Assembly (NCBI GenBank): GCA_030038645.1
Contig: JASHSR010000110.1
Location: 1 to 39,657, forward strand
Origin: Gammaproteobacteria bacterium
GTDB lineage: Bacteria; Pseudomonadota; Gammaproteobacteria; Steroidobacterales; Steroidobacteraceae
Direction of reading: 5' to 3'
Length of the DNA stretch: 39,657 nucleotides
The notes under the pieces: model-generated
What the model saw: only the letters and a program-made list of their open reading frames with translations
What the model was told of the DNA's origin: nothing
The model's database searches: none
Part shown: in pieces, positions 1 through 39,657 of the stretch
Numbering within the stretch: position 1 is the stretch's first letter
Layout of the letters: each line of letters opens with the position of its first letter
Translations under genes and position numbers: made by a program

Positions 1-49
1 CGCCCTTTAAGCGATGAGACTGCGGGTTCAAGTCCTGCCGCCGGCACCA
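1..49 (+). tRNA. 3' part of a tRNA-like gene truncated by the window edge; anticodon not safely assignable (loop reads CCTTTAA, which is UUU/Lys-like only if position 33 is C)
   Basis: T arm GCGGG-TTCAAGT-CCTGC (22-38), 3' acceptor strand CGCCGGC (39-45), discriminator A46, encoded CCA 47-49. The 5' half lies outside the window. Confidence 0.6.
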
Positions 50-58
50 CATGAATTT

Positions 59-146
59 GGAGAACAAAGCGGGCAGGGCTCGCACGCGATTGCTAATCGC
101 AGGGAACCGGAAACGGTTTGAGTTTCGAGTACTCTGTTCTCCGCCA
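59..146 (+). tRNA. tRNA-Ser(GCU)-like, class II (long variable arm), best folded with an 8-bp acceptor and a 4-bp T stem
   Basis: Acceptor GGAGAACA (59-66) pairs perfectly with TGTTCTCC (135-142). Anticodon loop TTGCTAA (90-96), anticodon GCT 92-94. Variable arm AACCG-GAAA-CGGTT (105-118). T arm GAGT-TTCGAGT-ACTC (120-134). G143 discriminator, CCA 144-146. Confidence 0.8.
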
Positions 147-153
147 ATCTTCT

Positions 154-242
154 GGATGGTGAAGCGCACAGGGTGCGCCGCCGGCCTGAGCCCGGACGGT
201 ACCGGCAACGGCATGTGGATCGTGTCCGACCGCCATCCGCCA
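154..242 (+). tRNA. tRNA-Ser(UGA)-like, non-canonical and possibly a pseudogene (C at position 33, weak T stem, bulged C)
   Basis: Acceptor GGATGGTG (154-161) pairs with CGCCATCC (231-238), including one G-U. D stem GCGCAC/GTGCGC is a perfect 6 bp. Anticodon loop CCTGAGC (185-191), TGA 187-189. T region GTGG-ATCGTGT-CCGA (215-229) gives only 3 pairs, then unpaired C230. G239, CCA 240-242. Confidence 0.55.
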
Positions 243-246
243 TTTT

Positions 247-334
247 GGAAGGTGAAGCCGTCAGGGTGCGGTCGCCGGCTCGAACCCGGTTGGTGCCTTC
301 GGGCATGGCTTTCGAGTAGTCCCGCCTTCCGCCA
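247..334 (+). tRNA. tRNA-Ser(CGA)-like, class II, with an 8-bp acceptor, one bulged C and a 4-bp T stem
   Basis: Acceptor GGAAGGTG (247-254) pairs with CGCCTTCC (323-330). Anticodon arm GCCGG-CTCGAAC-CCGGT, CGA at 281-283. Variable arm TGCC-TTCG-GGCA. T arm GGCT-TTCGAGT-AGTC (307-321). C322 unpaired. G331, CCA 332-334. Confidence 0.75.
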
Positions 335-338
335 TCTT

Positions 339-427
339 GGAGCGTAAACCGGTCAAGGTGCCGGGACCGGTTGGAAGCCGGATCGTGTCAGCGAAGGGGC
401 CTGTCTCGCTCGCAGTGCGCTCCACCA
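339..427 (+). tRNA. tRNA-Ser(GGA)-like, class II, 8/4 fold with an atypical T loop and an A discriminator
   Basis: Acceptor GGAGCGTA (339-346) pairs with TGCGCTCC (416-423). D stem CCGGT/GCCGG (349-353/360-364). Anticodon loop TTGGAAG (371-377), GGA 373-375. T arm CTGT-CTCGCTC-GCAG (401-415). A424, CCA 425-427. Confidence 0.6.
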
Positions 428-433
428 CTTTAT

Positions 434-504
434 GGGTCGCCCTCTGGGAGGTGCGAGGTCTCCAAAGCCTTGCTGGGTGCGTTCGATTCGTACGCGACCT
501 GCCA
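434..504 (+). tRNA. tRNA-Trp(CCA)-like, only 71 nt, with a truncated D arm
   Basis: Acceptor GGGTCGC (434-440) pairs with GCGACCT (494-500). Anticodon loop CTCCAAA (460-466) is identical to the E. coli tRNA-Trp loop. Canonical T arm GTGCG-TTCGATT-CGTAC (477-493). G501, CCA 502-504. Only 14 nt (441-454) lie between the acceptor and anticodon stems. Confidence 0.65.
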
Positions 505-509
505 ATTAC

Positions 510-585
510 TCAGGTGTGGGTTGCCGGTATCCCACTGCGGCTCTGAACCGCAGCCACGCAGGTCCGACTCCTGCCGCCTGATCCA
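510..585 (+). tRNA. tRNA-Gln(CUG)-like with no 8-9 linker before the D stem
   Basis: Acceptor TCAGGTG (510-516) pairs with CGCCTGA (575-581). D hairpin TGGG-N10-CCCA (517-534). Anticodon arm TGCGG-CTCTGAA-CCGCA (536-552). T arm GCAGG-TCCGACT-CCTGC (558-574). T582, CCA 583-585. Confidence 0.65.
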
Positions 586-587
586 AT

Positions 588-666
588 ACACGAGCCGTGG
601 GTTGCCGGCATCCCCGTTGGGCTTTGAACCCAAAGCACGCAGGTTCGACTCCTGCCTCGTGTTCCA
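588..666 (+). tRNA. tRNA-Gln(UUG)-like (79 nt, enlarged D region)
   Basis: Acceptor ACACGAG (588-594) pairs perfectly with CTCGTGT (656-662). Anticodon arm TTGGG-CTTTGAA-CCCAA (617-633). T arm GCAGG-TTCGACT-CCTGC (639-655). T663, CCA 664-666. Confidence 0.7.
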
Positions 667-903
667 TTTCGCCGCGGAAACGCGAGTCGCGACGCTTCCG
701 GGAACCGGTCGGGAGCGAGGCGGCCATGATGGGCCGCGCGCGGAGAGCGCTGGGCCCCGTAAGCTGCCATTCCGTAGATCGACCGAGCGCGCGGGGATCG
801 CGGGCGCGTCGTTCATTACCCCGTCGGATTCTCCAAAGAATCTGTCGGACTTTCGAAGTCGTGACAATGCTAATCTTCGCGAACCAGCCGAGGGGATCGA
901 GGG

Positions 904-1299
904 ATGGCTAACCACATCGCGCACTTCGAGATTTTCGCAAGCGACGTCGAGCGGGCTCGCAGATTCTATGAGAAAGTTTTCGCGTGGCGATTCGAGGTCG
1001 GCGGTCCGCCCGAGTTTTATCATATCTTCACCGGCCCTGCGGTCGAGCACGGCATCTCACGTGGCCTGATCGCGAAACGCCAAGGGCCCGTGGCGCAGGG
1101 CGGCATCAACGGCTTTCGCTGCACCATCAGCGTGAGCTCGATAAAGGAAACGGCGACGGCAATCGAGGCGGCCGGCGGCAAGCTGCGTTCGGCCATTGTC
1201 GATGTTCCCGGTGTGGGCAAAGTCGTTGAGTTCGCCGATCCCGAGGGCAACATCGCATGCGCGATGCAGTACGAATCGGGCTTCCGATTCACCGAGTAG
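904..1299 (+). CDS. VOC family protein (glyoxalase/bleomycin-resistance/dioxygenase fold), 131 aa
   Basis: ATG 904 preceded by GAGGGG. N-terminus HFEIFASDVERARRFYEKVF and C-terminal FADPEGN are typical of the VOC/glyoxalase fold. Confidence 0.85.
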   Translation: MANHIAHFEIFASDVERARRFYEKVFAWRFEVGGPPEFYHIFTGPAVEHGISRGLIAKRQGPVAQGGINGFRCTISVSSIKETATAIEAAGGKLRSAIVDVPGVGKVVEFADPEGNIACAMQYESGFRFTE

Positions 1300-1323
1300 C
1301 CGAAACTGGGGCCGGGAGCATCA

Positions 1324-2058
1324 GTGGGCTCTATCGAATCGCTCAGATCGTATGTGGAGGGTTACCCGGACGGTGGCCGCATCCCTCGACATGCCCACGA
1401 TTGGGATCAGCTCGCCCTCATCGCCGAATCGGCTGCCATCGTGGAGACCGACGATGTCTACGTCGTACATCCGCTGTTCCGGGGATTGTGGATACCCGCT
1501 GGAGTTCAGCATTCGATCTACTCGCCGCGGCGCTTTTATCTGCACACTCTTTACTTCGAGCCGGGCAGCCTACGCACGGACACGCATCCGCAGGTGCTGA
1601 GTCTCGACAATCTCGCCCGTGAGCTCATCCTGTTCCTCTGTACTGCGCCGCGGCCTTCTCAGCGCGGTGCGAGGCACGCGCACGCGTTGGCATTGCTCGA
1701 AGAGGTTCTGCCTGAGGCTCGCCCGGAGTCATTCTCACTGCCGCGACCCCGGCACGAACGAGCGCGTCAACTCGCCGACTACTTTGCCTCACGACCGGAC
1801 GATGGGCGCTCCGTCGAGATCGTCGCGGCGGAGATTGGCGGCGCGAGTCTGCGGACGTTCGAGCGTCTCTTTGCAGAGGAGACCGGACTGAGCTTGGCGG
1901 CGTGGCGTCGCCACAGTCGGTTGCTCACGTCGCTCTCGCTGCTGGCCGAGGGCAGGAGCGTCGGGGACGTGGCGCATGCCGTTGGCTACGAGAGTGCGGC
2001 GGCCTTCAGCACGGCTTTCAAGCAATGCTTTGGTGTTTCACCGTCGACATACAGCTGA
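1324..2058 (+). CDS. AraC family transcriptional regulator (N-terminal cupin, C-terminal HTH)
   Basis: GTG 1324 with GGGAG 7 nt upstream. The C-terminus (SLRTFERLFAEETGLSLAAWRRHSRL...GYESAAAFSTAFKQCFGVSPSTY) is the AraC HTH signature. Confidence 0.9.
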   Translation: MGSIESLRSYVEGYPDGGRIPRHAHDWDQLALIAESAAIVETDDVYVVHPLFRGLWIPAGVQHSIYSPRRFYLHTLYFEPGSLRTDTHPQVLSLDNLARELILFLCTAPRPSQRGARHAHALALLEEVLPEARPESFSLPRPRHERARQLADYFASRPDDGRSVEIVAAEIGGASLRTFERLFAEETGLSLAAWRRHSRLLTSLSLLAEGRSVGDVAHAVGYESAAAFSTAFKQCFGVSPSTYS

Positions 2059-2173
2059 AGTGTAGTGTCGCGGAATCGCGGGGCGTATACGAACGACATG
2101 TCGCGCCCGGGATCTTGAGGCGAGGTCGGCCCATGGGTGGTGCCATGCGATCTGCGTTTGGCTGCATGCGCGC

Positions 2174-2226
2174 TTGACTCCACCGTTTATATATGTAAAC
2201 TATCGCGACGTTTATTACCGTAAACG
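2174..2226 (+). promoter_or_regulatory. Putative promoter of the blaI-like operon, overlapped by two operator dyads GTTTA-N6-TAAAC
   Basis: -35 TTGACT (2174-2179), 16-nt spacer, -10 TAAACT (2196-2201). Dyad 1 at 2185-2200 (GTTTAtatatgTAAAC). Dyad 2 at 2210-2225 (GTTTAttaccgTAAAC, extendable to CGTTTA..TAAACG). Centres are 25 bp apart in a locally AT-rich patch just upstream of the repressor gene. Confidence 0.6.
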
Positions 2227-2237
2227 ATCGTTCCTCC

Positions 2238-2627
2238 ATGCACCGAGAATCTTCTCCTCCGTCGATCACCGAGGCCGAATCCGCCATCATGGAAGTTCTT
2301 TGGCGACGTAGCCCACTGCCGACGGAAGCGGTTGTGGCCGCGCTCCGCGGCGAGCAGCCGTGGCAGGAGGGCACCATCAAGGCGCTTCTGAACCGCCTAC
2401 TTCGCAAGAGAGCCGTTCGCGCCGAGAGAGACGGGCGGCGGTTTCTGTATTCGCCACTCGTCAGTCGCGACGAGTGGTTATTGACCGAAAGCAGGGGGCT
2501 ATTGGATCGCCTGTTCTCAGGGCGTGTGGCGCCGCTCGCGGCACACTTTAGCCGCCACGGTAAGCTCACCAAGCGCGATATCGCCGATCTGAGACGCCTT
2601 CTCGCGGAGCTCGACGATGACAAATGA
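2238..2627 (+). CDS. BlaI/MecI/CopY family transcriptional repressor
   Basis: 129 aa. The winged-helix N-terminus (ITEAESAIMEVLWRR...TIKALLNRLLRKRAV) is typical of the family. It overlaps the downstream M56 gene by 11 nt. Confidence 0.9.
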   Translation: MHRESSPPSITEAESAIMEVLWRRSPLPTEAVVAALRGEQPWQEGTIKALLNRLLRKRAVRAERDGRRFLYSPLVSRDEWLLTESRGLLDRLFSGRVAPLAAHFSRHGKLTKRDIADLRRLLAELDDDK

Positions 2628-3930
2628 GCTCATGAGGCATCTGTTCTCACTGACGCTCGGCACGAGCTTGGGCATCGTCGCGGCCTTGCTTCTGCGCCGA
2701 GGTGCACGGCTCGCGTTCGGCCCCGCTGCATCCTATTCCATGTGGCTGTTCGTGCCTGTCGCCATGGCGGCCGTGTTTGTGCCGTACGTGCGCGATACAG
2801 GCTCGGCGCTCGGAGTCACCCTGGAGCTCCAATCGGTTTCCGCGCTTCGCCAAGTGTTCGACATATCCGCAGGACCCTCGAATGGCGCCGGATCGCCACT
2901 TGATTGGCCGGCGTGGGCCCTCGGCGCGTGGGGTGCCGGGGCCGTGCTCTTTGCTTTATATCTCGGCGGCTTGCAGCACGCATTCATCAGGAGCCTAGGG
3001 GCGCTGTCGGGCTCACGGTCCGTCCTTCGCGCAGAAAGCTCCGCAGGCTGTCCCGCGTTGCTTGGTGTGCTGCGACCGAAGGTCATCCTGCCCGCCGACT
3101 TCCATCGGCGATACACACGACTGGAGCGGCTGCTGATCTTTGCACATGAGCGAACACATCTGCGCCGCGGCGATGCCGCCTGGAATGCTTTCGCGGCATT
3201 CCTGCGCTGTGTATTCTGGTTCAACCCTCTGGTCCATCTGGGCGCGAGCTGCTTTCGTGTCGATCAGGAGCTCGCATGCGACGCCGCCGTCCTGGAGAAA
3301 CATCCCGGTTCGCGCCGCAGCTACGCGAGCGCCATGCTGAAAACCCAACTGGCCGACGCAGCGTTGCCTATCGGCTGCCATTGGCGATCCGCCTACTACC
3401 TCAAGGAGCGTCTCCAGATGACTAAGAGACCCATGCCCGGTCGCATGCGCCGCATCTGCGGCCACGTGCTCGTCGCGGTGGCTTCGTTGGCGATCGGTTA
3501 CTCGGTGTGGGCTGCGCAACCGGCTGCGGCGGTGCCGACCGCGGCATCCGGAATCTCCGCGCCGACTACCTATTCACCCGCGGCGTTCGCCTCGTCGAGC
3601 TCGGTACGTGTCTATGGGACCGGGGTGACGGTCGAGAATACCGGCGGCTTGACGCAGGTCGTCGGCTCGAGATTACGTCTGGAATTAGAGCCGGGGACCC
3701 AGTTCCAATTCCATGCCGATCGCACGATAGTAATGCGGCCGGACGGGGCAAGAGTCCTTGAAGGACATGTTCGTATCGCCACACAAGCGGTTCGCACGAC
3801 AAGGTCAGGAGCTCACGTGCTCTCGAGACTCGTGCGGCCAGTAATCGCGACTGCCGAGAGAGCCGTGCTTACGCCGCGACAAGGCGGGGGATTTGTAGTG
3901 AGTATTGAGAATGGAAGCGTGCAGTTCTGA
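2617..3930 (+). CDS. BlaR1-like M56 family membrane metalloprotease / signal transducer with a non-PBP C-terminal domain
   Basis: Several N-terminal TM segments. HEXXH zinc motif FAHERTHLRRGD. Operonic with the BlaI-like repressor. The C-terminal ~130 aa is beta-rich and has no SxxK penicillin-binding motif. Confidence 0.85.
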   Translation: MTNELMRHLFSLTLGTSLGIVAALLLRRGARLAFGPAASYSMWLFVPVAMAAVFVPYVRDTGSALGVTLELQSVSALRQVFDISAGPSNGAGSPLDWPAWALGAWGAGAVLFALYLGGLQHAFIRSLGALSGSRSVLRAESSAGCPALLGVLRPKVILPADFHRRYTRLERLLIFAHERTHLRRGDAAWNAFAAFLRCVFWFNPLVHLGASCFRVDQELACDAAVLEKHPGSRRSYASAMLKTQLADAALPIGCHWRSAYYLKERLQMTKRPMPGRMRRICGHVLVAVASLAIGYSVWAAQPAAAVPTAASGISAPTTYSPAAFASSSSVRVYGTGVTVENTGGLTQVVGSRLRLELEPGTQFQFHADRTIVMRPDGARVLEGHVRIATQAVRTTRSGAHVLSRLVRPVIATAERAVLTPRQGGGFVVSIENGSVQF

Positions 3931-4045
3931 TTGCCCTGAAGTCCGTTGCGCGTCGCCTGCCGCTGTTGGTTGAGAGGGCGACTGCCACCGGCTTGTACCG
4001 ACGCCGTTAGTCGATCGAGGAATCCCCTGGGCGCGTACAGCTGGA

Positions 4046-5035
4046 TCAGCTTGTCTGTAGAGGTCCTGCCCCGCGGCGGCGCCACACCGAGGGTGGCACC
4101 CCCACCTGCTTCTTGAAGGCGCGACTGAACGCCGCCTCGGATTCGTACCCAATCTCTTCGGCGATCGATGCGATGTTCGCGCTCGCATCACTGAGAATCC
4201 GCGCCGCAATCTGCATTCGCCATTTGGCGAGATACTGTATCGGCGGCATCCCCAAAAGATCGGTGAAGCGCTCCGCCAGGACAGACCGCGACAAGCCGAC
4301 TCTCTTTCCCAGCTCCTCGATGGTCCAGCCATGCGCCGGATTGCCGTGCATCAGCGATAGCGCTCTGCCAACGAAAGGGTCGCGCAGGCCCGCCAACCAG
4401 CCCGCCTGCTCCGGCGGCATCGCCTCCAGATGTCGGCGCACCACTTCGATGAACATCAACTCGCTGAGTTTGGCGAGCACGCTCTCGCTGCCGGCGCGCC
4501 GGGCTGCCGATTCCGCTACGGCGACACGAATGAACCGAGCGAGCCAGTCTCCGGAGTCGTCCCGCGTAGCTCTTGCCTTCATCACCGCGGGCAGGTTCTC
4601 GAGCAGCGGATTGAACGGTCGCGCATCGCAGGCGAGGAAGCCACACACGAGCTTCGTTGTGGGCGCTCCCTCCCTGCCGTATTTGACGAAAAATGGCAAC
4701 GGACCGGCGCCCGCTTCCGCAATTGCCTCGCGTGTCGGCGGGTTGGCGCGCATACCGGGGCTGCTCGACATGACGTGTGGATCGCCATTGGTAATGACGA
4801 TGACCTCGCCGGCTTCGAGCGCGATCGGTTCCTTGCCAATGACGGTCGCGAAACATCGACCCACGGTGACGACATGGTAGGAGATAAGCCGCTCGCCACC
4901 CGGGAGTATCTTCGGCAGGATGAACTCTGGCGGCGGTTGCTCGACCACCCACGGCTCCGTCGCCGCGACGTCGAAGAACGTCGCGCCGGTCAGCCGCACG
5001 GTTCGCAGCAAATCAGACAGCGCATCGCTCGCCAT
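4046..5035 (-). CDS. AraC family transcriptional regulator with an N-terminal cupin-type sensor domain
   Basis: C-terminal AraC HTH (GLSRSVLAERFTDLLGMPPIQYLAKWRMQIAARIL...IGYESEAAFSRAFKKQVGVPPS). ATG 5035 has GGAG 5 nt upstream. The longest ORF begins at GTG 5053. Confidence 0.88.
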   Translation of the reverse strand: MASDALSDLLRTVRLTGATFFDVAATEPWVVEQPPPEFILPKILPGGERLISYHVVTVGRCFATVIGKEPIALEAGEVIVITNGDPHVMSSSPGMRANPPTREAIAEAGAGPLPFFVKYGREGAPTTKLVCGFLACDARPFNPLLENLPAVMKARATRDDSGDWLARFIRVAVAESAARRAGSESVLAKLSELMFIEVVRRHLEAMPPEQAGWLAGLRDPFVGRALSLMHGNPAHGWTIEELGKRVGLSRSVLAERFTDLLGMPPIQYLAKWRMQIAARILSDASANIASIAEEIGYESEAAFSRAFKKQVGVPPSVWRRRGAGPLQTS

Positions 5036-5197
5036 TTGGTCTCCGCTGGGCACTCAGGGGCAAAGATCGATCAGCCCCCGTCAAGGCAGAGCCGCATTCC
5101 GGACGCCGTATCAAGTCTCCAAGACGACCGAGCATACACGCTGGGCAGTGCGAAGTGTAAAACCCGCGGAGGCAATCCGAACGGGAGTCTTCACACA

Positions 5198-6013
5198 ATG
5201 AACCCGGGCACTATTGACCTTGATGCAATCAAGGCCCGACAGCACGGCGCGTGGAGTTCCGGCGATTATGCTGCTGTCGGCTGCACTTTACAGATCGTCG
5301 GCGAGACGCTTTGCGAGGCCGTCGATCTACGCTCCAATCAGCGGGTACTCGATGTCGCTGCCGGCAACGGAAATGCAACCCTGGCCGCCGCCCGTCGCTT
5401 CGCGGAGGTCGTATCGACGGACTACGTCGGATCGCTGCTGGAGCACGGGCGCAAGCGCGCCGAAGCGGACCGTTTGCCCGTCACGTTTCAGCAGGCAGAC
5501 GCCGAGCATCTGCCGTTTCCCGATGAGAGCTTCGATGTCGTGCTGTCCACATTTGGCGTCATGTTTACGCCGAATCAGGAGCAAGCGGCACGAGAGCTCA
5601 TACGCGTCTGCCGTCGAGGCGGCAAGATCGGGATGGCCAATTGGACGCCGGAAGGCTTCGTCGGCCGGCTGTTCAAGATCGTGGGCAAATACGTTCCACC
5701 TGCGCCGGGCGTGAAATCAGCCTTGCTATGGGGTACGAAGACCCATCTCGATGCGTTGTTCGGCGCGCAGGCGACGATCGCGGCGAAGAGCACGCATTTT
5801 ATTTTTCGCTACAAGTCGCCGGAGCATTGGATCGACTTCTTCCGCGCTCACTACGGACCGGTTCTGAAGGCCTTCGCGGCGCTCGACCCGGACGCAAGGG
5901 CAGGGCTCGAGGCCGATATTTACAACTTGCTTGATGAGCTCAACGTCGCGGAGGATGGAACGCTGGTCGTCCCGGGCGAGTATCTGGAAGTCGTTATGAC
6001 GAAGACGCGTTGA
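5198..6013 (+). CDS. Class I SAM-dependent methyltransferase
   Basis: ATG 5198 with GGGAG upstream. Motif I VLDVAAGNGNAT and post-I/II FDVVLSTFGVMF. The part of ORF 4430-6013 upstream of 5198 is antisense to the AraC gene and is not coding. Confidence 0.9.
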   Translation: MNPGTIDLDAIKARQHGAWSSGDYAAVGCTLQIVGETLCEAVDLRSNQRVLDVAAGNGNATLAAARRFAEVVSTDYVGSLLEHGRKRAEADRLPVTFQQADAEHLPFPDESFDVVLSTFGVMFTPNQEQAARELIRVCRRGGKIGMANWTPEGFVGRLFKIVGKYVPPAPGVKSALLWGTKTHLDALFGAQATIAAKSTHFIFRYKSPEHWIDFFRAHYGPVLKAFAALDPDARAGLEADIYNLLDELNVAEDGTLVVPGEYLEVVMTKTR

Positions 6014-6033
6014 GCGAAGGATCGCGCTGTGAG

Positions 6034-6056
6034 CGGCTGGCTCAGCGCGCCAGCCG
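6034..6056. terminator. Stem-loop between convergent genes (possible factor-independent terminator, no U tract)
   Basis: CGGCTGGC-tcagcgc-GCCAGCCG, an 8-bp perfect stem, 21 nt after the methyltransferase stop. Confidence 0.25.
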
Positions 6057-6179
6057 CCCGGATGGGGCGAAGACTACCGGGCAACCGCGGAGGGCGCGGC
6101 GCCTCGCCAAACCGGATCGTTGCCGTTGCACTGAAAATGTCCGCAGCAGCTCCGTCGATGCCGGGCCGGCAGCCCCGCT

Positions 6180-7454
6180 TTACGCGACTTCGAGCGACGG
6201 CGGATTGAATGCATCAATCTCCTTCCAATCCTCACCGCGCGGATAGGCGAAGGAGATCGCGCGGATCTTGCCGAAGTCGACATCCTCTCCGGCGAAGGAG
6301 ATCTTGCCTTCGGCCTTGTACGCCTCGATGGCCCGCAGCAACATGCTCCGGGCCCGCAGGATCACCAGGTCGCACCTTCCCAGATGCTGCTTGCTGCGAT
6401 CGACGATCGGCCCCATCGACTCTTGGACGGCGAAATCTTCATAGGCGTTGCCTCGTCCGACGATCCCGCTCCAGTGGCCTCGTTTCATCGCCTCGCGATC
6501 CTGGTGCCACAGGTTGTCGCGGTTACCCATATCGGAGTTGAAGAAGTCGGGGTCGCCCGAATCGGAGCCGTAGATACCCGTGCGGTCGACGGGCATCGGC
6601 CCGTGAGCGTTGAAGCCGATGTACCACTGGGCCGTCCACTCATCGTCGATGGGGATGGAGCAGCACGCGAGCGCCGGCCCTCCGGGGGTCGCGGGGATGA
6701 ACGAGAAGAACGGCAGGGCGACCTCCCGGATGCGAGCATAGCAACGCCCGTTCGCCTGTTCGCGGAGCGCTCCTTCGCGGAAGCCATAAGGCTTGGCGAC
6801 AACCTCGAAAGTGGGCGCCGTGTTGTCGAGCATATAGTCGGATTCGACCTTGAAGACTTGCCGTCCGGCCGAGCTGCCGATATTGGAGGCATGCAGGAAG
6901 CTCACATGCGCGGAATCCAAGAGGGCCTCGAGCCCTTGCATCCAGTTGCAATGAATGATTCCGCGCCGGGGCGACACTTGATCGTCGGGCAAGCTCGTAA
7001 ACTCGAAGTCGGGGAACCTTGGCGGGCTCGCCTTGTTCTTGCCGAGATAGACCCAGACCAGCCCACCCGCCTCGTGAGTCGGATGGCTGCGCACGAGGAC
7101 GCCGGCGGCGAAGCGCTCGCGCCCGGCGCGCAGCTCGGTCGGCGCGTCGACGCACTTGCCGTCGACCGAGAACTTCCAGCCGTGAAAGATGCATCTCAGA
7201 CCGCCCGCCTCGTTCCTCGCGAGCGCGAGGCTGGCGCAGCGGTGCGGGCAGGCTTCCTGCATGAAACCGACGCGACCGTCGGTCGCGCGGAAAGCGACGA
7301 AGTTCTCGCCGAAGAGCCGTACTCGCTCGGGCGCGCCGTCGACCTCCAGCTTGGCCGAGCGGCAGGCCGGCACCCAGTACTCGCGCAGAAACTCGCCCAT
7401 CGGCGCGTCCGGCCCAACACGGGTCAGAAGCTCGTTGTGTTCGGGACTGAGCAT
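6180..7454 (-). CDS. Rieske [2Fe-2S] aromatic ring-hydroxylating oxygenase, alpha subunit-like
   Basis: Rieske motif CPHRCASL...CIFHGWKF. ATG 7454 is preceded by AGGAGG. No adjacent beta subunit or reductase gene. Confidence 0.9.
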   Translation of the reverse strand: MLSPEHNELLTRVGPDAPMGEFLREYWVPACRSAKLEVDGAPERVRLFGENFVAFRATDGRVGFMQEACPHRCASLALARNEAGGLRCIFHGWKFSVDGKCVDAPTELRAGRERFAAGVLVRSHPTHEAGGLVWVYLGKNKASPPRFPDFEFTSLPDDQVSPRRGIIHCNWMQGLEALLDSAHVSFLHASNIGSSAGRQVFKVESDYMLDNTAPTFEVVAKPYGFREGALREQANGRCYARIREVALPFFSFIPATPGGPALACCSIPIDDEWTAQWYIGFNAHGPMPVDRTGIYGSDSGDPDFFNSDMGNRDNLWHQDREAMKRGHWSGIVGRGNAYEDFAVQESMGPIVDRSKQHLGRCDLVILRARSMLLRAIEAYKAEGKISFAGEDVDFGKIRAISFAYPRGEDWKEIDAFNPPSLEVA

Positions 7455-7832
7455 ACTCGACCTCCTATTAAGCTCAGTATCGCCGGCGGCCGAGCAATGG
7501 CTGGGCCGGCGCAGCCATCCCCCACGCAACGTCGGGCCTTACAGGTCTATTGGACGTGCGACTGGTCGATAGGCTCTGATTCGTTGATGCTATCACCGAA
7601 TCCATTTCGACCCCAAGATGGTCCCGAATCTCGGTCGCGGGTCGTTTTCACGGCGCGTCTGTCCAAGCTGACTCACAACGCGCTGATGCGGCGGGCCAGG
7701 CGGTCGAAGGCAGCGCCATCGGTCCGGTGGGGGCGCCCGGCGACCGGCGCCGTGGCTGTTTGACTGCTGTGTCGCCCGGTGGCACGCTTGCGCGAATTCA
7801 ACAATGTCGCCGGAGAAGCGCAGAGGGGCGCC

Positions 7833-8621
7833 ATGTTGTCGTATCGTCATGCCCCGACAGCTATTGTCCTGCTATCCACAGCGCTCGTCGCCGCCACGGC
7901 GCAGCCGGTACCGGTGCCTCCCGGCGCCAATACCAATCCTCCCGGCCGCGCGGCGCTCGTGCCGAATATGAGTTGTGGGCAGTCGTACTCGCCGACATGG
8001 GACAGTTGCATAGGCGCGGTCAGATATCCGAATGGCAACGTCTATCGCGGCGAATACCACCACGGGATGCGCGACGGTTTCGGTTTCATCGTCATCAACG
8101 CTCACGGCGTTTCCGACAAAAACAACATACTTTCAAATGAGCGATCGATCTACGCCGGCGAGTTCCATGACGACAGGCTCAATGGCCGTGGAGTCTGGTT
8201 CACGATCGGCGGAGCGGGATATTCGGGGACATTCAAGGACAACATTCCGCAGTCCGACGTGCGGCAAAGGAATTGCGGCGGCGACCCGGCTTCGTGGAGC
8301 AATTGCGTTGCAGCGATTCGCTACGGGAACGGGAATCTCTACCGTGGGGAATTCATGCACGGCCACCGGGATGGGATCGGCATGCTGGAGATTCACGCGA
8401 CGGGCGTCCCTGATGATCGAAATATTCGCACGCCAGCGCCGGGGATCTACGTTGGCGAATTCCAGGACGATCGACTGAACGGACGAGGAATGATCTTCAT
8501 TCCAGGGGGCGGCTTCTACGGCAGCTTCAAGAATAACGTATTGATGCCCACGGCCCACGCCGCTCTTACGCAAGCGGGCCCGAGCGGACGGGCGGGTGCG
8601 ACGCGGCGTGCCGGTGGCTAA
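7833..8621 (+). CDS. Secreted MORN-repeat protein (internally duplicated)
   Basis: Signal-like N-terminus MLSYRHAPTAIVLLSTALVAATAQP. Repeated YRGEYHHGMRDGFG / YAGEFHDDRLNGRG / YSGTFKDN units (MORN consensus YxGxxxxGxxxGxG). ATG 7833 with GAGGGG upstream. Confidence 0.8.
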   Translation: MLSYRHAPTAIVLLSTALVAATAQPVPVPPGANTNPPGRAALVPNMSCGQSYSPTWDSCIGAVRYPNGNVYRGEYHHGMRDGFGFIVINAHGVSDKNNILSNERSIYAGEFHDDRLNGRGVWFTIGGAGYSGTFKDNIPQSDVRQRNCGGDPASWSNCVAAIRYGNGNLYRGEFMHGHRDGIGMLEIHATGVPDDRNIRTPAPGIYVGEFQDDRLNGRGMIFIPGGGFYGSFKNNVLMPTAHAALTQAGPSGRAGATRRAGG

Positions 8622-9067
8622 TTTCCACGGCTCTTCCGGTGATCGAACCACATCGCTTCCAGCTTATTTCCATCTGGATCGAATACGAATGCGCCGTAGT
8701 ACCCAGGGTCGTAGTCCGGCCGATATCCAGGTGCGCCGTTGTCGGCCCCGCCGGCGGACAGAGCTGCTGCGTAGAAATCATCCACCGCGGTTGCATGGGA
8801 AGCGTGAAACGCAACGTGCACGCCGCTGCCTGGGTGCGGTGCTGCGCCTCCGACGGGTACGTTCGTCCACAGCTCGGGAAAGTGCAGGCCCCATCCGAGG
8901 GATGTGATTCGTCCTTCCTCCTTCACCTCGTAGAGGAGCTTATACCCGAGGGTGGACAGGACGGCGCTATAGAATCGTCTCGAACGCTCGATGTCACTGA
9001 CGCCGACCGAGACGTGATAGATAGCCCGGACTTTGCCTTGATCTGCAAAAGCGTCCATGGTGGTCAT
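8618..9067 (-). CDS. VOC family protein (glyoxalase/dioxygenase fold)
   Basis: 149 aa. HVSVGVSDIERSRRFYSAVL and FVFDPDGNKLEA motifs. Confidence 0.85.
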   Translation of the reverse strand: MTTMDAFADQGKVRAIYHVSVGVSDIERSRRFYSAVLSTLGYKLLYEVKEEGRITSLGWGLHFPELWTNVPVGGAAPHPGSGVHVAFHASHATAVDDFYAAALSAGGADNGAPGYRPDYDPGYYGAFVFDPDGNKLEAMWFDHRKSRGN

Positions 9068-9105
9068 CCCTTCTCGATTTCATCGAGCGTGGTCGGCTGC
9101 CGGGA

Positions 9106-9360
9106 CTATTCATTCAAGGCTCGATCGATCGCCGCCAGCAGCGCTTTACGTTGCTTGATCGTGTTCACCGGATAACGGTCGAAATCGTTGCGCCTGCTGA
9201 TGTCGGCGAATACCCCAGCCGGGTCCTCGTGAAAGTGCAGAAAGGACTTGGACTTCCTGTAGAAGATTCCAAGTCCTCTCTCTTTGATTCCCGGCCTCAA
9301 TCGGATCTGATCAAGCAAATCTGAAAGCTGCCGCAGAGTATCTTTGCCTGCATGCTTCAC
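9106..9360 (-). CDS. Small hypothetical protein (84 aa)
   Basis: Clean ORF in a locally lower-GC patch with a balanced, non-Arg/Ala-biased composition. Co-directional with the downstream VOC gene. No family recognised. Confidence 0.55.
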   Translation of the reverse strand: MKHAGKDTLRQLSDLLDQIRLRPGIKERGLGIFYRKSKSFLHFHEDPAGVFADISRRNDFDRYPVNTIKQRKALLAAIDRALNE

Positions 9361-9483
9361 GGCGGATACCCAAGGTAGCGATATAAGAATCGCCGGTCAA
9401 CTCCGAGCGCCCGGCGCTCTCACTCATCCATGAGAAAGGCCGGGAAGGGCAGTAGATCGCTTGGGCGTTGCGCCGTGTTGCCG

Positions 9484-10959
9484 CTATGGCTTCCGAGATT
9501 CGGCGGTCGCGATGAACTGCGTCCGATCCCTCGGAGGCTCCGTCCAGCCTCCGCCGAGCGCCTCGTAAAGGTGGACGACAGCCTGCATGCGGAAAAGCCT
9601 CACCTGGGCGAGCTCGTCTCTCGCGCCGAATAGAGTTTGCTGGGCCTGGAGCACGTTGAGCAAATCGGCTGCTCCCTCGTTGTACTGCAGCTGGGAGATC
9701 CGGAATGCCTCCCCGGCCTCGCTCACCTCCCGACGGAGGAGGCGTTCCTCACTCGCGTAATTCGTCACTTGGCCGAGGGCGGTCTCTACGTCCTCGTAGG
9801 CGTTGAGAACGACGCTCTGATAGCTTGCCACGAGCTGCTGCTGGGTCGCGAAGGCGAGATTCCTCTGTCCGATCAGCTTGCCGCCGGCGAATATCGTCTG
9901 TACGAGTTGAGCGCCTGCCTCCCAGAGGAAGCTCGGTCCATGAACCAGCGCATTGATCGCAGCACTGCCGAAACCCGCGCTGCCACTCAGAGAGAATTGG
10001 GGGAGAAACGCGGCACGCGCCGCCTGGACGTTGGCGTGCGCAGCCGCCAAATTGGCCTCCGCAGCCGCCACGTCGGGCCGGCGCAACAGGAGCTGTGAAG
10101 GGGTGCCCGCGGCGACGGCCGGCACCTGAATCCCGTCCAAGCTTCTGGCCTCGACGCGGAAGTCCTCGGGGGGGCGTCCCAAGAGGACGGCGAGCGCGGC
10201 TCGGGCCTCGAGCTCTTGCTCCTCGAGCGCCGGAACGGCTGCTTGCGCCGACTCAATCTGCGCCTGCTCCTGCGCCAAGTCGAGATTGGAGGCCGTGCCC
10301 GCGGCGACCTTGACCTTCACGACGTTGAGGATTCCGTTAATGGCCGCGATGTCCTCGTTGGCTATCGCGATCTGCTCTCTCAACGCAAGAATGTCGAAGT
10401 AGGTATCCGCGACGGTCGCCGTCACCGTCAACGCGACAGCTTGCTGCGCGAAGCGCGATGACTCGAGAGCTTCCCTTGCCGAGCGAAGGTTGTCGCGCGC
10501 GAGTCCCCAGACATCGAGCTCATACGTCGCTCCGAGATTCAGGCCGAAGGAGTCGAGAGTGGAACCGGCCGGGGTATTGCTCGACGCTGCGGCCGACCCA
10601 GCCCCCGCGCGGTCAGCGTCCGCCTGGGCATCGATCAGGGGAAAGAGCGCAGACCGCTGAATGGTGACCTCGGAGCGAGCCTCCAGCGTGCTCGCGGCCG
10701 CGATCGCCAGATCACGATTGCCCGCCTGTGCCTGAGCAATGAGCGTCGAGAGCTCGGGACTCCCGAATCCTTGCCACCATCCCGCCTGCGGCCATACGGG
10801 TGCGGACGCCGCGGAATGGCCGATGAACGCCTTCGGCACGAATCGCGCCGTCAGCGCCTGCGGCGGCGCGGTCGCGCACCCACAGAGGCAAACTGCCGCG
10901 ATCGCGATCGCAGAGCCCGACGATCGAAGGTGTCTCGGCGGATGCGATGATCTATTCAT
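9484..10959 (-). CDS. Efflux outer-membrane factor lipoprotein, NodT/TolC family
   Basis: Lipobox AAVCLCGC after ATG 10959. Two-repeat TolC-like sequence. The start overlaps the permease stop (ATGAATAG). Confidence 0.9.
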   Translation of the reverse strand: MNRSSHPPRHLRSSGSAIAIAAVCLCGCATAPPQALTARFVPKAFIGHSAASAPVWPQAGWWQGFGSPELSTLIAQAQAGNRDLAIAAASTLEARSEVTIQRSALFPLIDAQADADRAGAGSAAASSNTPAGSTLDSFGLNLGATYELDVWGLARDNLRSAREALESSRFAQQAVALTVTATVADTYFDILALREQIAIANEDIAAINGILNVVKVKVAAGTASNLDLAQEQAQIESAQAAVPALEEQELEARAALAVLLGRPPEDFRVEARSLDGIQVPAVAAGTPSQLLLRRPDVAAAEANLAAAHANVQAARAAFLPQFSLSGSAGFGSAAINALVHGPSFLWEAGAQLVQTIFAGGKLIGQRNLAFATQQQLVASYQSVVLNAYEDVETALGQVTNYASEERLLRREVSEAGEAFRISQLQYNEGAADLLNVLQAQQTLFGARDELAQVRLFRMQAVVHLYEALGGGWTEPPRDRTQFIATAESRKP

Positions 10960-13438
10960 AGCGGAGAGTGCGGGCGGGGCTCGTGCGAGCCAGGCGCACG
11001 GTATGCGCCGAGACCGTCGCCCACGCGATGAGCAATGCGGCAACGCCTGCGGCCAGGAAGTAGAGCGGGTCGAGCGGGATGCGATACGCGAAGCCCGCGA
11101 GCCAGCGCCGCAGATAAAAGTAGGCTACCGGCCAGGCGACGACGTTGGCCATCAGTACGGGCACGGACATGCGCCACAGCATCAGCTTCACGATGTCGCC
11201 CGTGCACGCACCCGAAACCTTGCGAAGACCGATCTCCTTGGCCCTCCTCTCCGCCGAGAAGACCGCCAGGCCGTACAGACCCAAGCACCCGATCAGAATG
11301 GCGATGGTGACGAACACGCCGAACAGGGTGCCCTGGCGGTCGTCCTGCTGGTAAAGCTGGCCGTAGGTCTGATCGAGGAAATAGCGTTGAATGGCGACCG
11401 TCGGCACAAAGGCGTGCCACGTCCGGTCTATGAGGCTCAGCGTCTGCAGAGCGTTCCGAGGCCGCAAGCGCACCGAGAGGCTCATCGGGTAATTCGGTAT
11501 GTAGATGTAGACCGTGGGCGAGACCGATTGTCGCGCGCCTTGAACCTTGGTGTCCGCCAGAACGCCCACGATGTGAACGTGATTGTGATTGTATTCGATG
11601 GTCTTTCCGGCCGCTTCCCGTGGAGTGAAGCCCAGCCTCCGAGCGGCGGCGGCATTGATCAGGACATCGCGACCTTCATTTCCGGGATCGCCGCCGGTCA
11701 CGATTCCGATGCTGCTGAGTCGATCATCGCCACGCGAGACAGATAACGGGCGGCCCGCCACGAGTGGAATGCCATAGGTTGCCGGGTAGTCGGGACCAAT
11801 GACCACGGTATTGAGGGTCACCAGATCGGGCTGTCCCGGAACATGAATCGCCGAAAGCATCTGACCGGGCTCGAACGGTACGATGTCCGAGAGGCCGACG
11901 CTCGCCACCCCTGGGATCGTGCGAAGAGCGTCGGCAAAGTCCTGCAGTCGCCTGCCTTCGAGGTCGCTGTTTGCGATGACCACGATGTCGTCGTGGCGGA
12001 AGCCCAGGTTGATGTGACGCGCGTAGCTGATTTGGTTGAACACCACGCCGGCCGCGACGCCCAATCCGATGGAGACCGCGAACTGAGCCATCACGAGAAG
12101 ATTGCGGAGGCTCCAGGGCTCGGCCCGGCGAAGACCGTCGGTCCGGAAGGCAGCGATCGGGCGGAACCCGGACAGCACCAGCGCCGGATAGCTGCCGCTG
12201 ACGAGGCCCGTGACGACGGCGATGCCGACGAGCAAGAGAATCAATCCGCCGTCGGATGCGTAGCGCCAGCCGATCGGGTGACCGAGGAAGCGGTCGAGCA
12301 GCGGCAGCAGCATTTCTCCCGCAGCGAGCGCGAGCGCCAGGGATAAGAGTGCCGTCAGGACCGCCTCCCCCAGGAACTGAACGATCAGCTGCCGCCGGCT
12401 CGCGCCCACGATTTTGCGCAATGCAATCTCGCGTGCCCGTACCAAGGCGACGGCGGTCGCGAGATTCATGAAGTTGAAGCACGCACTCAAAAGGATCAGT
12501 ACGCCGACGGCTGCGACACCGTAGATCGTCGTCCAGCTTCCAGGGGGCGTCGCATTGAACCTCCACTGCGCGGAATCGAGGTGTACGCGGGTGAAGGGCG
12601 TGAGGTGAACGCTGTAGGCTTGGCTGCCGCGGATTCGAAGCCCGTACTTGCGCAACATCGGAGTCACGCTCCTGTCCAAGAGCGGCGCCATGCGGGCGAC
12701 CACGACCGCAGGGTCCACACCCGGCGCGAGGGTGACGTAGCCCCAGCCGTTCTCGCTGAACCAGTCGTGTTTCAGCTGGTCCCAGGATCGATCCGCGCGC
12801 GACGTGTCGGGAATGAACACGTCGCCTGTCAGCTGAGTGTCATGCGGTAGATTTTTCACGATGCCAGTCACCCTGAGCGCGACAGTCTCGTTCTGGCATG
12901 CGGTATTCTTTGCGTCGCAAGCGGCCGTGCTGGCGGTCAAAAAGCGCCCCATGGGATCTGCGGCGCCGAAGTACTTCTTCACCGCGGATTGCGAGAGGAC
13001 AACGGACTCCGGTTGGCGGAACACGGTGTCCGGGCTTCCCGCGACGAGAGGGAGCCGCATGATCCCGAAGAAGTTCGGGTCCACTACGTTCACCGTCTGC
13101 GGGAACTGTCGATCGCCGCTCGTTAGCGTCAATGGCTGCCAGTGTAATTGCGTCATCCCGGTGACACCCGGAATCTCGTCTCGCATCGCGGGCAGCATTG
13201 GATAGGGGATGACGGCGAGCGGTAGCGGCGGCCGGTCTGGCAGGCGGATGGTCAATTCCACTCGGTACAAATCCTGCGTGCCCGGAATCCACTTGTCGTA
13301 GGAGAGCTCGTCGCGGATGAACAAGACGACAAAGAGCACGCACGTGAGCCCGATCGCGAGGCCGACGATGTTGATGACGCTGTAAAGCTTGTGCCGGACG
13401 AGATTTCGCCACGCGACCGTCAGGTAATTGCGGAACAT
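10952..13438 (-). CDS. ABC transporter permease, double FtsX/MacB-periplasmic-domain type (~828 aa)
   Basis: N-terminus MFRNYLTVAWRNLVRHKLYSVINIVGLAIGL is typical of the 800-aa FtsX-family permeases. ATG 13438 with GAGGAG 6 nt upstream. Confidence 0.9.
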   Translation of the reverse strand: MFRNYLTVAWRNLVRHKLYSVINIVGLAIGLTCVLFVVLFIRDELSYDKWIPGTQDLYRVELTIRLPDRPPLPLAVIPYPMLPAMRDEIPGVTGMTQLHWQPLTLTSGDRQFPQTVNVVDPNFFGIMRLPLVAGSPDTVFRQPESVVLSQSAVKKYFGAADPMGRFLTASTAACDAKNTACQNETVALRVTGIVKNLPHDTQLTGDVFIPDTSRADRSWDQLKHDWFSENGWGYVTLAPGVDPAVVVARMAPLLDRSVTPMLRKYGLRIRGSQAYSVHLTPFTRVHLDSAQWRFNATPPGSWTTIYGVAAVGVLILLSACFNFMNLATAVALVRAREIALRKIVGASRRQLIVQFLGEAVLTALLSLALALAAGEMLLPLLDRFLGHPIGWRYASDGGLILLLVGIAVVTGLVSGSYPALVLSGFRPIAAFRTDGLRRAEPWSLRNLLVMAQFAVSIGLGVAAGVVFNQISYARHINLGFRHDDIVVIANSDLEGRRLQDFADALRTIPGVASVGLSDIVPFEPGQMLSAIHVPGQPDLVTLNTVVIGPDYPATYGIPLVAGRPLSVSRGDDRLSSIGIVTGGDPGNEGRDVLINAAAARRLGFTPREAAGKTIEYNHNHVHIVGVLADTKVQGARQSVSPTVYIYIPNYPMSLSVRLRPRNALQTLSLIDRTWHAFVPTVAIQRYFLDQTYGQLYQQDDRQGTLFGVFVTIAILIGCLGLYGLAVFSAERRAKEIGLRKVSGACTGDIVKLMLWRMSVPVLMANVVAWPVAYFYLRRWLAGFAYRIPLDPLYFLAAGVAALLIAWATVSAHTVRLARTSPARTLRYE

Positions 13439-13504
13439 CACGCACTCCTCGACGCCGTGGCAGCGTCTTCCGGCGGTGACGGCGCTTCTCTTCCCACCCG
13501 CGGC

Positions 13505-15985
13505 TTACTCGTAGCGCAGTGCATGAATCGGGCTCGCCCGCGCGAGGCGCAGCGTGTGCGCGAACACCGTGGCCCAGGCAATGATCAGCGCGACCGCGCC
13601 GCCGGCGAGGAAGTAAATCGGGCTGAGAGAGATCCGATAGGCATACCCCTCGAGCCAGCGAGCCAGGTAGTGGTAAGCGACGGGCCACGCGACGACATTC
13701 GCGACGAGCACCGGCACCGAGATCCTCCACAACATCAGTCTCAGGATGTCATGCGTCCGGGCGCCGGCGATCTTGCGCACGCCGATCTCCTTCGTACGCC
13801 GCTCCGCTGTGAATACCGCGAGCCCGAACAGACCCAGACAGGCGATGAAGATCGCGACGCCGACGAACAGTCCCAGCATCTCGCCCTGCTTCTCGTCCGG
13901 CTGGAACAAGCTATCGAAAGCGTCGATCAGGTAATAGCGGTTGATCGCGACGTCGGGAGCGAATGAGCGCCACGTTCGATCGATGAAGGAGAGCGTGTTC
14001 GCCGCGTGATCGCCGCGGACTCGAATGGACAGCATTCGCATCATGTGCGGATCGGCCGTGTCGAAGTAGTACAGCGTCGGCTGTACCGGGTCTCGCATGC
14101 CTTCGAGCTTCGCATCGCTCAGAACCCCGACGATCGTCGCCGTGGAGTGACCGTTGATCGTCACCCGCCTACCCACCGCATCGACGGGCGAGAAACCCAG
14201 GCGGTGTGCGCCTGTGGCATTGATGAGCACACTGCCTCCAACGCCGCGGCCCGTGAGGTCCTCACCCCGCTGGTCCGACAGGAATCGGCCCGCGAGCAGC
14301 TTGATGCCATACAGCGACGGAAACTCAGGTCCAATGTTGATGATCTGCGCCGGAACGGAGGCCGGCTCACCTGAGGTCCGAATCTGATCGTTATCCACAT
14401 ACGAGAGGTCGAAAGGAACGGCATTCGAGTACGCGACGCCGACGATCTGCGGATCCAGACGGAGCGAAGCAGCGAAGCTTTCCCGTTGGGATGGCGTGAG
14501 CCGGCCAACGCCTCGAACGATGACGATGCCATCGCGTTCGAAGCCGAGAGGCACTTTGCGCGCAAAGTCGACCTGCCTGAACACGACGAGGGCTACGACG
14601 CCGAGCCCGATCGAGATGGCGAACTGAGCGACGACCAGCGCCGAGCGCAACAATCCAGGACTGCTTGAGCTGGAGACGCCCGACCTCAGCGTCCGCGCCG
14701 GACGGAACCCGGAGAGTACGACCGCTGGATAAAGACCGCTTACCAGCCCGACCGCGATAGCGCCTGCAGCGAGAGCCGCGAGCAGTTTCCAGTCAGCGAG
14801 ATAGCGAAGTGCGATGGGCCCTCCCAGGAAGCGATCATAGAGAGGCAGCAGGATCTCCACTAGAGACAGGGCGATCGCAAGCGACACGACGGAGAACAGC
14901 ACTGCTTCCACGAGAAGCTGCACGACGAGCTCCGCTCGCTTCGCGCCCTCGACCTTGCGCACGGCGATCTCGCGGGCTCGAAGTGTCGCCCGTGCGGTCG
15001 CGAGGTTCGTGAAGTTACAACAGGCGATTAGAACGATCAGCAGCGCAATCGCCCCCAGTCCGTATACGGTCGTCCAGCTCCCGCCGGGCGTCATTCCGAG
15101 GTACTGGTCGCTCGTGAGATGAGCGTCTCGGAACGGCGTCAAGCGGTACTGCTCGAACTCACTCATGCGCAGATCGACGCCCAGTTTCCGTGGGTCGAAG
15201 GACCTGTCCAGTATCGCCTTCAGGTCTGCGAGGACGGCTGCCGGATCGGCGCCCGGCGTCAGGTTGACATAGCCGTAATCGTCGTCGCCACTGGTCCAGT
15301 CGTACATCTTCTCAAACGGCGACATGCCGTCTGCGCGCGACGTGTTCGGCACGACGAGGTCCGCCACCAGCTGCGTGTTGTGTGGAAGATCCCGGAGCAC
15401 TCCGGTGACGATGAGTGGGTAGACCGCGGAGAGACACGCGCTGTCGTTGGCACCACAAGCGCTGTTGTCGTCCGGACCGAGGGTCAAGGTCTTTCCGATC
15501 GGATCGACAGCTCCGAAGTACTTCCGCGCCGTGCTCTGGGACAGTACGACGGAATCGGGCTGGGCGAGCGCGCGCGCCGGATCACCCTCCACGAGCGGTA
15601 GCTCGATGACCCGAAAGAAATTCGGATCGACGAAAGTGACGGTTTCTCGAAATTGACGGTCGCCGATGTTCGCCGTCATCTGCTCGGGCATTACGTGAGT
15701 CACCGCATTCACCTGCGGGATCTGCCCTGGGATCGCCGAGACGACCGGAAACGGCGCCATGGCGAGAGGCGCCGGAGCGCGGCCCGGGATGTGAAAGGTG
15801 ACCTCGAGGCGATAGAGACTCCCGGTGTCCGGAATCCACCTGTCGTACGAGAGCTCGTCCCGAATGTACAGCGCGATCAGGATCGCCGCCGCCAAGCCGA
15901 TCGACAGCCCCGCGATGTTGATGAAGCTATAAAGCTTGTGATGCGCGAAGGCGCGTACGGCAGCGATGAGGTAGTGCCGGAGCAT
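13505..15985 (-). CDS. ABC transporter permease, double FtsX/MacB-periplasmic-domain type (paralogue, 826 aa)
   Basis: MLRHYLIAAVRAFAHHKLYSFINIAGLSIGL. Collinear similarity to the downstream permease over its full length. Confidence 0.9.
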   Translation of the reverse strand: MLRHYLIAAVRAFAHHKLYSFINIAGLSIGLAAAILIALYIRDELSYDRWIPDTGSLYRLEVTFHIPGRAPAPLAMAPFPVVSAIPGQIPQVNAVTHVMPEQMTANIGDRQFRETVTFVDPNFFRVIELPLVEGDPARALAQPDSVVLSQSTARKYFGAVDPIGKTLTLGPDDNSACGANDSACLSAVYPLIVTGVLRDLPHNTQLVADLVVPNTSRADGMSPFEKMYDWTSGDDDYGYVNLTPGADPAAVLADLKAILDRSFDPRKLGVDLRMSEFEQYRLTPFRDAHLTSDQYLGMTPGGSWTTVYGLGAIALLIVLIACCNFTNLATARATLRAREIAVRKVEGAKRAELVVQLLVEAVLFSVVSLAIALSLVEILLPLYDRFLGGPIALRYLADWKLLAALAAGAIAVGLVSGLYPAVVLSGFRPARTLRSGVSSSSSPGLLRSALVVAQFAISIGLGVVALVVFRQVDFARKVPLGFERDGIVIVRGVGRLTPSQRESFAASLRLDPQIVGVAYSNAVPFDLSYVDNDQIRTSGEPASVPAQIINIGPEFPSLYGIKLLAGRFLSDQRGEDLTGRGVGGSVLINATGAHRLGFSPVDAVGRRVTINGHSTATIVGVLSDAKLEGMRDPVQPTLYYFDTADPHMMRMLSIRVRGDHAANTLSFIDRTWRSFAPDVAINRYYLIDAFDSLFQPDEKQGEMLGLFVGVAIFIACLGLFGLAVFTAERRTKEIGVRKIAGARTHDILRLMLWRISVPVLVANVVAWPVAYHYLARWLEGYAYRISLSPIYFLAGGAVALIIAWATVFAHTLRLARASPIHALRYE

Positions 15986-16003
15986 TGTCCGAAACCGGCA
16001 GCT

Positions 16004-16690
16004 CTACGCAATCTGCCGGATGTTCTCGGTGACGACCGCCCCGTCGAGCAGGTTGACGACGCGGTGGGCGTACTCGGCGTGCGGCCGCGAGTGCGTCACC
16101 ATCACGACGGTCGTTCCTTTCGCGTTGAGCTCGGTGAGCAGCTGCATGACTTCCTCACCCGTCGCGGAGTCGAGATTTCCGGTGGGCTCATCCGCGAGCA
16201 GCAGCCGGGGCTGAGAGACCACGGCTCGGGCGATGGCGACGCGCTGCTGCTGGCCGCCGGAGAGCTGCTGCGGCCTGTGCTTGGCTCGGTGGGCGACTTT
16301 CATGCTCTCCAGCGTCTGGCGTACCCGAGCTTTGCGTTCCCGGGCGGAGACGTCTCGGTGATAGAGCAATGCGAGCTCTACGTTCTCGAAGACATTGAGC
16401 TCATCGACCAGATTGAAGCTCTGGAAGATGAAGCCGACACTGTTCTTGCGCAGCTCCGAGAGCTCGCCTTCCGACCAGCCGGCGATATTGCGGTCCGAGA
16501 ACCAGTATTCCCCGGCGGTAGGAGTGTCCAGCATGCCGACGATGTTGAGGAGCGTCGATTTGCCGCAGCCGGAGGGGCCCATCACGGCGACGAACTCCCC
16601 GGCGGCGATGTCCAGATCGACCTCGCGCAGCGCCGTCGTCTCGACATCTGTGGTGCGGTAGACCTTGGAAACGCGTTTGAGCGACAGCAT
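16004..16690 (-). CDS. ABC transporter ATP-binding protein (MacB/LolD-type ATPase)
   Basis: Walker A GPSGCGKS, signature LSGGQQQR, Walker [12 protein letters not shown] 16690 with GGGGAG upstream. Confidence 0.92.
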
Positions 16691-16709
16691 GCTCGGCTCC
16701 CCGTGAAGA

Positions 16710-17975
16710 TCAGTTCGAGTGGCTCGGCTTCTCGAGCTCGATACGGTCGACGTCCTTGAACCCTTGGTAACTCGAGATGACGACGCGCTCGCCCGGCTCG
16801 AGTCCCTGTAGAACCTCGACGTCATCGGGATTGCGCCGGCCGAGCTGGATATTTCGGCGTATCGCATACCGGCCAGCGGGTGTCAGGACGAACGCCCAGT
16901 TCCCGCCGGTGTCTTGATAGAAAGGCCCGTTCGGCAGCATCAGGGCGGTCGATGCGCCGCCGAGCTCCAATCTCGTGTCGATCGCCTGGCCGACCTGCAG
17001 GCCCTGCGGCGCCGGGCCCGAGAAGTGCAGGTCGACCTTGAAGGTTCCGTCGGATACCTGCGGGTGGATCATGACGATTTGCGCCTCGAGCTCGCGGCCT
17101 CCGACATCGAACCGCGCAATTTGCCCGAGCGCAACGCGCCCTATGTAGAACTCATCGACCAGCGCGGTGAGCTTGAAGCGGTCGAGGGAATCGACCTCGC
17201 CCAGCACGGTCCCGGCGGGCTTCGACTCCCCGACCTGGGCGTCGAGCGCGGTGAGCTGCCCGTTCATGGGCGCGCGAATGGTGAGGTCGTCGAGGCTGGC
17301 CTTGGCGGTCGCGATGTCGTCCCTCAGCGAGGCGAGCGTCTTGCCGAGCTGGGAAAGCTGGGCGGCGCGCACCCGCTGCTCGGCGTCGCGAGAGGCGATG
17401 GTGGCATCACGCAGCTCGAGCTCATAGCGGTATTGCTCCTGCTCTTGCGCGTAGAGCGAGGGGGCAATGGCCTTGCCATCCAACAGAATCTTGTCTCGGG
17501 CGAGATTGCTTCGCAGCACGGCGATCTGGTGCTGAGTGTCGAGCAGATCCCGCTGGTACTGGAACCGGGTCTGCTCGAGCTGGAGCCGGGTACTCTCGAT
17601 GGCGTTGATCTGGCTCGCGGTGCTGGCCTCGCGAGAGGTCACTTGCAGGCTCAAGGCGGCATTGGACAGCACGATGAGCGGCTGGCCCGCCTTCACGGTC
17701 GCGCCGTCCTCGGCGAGCACTTGCCTGACGACGCCTCCCTGCTCGGTCGTGAGGTAATTCGTCGTGAGCGGCGCCACCGTGGCGCGCACCGCGATGTAAT
17801 CCTCGAACTTGCCGCGCGTCACCGTTCCGATCGTCAGCTGATCCGCCGGGACTCGGTAGGTGCTGATACTCGCTCCGCGCAGCAGCCAGATCGCGATTCC
17901 CATGGCGAGGGCTCCGGCGAGCGCATGGGGACCGTAGCGACGCCAGAGGGGTGGGCGGGCGAGCCGCCTGTCCAT
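16710..17975 (-). CDS. HlyD-family periplasmic adaptor (membrane fusion protein)
   Basis: N-terminal TM segment (ALAGALAMGIAIWLL), coiled-coil-rich middle, beta-barrel C-terminus. Start placed at ATG 17975 because the predicted sigma-54 transcription start (~18081) leaves no leader for the ATG at 18080. Confidence 0.85.
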   Translation of the reverse strand: MDRRLARPPLWRRYGPHALAGALAMGIAIWLLRGASISTYRVPADQLTIGTVTRGKFEDYIAVRATVAPLTTNYLTTEQGGVVRQVLAEDGATVKAGQPLIVLSNAALSLQVTSREASTASQINAIESTRLQLEQTRFQYQRDLLDTQHQIAVLRSNLARDKILLDGKAIAPSLYAQEQEQYRYELELRDATIASRDAEQRVRAAQLSQLGKTLASLRDDIATAKASLDDLTIRAPMNGQLTALDAQVGESKPAGTVLGEVDSLDRFKLTALVDEFYIGRVALGQIARFDVGGRELEAQIVMIHPQVSDGTFKVDLHFSGPAPQGLQVGQAIDTRLELGGASTALMLPNGPFYQDTGGNWAFVLTPAGRYAIRRNIQLGRRNPDDVEVLQGLEPGERVVISSYQGFKDVDRIELEKPSHSN

Positions 17976-18091
17976 CGCATCGCCGGAGGGGAGCCCCGCC
18001 TGTCCGCCGCCACCCAATCGCCCGCTCGCAGAGGGAAGCGGGAGATCCCTGCGAGCTCGCTGATGCCCACCCCACGTCATGGCCGCAGGGT

Positions 18092-18107
18092 TGCAACGGC
18101 CATGCCA
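18092..18107 (-). promoter_or_regulatory. Sigma-54 (-24/-12) promoter facing the efflux operon
   Basis: The minus strand reads TGGCATGGCCGTTGCA against the consensus TGGCACG-N4-TTGCW, with GG and GC correctly spaced. It lies ~105 nt upstream of the adaptor start, and a divergent sigma-54 activator gene is adjacent. Confidence 0.7.
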
Positions 18108-18158
18108 TGGGCAGTCCTGAGTCTTTTCAATGGGTTATATACGCCCGTGGCGATGAGC

Positions 18159-18204
18159 TGTCCGCAGGTGTACAAGTGTCCGGTCACCTGTTCGGATTCG
18201 GACA
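18159..18204. promoter_or_regulatory. Candidate enhancer (UAS) repeats for the sigma-54 activator
   Basis: TGTCCG at 18159 and 18177, with inverted CGGACA at 18199. CAGGTG (18165) is inverted with CACCTG (18185). The repeats sit about 75-125 nt upstream of the predicted transcription start. Confidence 0.4.
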
Positions 18205-18205
18205 A

Positions 18206-19585
18206 TTGGCGCAGACCGCCCTCCAGCCCGCTCGCATTGTGGTCGTCGATGACGAGGACGACATTCTGCTCGCGGCCCGGCTGCTGCTGAAGCGTCACTT
18301 CGAGTCCGTCGAGACCTTGCGCGATCCCGGTCCGCTCGCGGATCTGGTGCGCCGTAACGCCTTCGACGTCCTGTTGCTGGACATGAACTTTGCGACCGGT
18401 GCCGATACGGGTGTCGAAGGACTCGAGCTGCTTTCGCAGATCCTCGCGCTCGACCCGCAAGCGGTCGTCGTGCTCATCACCGCTCACGCCGATGTCGCCT
18501 TGGCCGTCGAGGCGATGAAGAAGGGCGCCGCGGACTTCGTCACCAAGCCCTGGGAGAACGAACGGCTGCTCGCGACCTTGCTCGCGGCCTGGAATCTGCG
18601 CCGCTCGCGGCAGGAAGTCTCCGAATTCCGAGCCCGCAGCCAGGGACTCGCGGAGGCGACGCGGATCGGTGGTGAGATGATCGGCACCTCACCGAGCATG
18701 CTGCGGGTCTTTCAGACAATCCGGCGCGCGGCGCCGACGGAAGCCAACGTGCTCATCCTCGGCGAGAACGGCACGGGCAAGGAGCTGGTCGCGCGCGAGA
18801 TCCACCGCCGTTCGGCTCGCGCCGAGGAGGCCTTCGTGCGGGTGGATCTCGGGACGCTCTCTGCTCAGCTCTTCGAGAGCGAGCTGTTCGGCCATCGCCG
18901 CGGAGCGTTCACCGATGCGAGGCAGGATCGCGTCGGGCTGCTCCGCGCCGCCTCCGGCGGCACGGTCTTCCTCGACGAGATCGGCAACGTTTCCTGGCAT
19001 CTGCAAGGCAAGCTCCTCACGGCGCTCGAGCGCCGCGAAGTCACTCCGGTCGGCTCGGACAAGCCGGAGCCGATCGATGTTCGGCCGATTTGCGCGACGA
19101 ACCTTCCCGCGGAGCGCCTGGCCGATGAGAACGTGTTCCGGCAGGATCTGCTCTATCGGATCAACACGGTGGAGATCGCTCTGCCGCCGCTCCGCGAGCG
19201 GCGGGAGGACATTCCGCTCCTGCTCGAGCACTTCGTCTCGATGTACGCCGAGAAATACAACGTGCCCGCGAAGCGGCTCGGCGCGGCGGCCCTCGAGCGG
19301 TTGATGGCTCACGCCTGGCCGGGCAACGTGCGAGAGTTGCGTCATGCGGTCGAGCGCGCCGTGATCCTGAGTGAGCATGCGATGCTCGAGCCCGGGGATT
19401 TCTCGCTGTCCGGCTCCGGGCCGCCTGCGCCGGCTTCGCCCGAGTCATCGAAACTCGACGCCGTGGAGAAGGAGGCCATCGCCCGAGCGCTCGAGGCACA
19501 CGGAAGGAATATCAGCCGCGCGGCCGAGTCGCTTGGGCTCACTCGCGCCTCGCTCTACCGTCGGATGGAGAAGTATGGCCTTTAG
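18206..19585 (+). CDS. Sigma-54-dependent response regulator (NtrC family: REC, AAA+, Fis-type HTH)
   Basis: REC domain IVVVDDEDDILL...LLDMNF. Walker A GENGTGKE. GAFTDA variant of the GAFTGA loop. C-terminal HTH NISRAAESLGLTRASLYRRM. The start is uncertain: TTG 18206 is favoured, with GTG 18176 and ATG 18107 also in frame. Confidence 0.85.
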   Translation: MAQTALQPARIVVVDDEDDILLAARLLLKRHFESVETLRDPGPLADLVRRNAFDVLLLDMNFATGADTGVEGLELLSQILALDPQAVVVLITAHADVALAVEAMKKGAADFVTKPWENERLLATLLAAWNLRRSRQEVSEFRARSQGLAEATRIGGEMIGTSPSMLRVFQTIRRAAPTEANVLILGENGTGKELVAREIHRRSARAEEAFVRVDLGTLSAQLFESELFGHRRGAFTDARQDRVGLLRAASGGTVFLDEIGNVSWHLQGKLLTALERREVTPVGSDKPEPIDVRPICATNLPAERLADENVFRQDLLYRINTVEIALPPLRERREDIPLLLEHFVSMYAEKYNVPAKRLGAAALERLMAHAWPGNVRELRHAVERAVILSEHAMLEPGDFSLSGSGPPAPASPESSKLDAVEKEAIARALEAHGRNISRAAESLGLTRASLYRRMEKYGL

Positions 19586-20924
19586 CCGCTTCCAAGCCGC
19601 AATGGCGCTGCGCGCCGCAGCCCTCTTCCTCACCATAGCGGCCGCGGCATGGATGATTGCGCAGACGCAATGGTACATGACCATCGCGCTTTGCGTGATG
19701 GCCGCATTCGCGGAGACCGTCCTGCTCGTGCGGTTCTCGACGCAGTCGAGCCGCGAGGTGGCCCGATTTCTCGATGCCTTGTCGTTCGATGACTTGTCGC
19801 AGAGCTTCACCGGCCTCTCGAGCGACGGCGCTCATCGCCAGCTCGGCACTGCGATGGAGCGAGTCCTCGTCCGCTTGCGGGCCAGCCGTTCCGAGCGCGA
19901 CGAGCAGGCGCAGTACCTGCAGACACTCGTCAATCACGTGCCGGTCGCTCTGATCTCGATCGGCGAGCGCGGGTCGATCCGACTGCTCAACATGGCGGCG
20001 CGCCGGGTGTTCGAGACCTCGCTCGCCCACACCGGCCAGCTGTCGCGATACGGCCAGGCCTTTGCGGTCGGCCTCGAGTCCCTGCGTCCAGGCGCCACCG
20101 CGATTCTGCGGATGGAGCGGTCCGCCGGGAGTCTGTTGCTCAAGGCGGCCGTGACCGAGATCGCCGCGGGCGGTACGCGACAGCGCCTCATCTCGCTGCA
20201 GAACATCGACAACGAAATGAGTGCGCAGGAGCTCGCCGCCTGGCAGACGGTCATCCGGGTCATGGCGCACGAGGTGATGAACTCGCTGACGCCGGTATCC
20301 TCTCTCGCCGCGACCGCGCACGACCTCGTGAACGAGGCTCTCGAGCAAACAGTGGCGGATGACCCGCGCGCAGTCCCCCTGACAGATGCCCGGGACGCCC
20401 TGGAGGCGCTCGCTCGCCGCAGCGAAGGTTTGCTGCACTTCGTGCGAGGCCACCGGCGCTTGACCAAGCCCCTCGCGGCGCGGATGGAAGTGGTGCCGGT
20501 CGAGCGGCTCTTTGCGCGCATTCAGCGGCTCCTCGCGAGCGACCTCGCAGACCGCGACATCCGGATGGCGACCCAGGTCGAGCCGCAAACGCTCGAGCTC
20601 GCGATGGACATCGAGCTCCTCGACCAGGCCCTCATCAACCTGTTGCGTAATGCCGTCGAGGCTCTGCGTGATACTCCGATGGGGCTCATCACACTTTCCG
20701 CCCGGCGGGAGTCCGACGGCCGGGTCGTCATCTCGGTCGCCGACAACGGCCCCGGCATTCCGCAGGACGACCGAGAGAGGGTCTTCGTCCCCTTCTTCAC
20801 GACCAAGCGGCACGGCAGCGGCATCGGACTCACGCTCGTGCGGCAGATTGCCGCGGCTCACGGAGCGAGCGTCGATGTCTCCGAGACAGCCGGGGGCGGC
20901 GCAACGGTTCGGCTGAGGTTCTGA
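19575..20924 (+). CDS. Sensor histidine kinase (two TM segments, HisKA, HATPase_c)
   Basis: The start overlaps the regulator stop (ATGGCCTTTAG). H-box MAHEVMNSLTPV. N/G boxes NLLRNAVEA, DNGPGI, GSGIGL. Confidence 0.9.
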   Translation: MAFSRFQAAMALRAAALFLTIAAAAWMIAQTQWYMTIALCVMAAFAETVLLVRFSTQSSREVARFLDALSFDDLSQSFTGLSSDGAHRQLGTAMERVLVRLRASRSERDEQAQYLQTLVNHVPVALISIGERGSIRLLNMAARRVFETSLAHTGQLSRYGQAFAVGLESLRPGATAILRMERSAGSLLLKAAVTEIAAGGTRQRLISLQNIDNEMSAQELAAWQTVIRVMAHEVMNSLTPVSSLAATAHDLVNEALEQTVADDPRAVPLTDARDALEALARRSEGLLHFVRGHRRLTKPLAARMEVVPVERLFARIQRLLASDLADRDIRMATQVEPQTLELAMDIELLDQALINLLRNAVEALRDTPMGLITLSARRESDGRVVISVADNGPGIPQDDRERVFVPFFTTKRHGSGIGLTLVRQIAAAHGASVDVSETAGGGATVRLRF

Positions 20925-21012
20925 ACAGTCGTCGACGCGTGCGAGAGTTGACGAGTCAGCACATGAGCCTTGTCCGTCGAGCCACCGATCCGAGGCGGTC
21001 TTCGATCTAGCC

Positions 21013-21030
21013 CGTTTCGGCGCCGAAACG
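21013..21030. promoter_or_regulatory. Perfect 18-bp palindrome (operator or terminator-like hairpin)
   Basis: CGTTTCGGCGCCGAAACG lies between the kinase stop (20924) and the PQQ dehydrogenase start (21086). No U tract follows. Confidence 0.3.
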
Positions 21031-21085
21031 ATAAGATCCGCTGTCTCGAGAGGCGCAACCCTTGCGCTGGTCAGGGGGTCCCGTG

Positions 21086-23245
21086 ATGATCCGTACGCAC
21101 GCTCTCGCCATGGGCCTGCTGCTGTCGGTCGCGATCGTGGCCGGCGGCGCAATGAGTGAAAGCGCGGCCGCCGCATCGCCGGAGCGTGCCGCTCTCGCGG
21201 CCAACGTCACCGCCAAGCGCCTGGTCAATGCCGCCCGTGAGCCCGGCCAGTGGATGACCTACGGCGGCACCTACTCCGAGCAGCGCTTCAGCAGCCTGAA
21301 GCAGATCAACTCGAGCAACGTGGGCAGGCTCGGACTCGAGTGGTACGCGGACTACGAGACCAACCAGGACCAGCACGGCTCGCCGCTGTACATCGATGGA
21401 GTCATCTACGTCTCGACGGCGCGAGACGTGCTCTATGCGTTCGACGCCAAGACCGGCAAGCAGCTGTGGAAGTACAACCCAATGATCCACGGCGAGCGGC
21501 TGCGCTACAACGTGGGCCTCGTGAACCGCGGCATCGCCGCCTGGCGCGGCAAGATCTACATGGGCACGCTCGATGCCCGCCTGGTCGCGGTGGACGCCAA
21601 GACCGGAAAGCAAGTCTGGTCGACCGATACGGTACCCGCGAGCCTCGGCCTCGGCGACATGACGAATCGGTACGCGATCACCATGGCCCCCCGCGTCGCG
21701 AAGGGCAAGGTGTTCATAGGCGCCTCCGGCGGCGAGTTCGGCGTGCGGGGCTTCATCGCGGCCTACGATGCCGAGACAGGCAAGGAGGTCTGGCGATTCT
21801 GGACCGTGCCCGGCAATCCGGCGAAGGGCTTCGAGAACAAGGCGCTCGCGCGGGCTGCGAAGACTTGGAGCGGGGACTGGTGGAAATTCGGCGGCGGCGG
21901 CACGGTGTGGGACTCGGCCGTCTACGATCCGGTGACCGATCTGCTCTATTTCGGCACCGGCAACGCCACGCCGTGGAATCCGCGCGTGCGCGAGCCGCGC
22001 ATCGACGACGATCTGTATACCGCCTCGATCGTCGCGGTGAATCCGGATACGGGCCGATACGTGTGGCACTACCAGGAAACGCCGGCCGACGCCTGGGACT
22101 TCGATGCGGTCAGTCCGATGATGACCGCGGATCTCACCATCCGCGGCCACAAGAGGCACGTCATCCTGCAGCCCTCGAAGAACGGCTTCTTCTACGTGAT
22201 CGAGGCTGCGACCGGCAAGCTGATCAGCGCCGATCCGTTCACCGTCGAGAATTGGGCCAGTGGCGTGGACGTGGAGACGGGCCGCCCGATCGTCGTGCGG
22301 GGCGCCCGCTACGCAAGCCAGCCGTGGGATGTCGCGCCGGGCCCGCAGGGCGGCCACAGCTGGCACCCGAACGCCTTTAGCCCGCTGACCGGCCTCGTCT
22401 ACATTCCCGCCTGGGAGTCCTATTTCACGATGGCGAACGCTCCGCCCGGCCGCCGTCCACCACCGGGCAGATTCAGTCTCGGTATCGGCATGGGCGTTCG
22501 GCTCGCGCCCGGTCAGCTGCAGCCGTATGACCGCCACGGCTTGAGCGGCCGGCTGGAGGCGTGGGACCCCGTTGCGCGCAAGATCGTGTGGGAAACTCCG
22601 CCGTTCTCTCAGGGCCGCCCAACGGGCGGAGTCCTCGCGACTGCCGGCAACCTCGTCTTCATGGCCAATGGCAGCGGCAAGGTGTTGAGCGCGTACGATG
22701 CGAGAACCGGCGCGAAGCTCTGGAGCTTCGATGCCGAGACCGCGGTGTACGCCGCGCCGATCAGCTACGAGCTCCACGGAGTGCAGTACATCGCGGCGAG
22801 CGTGGGAGGTGCCGTACAGGGCGGCTATTTCGCACCGACCAACGCGCGCATGCTGGTGTTCGCGCTCGGCGGCAAAGCGGTGCTGCCCAAGCCGCTGCCC
22901 TACACGCCCCGGCAGCTCAATCCGCCGCCTCTGACGGCTTCGGCCGGCGTCGTTACGCGCGGCGGCGAGCTCTACTCCCAGTACTGCTCGGTCTGCCATG
23001 GCATCGACGGCCGGCAGGCGCGCTCCAGCTTCCCGAACCTCACCGTCACCCCGCTGCTGTGGACCCAGGACGGCTTCGATGCCGTCGTGTTGCAGGGGGT
23101 GCGGACGGACAAAGGCATGGGCTCTTTCGCAGCGGACTTGAAGCCCGAGGATGCGGTGGCGATCCGCGAGTATTTGATCTCGCGCGCCATCGCGCTGAAG
23201 GCCGCCGGCCCCGCCGCCTTGCGGCCGCGGTTTCCGGGCGGTTAG
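21086..23245 (+). CDS. PQQ-dependent dehydrogenase (methanol/ethanol family) fused to a C-terminal cytochrome c domain (quinohemoprotein)
   Basis: Signal peptide. Beta-propeller motifs (AFDAKTGKQLWKY, AVDAKTGKQVW, AYDAETGKEVWRF, AYDARTGAKLWSF). Single CSVCHG haem motif near the C-terminus. Confidence 0.9.
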   Translation: MIRTHALAMGLLLSVAIVAGGAMSESAAAASPERAALAANVTAKRLVNAAREPGQWMTYGGTYSEQRFSSLKQINSSNVGRLGLEWYADYETNQDQHGSPLYIDGVIYVSTARDVLYAFDAKTGKQLWKYNPMIHGERLRYNVGLVNRGIAAWRGKIYMGTLDARLVAVDAKTGKQVWSTDTVPASLGLGDMTNRYAITMAPRVAKGKVFIGASGGEFGVRGFIAAYDAETGKEVWRFWTVPGNPAKGFENKALARAAKTWSGDWWKFGGGGTVWDSAVYDPVTDLLYFGTGNATPWNPRVREPRIDDDLYTASIVAVNPDTGRYVWHYQETPADAWDFDAVSPMMTADLTIRGHKRHVILQPSKNGFFYVIEAATGKLISADPFTVENWASGVDVETGRPIVVRGARYASQPWDVAPGPQGGHSWHPNAFSPLTGLVYIPAWESYFTMANAPPGRRPPPGRFSLGIGMGVRLAPGQLQPYDRHGLSGRLEAWDPVARKIVWETPPFSQGRPTGGVLATAGNLVFMANGSGKVLSAYDARTGAKLWSFDAETAVYAAPISYELHGVQYIAASVGGAVQGGYFAPTNARMLVFALGGKAVLPKPLPYTPRQLNPPPLTASAGVVTRGGELYSQYCSVCHGIDGRQARSSFPNLTVTPLLWTQDGFDAVVLQGVRTDKGMGSFAADLKPEDAVAIREYLISRAIALKAAGPAALRPRFPGG

Positions 23246-23315
23246 GCCGCGCACACGGCCGTCTCGAGGGCCGGTCCGGCTGGCGCCAACGGCATCGAAA
23301 AAGAGGGGGAGCGAC

Positions 23316-25358
23316 ATGGTGGGGGGCAGATCGTTCACGACGGCAGCCGCGGCGCTCATGCTCATGACGTGCGGCATGGCTTATGGGGCGGGGCGCGATT
23401 TCGCGCTCACCGACGTGCGCGATCTCGTCTCGCTCAGCGATCCGCAGATCTCACCGGACGGCCGCGAGGTCGCCGTGATCGTCTCGAAGCCGGAGTGGAA
23501 GACGGACAAATCCAACCGGGAGATCGACCTGATCGACGTGGCGACCGGCGCGCAGCGGCCGCTCACGCGGTACCGCACGGGTGTCTCCTCGCCGCGCTGG
23601 TCGCCCGACGGCAAGCGATTGGCGTTCATCGCCAGCGACACGACGGCGGGCACCGATGCCCAGCCCGATGCGCAAGACGGCGCGAGCCCCGCAACAGGCC
23701 AGAAGCACGACCAGATTTTCGTGATGCCCATGGACGGGGGCGATGCGTTGCGCGTGACCGATGCCGAGCGCGACGTGGTCTCGCTCGCTTGGAGCCCGGA
23801 TGGCAAGGAAATCGCCTATGTCGTGGCGGACGTGCCTGCGAACGAGAAGGCGATCAAGGCGCACGACGATGCGTTCCAGGTGACCGAGAACAATTTCCTC
23901 ACGCGCGCGGCGCTGACGCCGTCGCAGCTCTGGGTCGTGCCGAGCACGGGCGGCAAGGCGAAGCGATTGACCGAAGGAAAGTTCAGCCTCGACACCGACC
24001 AGCGGCACTCGGCGCCCGAGCCGGTCTGGCGTCCCGACGGACGCGCGATCGCCTTCACCCGCTTTCCGGATCCCTATTGGGCGCTCTCCTTCCAATCGGT
24101 CATCGACACGGTCGGCGCGACGGGCGGTGAGCCGGCCACTCTGGCAGGGCTCGAGGGCGCGTGGGCGCCGCGTTTCGCGCCGGCAGGTAGCGCCTTCGCG
24201 TTCATGCGCCCGCGCGCCGGCGATGAGAACAACGGCAATGCGGTCTACGTCGTGGAGGACCACAAGACCTTCGACGCCACCGCTGCGCTCGCGCGCAACA
24301 TCGACGCCTATGCGTGGCTGCCGGGCGGCGACAGTCTCCTGCTGGTGGGCCAGCAAGGCACGCATTCCGTCATGTGGCGTCAAGGCGTGGGCGGCGGCGC
24401 CACACTGCTCGAGCTCGCCGGCGTGGAGGTCGAGAGTCAGCCGAGCGTCTCCTCCACCGGCGCGATTGCCTTCGTCGGCGGCACGCCGAGCCATGCGGCC
24501 GAGCTTTACGTGATGGCTTCGACGGATGCGAGACCGCGGCGCGTGACGAGCGTCAACGGGTTCCTCGACCGTCTCGCGCTCGGCGGCGTCGCGACGATCG
24601 AGTGGCGCGGTCCGAGCGGCTTTCGCGAAGACGGCGTATTGATCTATCCGCCGCAATATCGCGAGGGCCGGCGGTATCCGCTCGTGCTGCTGATCCACGG
24701 CGGCCCCGAGGGCGCCTCGACGGTCGGATTCTCGTCGCTCGCACAGCTGCTCGCGGCCGCGGGATTCATCGTCTTCGAGCCCAATTACCGCGGCAGCACC
24801 AATCTCGGTGACGCCTACCAGCACGCGATCTATCGCGACACCGGAGCGGGCCCGGGCAAGGACGTGATGGCCGGCCTTGCGGCCGTCGAGAAGCTCGGCG
24901 TCGTCGATCCGAAGCGAATCGGCGTCAGCGGCTGGTCCTACGGCGGCTACATGACCGATTGGCTGGCCGGCCATTATCCGCAGGCTTGGAGAGCGGCCGT
25001 CGCCGGCGCGGCGCTCACCGACTGGGTGATGGACTACACCATCGCGTTCTATCAGCAGGGCGACGTCTATTTCTTCGGGGGGTCACCCTGGAGCGCCAGC
25101 GACTACCGCATCTGGCGCGCGCAATCGCCCATCGCATACGCCCGGAACGTCAGGACGCCGACGCTCATCATGGGCGATGTGGGCGACTCCAACGTGCCGC
25201 TCGTCAACAGCTACGAGTGGTATCACGCGCTGCGCGACAACGGCGTCGAGGTGCAGTTCTACGCCTATCCCGCGAACACGCACTTTCCAACGGACATCGT
25301 GCGTCAGACCGACGTCTACCGCCGCTGGGTCGAGTGGATGACCGCGCACCTCAAATGA
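23316..25358 (+). CDS. S9 family serine peptidase (prolyl oligopeptidase/DPP-like with an N-terminal beta-propeller)
   Basis: Signal peptide. WSPDGKRLAF / WSPDGKEIAY propeller repeats. Nucleophile elbow GVSGWSYGGYM. RBS AGAGGGGGAG. Confidence 0.9.
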   Translation: MVGGRSFTTAAAALMLMTCGMAYGAGRDFALTDVRDLVSLSDPQISPDGREVAVIVSKPEWKTDKSNREIDLIDVATGAQRPLTRYRTGVSSPRWSPDGKRLAFIASDTTAGTDAQPDAQDGASPATGQKHDQIFVMPMDGGDALRVTDAERDVVSLAWSPDGKEIAYVVADVPANEKAIKAHDDAFQVTENNFLTRAALTPSQLWVVPSTGGKAKRLTEGKFSLDTDQRHSAPEPVWRPDGRAIAFTRFPDPYWALSFQSVIDTVGATGGEPATLAGLEGAWAPRFAPAGSAFAFMRPRAGDENNGNAVYVVEDHKTFDATAALARNIDAYAWLPGGDSLLLVGQQGTHSVMWRQGVGGGATLLELAGVEVESQPSVSSTGAIAFVGGTPSHAAELYVMASTDARPRRVTSVNGFLDRLALGGVATIEWRGPSGFREDGVLIYPPQYREGRRYPLVLLIHGGPEGASTVGFSSLAQLLAAAGFIVFEPNYRGSTNLGDAYQHAIYRDTGAGPGKDVMAGLAAVEKLGVVDPKRIGVSGWSYGGYMTDWLAGHYPQAWRAAVAGAALTDWVMDYTIAFYQQGDVYFFGGSPWSASDYRIWRAQSPIAYARNVRTPTLIMGDVGDSNVPLVNSYEWYHALRDNGVEVQFYAYPANTHFPTDIVRQTDVYRRWVEWMTAHLK

Positions 25359-25371
25359 CGCGGCATCGGGC

Positions 25372-28620
<3,249 letters not shown>

Positions 28621-28822
28621 GTGAAGTGCGTCTCGGTCGGCGCCCGGGCGGATGCCGGGTACCCCGCTCGTGCTTATCGGATATGCGACCGGATTCTGTA
28701 GAGGAAATGTCGCGTACTTTCGGCTGGATCACTTTATTGGTCGTCGAGGCAAGCCGGAGGTCGCTCTCGGCGTGGCATGTGTTGAACATAGGCGCCGCGC
28801 CGGCCGGCGCGCCGCAGCCCGT

Positions 28823-30028
28823 CTAGTCGGGCGCCGCGCTCTTGCGCGATTCCTCGACGAAGCCGCCGGGCTCGACGGCGGCCATCGCCTCCGCGAGATG
28901 CACGGATTTGTTGAAGAGCGCCAGCTCCCCGAGGCGACCGGCCCGTACCTTGTTGACGAAGTCGTTGTTGGCGATGTGCATGCGGCCGACGCCGACGAGG
29001 TCGAGCGTCCCGCGGCGCACGCGCTCGGCGAGCAGCGCGAGGTCCCGCTCGACGCAGAGCTCGGAGGGCTCCTCGCCGTCGAACAGGTTTGCGAACATCT
29101 CGACGTTGAGGCCCACGCTGCCGCACGTCATGACGGGCGCGTCGGTCAGGGACCGGGTCCACTCGGCGATGGTGAATTGCGGGTGCGAGCTGCCGGGCCA
29201 TTCGGGCTTGTGGCAGCGGCGCGAGGAGACGTTGAACAGGTCCACGCCCGCCGCGCGCAGCAGCGCGAGCATGGCGCGCAGGTCTTCCGGCCCGGCGGCG
29301 ACCGCCGCTCCGTAATCCACCTCTTTGAATTGGGAGAAGCGGAAGGAGATGACGAAATCGACGCCGGTCGCCCCGCGGACGGCAGAGACGATCTCGGCGG
29401 CGTAGCGGGCTCGCTCGGCGAGCGCGCGGCCGCCGTATTCGTCCTCGCGCCGGTTGGTCTGCGCCCACAGGAACTGGTCGAGCAGGTAGCCGTGCGCGGA
29501 ATGGATTTCGACGCCGTCCGCGCCGAGGTCTCGCGCGTGCACAGCCGCGCGGACGTAGGCGGCCTTCAGCTCCTCGAGATCCTCGCGTGTCATGGCGCGG
29601 CCGTTCGGCCGCCCCGCCTGGATGAGCCCCGATGGACTGAGAGCAGGGTACGAGGCGAGCGGATGCTCCCGGGCCACCTTGCGCATGGCGCCCGGATGCC
29701 ACAGCTGCAGCAGGAATCCCGCGCCTTCGGAGCGTACGGCGTCCACGACCCGCTTCCAGGCGCCGAGCGTCGCGACTTCCAGGCGCCCCATGACCGGCTG
29801 CCAGTACGCGGAGGGGTGATCGGGCGATGTGGATTCGCTGATGATGAGACCCGCCCCGCCCGCCGCGCAGCGGCGCATGTACTCGATCATCTTCGACGTG
29901 GGCGCGCCGTCGTCCATGAATCCTCGCTGCATGCCCGGCATCACGAAGCGGTTGCGCAGCGTCAGGCCCCTGATCGTGAGGGGAGTGAAGAGGACATCCA
30001 GCGCCCGCGCGGGACCCGCGGGCGTCAC
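28823..30028 (-). CDS. NADH:flavin oxidoreductase, Old Yellow Enzyme family
   Basis: LFTPLTIRGLTLRNRFVMPGM N-terminus and HSAHGYLLDQFLW active-site region. The GTG start overlaps the upstream stop (GTGA). Confidence 0.88.
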   Translation of the reverse strand: MTPAGPARALDVLFTPLTIRGLTLRNRFVMPGMQRGFMDDGAPTSKMIEYMRRCAAGGAGLIISESTSPDHPSAYWQPVMGRLEVATLGAWKRVVDAVRSEGAGFLLQLWHPGAMRKVAREHPLASYPALSPSGLIQAGRPNGRAMTREDLEELKAAYVRAAVHARDLGADGVEIHSAHGYLLDQFLWAQTNRREDEYGGRALAERARYAAEIVSAVRGATGVDFVISFRFSQFKEVDYGAAVAAGPEDLRAMLALLRAAGVDLFNVSSRRCHKPEWPGSSHPQFTIAEWTRSLTDAPVMTCGSVGLNVEMFANLFDGEEPSELCVERDLALLAERVRRGTLDLVGVGRMHIANNDFVNKVRAGRLGELALFNKSVHLAEAMAAVEPGGFVEESRKSAAPD

Positions 30029-30756
30029 AAGGTCCCGGTGTCCCGCTTCGGCGGATGCTTGTCCATGCAGAATTCCTCGGGAATCTCATAGCCCGGCCGC
30101 TTCACGTACTCGGCTTTGACGGTCCACGGCCGCGTGTACGACTTCGGGTCGTCGATCGTGAAGCGGGCCTGCAGATGCTTGCCGTCGCGGCTCAGCCGAT
30201 AGCGCTCGGTGAGGTGCAGCGCCTCGGAGTGCGGCAGCCCCGCATCGTCGAGCAGCGTCTCGTCGTTGAAGCCCGCGGAATCGATCACGAGCGTCTTGCC
30301 CTCCCAGCGCGCGACGGAGTAGCCGAGCCAGAGCGGATCGGGGTCCGACGGCAGCGCCTCGTCGATGTACGCGCGGCGCGGCAGGCGATTGAGCTGAAAG
30401 ACGAAGTAGACCACCTTCGGGCGCTGAAGGATCTCGAACGGCTCGTCGACGAACATCAGCCGCGGCAGCCCGGGGGGCAGGCATCGGGTCGTGCCGTCGA
30501 ACGAGCGGTCGCCTCGAGCCGCGGCGGCCAGGTGCCGCTCATAGACGGCGCGGGCGCTCGGCGTGAGCGGAGGCAGTCTGCCCTCGACGGTCCGCAGCGC
30601 ATGGGATGGATGGACGATCGACCAAACGCCCGTGAGATCCGGCGGCACCGCGGCGGCCTGGGGGGCGCCGGCGCGAGCGGCTCCGACACTCGTCCCGAGC
30701 AGCGCGATCAGCAGCCCGGCGCGTAGAAGTCCCGCACGAGCGGCGCCGGCGCTCAT
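30025..30756 (-). CDS. Secreted protein of unknown function, type B member of a four-paralogue family
   Basis: Signal peptide MSAGAARAGLLRAGLLIALLGTSVGAARA. Shared motifs TRCLPPGLPRLM, WEGKTLVIDS, GFND, GLPHS, YTRPWT, EEFC. ATGA overlap with the upstream paralogue. Confidence 0.8.
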   Translation of the reverse strand: MSAGAARAGLLRAGLLIALLGTSVGAARAGAPQAAAVPPDLTGVWSIVHPSHALRTVEGRLPPLTPSARAVYERHLAAAARGDRSFDGTTRCLPPGLPRLMFVDEPFEILQRPKVVYFVFQLNRLPRRAYIDEALPSDPDPLWLGYSVARWEGKTLVIDSAGFNDETLLDDAGLPHSEALHLTERYRLSRDGKHLQARFTIDDPKSYTRPWTVKAEYVKRPGYEIPEEFCMDKHPPKRDTGTL

Positions 30757-31664
30757 TTCGCCACCGTGATGCCGTTCACCGGCGCGTTGCGATTGTTCTC
30801 CTCGCAGATGTACTCCTCGGGCCGCACGTCCGGCCGCCAGTGATAGATTCGCCGATAGCTGTAGGGATGCTCGAGCGTCACGGGATCCTCGACCGTCATG
30901 ACGAGCTCGAGCTCCGCGCCGCCGTCGATCTTGCGGTAGCGCTCGATGAGGTGCAGCTGCGTGGAGTGCGAGCTGCCCTCGTCGTCGATGAACGAGCGGT
31001 CGTCGATCGCGACCGTGTCCACGACGAGCGTATCCCCCTCCCAGTGCCCGACCGAGTCGCCGAGGAAGCTGATGCGCGGATGCTTGGGATGAGGCCGGTT
31101 CATCCAGATGCGGCGCACTTCGTGCGCCACCTCGTGCAGGAAGGTGATCCGTCCCGGCGTCTGGACGATCTCGATCGGATAGGGACTCTCCATCAGCCGC
31201 GGCATGCCGTGCGAGAGGCACTGAGTCTCGGTGTCGGCCTGGGGAATCCCGCGGTTCTTGGCGCGGATGCGCTGCTCGAGGATCTTCATGTACTGCGGTT
31301 TCAGGGGCGGCGGCACGCCGGGCGCGGGCCCGAGCAGGTACTCGTAGCCCTGCAGCCACCAGACCCCTTCGAGGTCGTGGGGGTCCGGGTTGGGTGGCGC
31401 GGAGCCCGGGGGGGCGGGGCCGGCGCCACGCAACGGGGGCGTGAGCGCCAAGGTGGGATCGCCGGTGTTGAACAGGGTCGTCGGACGGTAGGGGCGGAGC
31501 GCCGCATCGCGGGGTCCCGGCCTCTGCGGGGCGGCGCCGGAGTTGGTCTGGGACGCAGGCGCCTGCTGGGCGGCGGCGCCCGCGACTGCAGCGAGCATGC
31601 CGAGGGCGAGCGAGACGCCGAGGCCGACGCGCAGCAGGCCGTGCCTCGAGTTGCAACCGGACAT
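30753..31664 (-). CDS. Secreted protein of unknown function, type A member of the same family (C-terminus CEENNRNAPVNGITVAK)
   Basis: Signal peptide and a Pro-rich linker. Motifs TQCLSHGMPRLM, HEVAHEVRRIW, HWEGDTLVVDT, EEYICEENNRN. RBS GGGGAGGGGG before ATG 31664. Confidence 0.8.
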   Translation of the reverse strand: MSGCNSRHGLLRVGLGVSLALGMLAAVAGAAAQQAPASQTNSGAAPQRPGPRDAALRPYRPTTLFNTGDPTLALTPPLRGAGPAPPGSAPPNPDPHDLEGVWWLQGYEYLLGPAPGVPPPLKPQYMKILEQRIRAKNRGIPQADTETQCLSHGMPRLMESPYPIEIVQTPGRITFLHEVAHEVRRIWMNRPHPKHPRISFLGDSVGHWEGDTLVVDTVAIDDRSFIDDEGSSHSTQLHLIERYRKIDGGAELELVMTVEDPVTLEHPYSYRRIYHWRPDVRPEEYICEENNRNAPVNGITVAK

Positions 31665-31887
31665 TGGCCCCCTCCCCGAACGAGCGCCGCGACCGTCGCG
31701 CTTCCGGGTGTGATCCTACAGGGGGTTCGGCCCTCTGAGAATGGCTTCCCTCGACCGCCTGTTGTACTCTCAAACGTGCCTTGACGGCGAGGAGAGAGAG
31801 CGTCCGGCCGCTTCGTGCGACCGCGCTCAGGGGGCCCGCTTGAGACCGTCTGAAGCCGCGTCACGCCCGCGGCTTCGAGGTGCGAAG

Positions 31888-34407
31888 TTGAGGTATTTGC
31901 AGGGAGAACGAGCGCGCGCTGCGGCGATCCTGATTGCCGGCGCCGCCGTTGCGGTCTTCGCTGGCGCCCTGGTTGCGCCATCCGAAGCCCATGCGGCGGG
32001 ACAGCATCTTACGGTTGCTGCGGAGCAGCATCTGCTCGACAAATACTGTCGCGTCTGTCACAACTTTGATGACTTCGCGGGCGGGATCGAGTTCGAGTCG
32101 TTCAATCCCGGCGACGCCTACGCGAAGCCCGAGCTGACGGAGCGAATGCTCGTCAAGCTGCGTGCCGGGATGATGCCGCCCGTCGGCAAGCCGCGGCCCG
32201 ATCCGGCGGTCGTCCAGGCCTTCGCGACGAATCTCGCGAACGAGATCGACAGCCACGAGAAGCCGAGCCTCGCGATGCCGCGGCTGCATCGCCTGAACCG
32301 CACCGAGTACCGCAACGCGGTGCGCGATCTGCTCGCGCTCGACGTGGATGTCTCGGCGGTGCTGCCGTCCGATGACTCGAGCCACGGCTTCGACAACCAG
32401 GCCGGCACCTTGACGCTCTCGCCCGTGCTGCTCGAAGCCTATCTCTCCGCGGCGGCGAAGATCAGCCGCACGGCCGTTGGGACGGCTACGTCGCCGACCG
32501 AGGCGACCTATGCCGTCGCTCCCGACCGCACGCAGAACTATCACGTCGAGGGTCTGCCCTTCGGCACCCGCGGCGGGCTCCTGATCCGCCACACCTTTCC
32601 CGCCGACGGCACGTACACGTTCAAGATCTACGCCGTGAATCTCGGGAACATGGGTAACTTCCGGCCGTTCGGCGACATCCGCGGCGAGCAGCTCCTCGTC
32701 TATCTCGACGACAAGCGCGTCGCCCAGGTGGACTGGGACAAGGCGCTCGGCGTCGCGCGCTCGTTCGATGCGCTGCCGAACGGCCAGCTGCGCACGATCG
32801 ATGTGACGCTGCCCGTCACGGCGGGGCCGCACCGCATCGGCGTCACGTTCCTCGCGACGAACTACGCGCCGGGGCTCGATCTCAATCACGCGTTCGATCG
32901 CAGCACGATCGAGACGGGCGGCATCCCGGGCTACACGTTCTATCCCCACATCGGCCGCGTGAGAATCGACGGGCCCGTCGACGGGTCGGTGGCGAAGGAC
33001 TCTCCGAGCCGCGAGCGGATCTTCGTGTGCTACCCGAGGCGCCAGAGCGACGAGCAAGCCTGCGCCCATGCGATCGCCGTGACGCTCGCGCGCCGCGCGT
33101 ACCGCGGCTACGACACGCCGCAGGACGTGGACACGCTCATGAAGTTCTACGCGCTCGGCCGTGAGGACGGCTCGTTCGACGCGGGCGTCGAAGCGCTCGT
33201 GGAGCGCGCGCTCGCCGACCCGAAGTTCATCTTCCGCGTGGAGGCGGCGCCGCACGGCCTCGTCGCCGGCGCGGCCTACCGGGTGAACGATCTCGACCTC
33301 GCCTCGAGACTCTCGTTCTTCCTCTGGAGCAGCATTCCGGACGACGAGCTGCTCGAGCATGCGCAGAGGGGAGACCTGCACCGCGACGGGGTGCTGCGCA
33401 GGCAGATCGAGCGCATGCTCGCCGATCCCCGCGCATCGGCCCTCACCACCAACTTCGCCGATCAGTGGCTCGGGCTGCGCGCGCTCGCCTCCTTCGATCC
33501 GGTCGTTGGCCTGTATCCGGACTTCGACGACAACCTGAGACAGGCGTTCAGGCAGGAAGTGGAGCTCTTCTTCACGAGCATCCTCACGGAGAATCGCAGC
33601 ATCCTCGACCTGCTCACCGCGAACTACACGTTCGTCAACGACCGTCTCGCGATGCTCTACGGCATCCCGGGCGTGAAGGGCAGCTACTTCCGCCGCGTCG
33701 TGCTCGACAGCTCGCAGAGCGCGCGCTGGGGACTGCTCGGCAAGGGCGGGATCCTCGCGATCACTTCGCATCCGGACCGGACCTCGCCCGTCGTCCGCGG
33801 CAATTGGGTTCTGAGGACGCTCCTCGGCTCGCCGGCGCCGGATCCGCCGGCGAACGTCCCGGCGCTGAAGCCCAAGCCGCGCGACGCCGCGGGCAACTCC
33901 CGGCCGCAGACGATGCGCGAGCTGATGGAGCAGCATCGGGCCAATCCGGCCTGCGCGAGCTGTCATCGGCTGATGGACCCGATCGGCTTCGCGCTCGAGC
34001 CCTTCGATGCGATCGGCCGCTGGCGCGCGACCGACGGCGGCAGCCCGATCGATACGCGCAGCCGCCTGTACGACGGCACCATGGTGGACGGGCCGGCCGG
34101 CGTGCGGGCGTTCGTGCTGCGCCACAAGCAGCGGTACCTTCTCAACGCCGTCGAGAACCTGATGACTTACGCGCTCGGACGAGCGGTCGCGTACAACGAC
34201 ATGCCGACCGTGCGCGGCATCCTGCGCGAGACGTCGGGCGACGGCTATCGGCTGCGAAGCCTCATCGAGGCGATCGCGATGAGCGATGTCTTCCGCATGA
34301 ACGTCGTGCCGGGGCGAGGTCCCGGGCAGGGGCTCGGCTCTGCGCAGAAAGTTGCATCCGCGACCGGCTCGGCCGCGCCGGGGGTCGGACTCGACCCGGG
34401 TCGCTGA
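31888..34407 (+). CDS. DUF1592/DUF1585/DUF1587/DUF1588/DUF1595-type protein with an N-terminal CXXCH motif
   Basis: LDKYCRVCHNFDD haem-type motif after a hydrophobic N-terminus. Long multi-domain architecture typical of this family. Followed by a DUF1552 gene, the usual pairing. TTG 31888 (GAGGTG 5 nt upstream) is favoured; the longest ORF starts at ATG 31741. Confidence 0.8.
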   Translation: MRYLQGERARAAAILIAGAAVAVFAGALVAPSEAHAAGQHLTVAAEQHLLDKYCRVCHNFDDFAGGIEFESFNPGDAYAKPELTERMLVKLRAGMMPPVGKPRPDPAVVQAFATNLANEIDSHEKPSLAMPRLHRLNRTEYRNAVRDLLALDVDVSAVLPSDDSSHGFDNQAGTLTLSPVLLEAYLSAAAKISRTAVGTATSPTEATYAVAPDRTQNYHVEGLPFGTRGGLLIRHTFPADGTYTFKIYAVNLGNMGNFRPFGDIRGEQLLVYLDDKRVAQVDWDKALGVARSFDALPNGQLRTIDVTLPVTAGPHRIGVTFLATNYAPGLDLNHAFDRSTIETGGIPGYTFYPHIGRVRIDGPVDGSVAKDSPSRERIFVCYPRRQSDEQACAHAIAVTLARRAYRGYDTPQDVDTLMKFYALGREDGSFDAGVEALVERALADPKFIFRVEAAPHGLVAGAAYRVNDLDLASRLSFFLWSSIPDDELLEHAQRGDLHRDGVLRRQIERMLADPRASALTTNFADQWLGLRALASFDPVVGLYPDFDDNLRQAFRQEVELFFTSILTENRSILDLLTANYTFVNDRLAMLYGIPGVKGSYFRRVVLDSSQSARWGLLGKGGILAITSHPDRTSPVVRGNWVLRTLLGSPAPDPPANVPALKPKPRDAAGNSRPQTMRELMEQHRANPACASCHRLMDPIGFALEPFDAIGRWRATDGGSPIDTRSRLYDGTMVDGPAGVRAFVLRHKQRYLLNAVENLMTYALGRAVAYNDMPTVRGILRETSGDGYRLRSLIEAIAMSDVFRMNVVPGRGPGQGLGSAQKVASATGSAAPGVGLDPGR

Positions 34408-34436
34408 GCGAGGGCGGTGCTCGAGAGGTACTGAAC

Positions 34437-35779
34437 ATGCCATTCATCACGAATCGCGCGCTTCCGCGCAGGACCTTCCTCCGGGGACTCGGCACGACGC
34501 TCGCGCTGCCGCTCCTCGAGTCGATGCTACCGGCGCGCGCGCGCGCGTCCGCCAAGTCGCTCCTGCCGACGCGCTTCGTCGGCGCATTCATCCCGCACGG
34601 GGCCGCGCCCGGCTACTGGGTGCCCAAGTCGACCGAGGCTGGATTCGCCTTCCCGTACATCTACGAGCCGCTGCAGCCCTTCCGCAAGCAGGTGGTCCTC
34701 ACCGCCGGCATGTGGTCGCAGTCGTCGGAGAATCCGCCCGGCGTCACCGGCGCCGATCACTTCGTCGCGGCCGCCTTCCTCACCGCCGTCAAGCCGAAGA
34801 AGACCGCGGGACCCGACATCCATGTCGGCACCTCGGTCGATCAGATGATCGCGAGCCACATCGGCCGGGACACGCTGCTGCCCTCCTTGCAGCTCGCGAC
34901 GGAGGATCCGGGCGCCAACTCGAGCAGCTGCGGGGAAGGCTACAGCTGCATCTACACCAACACGATCTCCTGGCAGACGCCGACGCGCCCGCTGCCGATG
35001 GAGATCAATCCGCAGACGGTGTTCGAGCGGATGTTCGGCGACGGCAGCTCCCCCGCGGTGCGGGCGGAGCGCCGCGCGCGCGAGGCGAGCATCCTCGACT
35101 CCGTGACCGGCAGCATCGGCGAGCTCATGCCGCAGGTGCCGCATACGGACCGCGTTCGCCTCGAGGAGTACCTCGACGACGTGCGGGAGATCGAGCGGCG
35201 CCTCGTGATCGCGCGGCGCGCCTCCACGGGCGTGCCGACGAACATCACGGTGCCCTACGGCGTGCCGGAATCCTTCCACGAGCACATCCAGATCCAGTTC
35301 GATCTGCTCGCGCTCGCGTTCCAGGCGGACATCACGCGGGTCGGCGCGGTGCTGTTCGCCCGCGACCTGACGAGCCGCGTGTATCCGAAGAGCGGCACGA
35401 CCATCAGCTTCCATCTCGGCTCGCATCATGGGGAGGACCCCGGCCAGATCGCGGTGTACGCGAAGCTCAACCGCTACCACGTGCAGATGTTCACGTACCT
35501 CGTTCAGAAGCTCGCCGCGATCAAGGAGGCGACGGCACGCTGCTCGACCGCTCGCTGCTGCTGTACGGCTCGAACATGGGCGACTCCAACCAGCACCTGC
35601 ACTACGACGTGCCGCACGTGCTGGTCGGCGGCGCATCGGGCCGGCTGAAGGGCGACCGTCTGCTCTCGTACGCGAGCCGCACGGTCCCCACGGGCAACCT
35701 GCTGCTCAGCATTCTCGACATGTTCGACATCCCCGCCGACCGCTTCGGCGACAGCACCGGCCGGCTGGTCGGCATTTGA
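34437..35779 (+). pseudogene. DUF1552 family protein (Tat signal), reading frame broken by an apparent 1-nt deletion near 35528-35530
   Basis: N-terminus MPFITNRALPRRTFLRGLGTTLALPLL (twin-arginine motif). Frame 1 reads ...KLAAIKE and then runs into nonsense (ATARCSTARCCC...) to a stop at 35648. The +1 frame continues with a family-typical DGTLLDRSLLLYGSNMGDSNQHLHYDVPHVLVGG... to the stop at 35779. Confidence 0.75.
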
Positions 35780-35811
35780 ATGCAGTATTAGAAGCATTAG
35801 GGAGAGGTCTC

Positions 35812-36186
35812 ATGAGGTACCGGCTCGCCGTGAGCGTCGCGCTCCTCGGCTTCGCCTGGGTGGGCGCCGCCTCGGCGCATCACTCGTTCGCGACCTTCGA
35901 CCAGCACGTGACGAAGAGGCTGGTGGGCACGGTCAAGGATTTCCAGTGGACGAACCCCCACATCTGGGTGGACATCCTCGTGAAGTCCCCGCAGACCGGC
36001 AAGATGGAGGAATGGTCGATCGAGGGCGGGAGCCCCAACGGGCTCAGGCGCGCGGGCTGGAAGCGCACGTCCATCAAGCAGGGCGACACGATCGAGGTGG
36101 TCATCCATCCGCTGAAGAACGGCGCGAACGGCGGCAGCATGATGACGGCGACGGTCAACGGCCAGCCGATCGGCCGGCGGTTCTGA
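35812..36186 (+). CDS. Small secreted protein with an HHSF motif directly after the signal peptide (resembles the DUF6152 family)
   Basis: MRYRLAVSVALLGFAWVGAASA|HHSFATFD...FQWTNPHIW...WSIEGGSPNGLRRAGW. RBS GGGAGAGG before ATG 35812. Confidence 0.75.
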   Translation: MRYRLAVSVALLGFAWVGAASAHHSFATFDQHVTKRLVGTVKDFQWTNPHIWVDILVKSPQTGKMEEWSIEGGSPNGLRRAGWKRTSIKQGDTIEVVIHPLKNGANGGSMMTATVNGQPIGRRF

Positions 36187-36217
36187 GGCCGGCGCGGCGG
36201 CAGGCTCGCCGATGCCT

Positions 36218-36257
36218 CAGGCGCGACTCCCATGAGACAGGCGCGACTCCCGTGAAA
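36218..36257 (+). repeat. Tandem 20-bp duplication spanning the ankyrin gene start
   Basis: CAGGCGCGACTCCCATGAGA followed by CAGGCGCGACTCCCGTGAAA (17/20 identical). Confidence 0.8.
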
Positions 36258-37970
36258 CGGCTCCTCGCGACGTTGCTCACCGCGCTCGCATGGCTCTCGT
36301 GCAGCGGGCTCGCGCTCGCCGCGAGCGACTTGGCGGACGCCGTCATGCAGCAGGACTCGGCGCGCGTCGAGGCGCTGCTGAGAGCGCATGCCGAGGTGAA
36401 CGCGACGCAGCCGGACGGCAGCACGGCGCTGCACTGGGCGGCCTACCGGGGCGATGTGCGCACGGCGGCCCTGCTGCTCGCGGCCGGAGCCCACCCGAAC
36501 GTGAGGACCGATACCGGCATGACGCCGCTCCTGCTCGCCTGCCAGGCCGGCAACGCGCAGCTCGTGAAGCTCCTGCTCGATGCGGGAGCGGACGTGAGCG
36601 AGACGCTCACGCACGGCGAGACGCCTCTGATGATGGCCGCGCGGACGGGCAGCGTGCCCGTCATGCAGCTGCTGGTGGCGCACGGCGCGAAGGTGGATGC
36701 GCGCGAGCGCCTGCGCGGCACCACGGCGCTCATGTGGGCCGCGGCGAACAACAACACCGATGCCGTGCGCTTCCTCATCGCGAAGGGGGCGGACGTGAGC
36801 GCACGCTCGGCGAGCGCCGCGCCGGGCCGCAAGCCATACCTCGCGGAGACGGGCCGCTCCCGCATCTCGCAGTTCGCGTACGGGTACGGCCTCGCGGGCA
36901 TCATCGTCAAGCAGGCCTCGGCGCAGTCGCAGAAGCAGGTGCACGAGGAGATCGAGACGGCCCGCGCCGTGCTCGAGCGCTACCCGCTGCCGAAGCTGCC
37001 CCCCGAGAGCAAGAAGAGATGGGGCGGATTGACGCCGCTGATCTTCGCCGCGCGCCAGGGCGATCTCGCGACGGTGAAGGTGCTCCTCGCCGTCGGCGCG
37101 AACGTCAACGAGATGAGCGAGTTCGGCTGGACGCCGCTGCTCGTCGCCACGCAGAACCGCTACTACCAGCTCGGCGCGTATCTGCTGAAGCACGGCGCCA
37201 ATCCCAACCTCGCCAACGAGGGCGGCTGGAATCCGCTCTACATCGCGACGGACAACCGCAACATCGCGAACGGCGACTATCCAGTGCGCAAGCCGGACAT
37301 GGACCACCTCGACTTCATCAAGCTGCTGCTCGCCGCCGGGGCGAACCCCAACCTGCGGATGCGGTCGAGCCTCGACACGCGCACTGTCTTCACGAACCAG
37401 TGGCTACAGGAGGATGGCGCGACGCCCTTCCTGCGCGCCGCCCAGTCGGGCGACCTCGTGCTGATGAAGCTGCTGATGGCGCACGGGGCCGACTGGCGGA
37501 TTCCGACGTACATCAACGTGACGCCGCTCATGGTGGCGAGCGGCATCGGATGGGTCGAGGGCGTCACGTACGAGTGGTCGCCGAAGGAGACTTACGAGAC
37601 GGTGAAATTCCTGCTCGACCTCGGCGCGGACGTGAATGCGCAGGACCTCGTCGACCGGCGCACCGCGCTCATGGGCGCTGCGCACAAGGGAAGGAACGAC
37701 GTGGTCCAGCTGCTCGTGGACCGCGGCGCCGATCTCTCCCTCCACGACATCGGAAGCCGCGACACGGTTCACGCGCTCGCGGGCGTGAGCTGGCAGGCGA
37801 TCGATTACGCGGACGGCCTGGTGCGCGTCGGCGTGCAGTCCGCGATTCCGCACCCGCAGACGGCCGCGTTGATTCGCCGTCTCATGATCGAGCGCGGCCT
37901 GCCGGTGCCCCCGGCGGGGCGCACGCTCGCCTCCATCTGCATCACGGCGCTCTGCCGCGGCGCCGAGTGA
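36252..37970 (+). CDS. Secreted ankyrin-repeat protein (~572 aa)
   Basis: Signal-like VKRLLATLLTALAWLSCSGLALA. Many ANK units (TALHWAAYRGDVRTAALLLAAGAHPN, TPLLLACQAGNAQLVKLLLDAGADV, TPLMMAARTGSVPVMQLLVAHGAKV and others). GTG start with no clear SD. Confidence 0.8.
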   Translation: MKRLLATLLTALAWLSCSGLALAASDLADAVMQQDSARVEALLRAHAEVNATQPDGSTALHWAAYRGDVRTAALLLAAGAHPNVRTDTGMTPLLLACQAGNAQLVKLLLDAGADVSETLTHGETPLMMAARTGSVPVMQLLVAHGAKVDARERLRGTTALMWAAANNNTDAVRFLIAKGADVSARSASAAPGRKPYLAETGRSRISQFAYGYGLAGIIVKQASAQSQKQVHEEIETARAVLERYPLPKLPPESKKRWGGLTPLIFAARQGDLATVKVLLAVGANVNEMSEFGWTPLLVATQNRYYQLGAYLLKHGANPNLANEGGWNPLYIATDNRNIANGDYPVRKPDMDHLDFIKLLLAAGANPNLRMRSSLDTRTVFTNQWLQEDGATPFLRAAQSGDLVLMKLLMAHGADWRIPTYINVTPLMVASGIGWVEGVTYEWSPKETYETVKFLLDLGADVNAQDLVDRRTALMGAAHKGRNDVVQLLVDRGADLSLHDIGSRDTVHALAGVSWQAIDYADGLVRVGVQSAIPHPQTAALIRRLMIERGLPVPPAGRTLASICITALCRGAE

Positions 37971-37997
37971 GGGAGCCGAAGCCGTTGCCGCCCGCGC

Positions 37998-38903
37998 TCA
38001 CATGCGGTGCGTGTCGGTGCAGACGTTCTCCTTGAGGCTCATGCCCGGCTGCCTCGCGAGCGTGAAGCGGGTCGTCCACGGACGGGTGTAGTAGTCCGGG
38101 TCGGTAATGGTGACCGAGCCCTCGATTCGGTTGCGTCCCGACAGCCTGTAGCGCTCCTGCACCTCGAGCTTCTCGCCGTGCGGCAGGCCGGAGTAGTCGA
38201 GCCAGGTCCTGTCGTTGAAGCCGATCGTCTCGATGATGAGCGTCCGCCCTTCGATGCGAGCGATCGACGAGCCGAGCCAGGTGGGATCCGGATCCTCGGG
38301 CAGTGTCTTGTCCCAGTAGATGATGCGGAACGTGTGGTTCACTTCGTGAACGAAGTCCACGCTGCGCGTCGTCTGCAGGATCAGGAAGGGGTACGGCGCA
38401 TAGAGCAGCCTCGGCACGCCGTGCATCAGGCAGGCGCTGATCGGATCGATCGTGCGGTCGCCGCCCTTCAACGCCGCCTGGCGCTTTGCGTATTCCGCCT
38501 TGCCCGCCGCGTTGAGCGGCGGCTCGCGTCCATCGGCCGTGAGCAGGTGAGTGATTCGCCGCGTCATCGCCCACTTGCCGGTGAAATTCGGCGTGCCGGG
38601 CGGCGGCTGCTCGAACAAGGGATCGGCCGGCGTGCCGGTCGCAGGGTCGGCGCTCGCGGAGTCGCCGCTCGTAGGGCCGGCGCTCCCAGCGTCGGCGCTC
38701 GCAGGGTCGCCGGCCGCGGAGACTTCGGCCGCGGCTGCGCCAGCTGCGGCGAAGGCGTGCGGCGCCGCGAGCATCAGCGCCGCCGCGGCGGCGATCGAGA
38801 GAGCAAGCGCCGCGACGAATCCTGCAGTCGGTGCCGGCGCGCGCCTCGCAGCCGGCGCGAGTCCCGCGAGGCGCCCCGCGCCCCCGTGCTGTCCCGCGCT
38901 CAC
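37998..38903 (-). CDS. Secreted protein of unknown function, type B paralogue with an Ala/Ser/Asp-rich linker
   Basis: Motifs SACLMHGVPRLL, HEVNHTFRIIYW, IEGRTLIIET, GFNDRT, GLPHG, YYTRPWT, ENVCTD. The GTG 38903 start is inferred by analogy with the ATGA junction of the other pair (here GTGA). Confidence 0.75.
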   Translation of the reverse strand: MSAGQHGGAGRLAGLAPAARRAPAPTAGFVAALALSIAAAAALMLAAPHAFAAAGAAAAEVSAAGDPASADAGSAGPTSGDSASADPATGTPADPLFEQPPPGTPNFTGKWAMTRRITHLLTADGREPPLNAAGKAEYAKRQAALKGGDRTIDPISACLMHGVPRLLYAPYPFLILQTTRSVDFVHEVNHTFRIIYWDKTLPEDPDPTWLGSSIARIEGRTLIIETIGFNDRTWLDYSGLPHGEKLEVQERYRLSGRNRIEGSVTITDPDYYTRPWTTRFTLARQPGMSLKENVCTDTHRM

Positions 38904-39657
38904 TTGGCCACCGTGATGCCGTTCACCGGCGCGTTGCGGTTGTTCTCCTCGCACGAGTACTCCTCGATGCGCACGTCACCGCGCCAGGGATACGTCCGCT
39001 CCGTCGTCCAGGGCCGCGTGTAGTGATCGGGGTCCTCGATGGTGATCAGATCGCGCAGCTCGGCGCCGCCGTACTGGTTGGTGAACCGGGTGAACCGCTC
39101 GGTGACTTTCAGCTTCAGGCCGTGCGAGAGCGACTCCTCGTCGATCTGCGTCCGATCATTGAAATGATCGGTGACGACGACGAGCGTGTTGCCCTCCCAG
39201 TGGCCGACGGAGTACCCCATGAAGGTCCGCGGCGTATCGGGGGGAGGGGGCTTGCCGTCCATGTGGATGAACCGCACGTTGTGCGCCACTTCGTGCAGGA
39301 TGGTGATCAACCCCGGGGTATAGACGAACTGGATGGGGTAGGGCGAGGCCATGATTCTCGGCACGCCGTGCGGGAAGCAGCGCGTCGGCGCATCGGCGAT
39401 CGGCCTGCCGAGGCTCTCCATGTAGAGGTGGTGCTTGCGGCTCGCCGCCTCGAGCGGTGTGAGCGGGAGGAGCTTCGCCGACTCGTCCGGGGACATCGGC
39501 CGAGGGGTGATCGGCCGGAAGGTCCGGTCATAGCCGCGGGTCCACCAGACGCCGGAGAAATCGCGCAGGTCCTTCGGCGCCGGGTTTTTGTTCCACTCCA
39601 CGGCCTGCTCGGCGGCTCGCTTCTCGCGCGCGGCGACCCGCTCGGACGCCGCGGCCT
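38900..39657 (-). CDS. Type A paralogue (C-terminus CEENNRNAPVNGITVAK), 5'-partial at the window edge
   Basis: Motifs TRCFPHGVPRIM, HEVAHNVRFIH, HWEGNTLVVVT, YTRPWT, EEYSCEENNRN. The frame stays open upstream of GTG 39601 to the window end, and no signal peptide is yet seen. Confidence 0.8.
   Translation of the reverse strand, partial: AAASERVAAREKRAAEQAVEWNKNPAPKDLRDFSGVWWTRGYDRTFRPITPRPMSPDESAKLLPLTPLEAASRKHHLYMESLGRPIADAPTRCFPHGVPRIMASPYPIQFVYTPGLITILHEVAHNVRFIHMDGKPPPPDTPRTFMGYSVGHWEGNTLVVVTDHFNDRTQIDEESLSHGLKLKVTERFTRFTNQYGGAELRDLITIEDPDHYTRPWTTERTYPWRGDVRIEEYSCEENNRNAPVNGITVAK

Follow-up and report, generated by a model that had tools for sequence, protein, structure and literature searches.

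The first 666 nt of the sequence analysed here (39,657 nt of contig JASHSR010000110.1, referred to as the window) form the 3' end of a tandem array of 38 tRNA-like units that covers 20 of 20 amino acids, and whose members are related to phage-type tRNAs. At a probability of roughly 0.6, we consider this array a horizontally acquired L-array that provides its host, a soil gammaproteobacterium, with a phage-type second tRNA set for all 20 amino acids, held in reserve. The kind of element is best read as one that has already been described, namely an L-array containing (8/4) tRNA-Ser.

L-arrays comprise up to 43 genes, are supernumerary and horizontally spread, and are inducible under translational stress; Gammaproteobacteria usually have scattered tRNA genes (PMC8421152). 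Serine tRNAs of the (8/4) type are known from phages and proteobacteria (PMC5389517).

Anatomy and extent of the array

Eight tRNA-like units follow one another head to tail on the + strand at the start of the window, all with an NCCA terminus and with spacers of 9, 7, 4, 4, 6, 5 and 2 nt between consecutive units (Table 1). All were located where the sequence-only reading of this DNA had seen eight tightly packed units with these spacers and encoded CCA ends; it read the anticodons GCU, UGA, CGA, GGA, CCA, CUG and UUG correctly, and the partial unit at the contig end, which it had left unassigned, is Lys-UUU. The emphasis that it placed on the encoded CCA was less fortunate: such an end is normal for Gammaproteobacteria, being established for E. 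coli, and is no special sign. Each of the seven complete window units has a fully paired acceptor stem, and since 30 more units lie upstream in other assemblies, the pattern is far beyond chance. The spacers would represent RNase P and 3'-trimming junctions in a polycistronic precursor. Open reading frames listed at 371-1069 on both strands overlap with tRNA units and are taken as spurious. No intrinsic terminator was detected in the non-coding stretch that follows the array (667..903).

Table 1. Features at the array-bearing end of the window
Feature	Position	Strand	Basis or remark
Lys-UUU, 3' part	1..49	+	5' portion lost at contig end; alignment to complete L004 unit
tRNA-Ser(GCU)	59..146	+	8/4 fold; paired stems, covariation with L004 allele
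tRNA-Ser(UGA)	154..242	+	8-bp acceptor, 6-bp D stem; relaxed ARAGORN on L004 copy
tRNA-Ser(CGA)	247..334	+	8-bp acceptor; ARAGORN at 90% thresholds, identical L004 copy
tRNA-Ser(GGA)	339..427	+	8-bp acceptor; hand reading and paralogy with neighbouring Ser units
tRNA-Trp(CCA), 71 nt	434..504	+	hand reading and homology to annotated phage tRNA-Trp
tRNA-Gln(CUG)	510..585	+	ARAGORN default call and fold
tRNA-Gln(UUG), final array unit	588..666	+	ARAGORN default; Rfam tRNA cut-off reached
7 AU-rich spacers	50-58, 147-153, 243-246, 335-338, 428-433, 505-509, 586-587	+	in order: CATGAATTT, ATCTTCT, TTTT, TCTT, CTTTAT, ATTAC, AT
Non-coding stretch, array end to glyoxalase-family gene	667..903	+	
Glyoxalase-family gene	904-1299		downstream of array

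The suspected continuation of the array beyond the upstream contig end proved real: the contig begins inside the array, and two sequences of the same locus from other assemblies (L004 and L005) add 3.65 kb upstream of the window start, with the 30 further units. Hand parsing of L004 yields the whole array of 38 units in 3134 nt (12.1 per kb; L004 1186-4319), and chaining of units by acceptor-plus-CCA tiling yields 37, of which 28 have a perfect 7-bp acceptor stem. Spacers measure 1-7 nt in L004 and at most 9 nt in the window (median 5 nt for 37 spacers) and have a GC content of 25%, whereas the units reach 64% and the flanking DNA 61-65%. The CCA terminus is kept by 37 of the 38 units, the sole exception being Lys-CUU, which has a UCA terminus (it ends AUCA); unit 13 is a 60-nt remnant without cloverleaf. 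Tran et al. (2016) define a tRNA array unit by at least 20 tRNA genes at two or more per kb, and the 38 units at the density given lie above both values. All units are on the + strand and no multi-gene block is repeated, so that the arrangement is of one orientation and non-periodic, with a spacing tight enough to permit co-transcription; the sole repeats within the array are similarities among paralogous tRNAs.

Grouping of isoacceptors is seen not only for serine but also for Leu, Arg, Thr, Pro, Glu, Gln and Met, and phage clusters show it as well. The emphasis of the sequence-only reading on serine is therefore not borne out: the four Ser genes are one tandem-paralog block, and because the 38-unit array covers 20 amino acids, the full serine set is not a serine-specific device. 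Identity elements are kept, including G3:U70 in Ala, G-1 in His and U73 in Cys and Gly; Ser, Leu and Tyr units have long variable arms, and an initiator-like Met tRNA is present, with GGG/CCC in one Met anticodon stem. A recoding role, which had also been considered, finds nothing in its favour because these elements match the anticodons (a long variable arm and G73 in three of four Ser units, G73 in Trp, G3:U70 in Ala). As for deviations from the canonical tRNA, C33 is found in the anticodon loops of Lys, Val, Ala and Ser-UGA, and an A18/G55 elbow in about one third of the array members, the G55 T-loops occurring upstream of the window units. D-loop and T-loop covary, G55 accompanying the loss of the D-loop GG, a feature common to the array and to phage clusters.

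Serine units with an 8/4 fold

The four Ser units have the 12-bp acceptor branch (8 + 4), Sec-like D arm and long variable arm of (8/4) tRNA-Ser. Pairs were counted on a hand-curated alignment of the elements, in place of a MAFFT alignment that misregistered the D-arm gap. On this basis, acceptor stems are paired at 8/8 positions in all four units, and T stems at 4/4 in GCU, CGA and GGA and at 3/4 in UGA; D stems comprise 5-6 pairs with loops of 3-4 nt, and variable arms 5-6 pairs in GCU, UGA and CGA and about three in GGA. The discriminator is G73 in the former three and A73 in Ser-GGA; (8/4) tRNA-Ser and allo-tRNAs are characterised by G73 or U73 and by serine charging through SerRS.

The fold is supported by Ser-GCU, which has an AA linker, a 6-bp D stem with a 3-nt loop, a 6-bp variable arm with a GAAA loop and the T loop UUCGAGU, and in which pairing is complete in the acceptor (8/8), D (6/6), variable (6/6) and T (4/4) stems. 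Its window and L004 alleles differ by seven double compensatory changes and by only two changes at unpaired positions. The double changes include three of the four T-stem pairs and the 8th acceptor pair, which switches from A:U to G:C between the alleles, where the alternative 7/5 pairing would give U-U or U-C. The L004 allele has only three anticodon-stem pairs.

Ser-UGA combines the anticodon loop CCUGAGC (C33) with the T loop AUCGUGU and an irregular T arm, and like Ser-CGA has one extra C between T stem and acceptor strand. Strain SNPs in its stems keep pairing (C:G to U:G, U:G to U:A), and its L003 copy carries stem-breaking changes. In Ser-CGA, a 5-bp anticodon stem carries the loop CUCGAAC, and the variable arm is closed by a UUCG loop. 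Ser-GGA deviates most among the Ser units, with a weak variable arm, no A58, and a T loop that reads CUCGCUC in the window and UUCGCUC in other strains; owing to its 71% identity to the adjacent Ser units it is regarded as their tandem paralog.

Lysine, tryptophan and glutamine units

What is left of Lys-UUU comprises a partial anticodon stem with the loop CCUUUAA (C33), a variable loop of 6 nt and the T arm GCGGG-UUCAAGU-CCUGC, after which come the acceptor 3' strand, A73 and CCA. The fragment aligns to a complete unit at L004 3628-3706, and the two alleles show compensatory differences at the 31:39 pair and within the T stem, with C33 in both.

In the Trp unit, no linker separates the 7-bp acceptor stem (G1-U72) from the D stem, which has 4 bp and a loop of 3 nt; the anticodon stem has 7 bp and the variable loop 3 nt, the T arm is canonical, and the unit ends in G73 and CCA. 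The same architecture is found in the annotated tRNA-Trp of Acinetobacter phage Acba_22, with which 52 of 71 alignment columns are identical (about 81% over 80 nt by BLAST), and in IMG/VR phage contigs. In an alignment of this reduced-D-arm tRNA-Trp grouping, which was drawn up for this analysis on the basis of three sequences and does not correspond to a published family, all 23 pairs are kept in every sequence (100% of cells) and seven have changed on both sides; slid-register controls gave 38-49% paired. Gln-CUG has a 6-bp anticodon stem, the T loop UCCGACU (C55), U73 and CCA, and is 80% identical to the adjacent Gln-UUG, in which the D region is enlarged and the T loop canonical, again with U73 and CCA.

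Recognition by standard tools

Default ARAGORN called only the two Gln units in the window; with relaxed settings Ser-CGA, Ser-GCU and Ser-UGA were also called (L004 copies), and Ser-GGA was found by no tool, relaxed thresholds included. In the Rfam search, Gln-UUG (595-663) alone among the eight units reached the tRNA cut-off of RF00005, and barely so (30 bits; gathering cut-off 29 bits), which upholds the departure from the canonical cloverleaf noticed from the sequence alone. For the four Ser units, no tRNA-clan match was obtained even at E ≤ 10, and Trp and Gln-CUG had only weak matches to tRNA-Sec (23.6 and 19.1 bits; RF01852 cut-off 47 bits). Judged by their anatomy, the window units are tRNA-like and may still work like tRNAs although they fail the RF00005 profile test. 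In the upstream extension, ARAGORN called 20 tRNAs by default and more when relaxed, and Rfam 15 at cut-off. Together, default ARAGORN or Rfam recognise at least 23 of the 38 units, and 15 are missed by both; that standard tools miss most units is ascribed to non-canonical shapes.

Special decoding functions were considered and rejected. Against tRNA-Sec speak the lack of UCA anticodons and the tRNA-Sec scores, of which even the highest, that of the Trp unit, is well below the cut-off; against suppressors speaks the absence of UCA, CUA and UUA anticodons among the units. For unit 1, other registers with UUA or UAA as the anticodon do not pair on hand check.

Origin and genomic setting

The array has chromosomal surroundings, and its host is a gammaproteobacterium from soil with affinity to Steroidobacteraceae; an acidobacterial origin, at first suggested by the domain content and by Mukai et al., was rejected in favour of this placement. 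In neither the window nor L004 was an integrase, a homing endonuclease, a phage gene or a flanking direct repeat found, and no toxin-antitoxin or defence genes and, by ARAGORN, no further tRNA genes were seen across the window. Upstream, the array is preceded by a NUDIX gene; in eight Steroidobacteraceae relatives (NUDIX 60-82% identical), no tRNAs lie within 10 kb of the NUDIX ortholog and synteny downstream of it is absent too, so that no clean empty site can be defined. A scan for consensus promoters and terminators gave nothing convincing on the + strand. By eye, a weak promoter candidate (TTGACT-17-TACAAA) is seen at about L004 866-894.

Similarity to any E. coli tRNA is detectable in only one of the 38 units, and allele alignment suggests that whole units have been replaced between strains, the divergent Lys-UUU/Ser-GCU allele of the window being either a strain variant of this locus or part of a second array. 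Relatives of the unusual designs are found in viruses. Of 31 viral contigs that contain the paired G55 T-arm motif, 27 have tRNAs detected by ARAGORN, at most 37 within a single stretch; C33 recurs in phage tRNA clusters, some of which contain 8/4-like Ser tRNAs. A sensitive BLAST search with the whole array gave single-tRNA matches in sequenced phages and plasmids and no homologous array, and a BLAST comparison of the 38 units with the retrieved phage clusters gave only arm matches of 19-40 nt. The D-arm pattern of Ser-UGA/CGA had six matches in IMG/VR, none tRNA-like; a scan of JGI metagenomes with a 22-nt Ser-GCU D-arm segment common to both alleles gave two, which were dismissed as chance matches inside the ABC-transporter signature motif. 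The accessory look of the array, which the sequence-only reading had put forward as a possibility, stands on the non-canonical shapes, the features shared with phage clusters, the rarity of E. coli-like units, the lack of tRNAs beside NUDIX in the eight relatives and the allele replacement.

Comparison with known systems

Among L-arrays and tRNA array units, those compared here are the trn operon of Anabaena PCC 7120, the ICE arrays of Acidithiobacillus and the plasmid and phage arrays of Mycobacterium (PMC8421152, PMC4758250, PMC5966550, PMC12803027); a Steroidobacteraceae-like host was not found in the literature searched. Like L-arrays, the present array runs on one strand with dozens of genes, very short spacers and no periodicity. 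Most or all amino acids are represented in it, some members depart from the canonical tRNAs of the host, and it may be patchy among relatives. It differs in lying at the dense extreme and in having no visible ICE, plasmid, phage or homing-endonuclease context.

With (8/4) tRNA-Ser and allo-tRNAs (PMC5389517), the Ser units share the 8 + 4 bp stems, a D arm that combines a long stem with a very short loop, the long variable arm and, in three of the four, G73, as well as serine anticodons and a location inside tRNA gene clusters. They differ in forming a tandem series of paralogs that comprises all four Ser isoacceptors, of which two have an extra nucleotide and one has A73 and a degenerate T loop. 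The missense- and nonsense-suppressor aspect of allo-tRNAs is inapplicable, because there is no non-serine anticodon in the Ser units.

Isoacceptor grouping, G55 without D-loop GG and C33 are shared with phage tRNA clusters (T5-like, Acinetobacter phage and IMG/VR jumbo-phage), although the array is on a bacterial chromosome with no phage genes nearby; compared with most phage clusters it is denser and more complete, and beyond Trp the sequence similarity to the retrieved clusters is confined to short arm segments. The irregular-tRNA polycistrons known from acidobacterial soil metatranscriptomes (Mukai et al. 2017, Fig. 4) are likewise soil-derived head-to-tail runs that mix 7/5 and 8/4 shapes. 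However, these are short (tRNA0, tRNA1, tRNA2), have mismatched pairs of anticodon and identity and lie beside toxin-antitoxin genes, whereas the present array is a full set with matched identities, in a gammaproteobacterial host and with no toxin-antitoxin genes nearby.

Possible function and alternative explanations

A reserve tRNA set could be produced in the following manner: A single precursor would be transcribed from a putative promoter within the 450 nt that follow the NUDIX gene. RNase P may then cleave at the 5' end of each unit, and the AU-rich trailers of 1-9 nt would be trimmed back to the encoded CCA. Host synthetases could charge the products via the retained identity elements. 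The products, with unit shapes presumably drawn from the tRNA pool of phages and mobile elements, would constitute a supernumerary reserve, plausibly usable in translational stress or once the ordinary tRNAs are in short supply or have been cut by toxins that target tRNAs. Whereas the anatomy and extent of the array, the covarying folds and the kinship with phage-type tRNAs are directly shown, accessory status, co-transcription with processing, charging and the reserve role are inferred.

Phage and array tRNAs have been proposed as nuclease-insensitive replacements (PMC10264068, PMC12803027). Along these lines, the array may be a domesticated, complete spare decoding set, unlike the ordinary tRNAs in structure, in which C33, the A18/G55 elbow, the 8/4 Ser fold and the D-arm-reduced Trp hide the tRNAs from anticodon nucleases and other tRNA-targeting toxins. 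This more specific proposal is speculative, and we consider it unlikely; if the tRNAs are indeed invisible to toxins, a free-living bacterium could go on translating while its ordinary tRNAs are destroyed.

About as unlikely, if marginally more so, is a decaying relic, which arrived with a phage or mobile element and is now silent and eroding, with most members non-functional in translation. Erosion would account for Lys-CUU without CCA and the remnant unit 13, for Ser-GGA (no A58, A73, weak variable arm), the imperfect T arm of Ser-UGA and the stem-breaking changes in its L003 copy, and for the short anticodon stem of the L004 Ser-GCU allele; silence would agree with the lack of a detected promoter and with reports that L-arrays are poorly transcribed in the few cases studied (PMC8421152). 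However, two divergent Ser-GCU alleles have kept all acceptor, D, variable-arm and T pairs across seven double changes, perfect acceptor stems persist in 28 of 37 chained units, and all units but one have retained CCA, with spacers that are still short and AU-rich. Moreover, G55 with loss of the D-loop GG, C33 and the reduced-D-arm Trp are conserved designs common to phage tRNAs, and not random damage.

The tRNA-like RNAs could also act without decoding, as decoys or regulators that soak up or sense toxins, nucleases or synthetases, or yield regulatory fragments. Many members indeed deviate at positions important for ribosome function or the elbow (C33, G55 or C55, reduced D arms), and precedents exist: some irregular polycistronic tRNAs are charged yet unused in translation, and allo-tRNAs have been found near toxin-antitoxin loci (Mukai et al. 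2017, PMC5389517). Yet decoys would not require anticodons for 20 amino acids in a complete and non-redundant set, together with identity elements that match them and a Met tRNA of initiator type, toxin-antitoxin or defence genes are not seen in the window, and in the same study (PMC5389517) 8/4 and 9/3 tRNAs are described as translation-competent in E. coli; we regard this explanation as improbable.

That the array is an unusually compact housekeeping operon with the only Ser, Trp, Gln and other tRNA genes of the organism would fit the complete set with its initiator-like tRNA, the absence of additional tRNA genes from the window and the chromosomal surroundings free of mobile-element genes, but is very hard to reconcile with a single E. 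coli-like unit among 38 in a gammaproteobacterial host, with 15 units missed by default ARAGORN and Rfam alike, with strain-to-strain unit replacement and one lost CCA, which are unlikely to be tolerated in essential single-copy genes, with the lack of tRNAs at the anchor gene in eight relatives and with the scattered tRNA genes normal for Gammaproteobacteria (PMC8421152).

If expressed, the L-array would exemplify, on a chromosome, a complete reserve of tRNAs built from phage-type, non-canonical designs. It would then bear on the ways in which bacteria and their mobile elements withstand tRNA-targeting toxins as well as defence nucleases, and on how far departure from the universal tRNA design (U33, G18-Ψ55, 7/5 acceptor branch) is tolerated. 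The 8/4 Ser isoacceptor set and the reduced-D-arm Trp, which co-occur naturally, could serve as scaffolds for the engineering of orthogonal tRNAs. Standard annotation sees two of the eight window units and about half of the 38; such arrays are therefore under-counted in soil genomes, with spurious ORFs called in their place.

Organization of the array

The last eight units of a tRNA array lie head-to-tail at window 1–666, all ending in NCCA and separated by spacers of 9, 7, 4, 4, 6, 5 and 2 nt. The sequence-only reading had described this tight + strand arrangement and its CCA ends correctly, and its anticodons (GCU, UGA, CGA, GGA, CCA, CUG and UUG) are right as well; ARAGORN with relaxed thresholds independently recovers Ser-GCU, Ser-UGA and Ser-CGA in L004, another assembly's contig that holds the complete array. 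The units are tRNA-shaped, with fully paired acceptor stems and legible 7-nt anticodon loops. As had been suspected, most are not ordinary high-confidence tRNAs: in the window, ARAGORN calls the two Gln units and no others, the Rfam tRNA model reaches its cut-off (29) in the last unit alone (30 bits), and a sensitive Rfam scan gave no tRNA-clan match for the four Ser units. Long ORFs lying wholly over the array have been called as genes (128–200 aa in public annotations, without Pfam matches); these are almost certainly spurious, a by-product of tRNA finders missing such non-canonical units.

Coordinates of the array units and of other features of the locus and its viral relatives
Feature	Sequence	Position	Strand	Remark
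Lys-UUU, 3' part	window	1–49	+	aligns to Lys-UUU of other assemblies
Ser-GCU	window	59–146	+	
Ser-UGA	window	154–242	+	
Ser-CGA	window	247–334	+	
Ser-GGA	window	339–427	+	
Trp	window	434–504	+	anticodon CCA; 71 nt
Gln-CUG	window	510–585	+	
Gln-UUG	window	588–666	+	last unit
ORF over array	window	371–1069	+	
ORF over array	window	430–1050	-	
Glyoxalase-family protein	window	904–1299		
Tandem MacB-type FtsX permeases	window	9484–18080		two, with OEP and HlyD partner
PSD/PSCyt protein	window	31741–34407		'planctomycete cytochrome'
Promoter-like site	L004	~866–894		TTGACT-17-TACAAA, by eye
Leader element	L004	1048–1111		64 nt
Whole array	L004	1186–4319		38 units
Lys-CUU	L004	1601–1676		3' AUCA
Unit 13	L004	2176–2235		60 nt
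ORF over array	L004	3265–3867	-	
ORF over array	L004	4083–4469	-	
tRNA-Trp relative	L062	184–216		IMG/VR phage cluster
tRNA-Trp relative	L065	2963–2995		IMG/VR phage cluster

Looking up the glyoxalase-family protein in public assemblies identified this locus in ten contigs; L004 and L005 extend 3.65 kb further upstream than the window. The array does continue there, as had been considered possible. Tiling by acceptor pairing and CCA end, with the tiles then folded and read by hand, resolved the complete array into its units; ARAGORN finds 20 tRNAs in it and Rfam 15 at cut-off, and 11 hand assignments were confirmed by relaxed ARAGORN. The order is: Gly-UCC, Asn, Asp, Val-UAC, Tyr, Lys-CUU, Ala-UGC (units 1–7); Glu-CUC, Glu-UUC, Leu-CAG, His, Cys, a 60-nt oddity (8–13); Pro-UGG, Pro-CGG, Ile-GAU, Gly-GCC, Arg-UCU, Arg-CCU (14–19); Leu-UAA, Leu-CAA, Leu-GAG, Phe, Met, Met (20–25); Arg-ACG, Arg-CCG, Thr-GGU, Thr-UGU, Thr-CGU (26–30); Lys-UUU, Ser-GCU, Ser-UGA, Ser-CGA, Ser-GGA, Trp, Gln-CUG, Gln-UUG (31–38). 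All 20 amino acids are covered at 12.1 genes/kb, with a CCA end in 37 of the 38 units. The full serine anticodon set is thus a single block within a set for every amino acid: its presence stands, its serine-specific significance does not. Isoacceptors are grouped also for Leu, Arg, Thr, Pro, Glu, Gln and Met; adjacent Ser units (~71% identical) and the two Gln units (80%) are tandem paralogs.

The 37 spacers (median 5 nt) have 25% GC, compared with 64% in the units and 61–65% in the flanks. Such AU-rich spacers would fit a role as single-stranded junctions at which RNase P cuts and from which the remainder is trimmed as far as the encoded CCA; in some E. coli operons, closely spaced tRNA genes are separated by RNase P alone. 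No consensus promoter or terminator was detected at the array; a promoter-like site was noticed upstream. The 450-nt leader between the upstream NUDIX gene and the first tRNA holds an element (CGGGGG...CCCCCG around a 7-bp hairpin, GAGAGCG/CGCUCUC, then CCCA) that is possibly a leader structure, or else a degenerate unit.

Folds of the Ser and Trp units

The claimed departure from the canonical cloverleaf is borne out in the Ser units, which have a Sec-like design, and in Trp, which has a reduced D arm. All four Ser units resemble Sec-tRNA: the acceptor stem has 8 bp and the T stem 4 bp, a 2-nt AA linker leads to the D arm (5–6-bp stem, 3–4-nt loop), and the variable arm is long. The first ~146 nt of the window represent an allele unlike that of every other assembly, which provides a natural test of the Ser-GCU fold. 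Of the 11 stem pairs that differ between the alleles, seven are double changes that keep pairing; among these are the eighth acceptor pair (A:U to G:C) and three T-stem pairs out of four. Unpaired parts account for only two differences. The canonical 7/5 split of acceptor and T stem would instead place U-U or U-C at pair 49:65. Ser-UGA and Ser-CGA have one extra C beside the T stem; the T stem of Ser-UGA is imperfect, with loop AUCGUGU. In Ser-GGA, position 73 is A, the variable arm is weak and the T loop lacks A58.

The strongly divergent segment, window 1–146 compared with L001–L005 and L008–L010 (contigs of the same locus), covers the Lys-UUU tail and Ser-GCU; from the Ser-GCU CCA onward the sequences are identical, and the 22-nt Ser-GCU D arm is the same in both alleles. 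The segment may reflect recombination in this strain, belong to a related second array, or result from a chimeric contig-end join.

In the Trp unit, the acceptor stem is directly continuous with a 4-bp D stem (3-nt loop), and the anticodon stem has 7 bp. Acinetobacter phage Acba_22 has an annotated tRNA-Trp of this same architecture, and so do related IMG/VR contigs. A three-sequence alignment keeps all pairs, seven changed on both sides; in a control with structures slid by 1–3 columns, 38–49% of cells were paired. Two phage clusters hold a shorter relative (~67 nt; AGGCGAC...GUCGCCU-G-CCA), its D arm seemingly reduced further, which suggests that the D arm of phage tRNA-Trp has been lost to varying degrees in a series.

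Kinship with phage tRNAs

Position 55 is almost universally U (pseudouridine) in tRNAs; 13 units further upstream in the array (L004 1759–3623), and none of the eight in the window, have the T loop UGCRAGU, with G55. In IMG/VR, 31 viral contigs have two G55 T arms spaced by one tRNA length; several of these contigs are jumbo-phage-sized, and in 27 of the 31 ARAGORN detects tRNAs, as many as 37 in a single stretch. Among 303 parsed phage-cluster tRNAs (viral loci L011–L041 and L060), the D-loop GG was present in 123 and absent from 2 with T loop UUC, and present in 34 and absent from 105 with UGC (Fisher p = 2e-40); the loci were chosen by the G55 motif, which biases the G55 frequency and leaves the cross-tabulation unbiased. 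D loops of the G55 type read ..AGUAG.. or ..CAGCAG.., versus canonical ..GGUAG..; AG replaces GG, hence G18-to-A covaries with U55-to-G and the G19:C56 pair is kept, which implies a putative alternative tRNA elbow with A18 paired to G55. No description of this covariation was found in the searchable literature. Within the array, GG is kept by 15/15 UUC-T-loop units and by 3/14 of the G55 type (the 13 plus CGC-loop Thr-UGU), those without it having mostly AGC there.

The 8-bp acceptor and 4-bp T stem also occur in some phage Ser tRNAs, in agreement with the (8/4) tRNA-Ser described from phages, proteobacteria and rumen bacteria (Mukai et al., PMC5389517). Only one of the 38 units is similar, in part, to any E. 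coli chromosomal tRNA.

Position 33, almost universally U in tRNAs, is C in Lys-UUU (both alleles) and Ser-UGA, and upstream in Val-UAC, Lys-CUU and Ala-UGC; 15 of 380 phage-cluster tRNAs share C33, one Val loop (CCUACAA) being identical. Phage and array tRNAs have been framed as replacements that escape tRNA-targeting nucleases through anticodon-domain changes (PMC10264068, PMC12803027); the C33 loops are compatible with this idea, without proving it.

Host and genomic context

The NUDIX gene is 75–82% identical to genes of Steroidobacteraceae and uncultured gammaproteobacterial MAGs, and this one small gene points to a Steroidobacteraceae-like gammaproteobacterial host. An acidobacterial or planctomycetal host, guessed from the PSD/PSCyt and MacB content, was discarded on the same anchor. 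In the eight closest relatives, no tRNA lies within 10 kb of the NUDIX gene; no clean empty site could be defined in them because downstream synteny is absent too. The window's gene content is ordinary chromosomal (glyoxalase-family protein, AraC regulators, BlaI/BlaR1, Rieske oxygenase, MacB-type efflux system, histidine kinases, PQQ dehydrogenase, PSD/PSCyt-domain proteins); its 39 kb contain no integrase, phage gene, toxin-antitoxin pair, tRNA-processing or synthetase gene, and no direct repeats flank the array.

Function or erosion

We favour, at a probability of about 0.62 and on indirect evidence for its accessory status, an accessory, phage-type array that is at least partly functional. 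Identity elements match the anticodons: Ala carries G3:U70, His an encoded G-1, Cys and Gly U73, and Trp and three Ser units G73; the variable arm is long in Ser, Leu and Tyr, and one Met unit has an anticodon stem of the GGG/CCC type. Nothing points toward the recoding role that had been considered. Strain SNPs in stems are transitions that preserve pairing. Together with the AU-rich spacers, these are signs of a set apparently built to function.

Signs of erosion are also present: stem-breaking changes occur in the Ser-UGA copy of one MAG, Ser-GGA and Ser-UGA have the defects described, and two upstream units are anomalous. Lys-CUU, otherwise a good tRNA (Rfam 45.8 bits; C33 loop CCCUUAC), is the sole unit ending in AUCA instead of ACCA, and either would need repair by a CCA-adding enzyme or carries a recent point mutation. 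The 3' end of unit 13 is UCCA; a 6-bp acceptor-like stem and a T-like hairpin are present, a D arm is not. Its possible anticodon loop AUAGCGU would give AGC, but without G3:U70. The unit is a tRNA-like RNA of D-armless type or else the remnant of a deletion. A silent, decaying relic is nevertheless unlikely, and a decoy or regulatory role more doubtful still. That the array is the cell's only tRNA set, for all its coverage, is very improbable.

L-arrays are long, confined to one strand, non-periodic, horizontally spread and supernumerary, and that of Anabaena is induced under translational stress (PMC8421152). The searchable L-array surveys do not mention this host lineage. The array fits the L-array description, being presumably supernumerary, and its Ser members fit the (8/4) tRNA-Ser class; it is therefore assigned to these already known kinds, to which it adds an unusually dense, complete and chromosomal example.

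Follow-up and report, generated by a model that had tools for sequence, protein, structure and literature searches.

Four tandem serine tRNA units with an 8/4 cloverleaf plan in a long tRNA array of a Steroidobacteraceae contig

Four adjacent tRNA-like units at the start of a Steroidobacteraceae contig (JASHSR010000110.1; its 39,657 nt, analyzed as a whole, are called the window here) raise the question of whether their acceptor and T stems follow the ordinary 7/5 division of bacterial tRNA-Ser or an 8/4 division, and of what such units might do for the genetic element that carries them. Positions 59-427 of the window read as four tandem units, each ending in CCA, with the serine anticodons GCU, UGA, CGA, and GGA. 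The window begins inside a tRNA array, of which it includes only the last 7 complete units, laid out as follows.

Positions 1-50, forward strand: 3' part of the preceding array unit, Lys-UUU-like by eye, ending in CCA and cut by the start of the window.
Positions 59-146, forward strand: unit 1, (8/4) tRNA-Ser(GCU), anticodon 92-94; acceptor stem GGAGAACA (59-66) with TGTTCTCC (135-142); linker AA 67-68; D stem 69-74/78-83, loop AGG (D arm GCGGGC-AGG-GCTCGC); anticodon stem 86-89/97-100 plus C85-G102 with A101 bulged; V arm 104-109/114-119; T stem 120-123/131-134 (GAGT/ACTC); T loop UUCGAGU; G143; CCA 144-146.
Positions 154-242, forward strand: unit 2, (8/4) tRNA-Ser(UGA), anticodon 187-189; acceptor stem 154-161/231-238; D stem 164-169/173-178 (GCGCAC/GTGCGC), loop AGG; anticodon stem 181-184/192-195 plus 180-197 and 179-198 with A196 bulged; C186 at position 33; V arm 199-204/209-214 with one mismatch; T stem 215-218 with 226, 227, 229, and 230, G228 bulged; T loop AUCGUGU; G239; CCA 240-242.
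Positions 247-334, forward strand: unit 3, (8/4) tRNA-Ser(CGA), anticodon 281-283; acceptor stem 247-254/323-330; D stem 257-261/268-272 (GCCGT/GCGGT), loop CAGGGU; anticodon stem 274-278/286-290; V arm 293-297/302-306 with a UUCG loop; T stem 307-310 with 318, 319, 321, and 322, U320 bulged (in an alternative drawing, C322 is unpaired); G331; CCA 332-334.
Positions 339-427, forward strand: unit 4, (8/4) tRNA-Ser(GGA), the most deviant, anticodon 373-375; acceptor stem GGAGCGTA/TGCGCTCC (339-346/416-423); D stem 349-353/360-364; anticodon stem 367-370/378-381 plus 366-383 and 365-384 with A382 bulged; weak V arm 387-389/398-400; T stem CTGT/GCAG (401-404/412-415); T loop CUCGCUC; discriminator A424; CCA 425-427.
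Positions 433-503, forward strand: irregular tRNA-Trp(CCA)-like gene, the next array unit, with a predicted fold.
Positions 510-585, forward strand: tRNA-Gln(CUG), second-last array unit, found by ARAGORN, Rfam (30 bits), and pattern scans.
Positions 588-666, forward strand: tRNA-Gln(UUG), last array unit, found by ARAGORN, Rfam (30 bits), and pattern scans.

A preliminary description of this DNA had drawn units 1 and 4 with an 8/4 division, and every pairing that it gave for them is present in the sequence. It had also pointed to a T-T mismatch in a 7/5 fold of unit 1, where U119 would indeed face U135, and to the C at position 33 of unit 2. When the sequences are folded singly, the unconstrained minimum-energy fold of unit 1 is exactly the 8/4 cloverleaf (z = -4.1), units 2-4 do not fold with significantly low energy (z = -0.5 to -1.4), and 8/4 gains only 1-3 kcal/mol over 7/5. 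This small gain favors the view that the units are ordinary 7/5 class II tRNA-Ser, in which the 49:65 mismatch and the extra D-arm pairing arose by chance and the eighth acceptor pair is fortuitous, as does the canonical 7/5 tRNA-Ser that occupies the UGA slot in most related arrays and the GCU slot in one of them (L014).

To weigh the two folds, we gathered homologous arrays, which came from over 100 contigs of soil metagenomes, phages, and Steroidobacteraceae, and scored the pairs of 96 to 114 distinct relatives. The anchor used to find them was the conserved D arm of the two Gln tRNAs, GGGTTGCCGGYATCCC, which took the place of a D-arm pattern, GGANNNNNAAGCNNNCAGGGYKCG, because the latter was too unspecific for big collections (50 matches over viral contigs, 2 of them real, in L014 and L056) and would have biased the covariation of the D stem. 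The eighth acceptor pair (8:65'), whose place is set solely by constant spacing to the ends and to the T loop, is formed in all 96 distinct relatives (GC in 77, AU in 13, UA in 5, and GU in 1) and in 114/114 members of a set devoid of window sequences, with five pair types, whereas the rival 7/5 pair 49:65 is formed in 5/96, position 49 being U in 95/96 whatever its partner. Standard pairs make up 95.5% of the 8/4 structure as a whole, and its covariation score is 0.676, compared with 0.214 for shuffles and at most 0.18 when the partners are slid; the set without window sequences yields 95.0% and 0.689, respectively. Some bias toward 8/4 is built into the alignments termed A2 and A3, whose fitting used that model. 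The T stem is 99% paired across relatives. Compensatory change is also visible within the population of the window, to which loci L004 and L005 belong: in the L004 allele of unit 1, G-C replaces the eighth pair A-U, and GGCC/GGUC replaces the T stem GAGU/ACUC. The four units are built on the 8/4 plan. Indeed, the comparison of related arrays at the eighth acceptor pair and the long D stem, which had been proposed as a check of this fold, supports 8/4 and rejects 7/5, and the units are recognized by neither the Rfam tRNA model (RF00005) nor ARAGORN; with 7/5 refuted by covariation, we leave the ordinary tRNA-Ser reading practically no probability.

For units 2 and 3, the preliminary description was right about the 8-bp acceptors and the D stems of 6 and 5 bp, and its unpaired C230 and C322 fit the relatives less well. 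An extra nucleotide is present in 28 distinct relatives, and when it is drawn as a bulge on the 3' side of a T stem of 4 bp (G228 and U320 in the window), all four positions are paired in 28/28, against 2/28 and 11/28 for the outer two positions when the C is left unpaired. The two drawings lie about 1 kcal/mol apart in the window sequences alone, and across relatives the bulge within the T stem appears to be the better one.

The D arm departs from that of 7/5 tRNA-Ser, as anticipated: its stem has 5-6 bp in 91/96 relatives, mostly as 5 bp with a 6-nt loop (n = 44), 6 bp with 3 nt (n = 29), or 6 bp with 4 nt (n = 13). Four pairs of the D stem were modeled; they are 99% paired, and each of them covaries, as does the fifth (GC 69, CG 11, UA 6, GU 3, UG 3, and AU 1), and the short loop keeps G18 and G19. 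The pairs of the V stem are likewise 99% paired and covarying. Past the bulged nucleotide of the anticodon stem, the geometry depends on the class, with extra pairs 29:46 and 28:47 formed in 28/29 GGA members, 29:46 in 31/31 GCU members, and 28:47 in 28/31 CGA members. Elsewhere, G1-C72 and G2-C71 are invariant, A3-U70 is found in 93/96, the AA linker in 95/96, and G73 in 95/96, the single exception being A73 of unit 4; U55 and C56 are retained in 89/96, the C33 of unit 2 is shared by 7/96, and positions 54 and 58 of the T loop vary by isoacceptor. The anticodons of the 96 distinct relatives are all of serine (CGA 31, GCU 31, GGA 29, and UGA 5).

Standard tools overlook these units. ARAGORN and the Rfam models for tRNA (RF00005) and tRNA-Sec (RF01852) miss all four in the window; ARAGORN detects 3/96 family sequences, RF00005 finds none of the 8/4 units of 12 loci at its threshold of 29 bits, and RF01852 (gathering score 47 bits) matches neither the 8/4 units of 12 related loci nor, even at E <= 10, units 1-4. 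By contrast, a covariance model built from other loci alone (R2), and hence blind to the window sequences, finds exactly the four units in the window, with E from 4e-12 to 3e-18 and scores of 79.8 (unit 3), 78.1 (unit 1), 69.8 (unit 2), and 55.6 bits (unit 4), the next best match reaching 14.7 bits. Separately, 73-nt matches of a model R1 at about 35 bits were discarded as ordinary 7/5 tRNA-Lys(UUU) genes.

The 8/4 shape was first described in 2017 (Mukai et al., Nucleic Acids Res, PMC5389517), where an (8/4) tRNA-Ser is reported from phage and proteobacterial tRNA clusters. Assigned by these described features, our units belong to that class: both divide a 12-bp branch into 8 and 4 bp, pair a long D stem with a short loop, and have a long V arm, serine anticodons, and G73 (the discriminator of the 8/4 allo-tRNAs being G73 or U73), both sit in phage or proteobacterial tRNA clusters, and both are missed by standard searches. 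The link to that work had been drawn correctly at the outset, and it can now be narrowed to the (8/4) tRNA-Ser subclass rather than the acidobacterial suppressor or regulatory allo-tRNAs, because every member carries a serine anticodon. Some differences also appear. Here, all four serine isoacceptors stand side by side in one array of about 38 units, and T-loop positions 54/58 are isoacceptor-dependent; the bulge lies in the 3' strand of the T stem in the CGA and UGA classes, whereas the A51a of Mukai et al. lies in the 5' strand in Cys/Sec species; and most D arms have 5 bp with a 6-nt loop or 6 bp with a 3-nt loop, whereas allo-tRNAs have a 6-bp stem with a tetraloop. With canonical class II tRNA-Ser (7/5, RF00005), the units share the four anticodons of the E. 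coli set, the long V arm, G73, the GGA... start of the acceptor, and G18/G19 with U55/C56; they differ from it in that the division is 8/4 and not 7/5, the linker is AA and not U8-N9, and the D stem has 5-6 bp, the canonical one having 3-4 bp and a large loop.

Resemblance to other 8-bp acceptor tRNAs could suggest a quite different role, namely that the units are recoding or regulatory RNAs of the allo-tRNA type (missense or nonsense suppressors, or toxin-antitoxin-associated RNAs) or relatives of tRNA-Sec. All of these have in common the 8-bp acceptor, the long D stem, the anticodon stem, extended in the units with a class-dependent geometry, and the long V arm (PMC5389517), and the likeness to bacterial tRNA-Sec (RF01852), noted early on, stands as far as architecture goes, since the 8-bp acceptor, the 6-bp-type D stem with a small loop, the extended anticodon stem, the long V arm, G73, and (as predicted for the units) serylation by SerRS as a first step are all shared. 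This likeness failed the covariance-model check with RF01852; moreover, the branch of tRNA-Sec has 13 bp (8/5) with a UCA anticodon, whereas that of the units has 12 bp (8/4) with serine anticodons. With serine anticodons in 96/96 distinct members and serine identity elements, nothing would be recoded, and toxin-antitoxin genes are absent from the recurrent neighbors of the arrays. We therefore regard recoding, regulation of this kind, or tRNA-Sec kinship as very improbable, and retain the reading of the units as (8/4) serine tRNAs.

What these serine tRNAs belong to becomes clearer from the full-length arrays of the same population. Positions 1186-4319 of L004 contain 20 genes detected by ARAGORN and several more by Rfam, and the leftover gaps of 70-90 nt are also readable as tRNA units, which brings the array to about 38 units in 3.1 kb; in L004 and L005, it thereby qualifies as a long array, defined by 20 or more co-oriented tRNA genes with no fewer than 2 per kb. 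In our own reading, all 20 amino acids are represented among its units, and the four 8/4 units, located near the 3' end of this co-oriented series, are its only serine tRNAs. In related arrays, Lys-UUU precedes Ser-GCU, as it seems to do here, and the window differs from L001-L010 up to about position 146. Irregular tRNAs are frequent in this family of soil metagenomes and Steroidobacteraceae MAGs. The Trp-like unit of the window, for instance, has no 8-9 linker, a D stem of 4 bp with a 3-nt loop, and an anticodon stem of 7 bp, matches RF01852 weakly (23.6 bits), and is about 80% identical to the annotated tRNA-Trp of Acinetobacter myophages. A possible 8/4 tRNA-Asp (L004 1349-1425) was set aside: its eighth pair is always G.U and its 49:65 always A-U capable, so that a 7/5 fold in which the D stem has 6 bp fits it equally well. 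With L-arrays (PMC8421152) and with the tRNA array units of Tran et al. (2016, PMC4758250), the array shares its dozens of close, co-oriented tRNA genes, which are supernumerary, patchy in distribution, and tied to phages or mobile DNA; members of the 8/4 type, present in the family described here, go unmentioned in the available L-array text.

The array is horizontally mobile. Its matches come from IMG/VR contigs as well as from Steroidobacteraceae chromosomal contigs, and the array family occurs in phage genomes and in differing chromosomal contexts, with no flanking genes common to different loci; a terminase large subunit gene adjoins the array in L014. Among GTDB representatives, homologous arrays are all found in Steroidobacteraceae or Gammaproteobacteria MAGs, and their flanks differ from those of the window, where an ADOP-type permease and BlaR/BlaI are the neighbors of the array, a surrounding that had initially pointed to Acidobacteriota. 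A blastn search with positions 1-670 of the window matched GenBank phages by the Trp-like unit only, and plasmids not at all. Long arrays have been reported both to spread horizontally and to be induced under translational stress (PMC8421152).

On this basis, the explanation that we consider likely as a whole, its steps of charging and decoding included, is that positions 59-427 encode four 8/4 serine isoacceptors. The array, inside which a scan detected neither promoter-like sites nor an excess of terminators, would be transcribed as a single precursor, from which RNase P and 3' nucleases would cut the units. SerRS would then charge them through the long V arm, G73, and the acceptor identity set G1-C72/G2-C71/A3-U70, and EF-Tu and the ribosome would accept them, by analogy with other 8/4 tRNAs, because the acceptor branch still has 12 bp. 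So charged and accepted, they would translate all six codons of serine as that amino acid and form a supernumerary set of probable foreign origin, presumably put to use when the array is induced, for example, by translational stress or phage infection, as in other long arrays. With regard to this hypothesis, other 8/4 tRNAs were shown to be processed, serylated, and used in E. coli (Mukai et al., PMC5389517).

Alternatively, the units could be decaying or unexpressed pseudogenes, relics in a cryptic, horizontally acquired array. As a matter of fact, long arrays are often nearly silent, poor transcription being frequent in them (PMC8421152), and Mukai et al. also found inactive allo-tRNA-like genes (PMC5389517). 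Our own sigma-70 promoter scan was blank both upstream of the array and inside it, a result uninformative on expression. Unit 4 combines A73, unique among the 96, with a T loop that lacks U54/A58, a weak V arm, and the lowest R2 score, and its minimum-energy fold contains a competing long hairpin (idx 48-76); unit 2 has C33, and the changes of a MAG allele (L003) break its anticodon stem. The family nonetheless keeps all five helices through compensatory change over more than 100 distinct sequences, confines its anticodons to the four serine ones, conserves G73, G18/G19, and U55/C56, and supplies, in our reading, the sole serine tRNAs of an array otherwise covering 20 amino acids. Strain variation points the same way, as the sister-strain SNPs 356 A>G and 405 C>U bring unit 4 back to the family consensus, and pairing in unit 2 is maintained or improved by its SNPs 182 C>U and 232 G>A. 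Pseudogene status is thus unlikely for the family, and less so for unit 4, then for unit 2; judging by its A73, odd T loop, and weak V arm, unit 4 may be impaired.

Another possibility for (8/4) tRNA-Ser in mobile arrays is a main role outside decoding, either as decoys or replacements that escape tRNA-targeting nucleases in phage-host conflict or as substrates of Ro60/TROVE proteins. Some arrays lie on phage genomes, with the adjoining terminase gene, a TROVE/Ro60-like RNA-binding protein is encoded within the locus in 15 loci, and tRNA arrays have been termed putative anti-defence systems (PMC12803027). Such a role would be compatible with ordinary decoding rather than opposed to it, but the anticodon loops are conventional and nuclease resistance is purely hypothetical here, which leads us to rate a predominantly non-decoding function as quite improbable, and serine decoding as the preferred account.

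One may speculate, at rather long odds, that the 8/4 plan is an adaptive hallmark of the serine tRNAs of mobile and phage long arrays, which would keep the fit to SerRS, EF-Tu, and the ribosome while altering the acceptor/T/D geometry seen by tRNA-targeting nucleases or host factors. Were this so, published array surveys would have systematically under-counted tRNA-Ser, given that standard finders miss these genes (0 by Rfam and the few by ARAGORN noted above); in one survey, tRNA-Ser is the isoacceptor rarest in arrays, with a frequency of 0.36 (PMC8421152). More generally, as 8/4 genes escape both ARAGORN and the Rfam models for tRNA and tRNA-Sec, annotation and surveys will report such arrays, and possibly phages, as being without tRNA-Ser, when a widespread family of long arrays from soil and phages draws its serine tRNAs from the 8/4 class. 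Overall, the more than 100 distinct sequences collected here lend strong natural covariation support to the 8/4 serine cloverleaf and provide natural 8/4 scaffolds with all four serine anticodons, and the natural swaps between 7/5 and 8/4 tRNA-Ser in the same array slot are suited to tests of the effects of the 8/4 geometry.

The preliminary description had folded four tandem units near the window start as serine tRNAs with an 8-bp acceptor and a T stem of 4 bp, or of 3-4 bp in two of them (8/4), in place of the canonical 7/5 split, and every pairing that it listed is present in the sequence. The units (59-427) are each 88-89 nt long, are separated by spacers of 4-7 nt, terminate in an encoded CCA and display the anticodon loops GCU, UGA, CGA and GGA, which together are the four serine isoacceptors that bacteria normally have:

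59-146, (+), unit 1, Ser-GCU
154-242, (+), unit 2, Ser-UGA
247-334, (+), unit 3, Ser-CGA
339-427, (+), unit 4, Ser-GGA

For unit 1, the unconstrained minimum-energy structure is itself the 8/4 cloverleaf (z = -4.1). Homologues were collected by sequence patterns, of which the first, based on the D arm of the serine units, lacked specificity (of 50 matches, 2 were real) and uncovered two diverged arrays (loci L014 and L056). A second pattern of 31 nt was taken from the neighbouring Gln tRNAs, a choice that avoids biasing the serine units, and matched 8 IMG/VR contigs, 7 GTDB representative genomes and 100 soil metagenome contigs; all 7 GTDB genomes are Steroidobacteraceae or Gammaproteobacteria MAGs, with one array lying on a 1.25-Mb contig. 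Twelve seed units, including those of the window, were then aligned with the 8/4 structure imposed (A1) and converted into a covariance model (R1) that gave 252 matches in 100 sources, the best 150 of which form alignment A2 (96 distinct sequences). Because these seeds included the window units, a further alignment (A3; 135 matches, 114 distinct) was made without the window and the related contigs L001-L010, and a second model (R2) was derived from A3 alone.

Under the 8/4 structure, 95.5% of the pairs in A2 are standard and covariation scores 0.676, as compared with 0.214 for column shuffles and at most 0.18 for slid partners. The deciding pair, the eighth of the acceptor, joins nucleotide 8 to the first nucleotide after the T stem and forms in 96/96 sequences (GC 77, AU 13, UA 5, GU 1), whereas the rival 7/5 drawing, which sets the latter nucleotide against position 49 (U in 95/96), obtains a pair in only 5/96. 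The window-independent A3 gives 95.0% pairs, a score of 0.689 and the eighth pair in 114/114, so that covariation bears out the 8/4 fold. R2 gives 78.1 bits to unit 1, 69.8 to unit 2, 79.8 to unit 3 and 55.6 to unit 4; after these, the strongest match anywhere in the 39.6-kb window has 14.7 bits.

The long D stem proposed earlier is upheld in the same way, as its four modelled pairs form in 99% of cases in A2, each in 4-6 types, and the fifth pair also varies in type (GC 69, CG 11, UA 6, GU 3, UG 3, AU 1). Counted from the stem ends, 44 of the 96 distinct sequences have 5 bp with a 6-nt loop, 29 have 6 bp with a 3-nt loop and 13 have 6 bp with a 4-nt loop. For the T stems of units 2 and 3, the extra nucleotide that had been noticed stands, but its placement as an unpaired C230 and C322 does not: among the 28 distinct members with such a nucleotide, leaving the last C unpaired forms the outer pairs in only 2/28 and 11/28, when a bulge within the 3' strand of the 4-bp stem forms all four pairs in 28/28. 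On this comparison, units 2 and 3 appear better drawn with G228 and U320 bulged and C230 and C322 paired; taken by themselves, the window sequences separate these drawings by no more than about 1 kcal/mol. The top of the 5-bp anticodon stem is often mismatched (29:45 unpaired in 65/96), with further pairs forming beyond a bulged nucleotide in the GGA class (29:46 and 28:47 in 28/29), as well as 29:46 in the GCU class (31/31) and 28:47 in the CGA class (28/31), an extended stem that recalls those of tRNA-Sec and allo-tRNAs. In the T loop, positions 54/58 (A2 columns 77 and 81) are U/A in GCU, A/A in CGA, C/G in GGA and mostly A/U in UGA units. The normally universal T54-A58 pair is hence retained in GCU units and replaced class-specifically in CGA, GGA and most UGA units; U55, C56 and the D-loop GG are maintained across the family.

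All 96 distinct sequences bear one of the four serine anticodons; in A2, G73 and the AA linker are each found in 95/96, G1-C72 and G2-C71 are invariant and A3-U70 occurs in 93/96. A long V arm, G73 and elements of the G1-C72/G2-C71/A3-U70 type are known SerRS identity features (PMC7609411). Moreover, (8/4) tRNA-Ser has been described from phage and proteobacterial tRNA gene clusters, and E. coli was shown to process 8/4 tRNAs, to charge them with serine and to translate with them (PMC5389517). Because of the serine anticodons, G73 (A73 in unit 4), acceptor pairs, AA linker and long V arm of the family, we assign units 1-4, on sequence grounds, to the (8/4) tRNA-Ser class, and it is in this form that the suggested link to the tRNAs of Mukai et al. 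holds. A tRNA-Sec identity was rejected (branch of 12 bp, not 13; UCA anticodon absent; RF01852 without match), as was that of suppressor-type allo-tRNAs, since every family member has a serine anticodon and none a non-serine one. The units probably function as tRNAs, and purifying selection on all helices and identity elements argues against pseudogene status for the family as a whole. The class has been known since 2017, and no later publication that deals with 8/4 tRNA-Ser in arrays turned up in our literature search; the present set is a large new subfamily within it, to which it adds the T-stem bulge in the 3' strand, T loops that differ between classes and the presence of all four isoacceptors in a single array.

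The weakest of the four is unit 4: it has the sole A73 in the family, the T loop CUCGCUC and a V stem of 3 bp, can form a competing hairpin and has the lowest R2 score (55.6 bits). Sister strains differ in it by 356 A>G and 405 C>U, changes that each bring the unit closer to the family consensus. Unit 2 has C33, shared by 7/96 distinct family sequences. Its allele in L003 (GCA_030045435.1) carries G173A, G183C and G190C (window-equivalent positions), which disrupt the sixth D pair and one anticodon-stem pair and reflect either relaxed constraint or MAG consensus errors.

Standard tools pass over these genes. On the window, ARAGORN called the two downstream Gln tRNAs only and Rfam a single tRNA (595-663), neither reporting units 1-4, and a permissive search of 1-900 (E <= 10) with the tRNA and tRNA-Sec models gave no match to them. 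ARAGORN recognized 3/96 distinct 8/4 family units, and none of the 95 tRNAs found by Rfam at gathering thresholds across 12 array loci is an 8/4 serine unit. Surveys using tools of this type would read such arrays as devoid of tRNA-Ser; in one array survey, tRNA-Ser was the rarest isoacceptor in arrays (0.36; PMC8421152), a figure to which overlooked 8/4 genes may contribute. Gene callers also placed ORFs of 128-232 aa over the tRNA array (L004 3265-3867(-) and 4083-4469(-); window 371-1069(+) and 430-1050(-)), almost certainly spurious proteins that are now in public protein collections.

The window starts inside a long tRNA array, as seen from L004 and L005, contigs of the same population that reach 4.5 kb further upstream; a gene at 904-1299, just downstream of the array, is also found on L001-L010, all from that population. 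In L004, ARAGORN finds 20 tRNAs, Rfam several more, and the remaining 70-90-nt gaps are readable as tRNA units, for a total of about 38 units, all in one orientation, within 3.1 kb (1186-4319); of this array the window retains the last ~670 nt (1-666). To judge from the anticodon loops, each of the 20 amino acids is represented, serine through units 1-4 only. No promoter-like sites were found inside the array and no excess of terminator-like sites. Long arrays have been described as supernumerary, horizontally spread and in some cases induced under translational stress (PMC8421152), and the tRNA array unit, as outlined in PMC4758250, is a related concept; the present array fits both. Many L004 units are irregular, with low Rfam scores, odd D arms and T loops such as UGCAAGU or UGCGAGU, with G at position 55. 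Two further units were drawn individually:

Window 433-503, (+), irregular Trp(CCA)-like unit: no acceptor-D linker, 4-bp D stem with 3-nt loop, 7-bp anticodon stem
L004 1349-1425, Asp(GUC) unit missed by ARAGORN, drawable as 8/4 or 7/5

The former shares ~80% identity with tRNA-Trp genes annotated in Acinetobacter myophages of ~100 kb. The latter has, as 8/4, a G.U eighth pair, an AU linker, a 5-bp D stem and an AGGU loop, and, as 7/5, a 6-bp D stem; no covariation separates the two among its 8 distinct homologues.

From ~147 to 903, the window shows only 1-6 differences from L001-L010. Upstream of ~146 it diverges from them, so that it carries other alleles of the Lys-like and Ser-GCU units; for Ser-GCU, the eighth acceptor pair is A-U versus G-C in L004, and the T stem GAGU/ACUC versus GGCC/GGUC. 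This switch at 1-146 points to arrays having recombined, or to a repeat at which the assembly was joined. The Ser-GCU of L128, another array locus, resembles the window's. In most arrays (L074 2657-2756 and about 12 other loci), the Ser-UGA slot is filled by a tRNA-Ser of the canonical 7/5 type whose D stem has 3 bp, as is the Ser-GCU slot of L014 (5799-5886), so that 7/5 and 8/4 serine genes can replace each other in the same slots within one array family.

The window's flanking genes are common to no other array locus. Array neighbours include:

L014 6435-8066, directly after the array, phage terminase large subunit (phrog_38, E 3.5e-81)
L158 ~930-2072, directly 3' of the Gln-Gln array end, SPFH/Band 7 protein gene (PF01145, E 3.5e-23)
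L165 6471-7799, same strand as the Gln anchor and about 2 kb upstream of it, TROVE/Ro60-like protein with vWA domain (PF05731, PF13519; phrog_850 'RNA-binding protein', E 1.4e-49)
L004 200-736, NUDIX hydrolase with N-terminal zinc ribbon, NudC-like architecture by Pfam

The terminase indicates that at least some arrays of the family lie on phage genomes. The SPFH/Band 7 gene follows the array in most loci (about 67-74 besides L158) and is absent there in the window. Among protein-coding genes, the NUDIX hydrolase gene is the nearest one upstream of the array in the population to which the window belongs. The TROVE/Ro60-like gene lies within or beside the array in L165 and 14 other loci; Y RNAs, to which Ro60 homologues bind, contain tRNA-like modules.

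Follow-up and report, generated by a model that had tools for sequence, protein, structure and literature searches.

The conserved unit in this stretch of DNA, a 39,657-nucleotide metagenome contig from a gammaproteobacterium of the Steroidobacteraceae (hereafter, the window), is a core module consisting of a DUF6152 gene and tandem paralogues of a family of predicted exported proteins that we call A and B. A second module, comprising DUF1592, DUF1552 and exported ankyrin (Ank) genes, joins this core in Steroidobacteraceae and Acidobacteriota. The first-pass annotation had described an eleven-kb cluster, which did not hold up as a conserved unit, as the smaller combination of DUF6152 and A/B usually occurs without DUF1592, DUF1552 or ankyrin genes.

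This partition is based on 80 A/B-centred genome loci and 80 DUF6152-centred metagenome loci. DUF6152 was present in 55 of the 80 genome loci, 48 of which had it no more than 500 bp from an A/B gene; reciprocally, 54 of the 80 metagenome loci contained A/B genes, 48 of them at a distance of 500 bp or less from DUF6152, and among the metagenome loci whose flanks both extended 1 kb or more, 23/27 had A/B genes. All ten distant DUF6152-like open reading frames (ORFs) scored above the Pfam cut-off. The DUF1592/DUF1552/Ank trio is missing from 38 of the 48 loci with A/B–DUF6152 adjacency, and because most A/B–DUF6152 loci are without these genes, the two modules can work apart. The gene-neighbourhood check suggested in the first-pass annotation recovered the full set in other Steroidobacteraceae and in Acidobacteriota (Vicinamibacterales and Bryobacterales), with DUF1592, DUF1552, Ank and DUF6152 all present in 10/80 A/B-centred genome loci (five Steroidobacteraceae, five Acidobacteriota). 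Two A/B pairs flank the other genes, as in the window, in several relatives (L012, L022–L024, L092 and L093), and an A–B pair is divergent from DUF1592–DUF1552–DUF6152–Ank in two close relatives; the order is rearranged in L025, L094, L098 and L100, with A–B–DUF6152 convergent with Ank–DUF1592–DUF1552. The redox and metal hallmarks originally noted in the window are kept in relatives, namely both CXXCH motifs, the Tat motif, HxxSHH and the N-terminal His-His.

Our gene map agrees with the positions first assigned and with a second A/B pair (A2/B2) on the minus strand, convergent with the plus-strand genes (Table 1). The coupling described for the minus-strand genes corresponds to 4-nt overlaps, ATGA at A1/B1 and GTGA at B1/OYE and A2/B2, such that the GTG start of B2 overlaps the A2 stop and the OYE start overlaps the B1 stop. 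A2 is 5′-truncated where the window (and contig) stops, its frame being open to the last base. The high GC content also means that the window has numerous long ORFs that are spurious. Export of all products except the OYE protein, as initially proposed, is supported by signal-like N-termini in a crude hydropathy check. No component of the cluster has a characterised homologue, and the matches of the proteins included no unrelated function that has been characterised.

Table 1 Features of the two modules and their neighbour in the window
Feature	Position	Strand	Details
OYE-family FMN oxidoreductase	28823-30028	-	401 aa; PF00724, E 2e-52
B1, type-B member of A/B family	30025-30756	-	243 aa; signal-like N-terminus
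A1, type-A member of A/B family	30753-31664	-	303 aa
Divergent intergenic control region, A1/DUF1592 gene	31665-31887	.	Blocks conserved in relatives
DUF1592-type multidomain gene	ORF 31741-34407; likely 31888-34407	+	Five Pfam domains above cut-offs
DUF1552/HXXSHH gene	34437-35779	+	PF07586, E 5e-79; Tat motif RRTFLRG; frameshifted
DUF6152	35812-36186	+	124 aa; PF19649, E 3e-32; ASA, then mature HHSFATFD
Ankyrin gene	36252-37970	+	572 aa; GTG start; Ank families, E 1e-69
B2, second type-B paralogue	37998-38903	-	301 aa; GTG start; convergent with ankyrin gene
A2, second type-A paralogue	38900 to 39657 (window end)	-	251 aa visible

The paralogy of A and B was confirmed by identities of 49% (A1/A2), 45% (B1/B2) and 36% (A1/B1), while neither had a real match among Pfam or NCBIfam models; a profile of the family retrieved 16,206 clusters at 50% identity. 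Of 177 family members, 100% have C149 and 94% have C287 of the conserved cysteine pair, which was also recognized at first pass. The invariant residues comprise this pair together with an Arg, a Glu and an Asp; family conservation revealed no His or Cys metal site common to all members. In A1, a Pro-rich linker joins the signal peptide to a predicted calycin-like β-barrel at approximately residues 95–288 that contains C149 and C287 (AlphaFold2 (AF2) pLDDT 80, core mostly >90). Its best Foldseek matches are barrels of the FABP/CRABP type (CRABP2, FABP and myelin P2; E ~2e-3), within a set of matches for the folds of the cluster that is weak overall (E ~1e-3 or higher, TM 0.3–0.6). The predicted up-and-down β-barrel with a helix resembles the calycin superfamily (fatty-acid-binding proteins and lipocalins); however, A/B proteins show no sequence similarity to it, TM-scores reach only 0.4–0.57 on target, and the A/B domain is larger (~190 aa), exported and invariably paired, in tandem or by fusion, and its disulfide is conserved. 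A/B proteins are best described as predicted exported calycin-like β-barrels with a conserved Cys pair. Because the tandem genes are coupled and two-domain fusions account for 21 of the 150 best-scoring representatives of the family, we propose that A and B act as a pair, either as products of coupled tandem genes or as fused two-domain proteins. The paralogues are numerous: a locus can contain as many as five or six, and a genome several such loci. This fits substrate diversity and singles out no substrate.

For DUF6152, both the family assignment and the mature N-terminus HHSFATFD, following a Sec signal that ends in ASA, were upheld. Nearly all of 62 DUF6152 sequences from several phyla have His-His, and the N-terminus (AxA followed by HH), an NPH motif and a Glu are kept across them. 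The AF2 model has the topology β1–3, helix, β4–5, with a low-confidence N-terminal stretch (pLDDT ~55), and its Foldseek matches are OB folds; we accordingly describe DUF6152 as a predicted exported OB fold and as a candidate metal-binding protein. A conserved N-terminal His bared by signal-peptide cleavage marks metalloproteins (PMC12537917), including the DUF4198 Ni-binding protein, DUF6702, ‘anglerases’ and Cu binders of the YcnI/CopC type. DUF6152 shares with these secreted proteins a signal peptide followed by a conserved His at mature position 1, as well as further conserved His or carboxylate residues, yet differs in its predicted OB fold, its two consecutive N-terminal His and its partners, the A/B barrels and cytochromes; it is not named in that study or its supplements. 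At locus L007, a second operon of the form DUF1592–DUF1552–X–Ank has a metallo-β-lactamase-fold gene in the DUF6152 slot.

In the second module, the DUF1592-type protein has the domain order PSD3–PSD5–PSD4–PSCyt3–PSD2, all above Pfam cut-offs. The CXXCH motif reported at first pass is present, but there are two, CRVCH and CASCH, rather than one, and both are conserved in 18/18 homologues. Start-codon and Shine–Dalgarno analysis favours TTG 31888 (839 aa), probably the true start, over ATG 31741; the product is probably a di-haem cytochrome of the c type, with putative haem attachment and a signal or anchor at the N-terminus. In the DUF1552 gene, the Tat signal RRTFLRG stood, but an intact ORF did not, as the deletion of one G shortens a run (GGAGGGC to GGAGGC, near 35527–35530) and shifts the frame; an intact 447-aa gene lies on three contigs otherwise identical to the window (L001–L003). 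If the frameshift is real, the second module would be defective in the window. The Tat motif, HxxSHH and further His, Asp and Cys residues are invariant in 19 DUF1552 sequences, and, being Tat-exported, the protein would therefore be folded or cofactor-loaded. In the A1/DUF1592 intergenic region, nine relatives have two blocks in common, GAGnnTACAACAG and GCCATTCTC, as well as a hairpin, GAAGCnCGCGGG...CGCGnGCTTC; the region had no Rfam family and no match to a sigma-70 consensus.

The 572-aa ankyrin protein is indeed exported by prediction, with the signal peptide MKRLLATLLTALAWLSCSGLALA; all homologues adjoining DUF1552 likewise have a hydrophobic N-terminus, and their mature start, SD[LV]ADAVM, is conserved. 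AnkB of Pseudomonas aeruginosa is a periplasmic ankyrin protein required for full activity of the catalase KatB. It may be a parallel to the window protein, as an exported ankyrin-repeat protein encoded beside a haem enzyme; the ankyrin partner here is the DUF1592/DUF1552 pair instead of a catalase.

The second module has the Pfam set and order of the planctomycete PSCyt3/PSD–HXXSHH pairs (DUF1592, DUF1588, DUF1587, DUF1585 and DUF1595 with DUF1552), including CXXCH in the PSCyt3 domain and an adjacent DUF1552 gene with a Tat signal and HxxSHH. PSCyt3 genes usually adjoin a family of unknown genes, and nothing is known of their function (PMC5615132). Unlike the planctomycete pairs, those described here occur in Gammaproteobacteria and Acidobacteriota, with an added exported ankyrin gene, DUF6152 inside the operon and flanking A/B pairs; we found no description of ankyrin, DUF6152 or A/B partners for the planctomycete pairs. 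A further parallel is the secreted Cbp2D of Cellvibrio japonicus, which combines a c-type cytochrome domain (X183) with DUF1587 and has been proposed to donate electrons to LPMOs, enzymes in which an N-terminal histidine binds the copper (PMC8981238). Similarly, a PSD/cytochrome protein and a protein with an N-terminal His occur together in the window; Cbp2D, however, has carbohydrate-binding modules and is without a DUF1552 partner, DUF6152 has a predicted OB fold and not the LPMO β-sandwich, no polysaccharide link was seen in the window, and electron transfer here is putative. Genes encoding CXXCH are enriched approximately fourfold beside the A/B–DUF6152 core (7.6% of genes within three genes versus 2.0% at five or more; Fisher p = 5e-5), a figure obtained with a crude gene caller on phylogenetically related loci, and an acidobacterial/verrucomicrobial version of the cluster contains two other cytochromes c.

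The OYE reductase was initially counted as a cluster member, which was not supported: a homologue was found in 0/80 related genome loci, and its slot in close relatives holds a PF00144 beta-lactamase-fold gene (L007) or a small unannotated ORF (L010). Since it is missing from all related loci, we place it outside the system as a lineage-specific neighbour, a local passenger. Its NCBIfam equivalog matches all fell far below cut-offs.

Several explanations could account for these modules. That they are adjacent by chance, or that the high-GC sequence, rich in long spurious frames, has yielded artefactual ORFs, is highly improbable and already contradicted by synteny conserved across phyla; homologues under selection, in the form of Pfam matches or large families, also exist for every gene. 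A periplasmic system for metal acquisition or trafficking, instead of an oxidoreductase, we consider rather doubtful. DUF6152 would then be a metallochaperone whose N-terminal His-His captures Cu, Ni, Zn or another metal and hands it to periplasmic enzymes (for example, DUF1552) or membrane transporters, and the A/B barrels would bind metal or a metallophore. There are precedents in ZinT, a calycin-like metal binder, and CusF, a small β-barrel Cu chaperone. TonB-dependent receptor genes recur near the core, paired DUF6644 membrane proteins adjoin it in 6 loci, and the N-terminal His of DUF6152 matches secreted metal binders of which several serve in sequestration or transport and are not enzymes (PMC12537917). 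Against this, A/B proteins are highly paralogous, which is unusual for metal homeostasis, and have no conserved His/Cys/Met site; neither a metal-responsive regulator nor a metal transporter is a consistent neighbour, and the cytochrome c enrichment would be left without explanation.

It also seems unlikely that two independent systems, the long-known PSCyt3/HXXSHH pair with its ankyrin gene and an unrelated A/B–DUF6152 system, often lie side by side and share only an island or regulator. The trio is missing from most A/B–DUF6152 loci, pairs of PSCyt3 and an unknown family in Verrucomicrobia and Planctomycetes have been described without such partners (PMC5615132), and locus L008 has A–B–Ank with a TonB-dependent receptor and neither DUF1592 nor DUF1552, all of which would suit separate systems. 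However, the DUF6152 gene sits inside the DUF1592–DUF1552–DUF6152–Ank operon in Steroidobacteraceae, the gene set recurs in a second phylum, also after rearrangement, and Ank and DUF6152 are found in 10/10 genome loci having both DUF1592 and DUF1552.

Our leading explanation, held tentatively and at somewhat less than even confidence, is an exported periplasmic, metal-dependent oxidoreductase system of two linked modules that acts on a small-molecule substrate. What the sequences show is which genes are present, how they are linked and conserved, and their motifs and predicted folds; from this we infer that metals and ligands are bound, haem is attached, electrons flow and the proteins are in physical contact. 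Signal-peptide cleavage would bare the His-His N-terminus of DUF6152, which, with the invariant Asn-Pro-His and the conserved Glu, would most likely chelate a transition metal. The A/B barrels, stapled by a predicted disulfide, most likely hold a small ligand and may carry or present the substrate, and the ankyrin protein is a likely scaffold or assembly factor. In this oxidoreductase system, the DUF1592 cytochrome would pass electrons between the respiratory chain and the DUF1552/DUF6152 metal centres; electron transfer between the two modules is our conjecture.

An open reading frame (ORF) map and a Pfam scan bore out the gene list that the first-pass annotation had read from the cluster at positions 28823–39657. 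The minus-strand genes A1, B1 and OYE are connected by 4-nt stop/start overlaps. A1/B1 and A2/B2 are the first and second pairs of an unnamed family of tandem paralogues, A/B, with identities of 49% (A1/A2), 45% (B1/B2) and 36% (A1/B1). NCBIfam assigned no name to the cluster proteins, giving just generic OYE and ankyrin similarities under cut-off; the nearest homologues come from Steroidobacteraceae MAGs and soil metagenomes.

Genes of the cluster and their positions in the window
Gene or product	Position	Strand	Length	Remarks
OYE FMN oxidoreductase	28823-30028	-	401 aa	PF00724
B1	30025-30756	-	243 aa	
A1	30753-31664	-	303 aa	
DUF1592-type protein	ORF 31741-34407	+		PSD3-PSD5-PSD4-PSCyt3-PSD2
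DUF1552/HXXSHH	34437-35779	+		
DUF6152	35812-36186	+	124 aa	
Ankyrin-repeat protein (Ank)	36252-37970	+	572 aa	GTG start
B2	37998-38903	-		
A2	38900 to window end	-		truncated by contig end

With the exception of OYE, this gene set recurs in other loci, and synteny, proposed earlier as a check, is thus conserved. A scan of a genome collection with an A-family profile gave at least 592 confirmed stretches, of which 80 loci were kept, all from MAGs spanning Steroidobacteraceae, Caulobacterales, Sphingomonadaceae, Bryobacterales, Vicinamibacterales, other Acidobacteriota, Verrucomicrobiia and Acidimicrobiales. When six-frame ORFs of these A/B-centred loci were scored with the window proteins, DUF6152 was present in 55 of the 80, lying ≤500 bp from an A/B gene in 48. 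In a reciprocal metagenome scan, centred on a narrow DUF6152 alignment and thus unselected for A/B, 54 of 80 loci contained an A/B gene (≤500 bp away in 48), as did 23 of the 27 loci flanked by 1 kb or more on either side. The linkage is therefore reciprocal and the conserved unit is DUF6152 plus A/B, with DUF1592/DUF1552/Ank as an add-on trio that recurs: DUF1592, DUF1552, Ank and DUF6152 occur together in 10 of the 80 A/B-centred loci, five from Steroidobacteraceae and five from Acidobacteriota.

The arrangement of these genes varies among the related loci, which we designate by L numbers. In two Steroidobacteraceae MAGs (L007 and L010), A-B is divergent from DUF1592-DUF1552-DUF6152-Ank and a MacAB-type efflux operon stands in place of the second A/B pair, directly adjoining the ankyrin gene (L007 1–3359, L010 1–3596). 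Both A/B pairs are present, as in the window, in L012, L022–L024, L092 and L093, and the same content is rearranged in L025, L094, L098 and L100, with A-B-DUF6152 convergent with Ank-DUF1592-DUF1552. L008 carries A-B-Ank and a TonB-dependent receptor without DUF1592 or DUF1552. Additionally, L007 contains a second operon of the DUF1592-DUF1552-X-Ank type (14281–20723), where X, in the DUF6152 slot, is a metallo-beta-lactamase-fold gene, and DUF6152 genes stand in tandem, three or four at a time, on the short metagenome contigs L134 and L156.

The OYE reductase had been counted as a member of the cluster, which the comparison does not sustain. The protein belongs to the Old Yellow Enzyme family (Pfam Oxidored_FMN, 178.8 bits with the cut-off at 27), its subfamily staying unassigned since none of the NCBIfam equivalog cut-offs was attained. 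An OYE homologue is found in 0 of the 80 A/B-centred genome loci by the same six-frame scoring, and of the two Steroidobacteraceae MAGs, L007 has a beta-lactamase-fold gene in its slot and L010 a short ORF lacking annotation.

The DUF6152 protein of the window scores 111.2 bits against PF19649 (cut-off 27), and ten distant DUF6152-like ORFs adjoining A/B genes all pass the Pfam cut-off, with 57–126 bits. Nearly all of 62 DUF6152 sequences from several phyla have a signal peptide with AxA and then HH; H5 and H6 are invariant in one alignment (A6), an Asn-Pro-His (NPH) motif is likewise invariant, and one Glu is near-invariant. With cleavage placed by the AxA rule, a conserved His is predicted to become residue 1 of the mature protein, and H50, within NPH, and E71 are candidates for completing a histidine brace. 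A conserved His at the mature N terminus, exposed by signal-peptide cleavage, has been established experimentally as a mark of metal-binding proteins, including DUF4198 (with Ni), DUF6702 and ‘anglerases’, in a 2025 study (PMC12537917); DUF6152 is absent from that study and its supplements and is not mentioned in the literature searched. Because of the conserved mature N-terminal His and this precedent, binding of metal by DUF6152 can be regarded as moderately supported. The structural model of the protein (pLDDT 78, N-terminal approximately 55) has the order β1–β3, helix, β4–β5 of an OB fold, and Foldseek returned OB folds of SSB, aaRS and Mop proteins at weak scores, suggesting that DUF6152 adopts this fold. 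Membership of the lytic polysaccharide monooxygenases (LPMOs) was rejected, the modelled topology being OB instead of an immunoglobulin-like β-sandwich. Against all PDB chains, DUF6152 had no credible sequence match.

The A/B family is large: its profile retrieved 16,206 clusters (at 50% identity) at E ≤ 1e-3 from 1.84 billion representatives, 9,503 of them at E ≤ 1e-10, and 21 of the best 150 representatives are two-domain fusions. Neither Pfam nor NCBIfam gave a match, all source names read ‘hypothetical protein’, and Pfam found no family in common among 109 diverse members. Profiles of 4 and 109 A/B sequences, like the DUF6152 and DUF1552 searches, turned up nothing credible among all PDB chains, where EF-G alone was hit, by chance (E ≥ 0.016). 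A hydrophobic N-terminal segment is present in 120 of 136 representatives; across 177 members C149 (100%), C287 (94%), R184, G202, G210, E241, D260 and E284 are conserved, and none of the His is universal. In the AlphaFold2 model of A1 (mean pLDDT 80, core mostly >90), a helix precedes an antiparallel barrel, for which the best PDB matches in Foldseek were CRABP2, FABP, myelin P2 and a dinoflagellate luciferase barrel, all weak (E approximately 2e-3; TM 0.21–0.30 on query, 0.4–0.57 on target). From this model and these residues we read A/B as a putative exported, disulfide-stapled, calycin-like barrel, either ligand-binding or catalytic, that would work in pairs. The HExxH motif of A1, A2 and B2 might have indicated a zincin metalloprotease, a candidate we rejected because the motif spans a β-hairpin (strands 172–177 and 183–188) rather than an α-helix in the model and is poorly conserved, its first His being found in only 41 of 177 members. 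A recurrent 300-amino acid neighbour family proved to be an antisense artefact of the GC3-based gene caller over A/B genes and was discarded.

Among the add-on genes, the DUF1592-type protein matches PSD3 (85.6 bits), PSD5 (47.6), PSD4 (153.2), PSCyt3 (124.1) and PSD2 (59.7) at cut-offs of 23–34. It had been credited with one CXXCH motif; that motif, CRVCH, is real, but a second, CASCH, lies at ORF residue 738 within PSCyt3 (662–765), and all 18 full-length homologues compared, which represent two phyla, keep both, consistent with a di-haem c-type cytochrome. The true start of the gene is probably TTG 31888, since a GAGGTG Shine–Dalgarno sequence accompanies it, a signal or anchor segment follows, and the resulting 839 amino acids compare with 818–847 in relatives. 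The DUF1552 gene begins 29 nt downstream, an arrangement common to all related loci examined. Its product (PF07586, 266.5 bits against 30; no credible match among all PDB chains) bears the previously noted twin-arginine segment, PRRTFLRG followed by LGTTLALPLL, and the motif HLGSHH. In 19 homologues RRT[FV]L[RKQ]G and HxxSHH are invariant together with additional His, Asp and Cys residues, which fits a cofactor-bearing Tat substrate. Family and Tat motif thus stand as first called, but the frame is not intact: a GGG run near 35527–35530 is one G short (GGAGGGC to GGAGGC), leaving the C-terminal 82 amino acids in a different frame, whereas three metagenome contigs, otherwise identical across the aligned 182 nt, encode an intact 447-amino acid protein. 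The deletion reflects either misassembly of a homopolymer or a pseudogene at the level of the strain. Homologues of the ankyrin protein always have a hydrophobic N terminus and a conserved mature start.

The divergent intergenic region between A1 and DUF1592 (31700–31887) keeps the blocks GAGnnTACAACAG and GCCATTCTC in nine relatives, along with a GC-rich hairpin immediately upstream of the DUF1592 start, and could hold a regulator site or a 5′ UTR element. Rfam gave no match there, nor is there a sigma-70 consensus, and a promoter and terminator consensus scan of the region yielded nothing exceeding shuffles. The cluster is preceded by a hybrid sensor kinase, an S9 peptidase, a PQQ quinohaemoprotein dehydrogenase (21062–23245, 6 kb away), a sigma-54 two-component pair and a MacB/TolC-type ABC efflux system (9484–18080; two MacB-like permeases of 826–829 amino acids, an ATPase, a membrane-fusion protein and a TolC-like protein). 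Across the window, which appears to be an entire contig of 39,657 bp, GC content steps from approximately 0.60–0.64 in the first 16 kb (1–16000) to 0.66–0.73 (17000–39657). ARAGORN placed two adjacent tRNA-Gln genes at 510–666 (anticodons CTG and TTG), of which Rfam, run on the whole window, recovered the second alone, barely over threshold, and nothing else.

Around the DUF6152–A/B core, CXXCH genes make up 7.6% of genes within three genes and 2.0% at five or more genes away (28 of 79 loci; Fisher p = 5e-5, with crude gene calls and related genomes). Several Acidobacteriota and one Verrucomicrobiia MAG (L051, L053, L054, L072 at 134–13560, L077 and L081) share a supercluster of a LuxR-type regulator, two HtrA-like proteases, three A/B genes, an intradiol dioxygenase, two cytochromes c, two further A/B genes, DUF6152 and an epoxide hydrolase. 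More loosely linked recurrent neighbours are NHL propellers (15 loci), PQQ dehydrogenases (14), SGL propellers (8), Amidohydro_2 (8), TonB-dependent receptor-like proteins (8 + 5) and paired DUF6644 membrane proteins (6). By raw count, the PQQ dehydrogenases lie ≤10 kb from an A/B gene in 14 of the 80 genome loci, and they do so in L094 as well. DUF6644 pairs adjoin A/B-DUF6152 in L035 (10700–11768), L055, L070, L079, L028 and L069; their products, hydrophobic, of about 160 amino acids, with about four membrane helices by eye and conserved His in hydrophobic segments, might supply a membrane partner that is either a transporter or an electron carrier of the haem-b type.

We tentatively favour a periplasmic, metal-dependent redox system as the function of the cluster. 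In such a system DUF6152 would hold a metal, the A/B pairs a small ligand, and c-type cytochromes would move electrons; in the lineage of the window the cytochrome would be the di-haem DUF1592 protein, accompanied by DUF1552 and by the ankyrin protein as a possible scaffold. Electron flow and ligand are conjecture. The first-pass suggestion of a periplasmic redox or metal-handling system retains its linkage and motifs and loses OYE. Linkage within the cluster is strongly supported, and chance adjacency of the genes is excluded. We consider it rather unlikely that the genes form a metal-trafficking system instead, and improbable that core and add-on, recurring side by side, are two independent systems that merely share a location.

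More speculatively, the metal-dependent redox reading can be extended: an OB-fold DUF6152 with a novel, brace-like N-terminal-His metal centre and obligate calycin-like A/B pairs would make up an oxidative system that acts outside the cytoplasm and is widespread in soil bacteria, supplied with electrons by c-type cytochromes, including the PSCyt3/HXXSHH pair. We hold this to be doubtful, and would give equally low odds to the core module being an N-terminal-His metal system of a novel kind. A characterised relative is Cellvibrio Cbp2D, a secreted, cytochrome-containing protein proposed as reductant of copper LPMOs (PMC8981238), which likewise has a PSD-type domain (DUF1587).

The DUF1592/DUF1552 pair is an already known orphan: PSCyt3 genes were reported to adjoin a family of unknown genes, with nothing known of their function (PMC5615132). 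The literature searched describes neither the association of this pair with Ank, DUF6152 and A/B, nor the A/B family, nor the reciprocal DUF6152–A/B linkage. Planctomycetes, Verrucomicrobia and soil bacteria carry the pair in abundance. It has been without a function since its first description, and its tie to three further partners restricts the hypotheses to metal-dependent redox chemistry in the periplasm; the extended reading, if true, would provide the first functional handle on this 20-year-old ‘Planctomycete-specific cytochrome’ orphan, PSCyt3/HXXSHH. Should DUF6152 be a new N-terminal-His metal site, it would add one more fold to that class. Through the tight reciprocal linkage of A/B and DUF6152, two or three genes stand out as a compact module open to direct expression and assay. 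The large A/B family is common in Acidobacteriota and Steroidobacteraceae, dominant but poorly cultured groups of soil.
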